Source: Geosiphon pyriformis uo1
Taxonomy: Eukaryota > Fungi > Glomeromycota
Assembly (NCBI GenBank): GCA_016748015.1
Contig: JAAOMT010000617.1
Span: 380,635 to 444,634, forward strand
Length of the DNA stretch: 64,000 nt
Reading direction: 5' to 3'
The notes under the pieces were generated by a model that saw nothing but the letters and a program-made list of their open reading frames with translations, ran no database searches and was not told where the DNA came from. Below, piece by piece: positions 1-64,000 of this stretch. Each line of letters opens with the position of its first letter. The stretch's first letter is position 1. Both the position numbers and the translations under genes were made by a program.

Positions 1-120
1 ATAATGCATCTTCCACAATTTTGCCTTGAATTTTAAATTGGAGGTTTTCTTTCATTAAATTTAAAAGTTTTTTCTTTGTTAGTTTTCATGTCTCAAAAAC
101 CAGTTGTTTTATTCAATAAG

Positions 121-530
121 AATTTGGCTGATGAATGGAAACGTATCGCTGAGGGTATGAAAAAAGAAGAATGGCGTGTTAGATGTGAGAAAATATTCCA
201 TAATTTTTTTGTCAAGTTAAAGATCTGGTAAAATTATCTCATCTTTCCGATTTTTCTTAAAACCGATTATTTCGTGTGCTATCTTTAGATGTGGAAAGCA
301 CACAGGCGACTCCCGGGGTATTTTTTCTATGGGCATTAAGTTTCTCAATCATTTTTGAATACTAATTTGTAAATCTATTTGAATAGGACATTACTTTCAC
401 GAAATCCAATATTACTTTTCTATGCCTCACTAGTAAAAATTGGGAGTTATTAACTTTGGATGCACAGAAGCATGAACTAATTCGTCAGTGTGTTGAGAGG
501 CAAAGTTCAGAATATTCACCGTCGAAATAA
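121..530 (+). CDS. 3' exons of an unidentified spliced host gene (partial)
   Basis: Open exons 121-227 (NLADEWKRIAEGMKKEEWRVRCEK...), ~289-318 and ~388-530 (DITFTKSNITFLCLTSKNWELL...SPSK*, TAA 528-530), separated by short AT-rich GT..AG introns; product not recognised. Confidence 0.55.
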
Positions 531-1038
531 AATCGTTTTTTAATTGAATTTTGATTAGAAAGTTAAAGGATAATGGATTGTGATGCTAATATTTTTCTAT
601 GTTTATTTTAAAGAATTCAACTTTCAAAACAACTCAGCCTTTGTTGTTAAAATTAATAATTTACTTAAATTATTATTTATTAATGATTTTTTATTAATAA
701 AATTGTTTTAAAAGTCAGTTTTAAATTAAAATATAATATAAATTGTGTCATAATTAAAAATCAAAAATGCCCATTGTAACAATCTTAAGAATTAAAAATT
801 TCATTTGTATGCCAAATTTTTCGTTGACATTCAGGCAAAAGGTTTAATTTAAAAATTTCAATGAAATACTTTTTAAAAGTTTATTCACAGGAATAAGATG
901 TAGAATAGATGGTGAAAGAACTATACTCAATAAAGCATTTAAAAAAAAACAGCAAAAAATTCGAATCTCAAAATGAATATTCGATTGTACTGTGCGAATG
1001 GAAACTATATTTTTCAACTTATATCATTTATGAGGAGA

Positions 1039-2944
1039 TTAGCCAACTTCTAGATACTCTCCTCGTTTATTACTTTTCCGGTTTTTCAAATATTTGCTCT
1101 TCGCTTTTCGTTTTGAAATCAAGGTATCAATGTCAGAGCCAGCCGTGTGAAAGCTCATCGAAGAGGCTGGGAGACTTCCTTTAGGCACCATCAATGAAGG
1201 AGGTGGTGAGAATTCGAATATGGATTGTAAGAGTTCGTTCTCTTCAAAGTGTACATGCAACCCTTCGCCCAAGGCGTCGCGAAAAGCATTCAGCTGAGCA
1301 ATTTTCGCCCATGAAGAGAAGTAAATAGTTTGTTTTTTGAACTTTAGCTTTTCCTCGACGCCATCACCCTCCTTTCAAAAAACAGATTAATAAAAATATT
1401 GGGGATTAGCAACTGATCCTTTTATCTAAATTTCCCAAGAAAAATTTACCTCAACCGTCCTCAAAATATCCCTAAACGCCGATCTTTGGGTCTTACGTTC
1501 AGCTTTTCCGCGTCGTCGATTGCTATCGGTGGCGAGTCTGTTAAGAAGTCGGATCAACCGATCAATATCATCATAATCAACTTCATCCTCGTCGGACTAA
1601 CAAGATATGAGATAAGGTATAAAGAAGTGTTTAAAGGGAATATAAGACGTAGTAAAAAGGTGATAAGAAGTTTTGCCTCAGTATCTTGATGATCCCATTC
1701 TTCAGCTGGTTCAACCCTTCCACCAATCCCCAAGGTTTCGAACATCAAGGCAATATTTTCACCACTTGCTATACGAACTTCCATTGTCGTAGATTCAAGC
1801 TGTTTAACGTGCATAGGCATTACACGTTTAAATTCAGTGCGAGCTCTAACTGAATCTCGATTATCGCCCCATAACCCGGAATATAGCAAACCATATGCAT
1901 TTAAAGCATTAGTAAGAGAAGTACCATTGTCAAGTGCATTGATACTTTTGCCATTAGTCCCAATGATATCGGCAAAAAATTCGAGCAATTCTAAAGCCTC
2001 TACTTTAGAGGCTGCGATGAAGCAAACAAGGCTTAAAGTATTGATACACTATGGGCAAATATTAAAAGGTGTTAGTTCAGCTCGCGTCGAAGAATGCAAG
2101 ACTTCCAAAATTAATAACATACCATACTCTTAACCTCACTAGAAGCCGTATTGATTATTGTGTACTTGAGCAATTGAATCACATCCTGATACATAGATTC
2201 TTGAGACTGGCCAAGAGTAATGAAAAGTAGAGACATGACTAAAGTTCATGACAAATATTTAACAATTTGAAAGCTTCTAACAATTTTCCAGATCATGTGA
2301 ATAAAAAACATACCTTTTGCGGCAAGTCTATTTTCTTTGTAGCTTTTATCTTTTTTGATAGATCGATTTAATAAATCTAACAAGGTCTCCCGTCGAGACA
2401 GAAGCAGATCGGCGGCATATTTATGGGACAATAAGCGAATTAATTTGGCTAGTGCCTCTTCGCGGGCGCTATTGATAAATAAGATAATAAAGAATGGGAA
2501 ATATGATCAAAGTTTTTCTAATTGTTATGTTCTTCGAATTTCAATATTATCACGAAATCGAAAAAAATGTATAGTTCAATGAGATTTTGATAACCAGGGA
2601 GCGGTCACAACCCAATTAGACAGTAATTGATGTTGTAGGGAATATATTTTTTAGTCGAAACACAAGTCACACCTGGTTCTTTTCTCTTCCAATTGTTCAA
2701 CACTCTGCACTACTTCTTCATCCCAGTTCACAATTAGTTCTTCGCGCTCCGCGGAATGACTAACAGTAGAAGCCCACGAATCTACGGTATCACCAGAAGT
2801 TTCACTCCAAACATCTTCGTCAGAGGTGGTGTGGCGGCTACTCGGCTGGGTATTGCCGTTTGAAAATACTACGGTTAACGGAGAGGCGTTATTACTTTGA
2901 CGCCGGGAACCACGAGCTGCTTTCTTGCGTAGGTTTTGTGACAT
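1039..2944 (-). CDS. Interferon-related developmental regulator (IFRD1/IFRD2-like) protein, multi-exon
   Basis: ATG 2944; acidic/Ser-rich N-terminus then 'LEEKR-S-AREEALAKLIRLL' across a GT-AG intron (2672-2469); 'VRIASGENIALMFE'; C-terminal 'QRSAFRDILRTVE...SWAKIAQLNAFRDALGEGLHVHFEENELLQSIF' matches my recollection of the IFRD C-terminal signature; stop at 1039. Confidence 0.85.
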
Positions 2945-3589
2945 TATTTCTCAATGTGAAAAAAATAATTTTGTTGATTTGATCCCCGAAAAATAGATCA
3001 AGAAAAAATTTTAAAGGTTTTTTGGATTATATACTAAAACCAGAATGCACTGGAAAATACGCAGTTTTTACTCCCAATTGCGTATATAATATCTTTAATT
3101 TTAAGTTGTTTGTGTGTGATGACATCCTGACGCAATTCTCCGAGATGTGCCAAATTTGGCTTAGCCGATATTTGTAATTGAAAAATATTATATGTTATTA
3201 ATTATTAAAGTCATTTATATTAAAATTCAATTAAACAATTTATTGGAAATTTTTTGATTAAAATTATTATGCTATTTTTTAAGTATTTTAAAAAAAATAA
3301 TCTAAATAAAATACTTTGTTTTAGAAACTATCTTGGAAAATCATGTGACTTTCGACTTATATATATAATACCAAACAAATAATATAAATTAATTTTATAT
3401 AAAACTATATAATACTTATATTATATAAAATATTACATAACTATTTAGAATGATTACATAAATATAATATATGAATAATTGATTAAAAAAATCAGAAAAT
3501 ATGTTATTAATGTAGTTTTATTGTTAATTAATTATTATTAATTAAATAAAAAAATACAAAATAAATATATATTTTTTTATTATTAATTT

Positions 3590-5688
3590 TAACAAGTAAG
3601 GTCCAAACATTACTTAAAAAAATACATCAAATAATTAATCTAAGCTAAGTATAAATCATGCATTTGCTACATGTGACCAGCCACTTAAATCAATTAAAAC
3701 AATATTATATACCTATATAAACCAAGACTGGGTTTTCAATACCTAAAAAAAATAAACAAGATTTACAAAATCTGAAACTAATACTAAATATCTCAACAAT
3801 ACCAAGCAATTTAGATACATTATCAAAAAACATCAATGATAGTCCAGAAACTGGAACCAAAGTTGAACTATCACATAAAATTAGCTTATTCTTCTCTATA
3901 AAGACATAATATTTAGTATGGACCAGCCAAATCTTATCTTTAAAAGCAAGACAGAATCTACATATAAAGTTTACTACTTTCTAACCTGCAATTTTGGAAT
4001 CTTTAAAGACAGATACAGTTTCTTGAAACCAATTATTAAAAACAAAGCCCTTACACAGAGCCATATACATTACAATATTTAAAACACAGAAGAACAACAA
4101 CTAAAACACATATAAAAAAGAATAAGAAAGATCAGAAAATACATTCCAAGTGTTTGCATAGGCATCTAACAAGTGATGGCAAACAGAATTATCTACCATA
4201 CAAGAAAAAACATAGTCCAAAATCTCAATACCACCACAATACAAACACAACACACTGGGATAATGCTTGTCATATAGGCATTTCCAAACAGCAATTAGCA
4301 GTCAATAATACAAAGCTTTCATAAAGTATGTGTACACACTAGTAATAAACTTATTAGTGAAACCAGCAGCCATATATAAATTAGGATGTCACACCAAGGA
4401 TAAGCTAAGCCAATTAACATCTGAGAGTAAACTATTGTCTAAAATCCTAAAGCCAGAACCAATCTCCTATTATACATGATAAACAGATTGAAAGATTCCA
4501 CAAACAAAATATCTAGAATTGCCAAAAACAATACTATTTTTAGCCAAAATATAACATTCTTTCAATCAGAGGGAAAAGTACCAAAAAGAAAAAGATACAA
4601 CATTAGCAAGTGTATTAGCATGAATATTACCCAAAACACTTGAATGACTCTTTATCTTGTGCCAGCTAATGTTTAAATTTTTTTTCCAAACAATGTTTAC
4701 AATATGCTAATACTTGATTCAACACTAATTCTTATAATCCAGATACACTAGATCCAAGTCTAATTTGCACACATCCAAAGCAGTCTAACTGTTTGTAAAA
4801 AGATAAACTGAGCTAAGAAAGAGAACATACTCAAAAGCCAATACAATAGTTTATAACTTAACCAAAATAAAAAACATTAAACCAGAAACCTTAATTCTTA
4901 AATCCAAGTTTATGTCCTTAAAAAAAACTGACACATCAGCTCTCATGTTAGCTTTTTTCAAGTTCCTTAAAGATTCATCTGTATAAACAAAAAAGTTACC
5001 AGCCTCAACATTCAACAAATGATTACAAATTATTCTAAATTCACTAGAATCAAGAACATTTAAAGATCCAAGAACATCCAGAGATGAAAAACAAGTAAAA
5101 AAAGAATCTATTTTATCAAGGAAGTCAACCAAAAGTCTAAACCAATTAGGAACAGAGCCACATAGATCTAGCTTTTTCTAATACTTGAAGGTCTTCCAAT
5201 TAAAAACAACACCATTTCAACTGTAAAGTTGGTTCACAAAAGCTATACCATATTGTCAAAATGAATGAAAAAACCTAAAGAAATCAGACTTACTAAGAAT
5301 AACCAACATGAAAATTCCATCTTAAAAACAGAAAAAATTGTTTATTAGACTATCCAAGAACAAATTGTACTTAAAAAAAATACAAATCACATTTGTTAAA
5401 AAGTTATTAAGTGGACTGATTTTAACACAAACTGAAAAACTTAAAGAATAAAGTGGATTTCAACTCAAAACTTGCAAGTCATGAAACTTGTACAAAAACA
5501 AACAACCCAAAATTTCAACAAAGTTTACAAAACACACAATAAAAGCCAACTTGCTTTTAGTTTAAACTTGTTCAAAAGTTTTTAAATTGTACAAAAAGAA
5601 ATGATAAAACACATCACTAGAGAAATTGAAAGGCAAACTGGCTTTTAACTTTAGGTTTTTGTAAATTAAAATATTCCATTTATTACAC
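3590..5688 (-). mobile_element. Degenerate non-LTR retrotransposon (LINE), 3' part including RNase H
   Basis: ORF 4851-5132 has 'FVYTDESL' (decayed YTDGS RNase H motif); heavily stop-interrupted; continuous with 11812-15464 across the A1 insertion (ACAC TSD); 3' boundary approximate. Confidence 0.7.
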
Positions 5689-6669
5689 TGTTACCAGAGG
5701 TTTTTGGTCTCTTTTCTGTAATGTTGTTAATACTTATTTGCTGTGAATTCACGTTTTCTGGATGTGGTTGAACCTCCAATAACTGAATTTATTTTCAATT
5801 TATCTCCTATAATTTGAACTTGCTGGGCTTATATGTGGAATGGCCAATTCTGTGCCAGTTGCTTTATGTAGTTACGTTGTAGTAAACATCAACTCTTTCC
5901 CAGGAATTGCTCATCTGGAAGCTCACTAAAAATGTGTAGTTACTTTGCTGTGAAAGTCAACTCTTCTACAGGAATCTCGTCTGTAGACTACCCTAATGAT
6001 TATAATAAGAAAAGAAAAGAAAAATAAAAGAAGTGTAAAAGAAATAGGATTTTATCAAGAGAAACGTTTTCTATCCAGGCCTGGAGTCACTAACAGTTTA
6101 CTGAAATTGGTAGCTAATCAATTTCAAAATGTTAGTTGGGTTTTGGGGATTTTCCAAGTACAATAATTAAAGAATTTGGTTTTTTAAATTATTTAATATT
6201 TATTTCTTTTTGTGTGTATAAGAATGGTTTTAAGAGATAAATCTAAAGTAAGATACATTTTCTTAAAGAAAGAAGCTCTTCTTTTATACAACTTGTCATA
6301 ACACTATTCTATGAACTTGAACTTTGCTATTTTCTACAATTTTGCTGAACTAAAGATACATTTCGGCGAACTACAAGTTATTTCTGCGAACTATTAGATA
6401 TTTCAGTGAACTATCAATTATTTTGGCAAATTTCTATAAATTTTGGTGAACTTTTGAATGTTACATAGTTCGGGGTATTGCATGATTGATCATTGCAATT
6501 AGATTACATTTGTGTTGTATACAATTTGGGTTATTAATTAAATGATAATTTCGGACATTCTTTGCTAATGTAATAAGTGATAATTTGAAACAATAATATA
6601 TGCTAATTAATGATAGAAATTATGAGATAGTTTCATGCTAAATGATATCTCTAATTTTGTTTGGTAACA
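5689..6669 (-). repeat. Family A 3' LTR of A1
   Basis: TGTTACCAGA...TTGGTAACA; near-identical to 11185-11811 and the reverse complement of 46463-47445. Confidence 0.93.
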
Positions 6670-7107
6670 TAACCTCCTCCTTAAAACTGAGCTCTGTCGA
6701 AGTCTAAGTATTGTCTGTTGTTGTGGTTCAAGTTGTCTCATGTTGATTTGAGATAGTTTTTCCATGACAACATGGTAGTTTTCGGAGCTGGGGTTTGGGT
6801 TGGTTTTTGATATTGAATGTCCAATAATTTCAGAGAAATCGGGAACTATTTGGAGTAATTCTTGTTGAAATATATTACTGTGAATAACTCCAATTTCTAA
6901 ATTATTTAATAAAATTATGGGGTAGTTATTGGGGTTGTAAAAAGTAACTCAGACTTTTTTTGTTCCTTTTGGAATATAAATGTTTGGGATCAAAATATTA
7001 TGTTCCAAGCAAACTTGTTCATTGAATTCAAAAATTTGTTGTGTGGTTATTGACTTTGGGCAGATGTAGATTTCCGGATGTTCTCCAAAAGGTGAGATAG
7101 TAATTGG

Positions 7108-7920
7108 TTATGGAAGTCTGAGAATCTGGTGGGATGTGTTAAGAGCTATATTAACTGGAACTGTGAATTGTCCAGTTGAACCAAAACCTTGGGTTCCTCT
7201 ATCGCTTTTTCCTAATTGTTCTCTTTGATTGACTAGTTGCAAACCCGAAATGTTGATTAAGAGTAGGTAAATAGCTTGGGCAATTTTTTCAGCATGTTTG
7301 ATCTTGAATGGTTTGTCAGTTTCATTTTGAAACATCACTGTTATGTCTCCAGTATATCCAGCATTGATTATTCCTCCTCTGACATTGATTCTTTTGCTTG
7401 CCAGAGAGGACTGGAAGACAATTTGAACCATTGCTCTTGGCGGGATTTTGAGTGCAATGTTGAGGTTGATTTTTGTGAGAGATTTGGGTTTGAGAACAAG
7501 AGTATCCTTGCCTGGATATCTTAGGTCATATTCAGCATCAATTTCGTGTGCTTTTTCGGGTTTTATTCCTTGTCTGTTGTTGTTGAAGTATTTAAGTTGT
7601 AAGGCAGGCTGATTTTTGATAAGGTAGATGGGTGTTGTTTCAATTTTTTCCATTTCTTCAGGTTCTCCGAATTCAATTTCATTCTCATCATTTTCGCTGG
7701 GCAAGGGAATACTAAGAGCATAGCATTCAGGACACCATTGCTCATCGTAAGGCATAATGCATTTTTCACATAGCCTAATGTTTATTTGCTCTAATTGTTG
7801 AATTTGAGCTTCTTGGGTCGGGTAGGTGTGACTTGCAATTTGGTGGTAGACTTCTACTTTATCTTTGTAATTGAATCCAGCTAATTTCATGGTATATTTA
7901 ATATATTCTGCTTCCTTCAT
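7108..7920 (-). pseudogene. Cys-rich tail plus dUTPase domain of A1 polyprotein
   Basis: dUTPase motifs 'AEYDL', 'SSLA', 'GGIINAGYTGDI', 'KIAQAI', 'RGTQGFGSTG'; preceded by CEKC..WCPEC. Confidence 0.9.
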
Positions 7921-8379
7921 TTAACAAACATCTTCTTTGGTAGCTCCATTAATTAATGCCATTGCTAAGTCGAAAATTATCTCAGCATTATAAAGATAGT
8001 GATAAAGTTTGTTGAGAGCACTATTGTATGCTGCATTAAAGAGTGTTCCTCTTTTTACTTTTTCTGAAATTGATAAAGCATATTGGCAGGTCTGATTGTA
8101 GACGCCTCCTCTCATTGCTACATCAATCCAATTGCATTCTTCTGGTAGCATCTCTCCACAAGTCAAACAAGGGGTGTTGTCCCATTTTCCGCTCCTTTTT
8201 ATTAGATGGCCCTATCGCTCTCTGTGGTAAGCTTTGCAGTAATAACAAGTATAATTCTCATATTTTTCTTCAGGCAAAATGCAGGCTCTCATTGATGATA
8301 GTTTTTTGTGACAGTCCTTACATTTAAGGGGAATATAGGGGCATTGTTTCCTTGGTTTGGGTTTTGAGTAAGGTATATT

Positions 8380-8955
8380 TCATCCAAAAGTTTCGGGTTT
8401 AGTGTATGGGGTGAAATGTTCTTGTTCTGTTTCATCGGCCCAGTTGGACATTGATCCAAGAGCCATGAATGTTTCAATTATTGGTTTTTCTTCTTCCGGT
8501 TCAAATTCAAAAGCTGGGGCTTTTTCAGAGCATTTGTTGAATGTACTACAAATGGCAGGTACCCGGACATGTTGTCCTTGGTAGAAGATTGTTAACTCTT
8601 GTGTTTCCCAATTCAGATTAGCATTGGTTTCTTGAAGCCAATCATTTCCAATGAGAGCTTGATACTGAGATGTGTCCATTACAAAAACTTTAACTGGAAT
8701 GGTGATTCCATCAAGAGTGAATGGAAAATTGTCAATTTCTCCTACTGGGGTCTTTTTCATGCCATCGGCAGTGACAATTACTGTTTGAGCTGGTCGGTCG
8801 ACATTTCTTTTCAACTGTTGCATTAACTGGTAAGTAATAATGCTTTCAGCGGATCCACTGTCTAGGATCAAGCGAATTGGCTTTCCTTCTACTTCAGCTT
8901 CTGTGTACATTGCAGTGATGGCTTTTTGCTTATTAGCCACTGCATTGCTAAGCAA
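8380..8955 (-). pseudogene. Retroviral-type aspartic protease of A1
   Basis: 'LILDSGSA' catalytic motif and 'ALIGNDWL' motif. Confidence 0.9.
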
Positions 8956-10797
8956 GAATGGTGATTCATTTGCTTCAAATTCAAAAGGAAAGATATCAGA
9001 AAGATTGGCGTTTTCAGCAATTCAGGCTGGTGGAATAGTGGTGTGGTTATGAGAAGAGTTTTGTTGTTGTTGTGCTGCAGCTCTACCTTCCGAGAGTGCA
9101 ATATGGTGAAAATCCTGTTCTTCTAGCATTGTTAAATAACTGGGTTGAGTATGGTACTGGTTGGGTCTTGTTTGAGTGGTATTTTGGGGAACCAATTGGT
9201 TGTTCGAACTGATTCTATTGTTGTTTACTTGGTATCGGTTTTGTGGTGTAAATTGATTTTGTGTAATCAGTTTTTGAGCAGGTACTTGATAATGTTGGGT
9301 GGGTGGTTGTTGGTATTGCTGTTGGATTGGTTGTGGGGCAGGCTGATAATAGTTATTTTGGTATTGGGGTCTTGGTGAATAGTAAGCTGGTAGTAATGGT
9401 TGATAATAAGATTGCTGTGGTGGAGAGTAACGTTGATTACCCCTATTTTGTTGGTCTCATTGCAGCTTTCTGCAATCTCTTTTCCAGTGGCCAGAGATTC
9501 CACAGTAATGACAATTCTGGGGCTGGTTGTTGGAAAGTGGTGCAAAGTTATTTTGATTTCATCTTTGGGATGGTTGATATCTTTGGGCTTGTTGTTGTTG
9601 TTGGTTGGTAAAATAGTTTTCGACCTTCTTTGTGAGTTGGTCAATTTTTTTCTCAGCTGCTAAGCTGGTTTTTCCAATTGCCAAATTTACAAGTTTTGTA
9701 CAATTGGCTTCTTCCATGGCCATTTCGTATCTTTTCGCATGCTGTATGGCAGAGTTTAAATCTTCTGGCACATGTGGGTGAACCTTTTTAATTAGTTTAT
9801 CTTTTAGACCAGTGATAAATTGATCCAAGATTTGAGCATCAGAATAATCGTTTGTCTCGAGTTGGCAAATCCGTCTGAGAAGTTTGTTGAATTTCCCAAT
9901 ATAAGTCATAACGGATTCGGAGGGTTCTTGTTTGATATTTCAAAAATGATTGCGAAGAGTGATGGAGGTATTATTGTCAGTGAACTGTTCAAGGAAGGCT
10001 GCTTTGAAAGCATTCCAATCATTAAATGGGGTGGCAAGGTTTTCAAACCATTTTCCTGCTGTTTCTTTGAGAAAGTAGGGTATTGTTCTTAACATTCTGG
10101 CAGCATTCCATCCATTTCCATCTCCAGCTTTAGTAACTTGGTCAAGCCATTCTTGGGGACTGGTCTCAATATCTTCTCCATTGAATTCAGAGATTTTTGC
10201 AATCTATGTTGTCATTTCGTCTTCTTCGTTTTCACTGTTTATTGATTCTTCTTCAGTTATTTCAGAGTTGTTTTTTTCGTTTGCTGCTGTCTCAGAGTGT
10301 TTACTTTGATTTTCAGCTAGAAAATCAAGGAGATTGAAACTAGTTTGAAGGGGTTTTTGTTGTCTGGTAGGACTTCTGAGTGATGTAAAATCTTCTGGTC
10401 TTGCAAATTGATTCAAAGGTAAATTAGGTGTTTGTGCTTGTGCAAGTGAAGCTGGAAAAAGTGTGATAATAAGTGGAAGTTTTGAACTGGTTCCTTGTTC
10501 AGGTGTTTGTAAATGTTTGGCAGTTGTTTTTGGTAGTGTTGGAGTATTTGGGGTGGTTCTTGAATATTGCTTTAATTTGTTTTTGCCTCTGTTGCTTGTT
10601 TCTGTTTCCGATTTAAAATCAATAGTGTATTAAGACTGCACTGGATATGTTTCTTCACAGTATTTGATAATGTTAAAATTAAGTTCATGAAAGTAAGTGG
10701 CAAGTGTTTCACTATTAAGGTCTTCAGTTCCCAACTGTGAATAGTGTGCTAAATTATTGTAAAGGTTGCTTCTAACTTCTGAGATATTGTAATTTCC

Positions 10798-11184
10798 NNN
10801 NNNNNNNNNNNNNNNNNNNNNNNNNNNNNNNNNNNNNNNNNNNNNNNNNNNNNNNNNNNNNNNNNNNNNNNNNNNNNNNNNNNNNNNNNNNNNNNNNNNN
10901 NNNNNNNNNNNNNNNNNNNNNNNNNNNNNNNNNNNNNNNNNNNNNNNNNNNNNNNNNNNNNNNNNNNNNNNNNNNNNNNNNNNNNNNNNNNNNNNNNNNN
11001 NNNNNNNNNNNNNNNNNNNNNNNNNNNNNNNNNNNNNNNNNNNNNNNNNNNNNNNNNNNNNNNNNNNNNNNNNNNNNNNNNNNNNNNNNNNNNNNNNNNN
11101 NNNNNNNNNNNNNNNNNNNNNNNNNNNNNNNNNNNNNNNNNNNNNNNNNNNNNNNNNNNNNNNNNNNNNNNNNNNNNNNNNNNN
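10798..11184. other. Assembly gap (387 N) covering the A1 gag start, PBS and part of the 5' LTR
   Basis: Run of N; flanks match D gag (~47641) and D LTR (~47089). Confidence 0.98.
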
Positions 11185-11811
11185 AAATAGGATTTTATCA
11201 AGAGAAACGTTTTCTATCCAGGCCTGGAGTCACTAACATCTACTGAAATTGGTAGCTAATCAATTTCAAAATGTTAGTTGGGTTTTGGGGATTTTCCAAG
11301 TACAATAATTAAAGAATTTGGTTTTTTAAATTATTTAATATTTATTTCTTTTTGTGTGTATAGGAATGGTTTTAAGAGATAAATCTAAAGTAAGATACAT
11401 TTTTTCGAAGAGAGAAGCTCTTCTTTTATACAACTTGTCGTAACACTATTTTATGAACTTGAACTTTGCTATTTTTTACAATTTCGCTGAACTAAAGATA
11501 CATTTTGGCGAACTACAAGTTATTTCTGCGAACTATTAGATATTTCAGTGAACTATCAATTATTTCGGCGAATTTCTATAAATTTTGGCGAACTTTTGAA
11601 TGTTACATAGTTTGGAGTATTGCATGATTGATCATTGCAATTAGGTTACATTTGTGTTGTGTACAATTTGGGTTATTAATTAAATAATAATTTTGGACAT
11701 TCTTTGCTAATGTAATAAGTGATAATTTGAAACAATAATATATGCTAATTAATGATAGGAATTATAAGATAGTTTCATGCTAAATAATATCTCTAATTTC
11801 GTCTGGTAACA
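11185..11811 (-). repeat. Family A 5' LTR of A1 (partial because of the gap)
   Basis: Aligns with 6042-6669; ends TCTGGTAACA followed by TSD ACAC. Confidence 0.92.
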
Positions 11812-14800
11812 ACACACATTAATAGAAATAAAACTGAATTGTGTTTTATAGCTAATAATAGGATAAAGAACCATTAACACCAAATACAAAAACTGTTTAT
11901 TTGAAATAGTTTTTCTTAACACAAAGTTGGAAAAAAACTGGACATTTAAATGTGTTTTGGCCAAACTAGACTTTAAAAGCCCTTCAATAGACAGAAAAAT
12001 ATTCAAGTAACAATAAAATTTACTCTTTTTGGCAATAAAAATAGACAAATTACTAATTGACAATAAGAGACTTCTGACTTTGCAATTAATAAAAATAACT
12101 ATTATCTTATTATTATTAATAGAAATATCATTGATTTGAACAAATTCACTAACAATATTGAAAATGTATTGGGTAGCAGTTTGACTGCTACCAACTCAAA
12201 TAGTATTATTAATAAAAGCTCTAGCAGTGAAAAATGATGTTAATTCAGTGTAAAATTTTACATAACCAGTTTTGACAATGAAATAAAAATTCAACCTATA
12301 ACCACACACACTTTCCTGTCTCTTGATTTTGCATAAAAAAGGATCATAAAATATGCATTAAAGAAGAAGTAAGAAAACTTCTTTCTGGTCTAAATTATTA
12401 TGTATCCAATATTTACTTATCAATCTAAAATCAGTTATAACTTTGTTGATACAATTATTGTGAATACTACCAAAAAATCTAATGAACTTGTTACATATTT
12501 TTATCCTAATCAAGCTTTTTCTAAGATGCTCTCATTTAACAGAATTATAAGCTTTTTGCATGTCTTATAAGATCAGCCAAAATTCATGGTTCTTTTCCAA
12601 AGCATTTTTAATGACTGAACTGATGGCAAAAATAGAAGATTGTATTATTGTATCCTTTAAAACTGAAAAATTGTTCTTATACAGAACATTAAAAGTGTTA
12701 TATGTTGAAAAAATCTTGTCTAAGAGAATCTTAAAAAGGATTTTATGAGCAGTCTTAATTAAAGCAATAAGTTAGATATTTGTAAAAATGCTCTTCCACT
12801 AATATGGCTTTGGAATTATTGAAACCCAAGCTTTTTTTAAACACTAAGCACCAATTTACAAAACAAACAAGAATTCAAAAGTACTAAAAGCATATCTAAA
12901 ACCGACCTGTTGCAGTGTTTTCAAAGCTTATTTAAGACACCAGAAAGGCCAACAGCTTTGCCATCAGACAGATCAAAAACCACATTGAGCAGCTTATCAA
13001 AACTAATTAGACATATTACATTCAAGAAAGCATTATCAAAAACATATTTCAATGGCTAATATTGTTAAGACCAATTATTAGGAAAAATTTTCACCACTTT
13101 ACATTCCTTAGTCTAGTCCTCTATAATCACATCTACTTTGGCCTTAACCAGCTCAGATTCCAGAATCAGTTTATTACTTATGACCAGATGGTTCAACACT
13201 ACTTTCTAAAAAGGATGTTCAAGTATGTTTCTGATTATGTAATCTTTATTAACCACAAAATTTTCTATTTACTTATTGATAACTGACCTAATTCTAAACT
13301 TTTTAGTTTACAAAGACTTAACAAGCTTGGAAACACAATATAATTTTCTCACACTAAAAAGAGCCAAACATACATGATTAAAATTTACACCAGAATCCAA
13401 CAGAGTCTGAACAGACAAAGTTTTATTAATGTCCAAAGATGCCCAATGAACTATTAAAAAGTCAAACAAACTATTTATACTCTTATAAAAAAATTTTACA
13501 ATTTTTGACACCAAAATTTCCAATTTATAAAACCTAGAGGACTTTTTGGTAAAAATATTATCATAGTCTTTGAACTATATTTTCTTGAAAATCTCATTTG
13601 CAAAAAGACACATCATCTTATGAACAGTATTTTACATAGTATCAAGATCTGAAAATCTATTGGATACAACAAACTCATTAGAAAACATTGCTGTATTAGC
13701 TGCCATAGACTTTTTAAATCTGTGCTACTTAGTTTTATCTGTATTCTTAATGTTAAACTTTTAATAATTCTTATTCACCTATTTACAAAAAAAGTTTAAT
13801 TGTGTATCTAATAACTCACTCAAACTCACAGACATGAAAACAGTGTGATAATTAATATTAAAATGTTCCCCAACATTTAAAACATTACAATATACTACTG
13901 TGTTAACCAAATTTAAAGAAACAAACATATAATTAATAGTTTTTTTAACACCCTTTGAAATTTTTCATGTAGAACTCCTCACAACTAAACTTCTTAACAG
14001 AAAATTGACCAATCCCAGATCAAGACATTTCTTAAAACTAACATATTTGTGCAAACCATTCTTATTGAAATTTCTACTTAAGATGACAAAAAAAGACTTA
14101 TTCATAGTTTTTGCAATCAAAAAGTTGATTTTTCTAGCTTAAGACAAATATACAGCTAATATAGCACTAGTGTACAGCTCCAAAATCAAAACAAACAACT
14201 TATTCTTAAAAAGCAGCTTAATAAACAAAAGTTTACTAGCAACTTCCAAGATTTTGTACACATGTCTTGTTAAATTAATGTTTATAATAATCACAACACT
14301 AAAGTCTAGATGACCAAATTTCAAATTAGAAGTAAATATACAAGCACCTTTAAACTTATTCATAATTTATGGCCTAATAGTAGACCTCAACTTTATTTTA
14401 GTAACAATAGAAACCAAATTACTTAATTCTTTATGTCAACAAATAATGTTTTTTTGCTTGATAGAAATATTGAGACTTTGAACATTACATATAACAAACT
14501 TCCAAACCAGATCTGTTATTAAGAAAAATGAGCAACAGAAACCAAACCAGCATTGTCTACTTTGGTTAATAGACTCATAATTGTAACTGACAAATTGTTT
14601 AAAGTGTCTTTCAATTTAAAGATTATTAATAAATCAAAAACCACCACTTCTACAATAGTCTTACCACTAGTGGCCACACCTGAATCCTCACTTATCACTA
14701 TATCTGCCTCTTGATTCTGTGATGAAGGAGTTACCAATGGCTGACATCCAGGGCTAAGCTGGAAAACCATTGGCTTAGGTGTGTTCAACCTCTTAGCCAA

Positions 14801-15464
14801 CTTATCAACACATTTTGTAAGACTAGTAAGACTACACTCAAGAGTAGCAAACCTATTATTTAATTTCACAGACACTAACAAGATAAGTTTCATTTCTGAA
14901 AAAAAACCAAAATCAACCAAACTATTTTGTGCAAGAAAAAAAAAAGAAAACTCACTAACTACTTTGGCCCAAGAGACATTGCTAAAAGAAACAAAACAGA
15001 AGATTAATGCTAAATGTTTAACATAAATGAATACCAGTCTGCTTTTATTTTCCTCTAATAGCACTTTACAAAATGGGCTATTAGAAAAAGTTTTCTCATT
15101 CACAGAACAGCCTAATAAAGTATAACCTAATTTCTTATATTTAGCATACTTAGCAAAACTCAAATAAAACCAATGCAAATTAATGTCCTTTAGAACAGGT
15201 ATGATCCTTATAACAGCATTTAGTGACTCAACTAAGTCAAAACAAACAACAACACATCTGGTTCAAACATACATAACTGAGTAACAATCAATAACACATG
15301 TTTTTTTATCTACAGAACTAATGAAATCTCAAATGTCATAAGCATTAATATATATTAGCAGTATATAGAGCAGCACCCTATACTAATCCCTTGTATCCTA
15401 TAATTTCTTGTCTAAATTTGTTTTAGTCATTCACACAGCATCTTTTTTAATCAAGATAGACCAC
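11812..15464 (-). mobile_element. Degenerate LINE, ORF1 C-terminus and ORF2 APE-endonuclease/RT region
   Basis: ORF1 remnant 14519-15178 with a decayed knuckle-like 'KYAKYKKLGYTLLGC'; ORF2 begins '(M)TDLVWKFVICNVQSLN' (APE-type N-terminus); decayed coding sequence continues toward 11812; interrupted by the B1 LTR at 15465. Confidence 0.7.
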
Positions 15465-16255
15465 TGTTACTCATAGAAATATAGGGAATATATATTAGCA
15501 TAGTTATTAACCAATCAGAAATAGATGTAGTAAAATGTAAAATTCCAGGATTCCTTTCAAGAATTACAGAATTCCAGGAATTACAGGATTCTCTTAAAGG
15601 AATTGCAGAATTGAAGAATCTCAATTATGTATATATAGCAGTAGGATTAGAAGCTAAAAAGACAGACCTCTCAGTTTAGATTTCATCTAGACAACTTTCC
15701 AAACCACAAATAAATAACTGTTTGTTATTTCAAACTCGCTGCTACTATCAACATAGAGTGTTAATAGTAATTGATACTTAACTACACTAGAATAATAGCT
15801 CTTGATCATGGCTATTGATGGAATACTAACTTGCAAATTGCCTTGGCTTATTTCTTTCTTTCTTTATTTTCTTTTTTTTTCTTTATTTTTTGCCTTAATT
15901 TTATTGTTGTTTACTAATTCTATTAAGGATTAACGCATAGAGTACTGACATCAGGATAAACATGACTGGTAAAAGACCCAAAAATAAGGGTAGAACACTC
16001 GATTGAGAATAGCTTACCAGAAGGAATACCAGCCATCAAGCTGAGAAAGAAATTGATGAAACTGCGGTTTCGGAAAGCTACAAATAAAATTATTACTATT
16101 GAATCTCTGTCCATTATACAAAAAACTCAACCAAATTCTTCAGATACAAACCTTTCAGACACAAACCTTCAGATCACTATCAACTGCAATTAGAGTTGAA
16201 TACCAAGTTATGGGTTTGTTATTTAATCCAACACCAGAAATAGTCACCTGTAACA
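15465..16255 (+). repeat. Family B 5' LTR of B1
   Basis: TG..CA termini; homologous to 34992-35759; TATA-like TATATATAG at ~15630. Confidence 0.88.
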
Positions 16256-16257
16256 TT

Positions 16258-16274
16258 TGGTGCTCCCTATGAAG
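16258..16274 (+). promoter_or_regulatory. Primer-binding site of B1
   Basis: TGGTGCTCCCTATGAAG 2 nt after the LTR; begins with TGG, the complement of tRNA CCA. Confidence 0.85.
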
Positions 16275-19200
16275 TATAATCCTACAGAGAACCAGCACCA
16301 ACACAAATCTAAAAGTGGCGGAATCAGAAAACATAAGAGCAAACCATCTAGGATTTGCAAAATTCTTATTTCAACACTACTGTCAACATTTGGAATTAAA
16401 TCACAACCACATATCAGCAGAATCAGCTTTCAATTTCTACATTAACAAAAAATTGCCTATCTGTTAGAAACACCAGTAAATATCGAATTGGCAAGAGAAG
16501 TCTTTTACAGTGAATTAATTCAAAATACCAACCTGTCAACAAATCACAATTTCACCTCCATTATCATAGAAATCAACAAAAAAATTGAACACCACACACA
16601 GCAAAGATACTCCATTACTTATATGAGCAAAGATAAAGGAAAACTGCAAACACCCAAAAAAATACAACTACCTACTTGGAAGAAAACAAGAGTTGAGTCC
16701 CCAACTAATCCATCATACCACTATATACCTGGAAGCATCATTAATATTACATTTACTGGTGTGGCCACATCAAACATGACATCAGCATTTGGACAATTCT
16801 CATTCCAAAGTAAACAAAAGAAAGCAGAGTTATTAAAACCATATGGCATGTATTTTAAAGAATTTAACTTGTAATTATCAATGCCATCAGGACTCTGATC
16901 ACCACTGCCTCCTTTAGATTTCAGAATTTCTGATCTATGGGAAGTAACGAAATCAGAAGAAGAAGAAGAAGAAGAAACTAAAGATCAAGAATTTACTTAC
17001 CAAAACCCAATCACTAAAAACCTGGAATTTGAAACCCCAAATCTTCAAACACAGCAAAACCTAAATCCAGAAAATCCGGAAATCAAAACTCCGAATATTC
17101 AGACACCACCAACTCAGGATAATCAAAACTCCAATTTAATAAATCAACAAAACTTACCTCCAGTAATTGTTATCAATTAACCACCGATTAATCCAATAGC
17201 CAAACTTATACAGCAGTTACTTCAATTACCACCCCAACAACTCATGCAACAACAACCACTTTAACAGCCACCACAACAATCCAACTTAGATCCAATGGTC
17301 TATACACCAATTGCAAAACTTGACAATTTTACTGGCAAAGAGAACAATGCCCAAATATGGCTTAATGACATTGAAAAAGCCATAGTGGCCAACGGATGGA
17401 ATGACGGTAGAGCCCTTTAAGTAATCCTCTATTTTTTCAAAGATACTGCCAACTTGTGGTATCAGAGCCTAGCCACCAAACCACAAACCTTTAATGAGTT
17501 CAAAACAGAATTCTTGAAATACTTTAGTAATAACAATAGTATCAATTACTTAACCAACACATTTACTACTATCAAACAAGAAGACACAAAAGCAGTCACC
17601 ACTTACTTGGAATGCTTCCATAGAAATCTGTGCCAAATTCAGGCAATTCAAGCTAATTACTTTACAGTGCCACAGATCTTGAACCAGTTCATCAGAAGAT
17701 TGCATAGTAGCATCCTTCAGTGAGTATGTCCAATGCATCCAGTTGATCTCCCAACCACCATCACCCACACTAGAGATTTTGAAGCAGCCAAGCTAGAAGC
17801 CAACCATGTCCAAGCTGTAAATTTAGTGATAAACGAATTATCTGACTTGGATTCCAAACTAAAACAATTTAGTAATACAATCAATCAGAAACTAGAAGAA
17901 TACTTAGCTAACAATTGTGCAATCTATTAACCACCACAACAACACAATAATTCAGAAAACACAAATCATTTCCAAAATCAGCTGCATTCATTAACATCAT
18001 CATCATTATTGTTACCCAATCAGCCGTGATAGCCAGAAACATGTGTTTGCCACAACTGTGGTAAACAAAGTCACATTAGAGCTGACTGTTAATTTTATAG
18101 CAACAATCTATGATCAGAAAATCAATATCAAAACTCTGATTGCAGATTTCAGACTCAGAATTACTACCCAAATCAAGATCAATATCAAACCATTTACCTG
18201 CCAATGACACAGCAACCAATCTATCAACCACCAGTATATCAACTTCCAATTTATCAACTGCAGCCACCAGTAATTTATTAGCTGTAGCCCCAAATAATTT
18301 ATCAGTCCCAACAACCAATTCAAACACCATTCCAAAACCCCACTCAAATGACATCAGAAAACCCAAGATCTAGAATCACTTAAAACTGGAGATCAGCAAT
18401 GGTTGTTCATTAACCGATCCCCAGCTCCTCTCACCAACTATTAGGCTCTCAACAGTAGAATCTGGGTACTGGTTCCACCCAAAACCCAAATTCCCAGAAC
18501 TATTTAAGTTTTCTGGTTATTCCAGAAGATGCCACCACCAACAACTCGGAATTCAACCCACCCCAAACAACACTCACCAACAATATTCCACCAGCAACAG
18601 TTACTGAAAATGAATCTCTTGCAGCCATCTTTCCTTTTGAATTGGAAGAAATCATCAACCCACTTTTGTTTAGTAGAGCAGCACTTGAGGAGAAACCCAT
18701 CACCACAATGTACACTGATGCGAAAGTTGATGGTCACTCCATCAAACTGATCCTAGATAGTAGATCAGCTGACAGCATCATTACAAGACAACTCATGGAT
18801 CAATTAGGTCATCAAGTTGATCACACTGCCAGCACCAGGATTATTACAGCTGATGAAGTGACCAAAACACCCATTGGAGAGATTAATGATTTCCCCATAG
18901 AAGTCAATGGCATCATAATACTAATCAAAGTACTCATCATAGAAGCCACTCAATACTAAGCACTCGTTAAGAACAACTGGCTGTTCAAAACTAACACGAC
19001 CCTAGATTGGAACACAAAAGCTCCAGCTTAGCCAGAACAGTTGACACACACGGTGTTACTGGAGGTTTTTGGTCTTTTCTTAGCTCTTGTATGTTTATTG
19101 TAATGCTGTTAATTCACAACTATGGGAAGTGTTTGAACCTTTGATAACTGAATTTATCTTCAAATTATCTTCTATAATTTGAACTGCTGGGCTTATAAGT

Positions 19201-19850
19201 AGAATGACCAGTTCTGTGCCAGTTGCTTTGTGTAGTTACGTTGTAGTAAACATCAACTCTTTCCCAGAAATTGCTCATCTGAAAGCTCACTAAAAATGTG
19301 TAGTTACTTTGCTATGAAAGTCAACTCTTTTACAGAAATCTCATCTGTAGGCTACCCTAATGATTAAAATAAAAAAATAAAATAAAAAAAATAAAAAAAA
19401 TGTAAAAGAAATAGAATTCTGTCAAGAAAAACGTTTTTTATTCAGGCCTGGAGTCACTAACAGTTTACTGAAATTGGTAGCTAATCAATTTCAAAACGTT
19501 AGTTGGGTTTTGGGGATTTTCCAAGTACAATAATTAAAGAATTTGGTTTTTTAAATTATTTGGTATTTATTTTTTTTTGTGTATGTGGGAATGGTTCTAA
19601 GTGATAAATCTAAAGTAAGATATATTTTCTCGAAGAAAGAAGCTCTTCTTTTATACAACTTGTCATAACACTATTCTATAAACTTGAACTTTGCTCTTTT
19701 CTACAATTTTACTGAACTAAAGATACATTTCAGCAAATTACAAGTTATTTCTGCAAACTATTAAATATTTTGGTGAACTATCAATTATTTCAGCAAATTT
19801 TTACAAATTTTGGTGAACTTTTGAATGTTACATATTTCGGGGTATTGTAT

Positions 19851-20528
19851 TATTACGGGTTGGAGTAACAAGCTAACGGATAGCAAGGGAGAACAGTATT
19901 GTATAGTGATAGAAATAAACAAAGAGGGAATTACAATAAGGGAGCGAATTGAATAAGTAGGAATTCAATGTGCATGATCAGTCTCATAAAAATCACAGTC
20001 ACTAATCTTTTCTTAAATCTGAAGATAGAGGAATAGTCTGTGATTGTCAACAAGATAACACTACTGCTATTATTTTATGCCTCAATTCAGCGATTCTTAG
20101 AATCAATAACAGGTATCATTGTACTTTTCAATCGTTTCTTTATTCAATGAATTACAAGAGCAAGCCAATTGCTTCTCAGGCTAATTCTAACAAATACAAA
20201 TCAAGAAGAGGAAAAGATAAGGTATGTGAATGCCAACAAGTAGATACTTGAAGGTAAGGAAAGAAGAATAAGAAATTATAAGAGAAAGTAATTGATATTG
20301 TTTATTTCGTTACTTTGATCATGTCTTTCTACAGCTAAGGGAATCATCACTTATATAGTTATCTAAAGTAGTCAATGATCAGGTTAATGATCAGGTCAAT
20401 GATCAGGTCAATGATCAGATCATTGATCAGGTCAACGATCACTATCTAAAAATAGGATGGCTAATTATATGACATTAGTGGCTAATACATGTGATAACTA
20501 ATAAAAACTATGGGTTTTAACCATAATA
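19851..20528 (-). repeat. Family C 3' LTR
   Basis: Direct repeat of 26847-27512; termini decayed to TA..TA. Confidence 0.92.
20370..20440. repeat. 12-bp tandem repeat (GTCAATGATCAG x ~6) in family C U3
   Basis: Visible directly; about 5 units in the other LTR (27366-27422); lies upstream of minus-strand TATATAAG (~20350-20357). Confidence 0.9.
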
Positions 20529-21250
20529 TCATCCTCTCCAAAGAGATTGAGCTCTGGCAAAATCAAGCTATTTATGGGATAGTCTATGTGAAGAGTTTTG
20601 TTTAACTCAAAACTAGCTAGTTTGTTGAAGTTTTTTGTGGATAGAGTATATAATACTTGAAGTGAAATAAGTTTTGTATCCAAGAGACCAAATCTTTGTA
20701 TAAGAGTTCTGGCTCTTCTAGCAATGGTCAAAACTCTTGGGACATCCAATTGTATAATGCCCAAAATTTCCCCTTGTATCTCTGAAGTTGTTTTTTTCAT
20801 GAGCTTTATGTCTTCTATGATTTCACCAAGATGACCATAGAGTTCTAGTTGTCTTCCATATGACAAGTTTTTGTTTATGGGCAAGATTTCTTGTATCGTT
20901 TTTCCAATTGTGCTGGAAGGTGAAAGTATCACTGCTGTTATGCTTTCCAGCAGGTATTTATTTATTTTGCCACCAATTCTTTCTCTTCTGGTAGTTGTTT
21001 TCTTTGGTCTGATAACAGTATGAATTCCACTGTTGTCTGTTATGGTGGTTTGTTTTCTGATAGTCAGAGTAGCATTTGGATAGTTCTTGATCCAGTACTC
21101 ATGGAAAGTATAGAAAGTGTTTTGAATATTTTGATCCAGGAAATAATTGTTCATATTGATTGAAGATACCTCTGTTTTGGGAATGGTGCATTTATTTATA
21201 TCTAATTTTTGCCAATCATTTGGGTCAGTATTACCACAACAGGTAACCAA
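20498..21250 (-). CDS. Family C ORF3, uninterrupted, unknown function; reads through the PPT into the 3' LTR
   Basis: 250-codon open frame (first ATG 21154); 'LYGHLGE..ARRARTLI..LQVLYTLSTKNF' resembles the motif spacing of family A/B ORF3. Confidence 0.65.
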   Translation of the reverse strand: MVTCCGNTDPNDWQKLDINKCTIPKTEVSSINMNNYFLDQNIQNTFYTFHEYWIKNYPNATLTIRKQTTITDNSGIHTVIRPKKTTTRRERIGGKINKYLLESITAVILSPSSTIGKTIQEILPINKNLSYGRQLELYGHLGEIIEDIKLMKKTTSEIQGEILGIIQLDVPRVLTIARRARTLIQRFGLLDTKLISLQVLYTLSTKNFNKLASFELNKTLHIDYPINSLILPELNLFGEDDIMVKTHSFY

Positions 21251-21255
21251 TCAAG

Positions 21256-22509
21256 TCATTTGTGATATTTCTTGAGTCGTGTGCCATAAACAGGGTGATC
21301 ATTGAAGATTGTTTTATATTGATCTTGTAAGATATAAAAACTATTGTTCAAAACTTTGTTGACTATAAAAGATCCTTTCCAGCAGCTGGAGAATTTATCA
21401 CCATAGACATTGTCTCTGTCTAAACAGTATTCCAAAACTAAGTCACCAATACTTAAGGAAAGTGTTTTATAGGTTTTTTTCTTTTTGAGCTTCTCTTGGA
21501 ACTGTTTTATCTTTTCAAAGGCAATTATCCGTGCTTCTACCAATGAGTCAAGAATGGTACCAAGTTTTCTTTGCAAAATGTCCTTGTAATCTCCTATTGT
21601 TATTTCTTCAAAAGGTATTGTTTCTATATCCATTTCTATTGGTAGAGTTGCCATTCGTCCATAGAGCAGATAAAAAGGTTCATAATTTGTTATGTCATGA
21701 TTCACAGTTCTGTAGGCGAACAAAGCTGAAGGCAATACTTTGTCTCATAGGTTGGTTTCTTCACTGGTTTTGGCTAAGGTTTCACATAGTGTTTTATTAA
21801 AATGTTCCACTAAGCCATTTTTTTGGAGGTGATAAGGGGATGAGAGTTTATGATGTATTCCCAATTTTCTACAAAGTTCTTTAACCAGTGTACTGAGAAA
21901 AGCTCTTCCTCTATCAGATAAAAGTTCTTTGGGGCAGCCATGGCAACAAATAATATCTTCATAAATGAATTTGGCAATTGAGACTGCTGTTTGATCTGGA
22001 GTGGCTTTTGCTTCTACCCACTTTGTAAGATAGTCGGTAGCTGTGATAATGTATCTGTTAATATTAGGAGTTACTGTTAAAGGTCCAACAACATCTATAC
22101 CAATTTTGTCAAATGGTTGACCAATAGAGATTGGATGAATATCTTCCTTGCGATTGGGTTTTCTTCTTCTTTGGCAGGTATCACAGGTTTTGATGTATTC
22201 AGCAATGTCTTTTTCCAAGATAGGCCAATAATAGTGAGCTAAAGTTTTCTGAATCATTTTTGTTTTTCCAAAGTGTCCAGCTAATGGATTAGTGTGCATA
22301 TTGTAGATCACAATTTCTCTTTCTTCAAATCTAATGACTCTCTGAGGGCGGTCAGAATCTTTTTTATTTCTTTTATATAACTGGTTCTGGCAAATCAAAT
22401 AGAAATTTGATTGTTTGCGCAAATGTTTTCTTTGCTGTCAAGTATAGTCTGGTGGGTATTGTCTTTTACCCAAAAATTTCATTAAGGCAGAGTAGTTGTC
22501 CAAGTCTAT
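21256..22509 (-). pseudogene. Stand-alone integrase ORF of C
   Basis: H..H/CDTC zinc motif, 'GIDVVGP', 'LLSDRG', 'NGLVE', GPY/F-like 'WKGSF'; start decayed to ATA at 22509; one internal stop at 21745. Confidence 0.85.
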
Positions 22510-22574
22510 TATCGTGTTTGTTTGTGGAAAAGTTACAAATAATTAAGTTGGTTTGGTTTGAGAGGGTTTTACTA

Positions 22575-25500
22575 TCACTGGATGGTAAGTCTGGAGAGAG
22601 TGTCGGTGTTTTGATAATTAGCTCTTTTGTGATGTTGAATTCATTTAAGTAGAGTATTCAGTGAGTTATCCGTTTATGTTCCAGGTTTTTTTTGTTGCAT
22701 AGCCAAACCAAAGCTTGATGATCTGTTACCACCAAAAATTTTACACCTTTAAGATATTTGTCCCAATAGCTGGTAGTCCAAACTACTGCTAAGTATTCTT
22801 GCTCTGTGACTAAGTAGTTCCTTTCTGCTGGTGTAAGAGTTCTACTGGCATATGCTACGGCATGTTCTCTGTTATCTTCATCTTTCTGGGAAAGAACAGC
22901 ACCAAGTCCATAGCCAAATGCATCAGTATGGAGGATAAAAGGTTGATTCAGATTAGGTTGCATGAGGATAGGTTCTGTAACCAGTTTTTCTTTTAGAATT
23001 TCAAATGCTTTTTGTTGATGAGTGCTCCAGTGATAATTGATGTTTTTCCTAAATAGCTGATTGAGAGGAGTGGTGATTTTGGAGAAATTCTTGACAAACT
23101 TGCAATAATAAGAGGCCAAACCAAGAAAAGAGCATAGTTCATGAACATTTATTGGTTGTCTAATGTTTTGAACTTTTTCAATTTTGGCTGGATCAGGGAA
23201 GATTCCATCTTTTGTAATAAGATGGCCAAGGAACTGGGTGGATTGATGTCCAAAGAATGATTTGATTGTATTGATCTTGAGGCCAGCATTTCTAAGGAGG
23301 TCAAAAACCTTTTGCAAATGTTCAAGGTGTTCATCCCAAGTTTTTGAGTATACCATTATGTCATTCAAGTAGACTAGAACAAAGTTTTTTTTTACTGATT
23401 CAAATACTTTGTTTATTAAGCATTGAAAGGTGGGAGGAGCATTTGTGAGACCAAAAGCCATAACTGTGAATTCATAGGTGCTATACTTGGTGATGAAAAC
23501 AATTTTTTTTCTGCTTTCTGGATCTATCTCTACTTGTCAGAATCCAGCAGTTAAGTCAATGGTTGAGAAGAAAGTGGCACCATGGAATTGGTCTAACATT
23601 GCATCAATCTTGGAAAGTGGGTACATGTCTCTTTCAGTAATGACATTTAATTGGCAATAGTCAACACAAAAGCATAGGGTTTCTCCTTTCTTGGATACCA
23701 CTACAACTGAGAATGCCCATTCACTCTTGGTTTCCTGTATGAATCCAAGGATTTTCATTTGGATTATTTCCTTTTTGATAAACTCATCATTGTGCTGGTT
23801 GGATTGATAGAGCTTCAAATGAATAGAGCGAGTTTCTCTGGTAATAATAGTGTGTTGTATCACATGTATACGTCCAGGAGGTTCACCTTCTTTTGAGACA
23901 ACTGGGCTGTTTCTAGCCAGCAGATTTTCAATGTCTATCTTTCTTTCTTCTGGAGAGAATTCTCTTTGTTCTACAACCAGTGATTGGATTTCAGGTGGTT
24001 CATTTTCAAAAGACTTTTGGACTTCTTTTATTTCTTCACGGGATATCAAGCTGATTGGTTCTCAATCTTTGTAATAGATCAGGCAGGACATGCATTTATC
24101 ACTAGGAGAATACAATGGTTTGTTGCACCAGCACTGGGCACAAGGACCATGCCACCAATAACTGTATTTGGCTTTCTTGCCTGGCTTTCTGTCAAAGGTT
24201 CTTTTAAGCATGTTATAATAAGGCCAGCAGATCAGCTTGCCATTGACAATAATTTCTTCTTTATCTGCCTTGACATTATCCAGTGGTTTGTCATTGCTGG
24301 TAAAGATGGTATAGGCAAATTCAGCAGTTTTTTCTTGTTCTTTTTGTTCTTCTTCTTCCTTACTTTCTTTATCATCTGATTCATCTGATTCATTTTCTTT
24401 TGGGCTTTGCTTGGATACTGGGGGAGTTGTCCAATAGTGACAGTTAACCACAATAGGTTTCTCACCACATTTGATGGTTAGTTCACAGAGTTCATAATCA
24501 AGCAAAGCTTTTGCTTTCTTAAACCATTCATTGCCAACAATAATGGTGTATTCTTTCACTTCAGATACTTCCATATCAGTTTTAATGCTGATGCCATTGA
24601 TGCAGACAGGAATAGCTTTGGCTATGCCAAGCCCTTTCTTCTTATCACCATGCACATTGGTCATTGGTCGTGTAGATGGTTCATCAATTTTTCTGCCAAT
24701 TGCTTCAAGAAAGTGTTTGGCAATAACACTAACAGATAATCTACTGTCTAGGATCAAATTGATAAAGTAGCCAGCCACTTGGGCTTTGCAAATTAGAGGA
24801 GTGACATTGCTATTGTCAGCAAGTCCAGCTTGGCAAGGACGTTTGTTGGTTTTAGGTGTCTTTTTCTTTAGAATCAGAGATTTGTGAAGATCTTTTCTGA
24901 ATTGTGGAGGGGTCATTAATTGGCCAAAGGTTATATGTGCTGGGGTTTTCATGAGGTTTTTGACAACAGAATAGGGGCCGGATTTTTGTACTATTTCTGG
25001 GAGTTCCAACTTTGGAGGGTTTTTGAAAACTTTGGCTTTGGGGGGCTCATTGTTGTCAGCAGTTGATATAGAAGCTTTATTGGGGTCCAGAATGAAATCA
25101 ACTTTGGCTTTCTTCTTCTTTCTTGTGGATTCAGAGGGGTTGATTGCTAATTCATCCATGTCATAGTTATCATCAGTTAAGTTAAAAGCGTAAAAGGGGT
25201 TTTCTTCTGGTTGGCTTGCACTCTCACCCTTTGGAGGTGCACCTACCAGTTTAAAAGCTGATAAACAGTGGCTTCAACTAGAGGATCCTCTCCAAAGAAA
25301 TTGATGTTGGCATGATTGGGTCTTTGATTGGGCACATTGTTGTTGTTGAGTCTGTTGTTCTGAACATCATTGTTTCTGGAAACTGGTGAAGACAGTGGAG
25401 GATTGTTGTAATCTCTTGAAAGTGTCCAGTTAATCCACAGCAATAGTATACAGGTGGGCCACGATTTTGTTGTCTTTGATAAGGTGGTTGTTGGGGCTGA

Positions 25501-26794
25501 TTGAAGCATGGTTCAAATCTGGGTCTTTGTGGTTGTTGATTTTCTCTGACTGCTTGGGCTAAGAGTTCTAATAACCAGGCAAAATTTGCTGTGAGTCTGT
25601 CTATTAACTGTTCATTTGGATCTTAAGTGTGAGTGGTAAAAGAAGTAGCAGCCATTTGAGAGGCAGGAGCCATAACAGGAGCAGGAGCAAAAACTGGTAG
25701 TGTGAATCCCAAGTGCATCCTTTGGTTATCTTCAATTCTTTGTGCTAATTTAATGGCCATATCCATGGTGGGATTATCTTTCAGGGCCAAGAAGGGCCAA
25801 AGAGCATATGATAGATCAGTTCTCAATTCTTTTGTGAAGGAGTGAATTTTCTGCTCTTCTGTCTAATTTCTCCCAGAGTCTACACGTTTGATTAGCTTTT
25901 TAATAGCCTTGGCATATTCAGTCACTACTTCTCCAGGATCTTGGGTTCTTCTTTTCAATTCCATATGCCATTTGGATATTAATATTGGGGTTCTGAACTT
26001 GGCCTCAAATCAGGTAATGAAAGAGGTATTTTCTTCTCCAGCATTGATTGGTGTCTATCTGATTATTCTGTGTTGAGCATTGGCATCTGTTTCTTGTGAG
26101 AACCAAGTAGCAGGAGAGCTTTGGAGGTAGCCACCAACGATTTGGAACTTGTATTCTTCATCATACTGGTTGGCTGTGGCAGCTCTCTCAAAATCATCCA
26201 ATCATTCAATTGAATCTTGTGCATTACCTCTAAATAGTGGTAGTAAGGTATTGTTTCTTCTTTCTAGAGCAGTTTGTATACCTTGAAGAGCAGCCAGAAT
26301 GTTTGCTTGCATGGGGTCATTAGCCATTGGTTCAGGGGTAACTGTTTGTGTAGATGAGTCTGATTCACTTGATAAAAAATCAAAAACAGGAGCAGTTTGG
26401 TAACTTTTTTCTTCTGTTTCAAAGGGAGTTTCAGTTGCTTGATGGGCAGCAATCCAAATGTGGATTTGATGATTCAGATATTCGAAATCAGGAGGCTGTT
26501 GTTCAAAGATTGCAGAATATAAGAGTTGATTGATACTGTTGTTTCTTTTTTCAAAGTTGTTTTCAAAATAAGCTTGATCAAAATAAAAGATCGTATAAGC
26601 TGTATAGATTTCAGCTGAATGCTCATTCAGAAACCAGTTCCAAAAGTCTTGGAATTGTCTACTGGATTGTTTTTCAAGGGGAAACAGATCAAGCAGGAGG
26701 GCAAAGGATTAAGTTCAATGAAATTTAGATCATTTCTGTTGTATGCTGCAAAGTGTTCTTCTGATTGCTGTGGCAGATATAAGTAATCACCCAT
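22575..26794 (-). pseudogene. gag-PR-RT-RNaseH polyprotein of C
   Basis: ORF fragments 25623-25826, 24062-25159, 23537-24049, 22658-23461; ends 'NTDTLSRLTIQ' followed by TGA TAG TAA. Confidence 0.88.
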
Positions 26795-26823
26795 ACAATG
26801 AGGGAATAAGTGAATTTTGACAA

Positions 26824-26840
26824 CCTCACAGGAAGCACCA
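26824..26840 (-). promoter_or_regulatory. Primer-binding site of C (TGGTGCTTCCTGTGAGG)
   Basis: 6 nt from the 5' LTR end; complement CCTCACAGGAAGCACCA has tRNA T-stem/acceptor-stem/CCA form. Confidence 0.85.
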
Positions 26841-26846
26841 CTTTTA

Positions 26847-27512
26847 TGTTATGGGTTGGAGTAACAAGCTAATGAATAGCAAGGGAGAACAGTATTGTAT
26901 GATAATGAAAATAAACAAAGAGGGAATTACAATAAGAGAGCAAATTGAATAAGTAAGAATTCAATGTGCGTGATCAGTCTCATAAAAATCACAGTCGCTA
27001 ATTTTTTCTTAAATCTGAAGGTAGAAGAATAGTCTGTGATTGTCAACAAGATAACACCGCTACTATTATTCTATGCCTCAACTCGGCAATTCTTAGAATC
27101 AATAACAGGTATTGTTGTACTTTTCAATTATTTCTTTATTCAATGAATTACAAGAGCAAGCCAATTGCTTTTTAGGCTAATTCTAACAAATACAAATCAA
27201 GAAGGGGAAACAATAAGATATGTAAATGCCAACAAGTAGATACTTGAAGGTAAGGAAAGGGGAATAAACGATTATGAAAGGAAGTAATTGATATTGTTTA
27301 TTTTATTACTTTGATTATGTCTTTCTACAGCTAAGGAAATCATTGCTTATATAGCTATCTAAAGTAGTCAATGATCAGGTCAATGATCAGGTCAATGGTC
27401 AGGTCATTGATTAGGTCAACAATTACTATCTAAAAATAGGGTGGCTAATTATATGATATTAGTGGCTAATACATGTAATAACTAATAAAAACTATGGGTT
27501 TCAATCATAACA
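26847..27512 (-). repeat. Family C 5' LTR
   Basis: TGTTATG...CATAACA; direct repeat of 19851-20528. Confidence 0.93.
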
Positions 27513-27669
27513 GCATGATTAATCATTGCACTTAAATTACATTTGTGTTATTTACAAATTGGGTTATTAATTAAATGATAATTTCGGACATTTTGCTAAT
27601 GTAATAAGTAATAATTTGAAACAATAATATATGCTAATTAATAATAAGATTTATAAGGGTAATTTTATG

Positions 27670-28388
27670 CTAAACAATATTTCTACTTTTATCTGGTAAT
27701 ATAACCTCCTCTTCAAGACTGAGCTCTGTTGAAGTCTAAGTACTGTCTGTAATTTCCAGATAATAATCCAAAATTATTGAAGAAATTTGGTCTGAAAATT
27801 GTTAAAATTTCAGTTCTGTGAGCTTTCCAATATATTGAATCTTCAAAAACTGTAAAATTGGGTTTTGTAGGATGTTTTCACAGATGTAGAATAAGTCATA
27901 AAGTCTAAGAGCAGCTCTTAGTTTATAACAACTGTTTGTAGGTCCAGCTGTTGTCTTGAATTCATTGTGGAGTTGTTTCTGAATAGCTTTTTTTGTAAGG
28001 TTTGCTGCTGTAAGCTCCTGTTTTTGTTTGTGAAGTGTTTTTTCAATGTAGAAATATCTATATATTGAAGTATAGTCATAGTTTTTTTCATTAAAACACA
28101 ATTGAAGTTTTTGTTGAATAGTAGCATTTGGTGGAATACTAATAAGAGTGAGCATTAAGTTTTCTCTTAAAGCAAGCTTTAAAAGTTCTGGCAGGTGAAT
28201 TCCAGAATAACTTCTTGTGTTTTTCTTATACGGATGATATTTTTGTGCATTTGGGGCTAAATTTGTAACTACTTCTGTTTGGGTATAATTAATGTGGTTT
28301 CCAGTAACAGTAATGGATAATTCGGGTATTGTTTTTAAAGTTAACATTAGGTTTTGAATAATTGTTGAATGTTTTGAGGAATAGTCAT
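27670..28388 (-). pseudogene. Family A ORF3 of A2 (disrupted)
   Basis: Homologous to D ORF3 (54685-55401); ORF fragment 27802-28347. Confidence 0.8.
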
Positions 28389-28510
28389 TATAAAAGATTT
28401 GAAAATAAAAGAAAATTATTTTTGGTGTATGAGTTTTTATGTTATTTTTGCTTTGTTTTTGTGAGATTGTTTCTAAATTATAAGGAGATAACTATAATAA
28501 TAAATTTAAG

Positions 28511-29884
28511 TTAAGTGTTTAAATTGAGAGGTTGTTCAATAACAACTATTGGTTCTAAATTTTGGGGAATATCTTCAGGATTGATTAAAGGACCAATTTG
28601 TGGAATTAATGGTTCAGGATTGTGTCTGGAATTATAGTGTTTCAAACAATCTTCATGTACAACTTTTGTTAGGATTTTGTCATCAAGTTTTAGCTTGTAT
28701 AATCCGTTGCTTAGGACTTCATGGATAAAGAATGGTCCATCCCATTTATTTTCAAATTTTCCACTCCATTGTTTTTCAGCTTTAATTTTGTGTAAGAGAA
28801 CTTTGTTTCTGATTTTAAATTTATTGATAACTGGAGGCAATTTGTTGTCATGTCATTCTTTTTGTTGAGCTTGGGAGTGTTTAATATGGGTGGCTGCTAT
28901 TTGTCATTTTCCTTCCAATGTGCTAAGCAGAGTATAGACTCTTCGTTGTAATGTTTCCTGAAAGTTGTCTTTATTAATTGGTTGTACTGGATATGTTTTC
29001 ATTGTGAAACTAATTGGTAATGTTGCTGTCCTTCCGTAGGTTAAATTAAATAGTGTGTGTTTTGTGGTATCTTGTTTTAATGTTCTATATGCTAGTAACA
29101 CTGATGGAATAAAGAGATCTCATTCTTGCTCAAAATCAGTTGAGATTTTGGCTAATAATTTACACAATGTTCTATTAAAACGTTTTACAAGTTCATTTGT
29201 TTGTGGATGGTAGGGTAAAGATAATGGTTTCTTGACATTAAATTGTCCACAAATTTCCTGGATTAAATTGTTCACAAAATGTGTTCCTTGATCAGATAAA
29301 AGTTCTATTGGGCATCCATGTCTGCAAATAATGTCTTTGTAGATGAAGTTTGCTACTGATTTTGTATCTGTTCATTGAATGGCTCTGGCTTCAGACCATT
29401 TGGTAAGATAGTCTACAGCTATTACAATATAATGGTTTCTTTGGTTTGTGATAGGTAGTGGTCCAACTAAATCGATACCAACTCAGTCAAAAGGCTGTTC
29501 AACTTTAATTGGGTTTAAAGATTCTGTAGGGCAAGTTTCTCCTCTTCTTTGACAACTATTACAAGACTTAACGTATTCATGAATGTCTTTTCTCATTTGA
29601 GGCCAAAAGTAATATTCTAGTGTTTTCTGAGTAGTGCTGTCTTCTAGGTGTGCTAATGAAAAATTTGAGTGCATGTTATATAAAATGGTTTCTTTTTCAT
29701 GTTCTTGTATTAATCTGAGTGAATTGTCTGGGTTTCTGAAGTTTCGATAATAAATTATGTTGTTGTGTAAGAAGTATTGTTTGGCTTGTTGTTGTAACTG
29801 ATGTTTTTTATCTGAAGACCAATCTGTTGGGATTGTTAATGTCTCCAAATATTGTTTAAGATTGTTGTAGTTTTCAGGATTCAT
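28511..29884 (-). pseudogene. Stand-alone integrase ORF of A2
   Basis: Starts MNPENYNNLKQYL; CNSC motif; 'KWDGPF' GPY/F motif; no chromodomain. Confidence 0.87.
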
Positions 29885-29930
29885 TGTTTGTTGTTTTGTT
29901 GTTAATTCAAATGGGTGTTGGTTTTGTATT

Positions 29931-31192
29931 CTAATCTTGCCTTATTCTTGAGAGACAATCAACATTGGTATGGAGTTTTCTTAGTTTGTGGTGTACAATA
30001 TATTGGTAGTTGGCTAAAAATCCTGTCCATTGGATTTGTTTTGCATTCAGCTAAGTGTTTTTGTTCTAAAGTCATTTGAGTCCAATATTATCAGTGATAA
30101 TATCAAATTCTTTGGGTCTGAGGTAAAGGTTGAAGTGATGTAGGACCCAGATTACTGCTGCAGTTTCTAATTCTGTTGCAGGGTAGTTTTTTTTGGCTGG
30201 TTTCAATATTCTGCTAGCATAAGCAATTACTTGCTCATTTCTATTGTTATCTAACTGTGATAGAATAGCACTAAAGGCAATATAAGAGGCATCTGTTGCT
30301 AACTGGAATTGGTTGCTGAAATCTGGGTAGGCGAGAATTGGAGCTGTCATTAGTTTTTCTTTAAGGATTTCAAATGTGTTTTGGTGTTCAGCAGTTCATT
30401 TGTATTTGACGTTTTTGGTGGTAAGCTGGTTGAGAAGTTTTGTGATTTCTAAAAATTTTTTGATAAATTTTTGATAGTAGAAGGCTAACCCTATGAATCC
30501 TCTTAGTTCTGTAGTGTTTTGAAGAGTTTTGAAGTTTTTGACAGTACTGATTTTTCTAGGGTCTGGTTTGATTCCATCTTTACTAATGATATGACCAAAG
30601 AAGGCCAAGCTTGTTTTTCCAAAGTAGCATTTTTCAATGTTGAGTTTCAGTCCTGCTTTTCGTAATCGTTGAAAAACTTCTTGTAGGTGTTTTAAGTGTA
30701 ATTCGAATGATGGAAAATAAACATCAGTATCGTCAAGATAAATGACTACTGACTTCCAAAAAAGGTCTTTGTAAACAACATCTATGAGTCTTTGGAATGT
30801 TGCTGGTGCATTGCATAATCCGAAAGGCATTATGTTGAACTTGTAATTTCCTCCTTGAGTGGTGAATGCTGTTTTGGAGTGATCTTTGGGATCTATGGCA
30901 ACTTGCCAGTATCCACTTTCTAAATCTAATGTCAAAAAGTATTTGGACTTCCCAAGAGCATCTAGCATGTCATCAATTTGGAGAAAAGGGTAGGCATCTC
31001 CAATGATAACACTGTTGAGTTGTTGATAATCAATACAAAATCATATCTTTCTATTTTTCTTTTTAACTAAGACCACAGGTAAATTCCATGGACTTATTGA
31101 TGGTTGAATAAGCCTATTGTTGAGCATCTGTTGTACTTCTTCGCAGATAAATTGGTGACTTTCTGGAGCAACTCAGTAGGCTTGCTGTCACT
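29931..31192 (-). pseudogene. RT-RNaseH of A2
   Basis: 'LDLESGYWQ', '[13 protein letters not shown]', 'YLDD', 'ATDAS'; ends LSRIRQD*. Confidence 0.9.
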
Positions 31193-34100
31193 TTGATTAC
31201 TTTGAAGAATTTAAATCACAATTGCCAACACCATCAGAATTCCGATCACCACCACCTCAACCAGATTTTGGAAACACAAGTCCTTGGGAAATAACAGAAT
31301 CAGAAGAAAAGGAAGAAGAAGAATCTGAAAATTAAAAATTTACTTACCAGAACCCAATCACGGAAAACTCGGAATTTGGAATTCCAAATCTTCAAACCCA
31401 GCAAAATTCAAATTTAGAAAACCTGGAAATTGAAACTCCAAATATTCAACCACCACAAAATCAGAAGCCCAATCTAATTAATCAACCAGATCTATCTCCC
31501 ATTATCGTCATTAACCCACCACCAGTTAAACCGATTGGCCAGCCATTACAACAACCACACCAGCAGATTCAACAGCCATTAGTACTACTTCAATAATCAC
31601 CACAACATAACTTAGACCCAATGGCATATGCACTAATAGCCAAACTTGAAAAATTCACCAGTGAAAAAGACAATGCCCAAGTATGGCTAAATGATGTGAA
31701 GAAAGTCATTGCAGCTAATGGATGGAATGACACCAGAGCCATGCAAGCCATTCCATATTTTCTCCAGAATACTGCCAATTCATGGTATCAAAGCCTGGTC
31801 AACAAACTCCAAGATTTCAATGCATTCAAAATAGAGTTCTTAAGATACTTTAGCAACAATAACAGCATTAACAGACTACAAACACCTTCACTACTATCAA
31901 ACAAGGAGAAAATGAAGCAGTCATTACTTACTTAGAACACTTCCACAAAAATCTGCATTAGATCTAAGCCATTGACCCCAATTATTTCACAGTAGCCCAG
32001 ATTCTAAATCAGTTTATTCACAGATTATGCAGTAGTATCCTACAACACATACATCCAATATATTCCATCAATCTGCAAGCAGCCATCACAAATGCCAGAG
32101 ATTTTGAAGCTGCTGAATTCGAAGCTAACCATGCCCAAGCCATTAATCTAGTAATGAATAGATCATCTAAATTGGATTCCAAATTGAAACAATTTAGTGA
32201 TTTCATCAATCAAAAATTAGAGGGATATTTAGCTGACAATCATGCAATTTATCAACCATCACAATGACACAATAATTCTGGAAATGCAAATCATTTCCAA
32301 AATCAGTTACGTCTATTATTGTCGACCAATCAACAGTGGCAACAGAAAATGCGTGTTTGCTACTATTGTGGTAAACAAAGACACCTACAAATTAATTGCC
32401 ACTATTGCTTAAATAACCAATGATTGGGAAACCAATATTAAAACCCTGATTGCCGGTTTCAAATTCTGAATAACCCACCAAATTCAGAACCATATCATAA
32501 GAATTACTTACCTATGACGCAGCAGCCACCTTATCAACTACCAGTATATCAAATGCCAATTTATCAACCAACAACACCAGTAATTTATCAGCCACAGCCA
32601 CAGCCTTTGGTAATATATCAGCCCTAACAAATTCAAACACCACTACAGAACTTATCTTAAAACAGAACCCAAAGGCCGAGATTGACCCAACAAAGCTGGA
32701 GATTGTTGATGATAGTCTACCAACTGATCCACAGTTCTTCTACATAATCAGCAGGATCTCAACAATAGAATTCAGACACTGGGTACACTCAACACCCAAA
32801 TTTCCAGAACTATTTAAGTCTACTGGTTACCCTAGAAGACACTCAACCCAATAACCTGGAAACCAACCAACATCCAACACTTACCAGCAATATTCTGCCA
32901 GCTACCATCACCAAGAACAAATCACTAGATGCCATTTTCCTGTTTGAACTCAAAAAACCATTGACCACGCCGTTATTTAGTGGAGCCACTTTAGAAAAAA
33001 AAACCCATTACTGCCATGTACACTAATGCCAAAGTTGATGGCCACTTCATTAAACTGATTCTAGACAGTGAATCAGCTGACAGCATTATTACAAAACAAT
33101 TCATAGACCAATTAGGTCACTGAGTTGATTGTATTGCCAGTGCCAGAATCATAACTACTGATGGAGCAACCAAAACTCCCATTGGTAAGATTGATAACTT
33201 TCCTTTTGAAGTCAATGACATCATTATTCCCATTAAAGTTCTAGTAATAGAAACAACCCAATATCAGGCATTAGTAGGGAATGACTGGTTATCTAAAACC
33301 AATGCCATATTGGACTGGATGACGCAGAAGCTCTAACTAAGCCAAAATGGTCAACACATACATGTACCAGCCACATGTGGCCATTTCAAGACTACCAACT
33401 CGACAGTTCTACTTATTAAATTTGAGGAAGACAAAGAGAAACCTACCTAGGAAGCATACCAAGTCTCTTGGGCCAACAAAAACCACAATAAGCTACCACT
33501 GATACTTTCTTGGGATGACAAAGGAAAAAGAAAAGAGAACAAAGAACTTACCTGGAATACCAGCCAAGTCTGGGAAACAAATAACGATTAAGACAAATTT
33601 GCAACCTGGGAGTGGGAAGAAACTGACAAAGAAAAGAGAAAGAAAAAAAAAGAAAAAACTACTCTTACCAGTAGCACTTACAGTTCATACGCTTATATTT
33701 CATCACAACCATCCAATTATTGTCAACCAAAATTAGAGTGTGTTAATTGTGGCAAGAAACTGTCATCAATGGGTGCTTGTTGTGGTGACAATAAAAAATA
33801 TGTCATGGCAACAAAATTTTATTGCCGCCTATGTGTCATAGAATGCTTTGGACAACCAAAATGACAAGAAAAGTGGGACAATCAACTATGTCTCGTATGT
33901 AGAACTATTTTGCCTGATGAAGGAATGTGGAATGACATTCTTGGACAAGGAGGGATGTGCGATGAGACATGCCAGTATATCATCTTAATAAACAACTGGG
34001 TACACAAAAAAACTTCTATTGATGATGTCTGAAAAAGAGCGTTGTGATGATTAAAAGAATATTCCCATGACAAACATGAACTCTGGAGAATGGTGTATGC

Positions 34101-34991
34101 GAAAACAGAAGGTACAACAACCAGTGAACTACTGAAAATAAAAAACAACCCTCTATCTCTTCCTAAACTTGAATACGTCCAAACTTTTAATGTCTTTAAC
34201 AACATTGAGGATGACCCAGAGGAATTTTACGAACATTACCAGCAATTAGCACCCACCAGAGAAGAGCAGAAACAATGCTTGGAAGAAATAAACACCTGAT
34301 TATGTGATCACTGTTTGATCTCATGTGATTTTTAGTATTGTAATGAGTGTGATTTTATTTACAATCCACCACCATACATAATCTACATGATTCCAGAAGA
34401 AGATGAACCAATAAGCAACTGCACATTGGAATTGGAATCAACTTTCAATTCCAATTCAAACTCTGACAATGATGACAAGGAAAACACCAGTTTTAGTTCC
34501 ACTCAATATGACAATGAAAATATCAACAATTCAGACTTTGATTCAAATCCCAAAATATATATTGCACTTCCTAATCTATCTAAGGAGCAGAAACTCAAAT
34601 GATATAGTAACAATAATGAAAGTATCATGCCAGAACGCACACATAATACTGATATAGGGTTTGATCTGAGATATCTAAAAAAAAAAGCCATCAAATTGAA
34701 ACCAAATTTGCACACATGTATTGATCTCAAAATAGCTCTAGAAATTTTAGCAACAACCATGGTTTAATTAACATCTAGGAATAGCCTAGCAAAAAAAAGA
34801 ATCAACATTAGAGGAGGAATAATTGATGCAGGGTATGTAAGAAATATCATTGCTATGCTACAAAATAATTCAGAAAAAGCCTATACTATAAAGCCAAATG
34901 AAAAAATAGCACAAGCAATATTCCTGCCTCTGGTGAAAGTAGCTAAATTAGTATTAGTGAGAAACAGGGATATAGAGATTTGGATCCATGG
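31193..34991 (+). mobile_element. Ty3/Gypsy element B2 fragment (gag-PR-Cys-rich-dUTPase), no 5' LTR, interrupted by B3
   Basis: Colinear with B3 36363-40180; gag 31621-31935; dUTPase remnants ~34620-34991. Confidence 0.85.
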
Positions 34992-35759
34992 TGTTACTTA
35001 TAAAAAGAAAACAGATATAGAAAATAGCAGACCAATAAGAAAATAGTATTTAGCACATAAGCACATTGCTCAGAAATGTGAGCATTGCTCAAGAAATCAT
35101 AGCACATCACTCAAAAATGTGAGCAATCTCATAAAAAATCAATTATATATATATAGTAGTAGTATTAAAAATAGAAAAAGCAGAATTCTTTAGTTAGAAA
35201 TCTTCCATCCACAAATATTAAATAAATAAATCATCTACTATCCAAATTTACTTTCCATTATCAACACTTTATGTTAATAGTAATTAATACTTAACTATGT
35301 TGGAACAATAGCTCTTGATCATGGCTATTGACAAAATACTAACTTGCACATCACATTGGCTTCTTTTTTTATTTTCTTTTATTTTTTTTTTGTTTTTTGA
35401 TTTTTTTTATTGAATACTAACTGATTAAGGATTAAAGCACTGAGTAATTAACATCACAAATAGCCTGGTAAAAAACCCAGAAATAAAGGTAAAATTATAT
35501 ATATATTATTGGATAGCTTACCAAAAAGGCACAAATGCCAGAATAAATTTGGCCACCAAGCTGAGAAAGAAATTGGAAAAACAACTTGAGAATACAACTA
35601 TCATCAACCTTAAAGGATTTCTGTCTATTATACAAAAGACTCAACTCTAAAACCTTCAGATACAACTAATATACTAATATCACCAGCATTATCAAGATAT
35701 TGAGCACCAAGTTACAGATTTGTTATTTGATTTGAGACCCCAAATAATTATCTGTAACA
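34992..35759 (+). repeat. Family B 5' LTR of B3
   Basis: TGTTAC..TGTAACA followed by TT-TGGTGCTC PBS. Confidence 0.9.
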
Positions 35760-35821
35760 TTTGGTGCTCTCTGTAAGGTATATTCCTACAGAGAACCAGC
35801 ACTATCAACAATCATCCAAAA

Positions 35822-38800
35822 ATGGCAGAATCAGAAATCATAGAAACAAACCATTTAGGATTTGCCAAATCTTTATTTCAATAGTACAGTCAACAATTAG
35901 GATTGAACAATAATCATTTTTCAGCAGAATCAGCCTTTAACTTCTACATCAATGATAAAATCACAGATTGCTTAGGAGGAACAGTTAACATTGAATCAGC
36001 AAGGGAAAACTTCTATACAGAATTATTTCAACATACCAGCTTACCAAGAAACTACAGTTTTACACCAATTATTAGGGAAATCAATCAAACTATTGAAAGG
36101 TATACACAACAACAATTCTCCATTACCTATGCAGATAAAGGCAAAGGAAGATTACAAACCTCAGCAGTAACACCAAAACAAATACAACCACCCAATTGGA
36201 AGAAAACCCAAGTTGAATTACCCACCAATCCATCATATTATTATATGTCTAGAAGTACTATTAACATCTCATCAACAGACACATCTATATCAAATGCGAC
36301 ATCAATCTTTGAATGTTTCCCATTTCAAAGTAAACAACAAAAAGCTATTAGGACCTTATGGTGATTACTTTGAAGGATTTAAATTGCGATTGCCAATGCC
36401 ATCAGGATTTCAATCACTGCCACTGCAGCCAGATTTTAAAACTGCAAGTCCTTGGAAATTAACAAAATCAGAAAAGAAACAGGAAAAAGAAAAAGAATCT
36501 GAAGATCAAAAATTTACTTACCAGAACCTGATTCCAGAAAACCTGGAAATTGAAACTCCAAATTTTCAAACACAGCACAATCAGAACAATTGAAACCCCA
36601 ATATTAATAATCAACAACACTTACCTTCAGTAATTATAATCAATCCACCTCCAGCTTCACCAATCAACAAACGGCAACAACAGACACTTCAACCACCACA
36701 ATTACCACAGCAGCCACTTCCACAGCCACAACAACAACTTCAACAATCAAACTTGTATTCAATGGCCTACACTCCAATAGCAAAACTCGAGAAATTCACT
36801 GGCAAAGAGGACAACACCCAAGTATGGCTTAACAACGTAGAAAAAACCATCATGGCTAATAGATAGAATGATGTCAGAGCCATGCAAGCCATCTCATATT
36901 TTCTCCAGGATACCACCAATTCATGGTACCAAAGCCTGGTCAACAAACCCCAAGATTTCAATACATTTAAAATAGAGTTCTTAAGATACTTCAGCAACAA
37001 TAACAGCATTAATAGGCTAGCAAACACCTTTACTATCATCAAACAAGGAGAAAATGAAGCAGTCACTACCTACTTAGAATGTTTCCACAGGAATCTGCAC
37101 CAAATTCAAGCCATTGATCCCAATTATTTCACAGTAGCCCAGATTCTAAATCAGTTTATTCGTGGATTATGCAGTAGCATTCTGCAATATGTACGTCCAA
37201 TACATTCCATTGATCTGCAAGCAGCTGTCACAAATGCCAGAGATTTTGAAGCTGCTGAACTCAAAGCTAACTATGCTCAAGCCATTAATCTAGTAATGAA
37301 TGGATTATCTAAATTGGATTCCAAATTAAAACAATTTAGTAATTCTATCAATCAGAAATTAGAGGGATACTTAGCTGACAATCACGCAATTTATCAACTA
37401 CCACAACAATACAATAATTCCAGAAATGCAAATTGTTTTCAGAATCAGTCACATTTATTATTATCGACCAATCAACAGTGGCAACAGGAAACACGTGTTT
37501 GCCACTATTGTGGTAAACAAGGACACCTACAAATCAATTGCCGTCATCACTTAAATAACCAATGATCGGAAAATCAATATCAAAATTCTGATTGCCAGTT
37601 TCAAATTCCAAATAACTTACCAAACTCAGAACCATATTATCAGAATTACTTACCTATGATGCAGTAGACACTTTATCAACCACCAGTATATTAAATGCTG
37701 AGTTATCAACTGACAACACCAGTAATTTATCAGCCACAGCCACAACTTATTTATTAGCCACAGTCTCAGGTAATATATCAGCCCCAACAAATTTAAACAC
37801 TGTCACAAAACTTATCTTAAAATAGAACCCAAAGGCCAAAATTGACCCAACAAAGCTGGAGATCATCAATAGTAGTCTACCAACTGATTCTCAGTTCTTT
37901 CATACAACCAGAAGGATTTTGACAACAGAATTTGGGCACCAGATACGCCCAAAACCCAAATTCCCAGAACTATTTAAGTCTCCTGATTATCCCAGAAGAC
38001 GCCACTTTGAACAAACTGGAACCAAATCAACCAGCAAAATCTACCCACAACATCCCACCAGCAACCATCACTGAAGACAAATTCCTAGCCACCATCTTTA
38101 TCTTTGAACTCGAGAAAACCACCACAGTACTACTGTTTAGTAGGGCTGCTTTAGAAGAAAAACCCATCATGGCTATGTATACTGATGTCAAAGTTGATGG
38201 TCAGTCTATCAAACTGATTTTAGACAGTAGATCAGTTGGCAGCATTATCACAAGACAACTTATGGACCAATTAAGTCGTTGAGTTGATCAAGCTATCAGC
38301 ACACGCATTATCACAGCTGATAGAGTGACCAAAACTCCAATTGGTAAAATTGATAACTTCTCAATTGAGATCAATGGCATCACAATACCCATCAAAGTCT
38401 TTGTGATGGATGTCACTCAGTATCAAGCACTAGTTGGTAATGACTGGCTCACCAAAACCAATGCCATCCTTAATTGGACCACTCAGGAGTTGCAACTCAG
38501 CCAGAACAGCCAACACATGAGAGTACCAGCAACATGTGGCTATTTCAAACCCAGCAGTATTATGTCAGTCTTACTAATCGAGTTTGAGGAAAAGGAAAGA
38601 AAACCAACATAGGAGACATATCAAGTCTTGTGGGCCAATGAAGATCACAACGGCCACCAATACTATCATGGGATGACAACAGAAAGAGAAAACAAAAAGA
38701 AGAACTTATCTGAGAGACTGACAATCTGACCTGGACTGACAATGACAAAAATGAACTAACACCAAACTGGGAATGGAAAGAAGAAAACAATAAAGAAAAG

Positions 38801-41800
38801 AGAAAAGAGAAAGAAGAAAAAACAACAACCACCAATACCACTTCTTCTAACTCCTACACTTACACTATACTATTGCAATCTACCTATCATTAACCAAAAC
38901 TTATATGTGTTGATTGCGGCAAAAAATTGTCATCAATAGGTGCATGCTATAGTAATGACAAGAAATATACAACAGTGACCAAATTCTACTGCTGTGCATG
39001 TATTATAGAAAGGTTTGAATGACCAAAGAGGCAAAAAAAATGGGACAACCAACCTTGTCTCACTTGTGGAGAAACTTTTTTGGATGAAGAAATGTGGAAC
39101 AACATTTCAGGGTGAGAAAAAATGTGTGACAAATCATGCCAATACACGATTCTAATCAGTGACTGGGTAAGAAAAGGGACACCAATAAAAGCAGCTTGGA
39201 AAAGAGCAGTACAACAATTGGACAGTTGTCCACATGACAACAACAAGATCTGGAGAATGGCAAATGCCAAAATAGAAGGGGTGACACCCAAAAAAATCAG
39301 AGAAATCAAAAACAACTTACCAGAACCTATAAAACTTGACTGGAACAAAGAACCAGCCATAAATCTCCTGGAACTAGAAAAATTTCATGAACACTATCAA
39401 ACTTTAGCACCCACCAGAGAAAAACAAGAGCAATGTTTAGCACAGCTAAACACTCAATTATATAACCACTGTTTGATTCCATGTGACTTTTAATACTATA
39501 ATGAGTGTGATCTTATTTACAATCCACTACCATGCATGATCTACATGATCCTAGAGGAAGAAAAACCAATCAACAGCTATGCATCAGAATTGGAATCAAC
39601 TTTTAATCCCGATTCAAACTCCAACAATGATGATGACAAAAACAATGGTTCCAGCTCTGCTCCAAATAGCAAGAAAAATTATGATGAGTCAAACTCTGAT
39701 TCAAATCCTGAAACATTTATTGCACTTCTTGATCTCTCAAAGGAACAGGAACTCAAATAGTATAGTGATAATAATGAAAGTATCATGCCAGAATGTGCAT
39801 ATAATACCAACACAGAGTTTGATCTGAGATATCCAGGAAAAGAAGCCATCAAATTGGAACTAAATTCACACACATGTATTGATCTCAAAATAGCTCTGGA
39901 AATTCTAACAACAACTATGATCCAATTAGCATCTAGGAATAGTTTAGTGAAAAAAAGAATCAACATCAAAGAAGAAATAATTGATGCAGGATATGTAGGA
40001 AATATTATTGCCATACTACAAAATGACTCAGAAAAGATCTATATTATAGAACTAAATAAAAAGATAGCACAGACAATATTATTACCTCTGATGAAGATAG
40101 CTCAGTTAGTTTCAATGAAAAAGAGGGAAGAATTAGATATAACAGCAAGAGAGATACAGGGATTTGGATCAACAGGTAGAATAAATATACCAGTTAATAT
40201 GGCAGAAGAAGAAATTGTTGATAAAAGAAAAATTATCTCAACCCATCAAACAATTTCCATTCTGCCATATAACCAGTATATATTAGCCATAAAAAGGAAA
40301 GTAAAGGATCAAGCTCAATTGTTTGAAGCAGAAGCCACTATTTGTGAATCAGGCGAGATTGAACTCACCAATCTCTACATATCAGCCAAAAGCCTTAAAA
40401 ACATCAAAATCCTCATTTATAATGCAATTAGAAAGGTCATTGAAATACCAAAAAGAATCATCATTAGATATTTAACCACCAAAGTTGAGGATCAACCACC
40501 AAACCACATTCCAAATTTTCTATAGCTTTGCAGATATGTGAACATTACATCACAAACCATCTATGGAAGAAGTAAATGTTATCTGCTTCAACCAAAACAA
40601 TTGGAACAGATAAACATAGGAAATCTAGATCCACTTTAACAGATGCAACTATAGATTTTACTCAAAAATTTCAATGACATCTTTGCCAGTAAAAATGAAT
40701 TTGCCTGCCCCAATATTATCCAGCATCAAATCAAGACTGGAGATGCAATGTCAATTAAACAACAAGCATACAGAGTACCACTAGCTAGCCATGAGATCAT
40801 TTATCAAGAAATCAACCGGATGCTTGACAATGAGCTAATTCAGCCATCAATAAGTCTATGGTCATTACCAGTAGTACTAGTTCATAAAAAAAATGAAAAA
40901 ATCCGTTTTTGTGTAGACTACTGAAAACTGAATAGAGTAACTAAAGGTAATAGCTATCCAACTCCAAAAATCCAAGAACTATTCGATACTTTTGGAGGAA
41001 ATAAATAGTTCTTAACACTAGATTTAGATAGTGGTTATTGGCAAATAGTCATGGATCCAGCCGACAAAGAAAAAACAGCATTTACCACAAGAAAAGAAAA
41101 TTTTGAGTTTGAAGTCATGCCATTTGGCTTAATAAATGCTCCAGTAACATTCCAATGGCTCATAGAAATTGTTTATACTGGATTACTATGGAAATCAGTA
41201 GTCATATACTTGGATGACACCAATGTGTTCTCAAAAACATTTGATAATCATCTGCATCATTTCCAACAAGTGTTTGAAAGGTTGAGAAGAGCAGGATTGA
41301 AACTAAATACAACCAAATGTTTCTTTGGAAAAACTGAACTCAAGTTTTTGGGATATATAGTGAGCAAAAATGAAATCAAAATGAATCCAGACAAGATTGA
41401 AGTAGTTAAAAACTTTTTGGTACCAACCAACTTGACAGAACTAAGAGCATTTTTAGGTTTTGTAGACTATTATTGCCATTTTATCAAAGACTTTTCAAAA
41501 CTGGCTCAGCCACTTTACCATCTACAGACCAAGAATGTGAAGTATAAATGGACCAAGGCTCAACAAAAAGCATTTGACACATTAAGAAGAAAGCTTATCC
41601 AAGCTCTAGTATTGATGTATCCAGATCACAGCAAACCATTCATAATCACCACTGATGCATCAGGTCAAGCATTGGGAGCAGTACTATCACAGAAAAGATC
41701 AAATGAAAGAGAACATCCAGTAGCTTATGCCAGTAGAAGCTTAAGTCCAGCTGAGAAAAACTATGGAACTCCAGCACTAGAACACTTAGCTATCTATTGG

Positions 41801-42010
41801 GCTGTCATCAAATAGAAGGAATACTTGAGTCAAAAGTTTGAAGTGTACACTGATCACAAAGAATTGACTTCAATTCAGAAACAAAAATTTGCAAATGATT
41901 GTCATGCCAAATGGAAAATAGAACTTTTACCATTTAATTATACAGTACATTATAAAAAGGAAAAAAACAATGGAAATGCTGACAGACTGTTATGAATGAA
42001 ACAAATCTAA
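35822..42010 (+). pseudogene. gag-PR-Cys-rich-dUTPase-RT-RNaseH polyprotein of B3
   Basis: CCHC 'CHYCGKQGHLQINC'; PR 'LILDSRSV'; dUTPase 'IIDAGYVGNI..GFGSTG' (39785-40525); RT 'YLDD' and RH 'TDASG' (41051-41815); TAA 42008-42010. Confidence 0.9.
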
Positions 42011-42040
42011 AAACATTTCAACCCAAAAATATAACAAAAG

Positions 42041-43414
42041 ATGAACATACAAAAATACCAACAACTTCATCATTATATAAATACTCAATCATTCAAGGAG
42101 AAATTATTTCAAAAGGAACAAAACAACATAAAACAACAATCAAAATATTTTATCAATCATCAAAATATACTCTACTGAAAAAACAAAAGAAATCTAGATT
42201 AACCAATCAGAGTAATCACAGAACCAGAGAAAGAGACAATATTATTCAACATGCATTTAGATCCAACAGCAGGACATTTTCATAAAAAAGCAACCATAAA
42301 AAGAACCAGAAAAAAATACTATTGGCTATCAATGTATCTAGACATTATCTAATATGTTCAGAATTGTGATGCTTATCAAAGAAGAGGAGGAACAAGACCA
42401 AGTAAACCATTAAGACCAATCAAAGTGGGACAACTATTCAATCACATTGAAATTGACTTAGTTAGACCATTAACAATCACCAGTAAAAGCAACAGATATA
42501 TTGCAGTAGCCATGGATTATCTCAAAATGGCCAGAAGCAAAAGCCATTCAAAAAGCAGATGCAGAATCCATTGCCGAATTTGTTCATCAAGATTTGATAT
42601 ATCAACATGGATGTCCAAAAAAACTACTATTAGATTAAGAAACTTATTTTGTGAATAGAACATTAACAGAATTAAGTCAGAGATTTGGGATAAAAAAACT
42701 ATTATTGTCATCATATTATCCATAAACAAATAGACTAGTCAAAAGATTTAATAGAACACTGTGTAAAGCAATTGCCAAAATCAGTCAAGAAAACCAAGAT
42801 GAATAAGATTTGTTTATACTATTAGTATTATTTGCTTATCGAACAATGAGACAAAATACTACACAAGCAACACCATTTGAATTGGTATATGATAGGACAG
42901 CAACATTACCAGTTGAGAAAAAGGTCAACACATATCCAACTGAACCAATAACAGAAGCTAATTTTCAAGAAACATTGTTAAAAAAAACATATGACCTAAT
43001 GGAAACACTAAAAAACAGACAATGAAAAGCAGCTGATAACATTCAAAAGTCTCAAGAAAAGCAAAAAAAACGACATGATAACCAATTATCAGATAAACCA
43101 ATTGAATTCAAGATTGAAGACAAAGTACTTTTACATTGTACCAAAGCAGAAAAACAATAAAGTAAAAAATTTGATCCCAAATGGGATGGACCATTTCACA
43201 TAAAAGAAATTCTTGGAAAAAGAGCTTATAAACTAAAATAGGACAATAAAACCTTAACCAAAGCAGCACATAGTGATCAACTGAAACCATATCACCAAAT
43301 AGCATCATCATTTACCAATAATATTCCACAATTAGGAGTACAATGAATACTAGTTCAACCAGATGAGATTCCATGAGATCTGGAATCAATCATAATTATT
43401 GGACCAAACATGTA
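42041..43414 (+). pseudogene. Stand-alone integrase ORF of B3
   Basis: ATG 42041 'MNIQKYQQLHHYI'; 'IDLVRPL', 'VLFAYRT', 'KWDGPF'; many stops and frameshifts. Confidence 0.82.
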
Positions 43415-43455
43415 AAATCAAACAATAAAAGAGTATATAAAGACACAGTATACGC

Positions 43456-44405
43456 TGTTACTGAAAGTTTTTGGTCTCTTTTCTTGAATGTTGTAAATGT
43501 CTGTTGGTTGCAAATTCACGTTTTCTAAAAGTAGTTGAACCTCCAATAACTGAATTTATCTTCAAATTATCTTCTATAATTTGAACTTGCTGGGCTTATA
43601 AGTGGAATGGCCAATTTCTTGCCAGTTACTTTATGTAGTTACATTGTAGTAAACATCAACTCTTTCTCAGGAATTGTTTGTCTGGAAGTTCACAAAAAAT
43701 GTGTAGTTACTTTGCTGTGAAAGTCAACTCTTCTACAGGAATCTTGTCTGTAGGCTATCCTAATGATTATAATAAAAAAATAAAAGAAATGTAAAAAAAT
43801 GTAAAAAAAATTGAATTCTGTCAAGGAAAACGTTTTCTATCCAGGCCTAGAATCACTAACAGTTTACTGAAATTGGTAGCTAATCAATTTCAAAATGTTA
43901 GTTGGGTTTTGGGGATTTTCCAAGTACAATAATTAAAAAATTTGGTTTTTCAAATTATTTGATATTTATTTCTTTTTGTGTGTATAGGAATGATTCTAAG
44001 TAATAAATCTAAAGTAAGATATATTTTCTTAAAGAGAAAAGCTTTTCTTTTATACAACTTGTTGTAGTACTAGTCTATAAACTTGTACTTTTTTTCTTTG
44101 TACAAATCTTAGTGAACTAAAGATACATTTTGATAGACTACAAGTTATTTTGCTGAACTATTGATTAATTTGGGTGAACTATTCATAATTTCGGCGAATT
44201 TCTGAATGTTACAAAGTTCAGAGTATTGTGTAATTTGATCATCCTACTTTTTGTTATACTAATTAGATTATTTAATTGAATTGTAATATGTGATAATTAA
44301 TTAAATAATAAATGATAATTTGAAATGATATTAATATACTAATGAATTATAGGAATTATAAGAGTAATTTCATGCTAATTAATAGCTAAAATTCTACTGG
44401 TAACA
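43456..44405 (-). repeat. 3' LTR of E
   Basis: TGTTACTG...CTGGTAACA; direct repeat of 62221-63234. Confidence 0.92.
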
Positions 44406-45093
44406 TAATCTTCTCCTCAAGACTAAGCTCTATTGAAGTCCAAGCACTATCTGTGATATTAAAATAGTAATCCAAAATAATTGAAGTAATCTGGTCTGAA
44501 AATTGTTGAAATTTCAGTTCTGTAAGTTTGCCAATGTATTGGACTTTTATTGGTTGCAGTATTGGATTTTGTAGAACATTTTCACAAGTATTAAACAAAT
44601 CATAGAGTCTAAAAGCTGCTCTAAGTTTGTAGCAAGTGTTTGTTGGTCCAACTGCTGTTTTGAATTCATTATGAATTTGTTTTTGTATAGCTTTAAGAAT
44701 GAGATTTGTTGTTTCAAGTTCCAGTTTTCATTCATAAAGTGTCTTTCCAATGTGAAAGTATTTATAGATAGGGGTGTATTCATTGTTCTGTTCATTAAAA
44801 AGTAGTAGAAGTTTTTGTTGCATTGTAGCATTTGGTGGAATGTTAATAGGGACAATTAAAAGATTTTCTTTCAGTGCTTGCTTCAAAAGTCTTGGTAACC
44901 TATTTTCAGAGTGACTTCTTGTTTTTTTTCTATAGGGGTAATAGTTCTGTAAATGATTTACTACTGGGGCTGTGGTTTTTTTCTGAATGTAATTAATTTG
45001 ACTTCCATTAATTGTTATGGATAAGTCAGGAAGTATTTTCAAGACTAACATTAACTTTTGGGATATTTGTTGAATATTTCGGGGAATAATCAT
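44386..45093 (-). pseudogene. Family A ORF3 of E (internal stop)
   Basis: MIIPRNIQQISQKLMLVLK... homologous to D ORF3; runs into the LTR. Confidence 0.8.
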
Positions 45094-46462
45094 AATAAAA
45101 TTGACTAATTATGAAAAGAGAAAATAAAAAAAATTATTTTTAGATATGGGGTTTTTATTTGTTTTTGGGTTTGGGTGTTTTTTGTAATTATTTACTATTT
45201 TTTGTCTTTGTGTTTTTATTAAAGAATTATTGTAAAATTTAAGTGTTCAAGTTTGGTTGTTGTTCTATTATAATTATTGGTTCTAAATTTTGGGGAATAT
45301 CTTCAGGATTAATTAAAGGAGAATGTGTATCAATTTGTAGAATTAATGGTTCAGGATTGTTTCTGGAATGATAGTGTTTCAATCTGTCTCCATGTGCAAC
45401 TTTTGCTAGTATTTTGTCATCAAGTCTTAACTTGTATGATCTATTGCCTAGAATTTCGTGAATATAAAATGGTTCATCCCATTTATGTTCAAATTTTCCA
45501 CTCCATTGTTTTTTAGTCTTAGTTCTGTGTAAGAAAACTTTATTTCCAACTTTAAATTCGTTGATTATGGATGGTAATTTGTTGTCATGTCTTTCTTTTA
45601 GTTGAGCTTGGAAATGTTTAATATGAGTTGCTGCTATTCTTCTTTTTTCTTCCAGTATACTAAGAAGAGTGTAGACCCTTCTTTAGAGTGTTTCTTGAAA
45701 GTTTTCTTCATTAATTGGTTGCACAAGGTATGTTTCTACTGTGAAATTAATTGGTAATGTTGCTGTTTTTTCATAAGTAAGGTCAAATGGTGTGTGTTTT
45801 ATAGTATCTTGTTTTAGTGTTCTGTATGTTAGTAACACTAATGAAATAAAGATATCCCATTCCTGCTCAAAATCTGTTAAGACTTTGGCCAACAATTCAC
45901 ACAATGTTCTATTGAAATGTTCTATAAATCCATTTGTTTGAGGGTGATAAGGTAATGATAGAGGTCTTTTGACATTGAATTATTCAGAAATTTTTTGTAT
46001 CAAGTTGTTCACAAAATGTGTTCTTTGATTAGATAAGAGTTCAATTGAACATCTATGTCTACAAATAATGTCTTCATAGATGAAATTTGCTACTGATTTT
46101 GCATCTGCTCTTTAGATGGCTTTAGCTTCAGGCCATTTGGTAAGATAATCTACTGCTACTGCAATATAGTGATTTCTTTGGGTTGTAATAGGTAATGGTC
46201 TGACTAAATCAATTCCAACTCTGTCAAATAGTTGTCCAACTTTGATTGGATTTAAAGGTTCTATGGGACAAGTTCCTTCTCTTCTTTGACAACTATCACA
46301 AGATTCTATATATTGTCAAATGTTTTTTTGCATGTGAGGCCAAAAATAATGTTCAAGAGTTCTTTGAATTGTTCCATCTCTTCCCAAGTGTGCTGAAGAT
46401 GGATCTGTGTGTATGTTATATAAAATTGTTTCTTTTTCATTTTCCTGTACTAATCTGAGTGG

Positions 46463-47445
46463 TGTTACCAGACGAAATTAGAGATATTATTTAGCATGAA
46501 ATTATCTTATAAATTTTATCATTAATTAGCATATATTATCATTTCAAATTATCACTTATTACATTAGTAAAATGTTCGAAATTATTATTTAAATTAATAA
46601 CCCAATTTGTACACAACACAAATGTAACCTAATTGTGATGATCAATCATGCAATACCCCAAACTATGTAACATTCAAAAGTTTGCCGAAATTTGTAGAAA
46701 TTTACCAAAATAATTGATAGTTCACCGAAATATCTAATAGTTCACAGAAATAACTTGTAGTTTGCCAAAATGTATCTTTAGTTCAGTGAAATTGTAAAAA
46801 ATATCAAAGTTCAAGTTTATAGAATAGTGTTATGACAAGTTGTATAAAAGAAGAGCATCTCCTTTCAAGAAAATGTATCTTACTTTAGATTTATCACCTA
46901 GAACCATTCCTACATACACAAAAAGAAATAAATATCAAATAATTTGAAAAACCAAATTCTTTAAATTATTACACTTGGAAAATCCCCAAAACCCAACTAA
47001 CATTTTGAAATTGATTAGCTACCAATTTCAATAAACTGTTAGTAACTTCAGGCCTAAATAGAAAACGTTTCCCTTGACAAAATTCTATTTCTTTTACATT
47101 TCTTTTATTTTTCTTTTCTTTTTTTTATTACAATCATTAGGGTAGCCTACAGACGAGATTTCTGTAGAAGAGTTGACTTTCACAGCAAAGTAACTACATA
47201 TTTTTTTGTGAGCTTCCAGACAAGCAATTCCTGGGAAAGAGTTGATGTTTATTACAACATAACTACATAAAATAACTGGCATGGAATTGGCCATTCTACT
47301 CATAAGCCCAACAAGTTCAAATTATAGAAGATAATTTGAAGATAAATTCAGTTACTGGAGGTCCAACTACTTCCTGGAAACGTAAATTCACAACAAACAG
47401 ACATTAACAACATTCAAAAAAAGAGACCAAAAACCTCTGGTAACA
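46463..47445 (+). repeat. 5' LTR of D
   Basis: Direct repeat of 55370-56332; TATAAAAG at 46843. Confidence 0.95.
46681..46800 (+). promoter_or_regulatory. Phased array of TTCGCCGAAA-like motifs (20-21 bp period) in family A U3
   Basis: Six units with variable spacers, ending ~40 bp upstream of the TATA box; present in every family A LTR. Confidence 0.7.
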
Positions 47446-47490
47446 TTTGGTGCTCTCCCACAAAAACAACACAGCAAAAACAACTTCAAA

Positions 47491-50400
47491 GTGGCGACCA
47501 CACCAGACACAACAACTCTAGAGTATTACCAATCAATTTACACCCACTGCAAGCAAAGATTCAACATTCCAGATGGAATTGAAGTTGTCAAAAAATCAGT
47601 ATACCAATATATTGAAAACCGCATTAACAATTATCTTTTTGGAAATTACAATATCTTAAAAGTTAGAAGCAACCTTTACAATAATTTAGCACACTATTCA
47701 CAGTTGGGAACTGAAAACCTTAACAGCGAAACACTTGCCACTTATTTTCACAAACTTAATTTTAATATTATCAAATACTGTGAAGAAACATATCCAGTGC
47801 AGTCTCAATACTCTATTGATTTTAAATCGGAAACAGAAACAAGTAACAAAGGCAAAAACAAATTAAAGCAATACTCAAAAACCACCCCAAATACTCCAAT
47901 ACTACCAAAAACAACTGCCAAACATTTACAAACACCTGAACAAAGAACCAGTTCAAAACTTCCACTTATTATCACACTTTTTCCAGCTTCACTTGCACAA
48001 GCACAAATGCCTAATTTACCCTTAAATCGATTTGCAAGACCAGAAAATTTTACATCACTCAGAAGTTCCATTAGACAACAAGAACTCCTTCAAACTAGTT
48101 CCAATCTCCTTGACTTTCTAGCTGAAAATCAAAGTGAACACTCTGAGACAGTAGTAAACAAAGAAAACGAACCTGAAATATCTGAAGAAAAATCAATAGA
48201 CAGTGAAAACAAAAAAGACAAAATGACAACATACATTGCAAAAATCCCTGAATTTAATGGAGAAGACATTGAGACCAGTCCCCAAGAATGGCTCAACTAA
48301 GTTACTAAAACTGGAGATGCAAATGGATGGAATGCTGCCAGAATGTTAAGAACAATTCCCTACTTTCTTAAAGGAACAACAGAAGAATGGTTTGAAAACT
48401 TGGCTGCCCCATTCAATGATTGGAATGCTTTCAAAGCAGTCTTCTTTGAACAGTTCACTGACAATAATACCTCCATCACTCTTCGCAATTGTTTTTGAAA
48501 TATCAAACAAGAACCCTTCAAATCTGTTATGACTTATATTGGAAAATTCAACAAACTTCTCAGATGAATTCGCCAACTCAAAACAAATGATTATTATTCC
48601 AATGCTCAAATTTTGGATCAATTTATTGCTGGTCTAAAAGATAAACTCATTAAAAAGGTTTGCCCACATGTGCCAGAAAATTTAAACTCTGCCATACAGC
48701 ATGCGAAAAGATATGAAATGGCCATGGAAAAGGCCAATCGCACAAAACTTGTAAATTTGACAATTGGAAAAACCAGCTCAGCAGCTGAAAAAAAAATTGA
48801 CCAACTCACAAAAAAGGTTGAAAACTATTTCACCAATCAACAACAACAGCAACTTCAAAGATATCAACCACTCCAAAAACGAAATCAAAATAACTTTGTA
48901 CCACTTTCTAATAACCAGCCTCAGAATTGCCATTACTGTGGAATCTCTGGCCACTAGAAAAGAAATTGCAGAAAGCTACAACAAGACCAACAAAATAGGA
49001 GTAATCAATGTTACTCTCCACCACAGCAACCTTATTATCAACCACCACCACCAGCTTACTATCAACCAAGATCCCAATACCAAAATAACTATTATTAGTC
49101 TGTCCCACAGCCAATCCAACAGCAATACCAACAACCACCCACACAACATTATCAAGTACTTGCTTGAAGACTGATTACACAAAATCAATTCAAACCACAA
49201 AACTGGTACCAAGTAAACAACAATAGAATCAGTTCGAACAACCAATTAGTTCTCCAAAATTCCATTCAACCAAGACCCAACCACTACTACACTCAACCCA
49301 GTTATTTAACAATGGCAAAAAAACAGGATTTTCACCATACTGCATCCTTGGAAAATAGAGCTGCAGCACAACAACAAAACCTTTCTTATACTCCCACCAC
49401 AATCTCACCAGCCAAAATTGCTGAAAACGCTAACCTTTCAGATATATTCCCTTTTGAGTTTGAAGCAAATGAGTCACCATTTCTGCTTAGCAATGCAGCT
49501 GCCAATGAACAAAAAACAATCACGGCTATGTACACTGAAGCAGAAGTCAAAGGAAAGACAATTCACTTGATCCTAAACAGTAGATCCGCTGAAAGCATTA
49601 TCATCTATCAGTTAATACAACAGTTAAAGAGAAATATTGACCGACCAGCTCAAACAGTAATCATCACTGCCGATGGCATGAAAAAGACCCCAGTAGGAGA
49701 AATTAACAACTTTCTATTCACTCTTAATGGAATCACCATTTCAGTCAAAGTTCTTGTAATAGACGCATCTCAGTACCAAGCTCTCATTGGAAATGATTGG
49801 CTTCAAAAAGCCAATGCTAATCTGAATTGGGAAACACAAGAATTAACAATCTCTTACCAAGGACAACACACCCAGGTACCTGCCACTTGTGGTACATTCA
49901 ACAAACGCTCTGAAAAAGCCCCAGTTTTTGAATTTGAACCAGAAGAAGAAAAACCAATAATTGAAACATTCATGGCTCTTGGATCAATGTCCAACTGGGC
50001 TGATGAAACAGAACAAGAACATTTCACCCCACACTAAACCCGAAACCTCTGGATGAAATATCCCTTACTCAAAATCTGAACCAAGAAAACAATGCCCCTA
50101 TATTTCTCTTAAATGTAAGGACTGCCACAAAAAACTATCATCAATGAGAGCCTGTATTTCACCTGAAGAAAAATATAAAAATTATACTTGTTATTACTGC
50201 AAGGCTTGCCACAGAGAATGATGCGGCCATCTAATAAAAAAGAGCAGAAAATGGGACAACACTCCTTGTTTGACTTGTGGAGATATGTTACTGGAAGAAT
50301 ACAATTGAATTGATGTAGCCATGAGAGGAGGAGTCTGTGATTAGACCTGCCAATATGCTTTATCAATTTCAGAAAAAGTAAAAAGAGGAACACCCTTTAA

Positions 50401-53106
50401 TGCGGCATACAACAGTGCTCTCAACAAACTTTATCACTACTCCCATAATGTTGAGATGATTTTCAACCTAGCAATGGCATTAATTAATAGAGCTACCAAA
50501 GAAGATATTTGTCAAATGAAGGAAGCAAAATACATTGAATACACCATAGAATTAGCTAGATTTGATTACAAAGATGAAGTAGAAGTCTACCACCAAATTG
50601 CAAGTCACATCTACCCAACCCAAGAAGCTCAAATTCAATGATTAGAGCAAATGAACATTAGACTATGTGAAGAATGCATTATGCCTTGTAATGAACAGTG
50701 GTGTCCTGAATGCTATGCTTTTAGTATCCTCTTGCCCAGCGAAAATGATGAGAACAAAATTGAATTTGGAGAACCTGAAACAACAAAAAAAATTGAAACA
50801 ACACCTATTTACCTTATCAAAAATTAGCCTGCCTTACAACTTAAATACTTCAACAACAACAGACAAGGAATAAAACCCGAAAAAGCACATGAAATTGATG
50901 CTGGATATGACCTAAGATATCCAGGCAAGGATACTCTTATTCTCAAACCCAAATCTCTCACAAAAATCAACCTCAAAATTGCACTTGAAATCCCGTCAGG
51001 AGCAATAGTTCAAATCACCTCCTGGTCCTCTCTGGCAAGCAAAGGAATCAATATTAGAGGAGGAATAATTGATGCTGGATATACTAGAGACATTACAGTA
51101 ATGCTTCAAAATGAAACTGACAAACTATTCAGGATCGAACATGCTGAAAAATTTGCCCAAGCTATTTACCTATCCCTAATCAACATTTCGGGTTTACAAC
51201 TAGTCAATCAAAGAGAACAATTAGGAAAAAGCAATAGAGGAACCCAAGGTTTTGGTTCAACTGGACGATTCACAGTTCCAGTTAATATAGCTCTTAATAC
51301 ACAGAACGAATCCCACCAGATTCTCAGACTTTCACAACCAATTACTATCTCACCCTTTAGAGAACATCCGGAAATCTACACCTGTCCAAAGCCAACAACC
51401 ACACAACAAATTTTTGAGTCCAATAAACAAGTCTGCTTGGAACATATATTTCGATCCCAAACATTTATATTCCAGAAGAAACAAAGAAAGTCTGAGTTAC
51501 TTTTTACAACCCCAATAATTACCCCATAATTTTATTAAATAATTTAGAAATTGGAGTTATTCATAGTAATATATTTCAACAAAAATTACCCCAAACAGTC
51601 CCTGATTTCTCTGAAATTATTGGACATTCACTACCAAAAATCAACCCAAACTCCAGCTCTGAAAACTACCATGTTGTCATGGAAAAACTATCTCAAATCA
51701 ACATAGGACAACTTGAACTACAACAACAGACCCAGTTCAAAGAACTAATTGCAAAATTTGCCAATATCTTCGCTGAAAACAACAATGACTTAGGAAGAAC
51801 CAATTTGGTTCAACACCAAATTTATACAGGAGATGCCAAACCAAGAAGACAACAAGCATATCAAGTTGCTCTAGAAAGCCACCAATTCATCTGAGAAAAA
51901 GTACAATGAATGCTTAACAATAAGCTCATCCAACTCTCCATGAGTCCTTGGACTTCATCTGTAGTGCTAGTTAAAAAGAAAAATAGAAAGATCTGATTTT
52001 GTGTTGACTATCGACAACTCAACAGTATTACAATTGAAGATGTCTACTCCCTTCCCCGGATTGATGACATGTTAGATGCTCTTGAAAAATCCAAATATTT
52101 TTCAACACTAGATTTAGAAAGCAGTTACTGGCAAGTTGCTATAAATCCCAAAAATCGCCCCAAAACAGCATTTACCACCCAAGGCAGAAATTACAAGTTC
52201 AATGTAATGTCTTTTGGATTATGCAATGCACCAGCAATGTTTCAGAGATTAATAGATGTTGTGTACCAAAGACTTCTTTGGAAGTCAGTAGTCATCTATC
52301 TTGATAATACTAATGTTTATTCTCCATTGTTCGAATTACACTTAAAACACCTGTGAGAAGTTTTTCAATGATTACAAAAAGCAGGACTAAAACTCAACAT
52401 CAAAAAATGCTACTTTGGAAAAACAAGTCTGGCCTTCTTTGGTCTTATTGTTAATAAAGATGAAATCAAACTGGATCCTGAAAAAATCAGCATTGTCAAA
52501 AACTTCAAAACTTCCCGAAACACTACAGAACTAAGAGGATTCATAGGATTAGCATCCTACTATCGGAAGTTTATCAAAAGATTCTCGGAAATTGCAAAAC
52601 CCCTCAACCAGCTTACCACCAAAAACGTTGAATACAAATGGACTACCAAACACCAAAAACTTTTTAGAATTCTCAAGGAAAAACTGACAACAGCTCCAAT
52701 CCTTGCCTATCCAGATTTTAGCAAATGATTTTGACTAGCTACAGATGTTTCATATACTGCCTTTGGTGCCATCTTATCACAACTAGATGACAACGGAAAT
52801 GAGCAAGTAATTGCTTATGCTAGCAGAACATTAAAACCAGTTGAGAAAAACTACCCTGCCACAGAACTAGAAACAGCAGCTGTAATTTGGGCCCTGCACT
52901 ACTTCAACCTTTATCTCAGGCCTAAAGAATTTGATATTATCACTGATAATATTGGACTCAAATGGCTTCAGAACAAAAATACTCAGCTGAATGCAAAACA
53001 AATCTGATGGACAGTATTTTTAGCAAACTATTGATACATAGTACATCACAAATCAGGAAAACTCCACACCAATGTTGACTGTCTCTCCAGAATGAGACAA
53101 GATTAG
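47491..53106 (+). pseudogene. gag-PR-Cys-rich-dUTPase-RT-RNaseH polyprotein of D
   Basis: Single frame apart from small indels at ~50030 and ~51445 that are absent in A1; CHYCGISGH knuckle, PR 49312-50037, dUTPase ~50880-51265, RT 52069-52356, RH; TAG 53104-53106. Confidence 0.9.
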
Positions 53107-53157
53107 AAAACACAAAAACCAACACTCAAATTAACCAACCAAAAGAGCCAACAAACA

Positions 53158-54540
53158 ATGAATTCAGAAAACTACAACAATCTCAAACAATATTTGGAAA
53201 CATTAAAAATCCCAACAGATTGGTCTCCAGATAAAAAACATCGACTACAACAACAAGCCAAACAATATTTTCTACACAACAACATTATTTATCATCGAAA
53301 TTTCAAAAACTCAAACAAACCACTCAGATTAATACAAGAACAGAAGAAAGAGACCATATTATACAACATGTACTCAGATCCTTCATCAGCATACTTTGGA
53401 AAAGATAGCACCACCCAAAGAACACTAAAATACTACTTTTGGCCTTAAATGAGAAAAGATATTCACGAATATGTCAAATCTTGTGATAGTTGTCAAAGAA
53501 GAGAAGGAACACGCCCTACTGAACCATTAAATCCAATCAAAGTTGGACAACCCTTTGACCAAGTTGGTATTGATTTAGTCGGACCACTATTTATCACCAC
53601 TTAAGAAAATCATTATATTGCAGTAGCTGTAGACTATCTTACTAAATAGCCTGAAACCAGAACCATTCAATGAGCAGATGTGAAATCAGTAGCAAATTTC
53701 ATCTACGAAGACATCATTTGTAGACATGGATGTCCAATTGAACTTTTATCCGATCAGGAGACATATTTTGTGAACAACCTAATACAAGAAATTTGCGAAC
53801 AATTCAATGTCAAAAGACCTCTGTCTTCGCTCTACTATCCACAAACAAACAGACTTGTGGAATGTTTTAACAGAACATTGTGTGAGTCATTAGCCAAAGT
53901 CTTAACCAATTTTGAGCAAGATTGGGATATCTTTATTCCATCAGTGTTACTAGCATACAGAACACTAAAACAAGATACTACAAAACACACACCATTTGAT
54001 TTAACTTATGGAAGAACAGCAATATTACCAATTAGTTTCACAATAGAAACATACCCAGCACAACCAATCAATGAAAACAATTTCCAGGAAACACTTCAAT
54101 GAAGAGCCTACACACTTCTCAGCACATTGAAAGAAAAATGAAAAATAGCCACCCATATTGAACACTTCCAAACTCAACAAAAAGAATGGCATGACAACAA
54201 ATTGCCCTCAGTTACCAATAATTTTAAAGTTGGAAACAAAGTTCTCTTACACAAAACTAAAGCTAAAAAACAATGGAGTGGAAAATTCAAAAATAAATGG
54301 GATGGACCATTCTTTATCCATAAAATACTAGGCAATGGATCATACAAGTTAAGACTTGATGACAAAATCTTAGCAAAAGTTGCACATGGAGATCGTTTAA
54401 AACACTATCATTCCAGAAACAATCCTGAACCATTAATTCCACAAATTAGTACACATTCCCTTTTAGTCAATCCCGAAAATATTCCTCGAAACTTAGAACC
54501 AATAGTTATTATTGAACAACCTTCCAACTTGAACACTTAA
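53158..54540 (+). pseudogene. Stand-alone integrase ORF of D
   Basis: MNSENYNNLKQYL; CDSC; 'GIDLVGP', 'LLSDQ', 'TNRLVE'; 'KWDGPF'; stop 54538-54540. Confidence 0.88.
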
Positions 54541-54684
54541 ATTAATTTTATTAGTTATTCCTTATAATTTAAAAATAATTTTACAAAAACAAAACAAAAC
54601 AAAACATACTGAAAGACAAAAATAACATAAAAACCCACATACCAAAAATAATTTCAATCTATTTTTCTCACTCAAATTTTTATA

Positions 54685-55401
54685 ATGACTATCCCTCAAA
54701 ATATTCAACAAATATCTCAAAAATTAATGCTAATTTTAAAGACAATATCCGAATTATCTATCACTATTACAGGAAAACATATTAATTATACCCAAACAGA
54801 AATAGTCGCCAGTTTAGCCCCAAATTCACGAAATTATCACCCCTACAAAAAGAACACAAGTTACTCTGGAATTCATCTGCCAGAACTTTTGAAGTTTGCT
54901 TTAAGAGAAAATTTAATGTTCATTCCTATTAGTATTCCACCAAATATTACTATTCAACAAAAACTTCAACTGTGTCTTAATGAAGAAAACCACAACTATA
55001 CTCCAATATATAGATATTTTTACATTGGAAAAACACTTCACGAACAAAAATGGGAGCTTACAGCAGCAAATCTCACAAAAGAAGCTATTCAAAAACAACT
55101 TCACAACGAATTCAAAACAACAGCTGGACCTACAAACAGTCGCTATAAACTAAGAGCTGCTCTTAGACTTTATGACTTATTCCACACCTGTGAAAATGCC
55201 CTACAAAACCCAATTTTACGACTTTTGAAGATTCAATACATTGGAAAGCTCACAGAACTGAAATTTCAACAATTTTCAGATCAAATTTCTTCAATAATTT
55301 TAGATTACTATCTGGAAATTACAGACAGTACTTGGACTTTGATAGAGTTCAGTCTTGAGGAGGAGGTTATGTTACCAGACAAAATTAGAGATATTATTTA
55401 G
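54685..55401 (+). CDS. Family A ORF3 of D, uninterrupted 238 aa, unknown function
   Basis: ATG-started ORF in the env position, running 32 nt into the 3' LTR; homologs in A2, E and B3; no signal peptide or TM segment evident. Confidence 0.75.
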   Translation: MTIPQNIQQISQKLMLILKTISELSITITGKHINYTQTEIVASLAPNSRNYHPYKKNTSYSGIHLPELLKFALRENLMFIPISIPPNITIQQKLQLCLNEENHNYTPIYRYFYIGKTLHEQKWELTAANLTKEAIQKQLHNEFKTTAGPTNSRYKLRAALRLYDLFHTCENALQNPILRLLKIQYIGKLTELKFQQFSDQISSIILDYYLEITDSTWTLIEFSLEEEVMLPDKIRDII

Positions 55402-56332
55402 CATGAAATTATCTTAAAAATCCTATCATTAATTAGCATATATTATTATTTCAAATTATCACTTATTACATTAGCAAAATGTCTAAAATTATCATTTAAA
55501 TTAATAATCCAATTTGTACACAACACAAATGTAATCTAATTGTGATGATCAATCATGCAATACTCCGAACTATGTAACATTCAAAAGTTCGCTGAAATTT
55601 GTAGAAATTTGCCGAAATAATTGATAGTTCACTGAAATATCTAATAGTTCGCAGAAATAACTTGTAGTTCACCGAAATGTATCTTTAGTTCAGCGAAATT
55701 GTAGAAAATAGCAAAGTTCAAGTTCATAGAATAGTGTTATGACAAGTTGTATAAAAAAAGAGCATTTCTCTTTGAGAAAATGTATCTTACTTTAGATTTA
55801 TCACCTAGAACCATTCCTACACACACAAAAAAAAATAAATATCAAATAATTCGAAAAACCAAATTCTTTAAATTATTATACTTGGAAAATCCCCAAAACC
55901 CAACTAATGTTTTGAAATTAATTAGCTACCAATTTCAATAAACTGTTAGTGACTTCAGGCCTGGATAGAAAATGTTTCTCTTGACAAAATTCTATTTCTT
56001 TTACATTTCTTTTATTACAATTATTAGAGTAGCCTACAGACAAGATTTCTGTAGAAAAGTTGACTTTCACAGCAAAGTAACTACACATTTTTTTGTGAGC
56101 TTCCAGATGAGCAATTCCTGGGAAAGAGTTGACATTTACTACAACATAACTACATAAAATAACTGGCACGGAATTGGCCATTTCACTCATAAGCCCAGCA
56201 AGTTCAAATTATAGGAGATAATTTGAAAATAAATTCAGTTACTGGAGGTCTAACTACTTCCTGAAAACGTGAATTCACAACAAACAGACATTAACAACAT
56301 TCAAGAAAAGAGACCAAAAACCTCTGGTAACA
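55370..56332 (+). repeat. 3' LTR of D
   Basis: Direct repeat of 46463-47445; followed by TSD GTGG. Confidence 0.95.
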
Positions 56333-56554
56333 GTGGTTAGTTTGGGTTTTTACAATTTTTGTAATAGATTTTGTTGTGGTGTATAAAATATTGTTTGGAT
56401 TGGTGTTGTAATCAATGTTTTTCACTTGGAGACCAATTTTTTGGCATGGTGAGAGTCTTCAAATAGTTTTTGATGTTGTTGTAGTTTTCTGGATCCATTG
56501 TTGTTGATTTTGTTGTTTGTTTTGCTATTAAGTTTGTTGGTGTTAATGTTGGTA

Positions 56555-59500
56555 TTAATATTGTCTCATTCTTGAGAGGCTGTCAATATTAGTGTGTATT
56601 TTTCCTGGTTTGTGATGTACAATATATTTGTAGTCTGCTAAGAAGTCATTTCATTGAGACTGTTTGACACTTTGTTCAGTTTTTTTTTATTAAGCCATTT
56701 GAGACCAATATTGTCAGTTATGATGTCAAATTTTTTTTCATTCTTCAGATATTGTTGAAAATGTTTAAGAGCCCAGATGACTGCGGCAGCTTCTAATTCA
56801 GTTGAGCCATATTTTAGTTCTGTTGGTTTGAGTGTTTTACTAGCATAGATGATGACTTGTTCTTGCTCATTTTCATTCAATTATGATAAGATGGCACCAA
56901 ATACTATGTGTGAAGTATTAGTGGCTAATTGGAACTGTTTGTTAAAGTCTGGATAAGCAAGAACTGGGGCTGTTGTCAATTTTGTTTTGAGAATTTCAAA
57001 AGCTTTTTGTTGTTTTTCAGTCCATTTGTATGGCATGTTTTTGTTGATAAGATAATTGAGTAGTTTGGCAATTTTTGAGAATCTTTTTATGAATTTTTGA
57101 TAGTAAGAGGCTAATTCTACAAATCCTTGTAGTTCTGTGGTATTTCTGGAAGTTTGAAAGTTTTTGACAGCACTGATTGTTCCTGGGTTTGGTTTGACTT
57201 CATCTTTACTAACTATGTGTCCAAAAAAGATCAAGCTTGTTTTTCCAAAGTGATATTTTTCAATGTTTAACTTTAATCCTGTTTTCTATAATCGTTGAAA
57301 AACTTCTCACAAGTGAATAAGGTGGGTTTCAAAGCTTGGTGAGTATACATTAGTGTCATCAAGATAGACAACTACTGATTGCCACAAGAGCTCTTTATAT
57401 ACAACATTTATGAGTCACTGAAATGTTGCTGATGCATTGCAGAGTCCAAAAGGCATAACATTAAACTCATAGTTTCCTCCTTGAATGGTAAATGCTGTTT
57501 TGGGTTGGTCTTTTGGGTCCATTTCGACTTGTTAGTATCCACTTTCCAAGTCCAAAGTTGAAAAGAACTTGGCTTTTCCTAAAGCATCTAACATGTCATC
57601 AATTCTTAGAAAAGGGTAGGCATCTCCAATTGTCACACTGTTCAATTGGCAATAGTCAACACAAAATCTGATTTTTCCATTTTTCTTTTTGACAAGGACT
57701 ACTGGTGAGGCCCAAGAACTTCTTGATGATTGAATCAATCCGTTATTGAGCATTATCTGAACTTCTTCTCTGATGAATTGGTGGCTGGCAGGTGGCACTC
57801 TGTAAGCTTGCTAATGTTTTGGTAAAGCATCTCCTGTATGGATCTGATGTTGAACCATATCCGTTTTTTCCAGGTCATTGTTGTCTTTTGCAAATATATT
57901 TGCAAATTCAGCTATCAATTGTTTCAATTGTCTTTGTTGTTAAGGTTCTAAGGCACCCATGTTGATTTGAGAGAATTTTTCTTTCAAAAAGTGGTAGTTT
58001 TCAGTAGTGAGAATAATATTTGGATTTGGGAGTAGAATGTGCCTTACAATTTCGATAAAATTAGAGACAATTTAAGAGTTTTCATCTTGAAAAATATTGT
58101 TGTGTATGATTCCAATCTCTAATTTGTTTAATAAGACAATAGAGTAATTATTGAGGTTGTAAAATGTAACTTGAAATTTTTTTATTCCTTTGGAAATATA
58201 AACATTTGGAATTGAGATTTCATGCTTCAAACAGATTTGTTCATTGGATTCAAAGATTTATTGGGTAGTAGTGGGTTTTGAGCAAGTGTAAATTTCGTGA
58301 TGTTCTCCAAAAGGTAAAATAGTAATTGGTTGGGGAAGTTGAAGAATCTGGTGAGATTCATTTTGTATTTTAAGGGCTATGTTTATTGGAACTGTAAATC
58401 ATCCAGTTGAACCAAAACCTTGAGTTCCTTTTTTACTTTTTTCCAATTGTTCTCTGTTGTTAACTGATTGTAGACCCAAAATATTGATTAAGGGTAGGTA
58501 AATTGCTTGAGTAATTTTTTCAGCATGTTCAATCTTGAATGGTTTGTCTGTTTCATTCTGCAACATGATGGTAATGTCTCCAGTGTATCCTGTATCTATA
58601 ACTCCTTCTTTAATATTGATTTCTTTGCTTGCCAATGATGATTTGGAGGCAATTTGAACCATTGCTCCAGGTGGAATTTCAAGAGCAATTTTGAGATTGA
58701 TTTTTGTTAAAAACTTTGGTTGGATAACCAAAGTATCTTTTCCTGGGTATCTTAGATCATATCCGGCATCAATTTCGTGTGCTTTTTCTGGTCTGATTCC
58801 TTGGCCATAGTTGTCAAAATATTTAAGTTGTAGAGATAGTTGCTTTTCAAGGAGATAGATGGGGGTGGTTGGTAGTTCTTCTATTAGTTCGGATACTCCA
58901 AATTCGATTTCATTTTCATCATTCTTATTTGGCAGAAGAATGCTAAGAGCATAGCATTCTAAACACCATTGGTTATCACAAGACATGATGCATTCTTCAC
59001 ACAATTGAATGTTTATTTGCTCTAATTGTTAAATTTGAGCTTCTTTGGTCGGATATGTGTGGCTTGCAATTTGGTGATATGTTTCTGTTTCATCTTCATA
59101 ATCAAATCCAGCTAATTCCATAGTATACTCAATATATTCAGCTTCTTTTATTTGATGGATATCTTCTTGAGTGGTTCTATTGATCAATGCTATTGCTAAG
59201 TCAAAAATTATTTCAGCATCATGAAGGTAGTGGTAAAGTTTATTGAGAGCACTGTTGTATGCTGCATCAAATGGTGTTCCTCTTCTGACTTTTTCCGAAA
59301 TTGATAGAGCATATTGACAGGTTTGATCACATACTCCTCCTCTCATTGCAACATCAATCCAGTTGCATTCTTCTGGTAACATATCTCCACATGTAAGGCA
59401 AGATGTGTTGTCCCATTTTCTACTTCTTTTTGGAGATCCAAATCGTTTTCTATGGCATGCTTTGCAAAAATAACAGGTACAAGTTTCATATTTCTCTTCT

Positions 59501-62178
59501 GGAGAAATACATGCTCCCATTGATGAAAGTTTCTTATTGCAATCTTTGCATTTGAGTGGAATATAGGGTGGTTGTTTCTATGGTTCTGGTGTAAAATATC
59601 TAACTTTTTTCTATCCTCTTGATTCTTCAAAAATTTCCTGTTCTGTTTCTTCAGCCCAATTGGATGTTGATTCAAAAGCCATGTAAGTTTCAGTAAGTGG
59701 CATTTCTTTCTCCTTTTCAAATTCAAATACTGGGGCTTTTTCTGATTGTTTGTTAAAAGTACCACAAGTAGCAGGTACTATGGTGTATTGTCCTTGGTAT
59801 GAGATTTTTAATTTCTGAGTTTTCCAGTCCAAGTTTGCATTGACCTTAAGAAGCCAATTATTTCTGACCAGAGCTTGGTATTGGAGTGCATCTATGACTA
59901 GAACTTTGACTGGAATGGTGATTCCATCAATGGTAAATGGAAAATTGTCAATTTCTCTTACTGGTGTTTTTTTCATACCATTTGCTGTAACAATTACAGT
60001 TTGGGCTGGTCTGTTAACAGTTTTTTGAAGCTGTTGCATTAACTGGTAGGTGATAATACTTTCAGCTGATTCACTGTCTAGAATTAGTCGGATGGGTTTT
60101 CTTTCTACTGTAGCTTTAGTGTACATGGCAGTAATAGCTTTTTGTTCATTAGCTGCTGCATTACTAAGCAAGAATGGTGATTCATTTGCTTTAAATTCGA
60201 ATGGAAATATATCTAAAAGATTGGCATTTTGGGCAATTTGAGCTGGTGGAATAGTGTTGTTAGAAGGGTTTGATCTGGGTGCTGCAACTTCATCTTCAAA
60301 AAGTGCAGGTTGTTAAAAATCCGATTCCTCTGGTATTGTAAGATAACTGGGTTGAGTGTGATAGTGATTGGGTCTTTGCTGACCAGAATTTCGGAGAACC
60401 AACTGGTTATTTGGATTAATTCTGTTGTTGTTATTCTGAAATTGATTTTGGGGTGTGAATTGGTTATGTTGAACCAATTTTCTTGCTAGTACTTGATATT
60501 GTTGAATGGGTGGTGTCTGATATTACTGAATTGGTAAAGATTGCTGATATTGTTGATGAATTGGTTGTGGAGCTGATTGATAATAGCTGTTTTGAATTTG
60601 TGGTCTCAGTGAATAATAAGTTGGTGGTGGGAGTTGGTAATAAGATTGTTGTGGTGAAGAGTAATGTTGATTACTCCTGTTTTGTTAGTCTCTTTGTAGT
60701 TTCTTGCAATCTTGTTTTTAGTGTCCTCGAATTCCACAATAGTGACAATTTTGAGGTTGGTTGTTGGATGATGGTCCAAAGTTGTTTTGGTTGCATCACT
60801 GTGGTGGTTGATATTTTTGTGGTTGTTACTGCTGTTGTTGCTGGTTTGTAAAATAGCTTTCAACCTTCTTTGTGAGTTGGTCTATTTTTTCTTCAGCTGC
60901 TGAGCTGGTTTCTCCAATAGCCAAGTTAACAAGTTTGGTGTGGTTCACTTCTTCCATAGCCATTTCATAATTCTTTGCATATCTAATAGCAGTTGCTAAG
61001 TCTGCTGAAGCATGTGGATGGACTTTTTTAATCAGTTTGTTTTTTAATCCTGCTATAAACTGATCCAAAATTTAAGCATTGGAATAGTAGTCATTGGTTT
61101 CCAATTGTTGAATTTGTTTGAGAAATTTGTTGAATTTTCCAAGATAGGTTATAACAGTTTCAGATGTTTCTTACTTAATATTGTGAAAGTGGTTTCTGAG
61201 AGTGATAGAAGTGTTGTTGTTGGTGAATTGTTGTAGAAAAGCATCTTTGAATGCTTGCCAGTTTTTAAATAGTTCTTCTAAGTTTTCAAACCATTCTCCT
61301 GCAGTTCTTTGGAGAAAGTATGAAATTGCTTTAAGCATTTTTGCTGCATTCCAACCATTTGCATCTTCTGTTTTTTGAACTTTGTCAAGCCATTCTTAAG
61401 AACTGATATCATTATCTTTACCTGTGAATTCTGAAATCTTTGCAATATAAGCAGTTGCCATTTCTTCTTCGTTTTCTGTGGCTTCTTCTGGTTCTGGTTC
61501 AGTTTCTTCACTTTCCAAGCTTTCTGAATGATTACTTTCGTTTTCCTGTAAGTAATCAATGATATTGGCACTTGTTGATATTGGTTCCTGTTGTTGAGTA
61601 GGATTTCTAGGTAACTAAAAATCTTCTGGTCTGGAGAAACAGTTAAGTGGTGAACTTAATGTTTGTGATTGAACAAGTGAAATTAGAAATGGTGTAATAG
61701 AAAGTGGTAATTTGACACTGGTTCCTTGTTCAGATGTTTGCAAGTATTTGGCAGTTGTCTTTGGTAGTATTGGAGTGTTTGGAGTGGTTATTGAGTATTG
61801 TTTCACTTTTTGTTTGTCTTTGTTGCTTGTCTTTGTTTCTGATTCAAAGTTAAAAGAATATTTGGGCTGTACTGGGTATTTTTCTTCACAGTACTCAATA
61901 ATATTAAAATTAAGTTCTTGGAAGTAGGTAGCAAATGTTTCACTGTTCAGGTCTTTTGTTTCCAATTGTGAATAGTGCACTAAATTATTGTAGAGATTGC
62001 TTCTAACTTCTGAAATGTTGTAGTTTCCAAAAAAATAATTGTTGATGCGATTTTCAATATATTGGTATACTGATTTCTTGACAACTTCAATTCCGTCTAA
62101 AATGTTGAATCTTTGCTTGCAGCGGGTGTAAATTGACTGATGATACTTTAGAGTTGTTGTGTCTGGTGTGATCGCCAC
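56555..62178 (-). pseudogene. gag-PR-Cys-rich-dUTPase-RT-RNaseH polyprotein of E
   Basis: ORF fragments 61615-62178, 59611-60171 (PR), 59029-59520 (Cys-rich), 58399-59004 (dUTPase 'AGYDL..GVIDTGYTGDI..GFGSTG'), 57532-57798 (RT), 56638-57234 (RT/RH); TAA 56557-56555. Confidence 0.9.
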
Positions 62179-62220
62179 TTTGAATTTGTTGCTGTGTTAT
62201 TTCTGTGGGAGAGCACCAAA

Positions 62221-63234
62221 TGTTACTGGAGGTTTTTTGGTCTCTTTTTTTGAATGTTATAAATGTCTGTTGGTTGCAAATTCACATTTTCTAGAAGTAG
62301 TTGAACCTCCAATAACTGAATTTATTTTCAAATTATCTTCTATAATTTGAACTAGCTGGGCTTATAAGTGGAATGGCCAATTTCTTGCCAGTTACTTTAT
62401 GTAGTTACATTGTAGTAAATGTCAACTCTTTCCCAGGAATTGTTCATCTGGAAGCTCACAAAAAATGTGTAGTTACTTTGCTGTGAAAGTCAACACTTCT
62501 ACAGAAATCTCATCTGTAGACTACCCTAATGATTTTAATAAAAAAAATAAAAGAAAAATAAAAAAAATGTAAAAGAAATAGAATTTTGTCAAGGGAAACG
62601 TTTTTTATCCAGGCCTGGAGTTACTAACAGTTTACTGAAATTGGTAGCTAATCAATTTCAAAACGTTAGTTGGGTTTTGGGGATTTTCCAAGTGCAATAA
62701 TTAAAGAATTTGGTTTTTTAAATTATTTGATATTTATTTCTTTTTATGTATATAAGAATGGTTCTAAGTGATAAATCTAAAGTAAGATACATTTTCTTAA
62801 AAAGAAAAGCTCTTCTTTTATACAACTTGTTGTAGTACTAGTCTATGAACTTGCACTTTTTTTCTTTGCTCAAATTTTGGCGAACTAAAGATACATTTTG
62901 ATGGACTACAAGTTATTTCACTGAACTATTGATTAATTTGGGTGAACTATTCATAATTTCGGTGAATTTCTATAAATTTCAGCAAATTTCTTATAAATTT
63001 CAGCAAATTTCTGTAAATTTTGGTGAATTTTTGAATGTTACAAAGTTCAAGATATTGTGTAATTTGATTATCCTACTTTTTGTTATACTAATTGGATTAT
63101 TTAATTAAATCATGATATGTGATAATTGATTAAATAATAAATGATAATTTGAAATGATATTAATATATTAATTAATTATAGGAATTATAAGGGTAATTTC
63201 ATGCTAATTAATAGCTAAAATTTTACTGGTAACA
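62221..63234 (-). repeat. 5' LTR of E
   Basis: Direct repeat of 43456-44405 with extra array units at ~62957-63030. Confidence 0.92.
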
Positions 63235-63258
63235 ATGTGACAAAGACAACCAAGAAAA

Positions 63259-63930
63259 ATGGAAATACCAGAGCATATTTACACCATAGTTTAATAATTA
63301 TTCCAGGCCTTAAGTCAACAACCTTTAGACATGAAAATTATTATTAACAACCAAACAATTTGCTATCAAAACACCAAAAAAAAAACAAAGAATACACCAT
63401 ATCAGCAGTTACTAAAGAATGATAAAAACTGGTCAAACAACATAATAGAAAAAGTAAAAAACACTTTTGAGAAAATACTTATTATGGCACCAACAGAAAA
63501 ACTTACAAATGAGAATTGGAAGCAATAGACAGAACAACTTTTAATATCATACTGTTACTATCAGCTAGGTCGAAAGTTAAATATTCAGAAGTTGTATATT
63601 GACAAATCCAAGAGAATATTTAACCAAAACATAATACAGCAAATTGAAGAATTTATTGAGAAAAAAACAAACTTGACACTACATGTGAGAACAATTTATC
63701 AACTGCACAACATATTTCAGAACTATCCAGAAATACTGTTACAGTCTGACATGGAAACCATAACCATTAACTAATGGGGAAGAATGAACAATACACAAGT
63801 AGAAGATGTAAAGAACAGAGTCAAATAAACAATACTTGAAAAAAAAGTATTAGAGCTAATTCAGAATAAAGATTTTGATAGAGCTCAATATTAAAAAAGA
63901 GGAGATAATGTTACTCATAAAAAAAAAACA
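63259..63930 (+). pseudogene. Family B ORF3 of B3 (several stops)
   Basis: MEIPEHIYTIV..LFQAL..MKIIINNQTICY aligns with D ORF3 MTIPQNIQQISQKLMLIL..LSITITGKHINY; 'YYQLGRKL', 'IYQLHNIF'; runs through the PPT into the LTR; end approximate. Confidence 0.7.
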
Positions 63931-64000
63931 AATATAGGGAGAATAGTAGACCAATGAGTGAATAGTATGTAGCACGTGAACATATTGCTCAACAATATAG
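63909..64000 (+). repeat. Start of family B 3' LTR of B3 (truncated by the window end)
   Basis: TGTTACTCATAAAA... matches 34992 onward; preceded by purine tract AAAAAAGAGGAGATAA. Confidence 0.88.

Follow-up and report, generated by a model that had tools for sequence, protein, structure and literature searches.

In retroviruses and LTR retrotransposons, integrase (IN) is carried into the particle at the end of Gag-Pol, from which the protease (PR) then frees it. In yeast Ty3, the canonical Ty3/Gypsy element, it forms the C-terminal part of Gag3-Pol3 and is freed in this way. In the plant Gypsy elements of the Ogre/Tat group and in Dictyostelium Skipper, pol is split into more than one ORF; the break falls between protease and reverse transcriptase (RT), or the protease is set apart, and in Ogre the break is spliced out. 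Retroviruses and Drosophila gypsy splice a 5' leader for env, and the ORFs of CaMV are translated by reinitiation.

The 64-kb stretch of the Geosiphon pyriformis genome analysed here (the window) carries elements that share with Ty3 the LTRs, a Ty3-type capsid with zinc knuckle and the order PR-RT-RNase H (RH)-IN, whereas a stop codon separates their integrase from pol and integrase has an invariant Met of its own. They belong to a lineage of Ty3/Gypsy LTR retrotransposons whose named members so far all come from Glomeromycota. The literature search turned up no account of Gypsy elements split between RH and integrase; Repbase lay outside it, so that one may already exist.

Position of the break between RNase H and integrase

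LTRs flank the coding region both in element D of the window (Table 1) and in a relative from Rhizophagus irregularis. Pfam matches on the pieces of D and on the elements L065 and L074 follow the order PR-RT-RNase H-integrase. A Ty3-type Gag is represented by Retrotrans_gag, Ty3_capsid and zf-CCHC matches to ORF1 of L074, by PEG10_N-capsid and zf-CCHC in the precomputed annotation of L065, and by a CX2CX4HX4C knuckle in the translation of L063 from G. pyriformis. The integrase is built like that of Ty3, from an H2C2 zinc domain followed by a DDE core and an SH3-like C-terminus; among solved structures, both halves match Ty3 Gag3-Pol3 best.

Instead of an integrase made within a Pol polyprotein and released by the protease, these elements have a stop after the LSR motif, a non-coding spacer that may stand in any frame and then the invariant Met. 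The LSR motif aligns with the ISR of Ty3 (polyprotein residue 1008), which ends at residue 475 of the crystallised 478-residue RT chain, that is, 3 residues before the chain end; the CaMV pol chain (8r0s) also stops 3 residues past its LSR. Residue 52 of the integrase aligns with residue 45 of PFV integrase, so the integrase ORF begins at about the start of the mature enzyme. Judged by these alignments, the stop is at the site where the Ty3 protease separates RT from integrase.

All five junctions were found exactly where the original prediction had placed them. The stop, put there at 3-4 codons past LSR, does lie at that site, and in G. pyriformis the distance is always exactly 4 codons. The spacers, described as G-poor and A/C-rich, contain 70-90% A+C (42-60% A) and 2-4% G in G. 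pyriformis and fold to 0 kcal/mol. The account of the C family needed more revision. Its triple stop, offered as an argument against decay and readthrough, is present in the window copy but in only 2 of the 6 C copies, and so is not ancestral; the other copies have a first stop of TGA, or in one case TAA, and after it CAG and then AAC or TAC. On the evidence of these copies, only the first stop is ancestral and the triple stop is secondary decay, so the argument built on it fails. The 59 nt given for the C spacer holds when counted after the third stop, but the length is 65 nt from the first, ancestral one. The ATA start had rightly been taken for a decayed ATG, which is present in 4 of the 6 copies.

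Table 1. Features of element D and of the five RNase H/integrase junctions in the window
Feature	Position	Strand	Description
5' LTR of D	46463..47402 (approximate extent)	+	Direct repeats 91-93% identical to 55370-56289; spacing ~8.9 kb
D RT domain	51997-52353	+	Pfam RVT_1 match
D RNase H domain, stop-free piece of ORF1	52735..53004	+	Pfam RT_RNaseH, E=1e-26
D ORF1 end	53083..53103	+	LSR motif and 4-codon tail MRQD, from translation
D ORF1 (gag-PR-RT-RH) stop	53104..53106	+	TAG; TAG or TAA at this codon in 30/30 genomic copies
D first intercistronic spacer	53107..53157	+	51 nt; 90% A+C, 4% G, no ATG; predicted unstructured (MFE 0 kcal/mol)
D integrase cistron (ORF2)	53158..54540	+	ATG 53158; ends TAA 54538-54540
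D Integrase_H2C2	53449-53601	+	Pfam; downstream of the D stop
D second intercistronic spacer	54541..54684	+	144 nt; 2% G, no ATG
D ORF3	54685..55401	+	238 aa; opened by first ATG past integrase stop
3' LTR of D	55370..56289 (approximate extent)	+	Direct repeat partner of 46463-47402
D junction		+	LSR-MRQD, TAG 53104-53106, 51-nt spacer, ATG 53158
A2 junction	29882..29933	-	LSR-IRQD, TAG 29933-29931, 46-nt spacer 29930-29885 (no AG, no ATG), ATG 29884-29882
E junction	56496..56557	-	LSR-MRQY, TAA 56557-56555, 56-nt spacer, ATG 56498-56496
B3 junction	42008..42043	+	MKQI (LSR upstream of it decayed to L-L-stop), TAA 42008-42010, 30-nt spacer, ATG 42041-42043
C junction	22507..22577	-	LSR-LTIQ, ancestral stop TGA 22577-22575, spacer to 22510, decayed start ATA 22509-22507
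C secondary stops	22574-22569	-	Two extra stops after the ancestral TGA

Conservation of the split and the case for a separate cistron

Copies were tallied individually across the 128-Mb G. pyriformis genome. On the question raised by the original prediction, whether stop and ATG are fixed among genomic copies, family D has a stop (TAG or TAA) in all 30 copies and an ATG in 25, the remaining 5 having ATA; a 49-nt variant of the spacer occurs in 9 of the 30. Two copies of the B family and six of the C family were examined (first-look candidates, 936 and 1,958), and the second B copy, L061 (minus strand), keeps both the stop and the MNIQKY start. When loci were selected by a match to the integrase core (rve) alone, LSR followed by four codons and a stop was found at 27 of 30 (five sequence types), a frequency far beyond chance. 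Open frames around rve peak at ~420-487 aa. Among 150 scored rve matches a single frame (1534 aa) is big enough for a fused pol, and it results from an internal RT-to-integrase deletion; two further open frames measure 635 and 783 aa.

The families are as divergent as had been claimed, with integrase identities of ~41-47% (D with C, 41%; D with B, 47%; D with a Rhizophagus element, 44%), and stop and Met are common to all of them. The D integrase is 77% identical to that of A2 and 58% identical to the intact ORF of L062, a G. pyriformis locus where a 459-aa integrase ORF lies 29 nt past ...LSRMRHT-TAA. All window-family copies are decayed, with 4-22 stops per 500 codons (in D, 6 in-frame stops within the first 420 codons of the integrase cistron), so function has to be argued from relatives.

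Such relatives are numerous, two database searches having returned 1,825 and 1,713 homologues. The best 120 of the 1,825 are integrase-only proteins of 390-453 aa with 42-52% identity, ~105 of which begin M-[D/E/N]-x3-Y-x2-L-x2-Y-L, and the best 120 of the 1,713 are integrase-only proteins of 311-440 aa. They include proteins named from R. irregularis and R. clarus, and every sequence in an alignment of 31 has Met1. An ESM Atlas search gave generic integrase clusters only; a search with the 991-aa L065 pol was dominated by chimeric gene models of 2,000-3,500 aa and is unfit for counting pol ORFs that end after RNase H.

In the R. irregularis element represented by contigs L065 and L066, gag, PR-RT-RH, integrase and a fourth ORF are all intact, and a genomic copy has 716-bp LTRs that are 99.44% identical. 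An open RH-IN frame in the youngest copies had been named as evidence that would count against the split; this young copy keeps the split. Eight contigs from R. irregularis align collinearly to the genome. In L156, an intact ORF1 of 1739 aa is followed by a 410-aa integrase. Across the lineage the stop falls 2-22 codons past LSR, and spacers measure between -11 and +110 nt, with every frame represented, as it is among the G. pyriformis lengths alone (29, 30, 46, 49, 51, 56, 57 and 65 nt). The cistrons overlap in L067 (ATGA) and L070 (TAATG), are separated by 2 nt in L106 and 5 nt in L101, and lie 29-67 nt apart in the window families. The trait is strongly clustered on the integrase tree (0 of 500 shuffles as low), yet 3 state changes are needed and an AU test, with long branches involved, rejects one clade for the split layout at p=0.033; these two results do not support a single origin of the layout.

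Integrase is very probably a separate cistron, functional and ancestral, in all families, as the original prediction held against a reading as decay: stop and Met are common to diverged families, and intact elements occur elsewhere. The stop might instead be a flaw in master copies that are dead or non-autonomous and rely on ordinary fused elements for integrase; the databases' integrase-only entries would then be gene-calling fragments. The stop-laden condition of every window-family copy and the merely 91-93% identity of the D LTRs would suit this explanation, but it is very improbable, given that stop and Met recur in lineages that differ at more than half of their integrase residues, in elements with every ORF intact and in the copy with 99.4% identical LTRs. 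Moreover, Met1 is invariant over diverse intact ORFs of 410-450 aa, and the one frame of fused-pol size among the 150 scored rve matches is a deletion product.

It is scarcely credible that RNase H and integrase are joined after all, by readthrough, a programmed frameshift, a stop-removing intron or a reassigned stop. A junction of this kind would be served by the spacer of D (51 nt) and that of the NVDSLSR type (57 nt), which are in frame and open in most copies, and by the L067 integrase frame, which shares 34 nt with pol in -1 register. Against it, the G. pyriformis spacer lengths are spread over all three frames, the spacers of A2, B3, L065, L087 and L095 contain in-frame stops, and the L065 integrase frame opens 75 nt past the pol stop, just 12 nt before its ATG. 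TAG, TAA and TGA are all used at the site, yet not one of them interrupts the intact ORFs of 459-1742 aa, and a conserved Met would be needless in a fused protein. With three spacer frames, in-frame spacer stops and all three stop codons in use, readthrough and a fixed frameshift, already considered unlikely in the original prediction, are on sequence grounds contradicted for most lineages, as is an alternative code. As for fusion by splicing, an Ogre-type GT...AG intron across the stop is absent: the G. pyriformis spacers have no GT and very few AG (none in A2 and the L062 type), the contigs from R. irregularis keep the genomic order, and the Met never varies. A GT...AG intron in the L065 spacer was considered and dropped, as L068 does not conserve it and it begins past the stop.

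Possible routes of ribosomes to the integrase AUG

The spacers of 18 lineages contain 1 ATG in 1,014 nt versus 8.3 expected from shuffles (P=0.002). Immediately upstream of the pol stops the ATG density is 2.7 per 100 nt, and the ATG-free zone starts at the stop codon, not before. The first AUG to follow or overlap the pol stop is the one that opens integrase, and in 11 of 11 relatives its context has a purine at -3 and a G at +4. The first ATG past the integrase stop in turn opens an ORF of 119-230 aa in 9 of 14 related elements, and element D follows the same rule, with ORF3 after 144 ATG-free nt. Spacer composition varies across the lineage, the R. irregularis type being T-rich. Eleven related elements of one Rhizophagus-containing subclade have a covarying hairpin with GUGAY and ACAG, downstream of the pol stop and 6-22 nt upstream of the AUG; the motif is absent from the G. 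pyriformis genome, and Rfam gave no match at four related loci. Reinitiation, internal entry and a subgenomic RNA are the candidate mechanisms, and the ATG-free spacers and the first-AUG rule may narrow them, though only indirectly.

Termination-coupled reinitiation is the route to integrase favoured here, albeit tentatively. The protease site between RT-RNase H and integrase would have given way to the stop, a short untranslated spacer and a fresh start codon, and the genomic RNA would be polycistronic, with ORF1 (gag-PR-RT-RH, or gag and pol linked by a -1 frameshift), integrase and then a further ORF of ~150-240 aa. Ribosomes ending pol would resume scanning along the AUG-free spacer, which is predicted to be structure-free and is A/C-rich in G. 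pyriformis, and restart at the integrase AUG, the first past the pol stop. Integrase yield would then be a fixed fraction of pol, and the free protein would join the reverse-transcription complex in trans. Normally, eukaryotic ribosomes reinitiate very poorly once they have translated an ORF of >1,000 codons, unless a dedicated cis element or trans factor assists them. In addition, the window spacers of 29-67 nt exceed classical stop-restart distances, and an AUG-free leader is equally expected of a subgenomic mRNA starting near the stop. By eye, no TURBS-like UGGGA is seen upstream of the stops of D and L065, and neither a TURBS motif nor a pseudoknot was recognised.

A wider form of reinitiation, running serially, in the manner of caulimoviruses, from pol to integrase to ORF3 in the whole AM-fungal lineage, with dedicated signals, possibly an element-encoded helper and integrase recruited in trans, is a possibility we hold with a little more doubt. 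AUG-free unstructured spacers or the conserved hairpin would be the dedicated signals in such a scheme. If true, it would offer a natural eukaryotic system for restart after very long ORFs, with the dose of a Gypsy integrase uncoupled from Gag-Pol processing.

The AUG-free leader with its good start context also resembles a short 5' UTR, as would suit a subgenomic mRNA for integrase and perhaps the ORF after it, transcribed from a promoter inside the RNase H sequence or made by splicing of the 5' leader to an acceptor close to the AUG. The subclade hairpin, with its GUGAY and ACAG, could likewise be a transcript end, a branch site with acceptor or a protein-binding site. This route is nevertheless unlikely: GT is missing and AG scarce in the G. 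pyriformis spacers, AG being absent from A2 and the L062 type; the eight R. irregularis contigs include no spliced form, although contigs lose rare variants and these may be DNA; the AUG-free zone starts at the stop rather than upstream; and the ATGA and TAATG overlaps give no space for a leader within the spacer. Cap-independent internal entry, through an unstructured A-rich spacer or, in the other subclade, the hairpin, appears improbable. A-rich Pab1-dependent leaders have been reported in yeast to recruit ribosomes internally, and both the composition and predicted lack of folding of the G. pyriformis spacers and the covarying hairpin just 5' of the AUG in 11 related elements are consistent with it. 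However, spacer composition is not kept across the lineage (T-rich in the R. irregularis type), certain elements have no spacer at all, and direct placement at the AUG needs no ATG depletion beginning exactly at the stop.

Because integrase has its own start and is not cut from a long protein, an unusual way of making and delivering it is needed. Hundreds to thousands of elements depart, conservedly, from the rule of a Gag-Pol-tail integrase, and among them are copies that were active recently in R. irregularis, the model mycorrhizal species. They raise the questions of how ribosomes gain access to a cistron preceded by an ORF 1,000-1,700 codons long and how the unattached enzyme locates the cDNA, and they provide natural material for studies of fungal reinitiation or internal initiation. 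For annotation, the integrase genes are now labelled as stand-alone "DDE-type integrase/transposase" host genes, and tools that assume a fused pol will score intact elements as broken.

Comparison with known systems

The Caulimoviridae are related reverse-transcribing elements in which, as in CaMV, the pol chain ends a few residues past LSR and the ORFs of the polycistronic pregenomic RNA overlap or lie close together. Caulimoviruses differ in having no integrase and no LTRs and in using a viral transactivator (TAV). The fungal elements, with LTRs and a complete integrase, are not of that episomal type. In the stop-restart systems of caliciviruses, influenza B, victoriviruses (AUGA) and hypoviruses (UAAUG), the second cistron is begun by ribosomes that have just terminated. 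The ATGA and TAATG overlaps of L067 and L070 are similar, and here too the second cistron opens with the first AUG past the stop, but the distance in the window families is 29-67 nt as against 0-5 nt, and reinitiation in them is what we infer from the arrangement.

Spumaretroviruses, and the env of errantiviruses and retroviruses, provide examples of a replication protein that is made apart from a Gag-Pol fusion and reaches the particle or complex independently; these use spliced subgenomic mRNAs, and the protein is Pol or Env rather than integrase alone. Compared with Ogre/Tat and Skipper, the break in the Glomeromycota elements lies between RNase H and integrase, and the part downstream of it has its own conserved Met.

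Junctions in the window and its genome

The window is AT-rich (~33% G+C) and densely filled by decayed Gypsy elements. In five copies (D, A2, E, B3 and C), ORF1, encoding gag, protease (PR), reverse transcriptase (RT) and RNase H (RH), stops just after the RNase H-end motif LSR, and a spacer leads to an integrase ORF with its own start codon (ATG, decayed to ATA in C). The coordinates, stops, spacer lengths and starts of the four junctions other than D were all as originally noted. Element D is an old insertion.

Coordinates of features in window element D and in related elements
Feature	Location	Details
D ORF1 end	stop at 53104	...NVDCLSR-MRQD-TAG; upstream frame with RVT_1 and RT_RNaseH (Pfam)
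D spacer	between TAG and ATG 53158	51 nt
D integrase	from ATG 53158	H2C2 zinc domain
D ORF3	54685-55401	after 144 ATG-free nt with 2% G (second spacer, from 54541)
D LTRs	~46463-47402; ~55370-56289	91-93% identical
L065/L066 gag	70-1827	intact
L065/L066 PR-RT-RH	1887-4862	intact
L065/L066 integrase	4949-6208	intact
L065/L066 ORF4	6271-6888	intact
Hairpin	L074:4463-4503; L077:585-626; L080, L088, L089, L096, L108, L154-L157	just 5' of integrase ATG
ORF1 extension	L074:3434-4438; L077, L080, L096, L108, L154-L156	ORF1 aa 1145-1479 in L074

From the surrounding genome (128 Mb, 792 contigs), 30 copies of the D junction were extracted, each matching the window copy at 94-96% identity. All 30 carry TAG or TAA at the stop codon, and integrase starts with ATG in 25 and ATA in five. 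The spacer measures 49 nt in nine copies and 51 nt in the others, so the frame is unfixed even inside one family. In an unbiased sample, the 30 best integrase-core (rve, PF00665) matches in the genome, in 27 loci precisely four codons separate LSR from the stop, with a 28th recognized later; these junctions are of five sequence types (...NVDSLSRMRQD, ...NVDCLSRMRQD, ...NVNSLSRMRQY, ...NADALSRLTIQ and ...NADCLSRMRHT). When 150 rve matches were scored, open frames enclosing the core topped out at about 420-487 aa, with three longer exceptions (1534, 783 and 635 aa). The longest, L063:1310-5911 (G000:C618), belongs to an element that has lost, in frame, the stretch running from early RT to within the integrase core; between protease and RT its translation also holds a region with several Cys residues and a motif resembling dUTPase.

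The integrase of D is 77% identical to that of A2, 58% to the type of L062 (a locus of the same genome with an uninterrupted 459-aa integrase ORF 29 nt past ...LSRMRHT-TAA), 47% to family B and 41% to family C, the last being about as distant as the Rhizophagus elements (44%). In C the first stop is kept in all six copies (TGA in four, TAA in two) and the integrase ATG in four. The codons after that stop are CAG then AAC or TAC in four copies; the originally noted triple stop is not ancestral, since only two of the six have TAG TAA there. The counts come from comparing individual copies, not from a consensus, repaired or ancestral sequence. The view that the stops are not random decay is upheld by their retention in all D copies, in 27 of the 30 rve-picked loci and in intact elements outside the genome.

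Decay in the window and in L001-L060, loci from the same genome, is mostly C-to-T and G-to-A (CGA to TGA at Arg, CAG to TAG, ATG to ATA in the five D copies), with 4-22 stops per 500 codons despite only ~5% divergence, a pattern suggestive of repeat mutation linked to methylation or resembling RIP. Direct repeats at window 31591-39670 and 6099-11540, with a constant ~5.14 kb spacing and 74-97% identity, resemble retrotransposon units that are tandem or have recombined, not simple LTR pairs.

Relatives outside the genome and distribution of the split

With the L062 integrase as query, 1,825 proteins matched. The best 120 of these are 390-453 aa long and 42-52% identical over 84-96% of the query; several carry R. 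irregularis names, and about 105 begin at a shared position with M-[D/E/N]-x3-Y-x2-L-x2-Y-L. The Met1 column is invariant in an alignment of 31 sequences. A second query from another subclade gave 1,713 matches, likewise proteins with integrase only, and brought in R. clarus.

The R. irregularis-type contigs L065 and L066 hold an element in which gag is overlapped by pol in the -1 frame. Its integrase frame opens only 12 nt ahead of the ATG, 75 nt past the pol stop, and AAG TAA lies immediately 3' of that stop; joining of pol and integrase by frameshift or readthrough is therefore impossible. Together with the varying frame of the D spacer, this rules out readthrough or a fixed frameshift, as had been argued. 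The split also holds in young copies: this element keeps it with its ORFs intact, and its counterpart in the R. irregularis DAOM 197198 assembly is flanked by 716-bp LTRs with 99.44% identity. In the related element L156 neither ORF1 (1739 aa) nor integrase (410 aa) is interrupted. In the public annotation of one DAOM 197198 element (L148:5122-8759 and 10001-11260), integrase appears under the name 'putative integrase core domain protein' as though it were a separate gene of the host, and a spliced gene model of 879 aa covers gag-pol. In the metagenome element L067, gag-PR and RT-RH lie in different frames with a 25-nt overlap (-1 frame; 6415-6439), and RT-RH meets integrase at 7968-8004.

Among 80 metagenome loci retrieved with an integrase alignment, nearly all informative ones with 37% or more identity to the query are interrupted by a stop no more than 47 codons before the conserved Met, the sole exception being L125 (38%) with a fused frame, whereas loci at or below 36% mostly show a fused frame, 200-890 aa in length. 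The split is strongly clustered on the integrase tree (none of 500 shuffles scored as low) and requires three changes; a single clade is marginally rejected by the AU test (p=0.033), with long branches involved. One origin of the layout is thus not claimed.

Spacers, RNA signals and the making of integrase

The stop-to-ATG distance ranges from -11 to +110 nt, with all three frames represented and tight junctions in L067 (ATGA overlap), L070 (TAATG overlap), L106 (2-nt gap) and L101 (5-nt gap). Across 18 lineages, 1,014 nt of spacer contain one ATG, compared with 8.3 expected by per-spacer shuffling (P=0.002) and 15-19 by flank composition; the 150 nt upstream of the stops hold 2.7 per 100 nt, indicating that the ATG-free zone begins at the stop. 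All 11 relatives examined carry a purine at -3 and G at +4 around the integrase AUG. Spacers of the window's genome are 70-90% A+C and 2-4% G, with a folding energy of 0 kcal/mol. They lack GT, and the A2 and L062-type spacers also lack AG, which disfavours a splice site inside them.

After pol termination, scanning-dependent restart at the next AUG would yield integrase. This is our preferred mechanism, held tentatively, because the "first AUG after each stop" architecture is its prediction. That pattern is also compatible with a subgenomic mRNA starting near the stop, which we consider rather unlikely; eight R. irregularis contigs are collinear with the genome, although such contigs are unable to reveal rare RNA forms. 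Internal entry on a leader that is A-rich or structured fits the first-AUG pattern less well than either and appears quite improbable.

A conserved motif precedes the integrase AUG in 11 related elements of a Rhizophagus-containing sister subclade, one from an R. clarus assembly: GTGAAAGC-NN-AAG, a hairpin (TGTNNN / 8-nt loop CANNGTGA / NNNACA), GC, then 6-22 nt to the AUG. In a seven-sequence alignment 42 of 42 cells pair (24-57% in slid controls), the three variable pairs change solely by compensation, and the covariation score was reached by none of 500 shuffles. Such a compensated, conserved hairpin points to selected RNA signals in the intercistronic region in at least part of the lineage. 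No Rfam family corresponds to the motif, and the window's genome lacks it. ORF1 of this subclade continues ~335 aa beyond RNase H via a Cys/His-rich stretch that has no Pfam match, ending in a conserved ...GKRFKRY in L074 and L154-L156. The last ORF1 codons of D (window 53076-53099) could form a hairpin, TGTCTC / 8-nt loop / GAGACA, of the same geometry, ending 5 nt before the stop; between-family variation is too low for a test, and the likeness may be coincidence.

In nine of 14 elements the first ATG past the integrase stop opens an ORF of 119-230 aa. Third or fourth ORFs of 119-240 aa, preceded by 32-184 nt of ATG-free spacer, follow integrase in window D, L065:6209-6888, L091, L077, L080, L081, L084, L068, L074 and L061. 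They match no Pfam family and could be helpers for expression or particle entry.

Position of the break and comparison with known systems

LSR aligns to Ty3 ISR, whose last residue is number 1008 of the polyprotein. Three residues past ISR, the crystallised Ty3 RT chain (4ol8, 478 residues) comes to its end, as does a CaMV pol chain (8r0s) three residues past its LSR. The tail is exactly four codons in the window's genome and 2-4 in many other lineage members, with 7-22 in some. The integrase ORF aligns to PFV integrase from residue 52 (PFV 45) and to Ty3 from residue 29 (1068), so that it begins roughly at mature integrase plus an N-terminal extension. In effect, the protease site has given way to a stop codon plus a start codon. 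A reassigned stop codon is excluded, since TAG, TAA and TGA are all used at the site and none occurs inside long intact ORFs.

The full-text literature searched contains no description of this RH/integrase split in Gypsy elements, and a paper about transposons of R. irregularis leaves ORF structure aside. As an observation the layout is robust. Their LTRs, Gag, domain order and type of integrase place these elements in Ty3/Gypsy, but they depart from the family habit of carrying integrase within the Pol polyprotein. Functionally they resemble the polycistronic RNA of caulimoviruses, although they fall outside that group, and, in cistron layout, viral stop-restart pairs.
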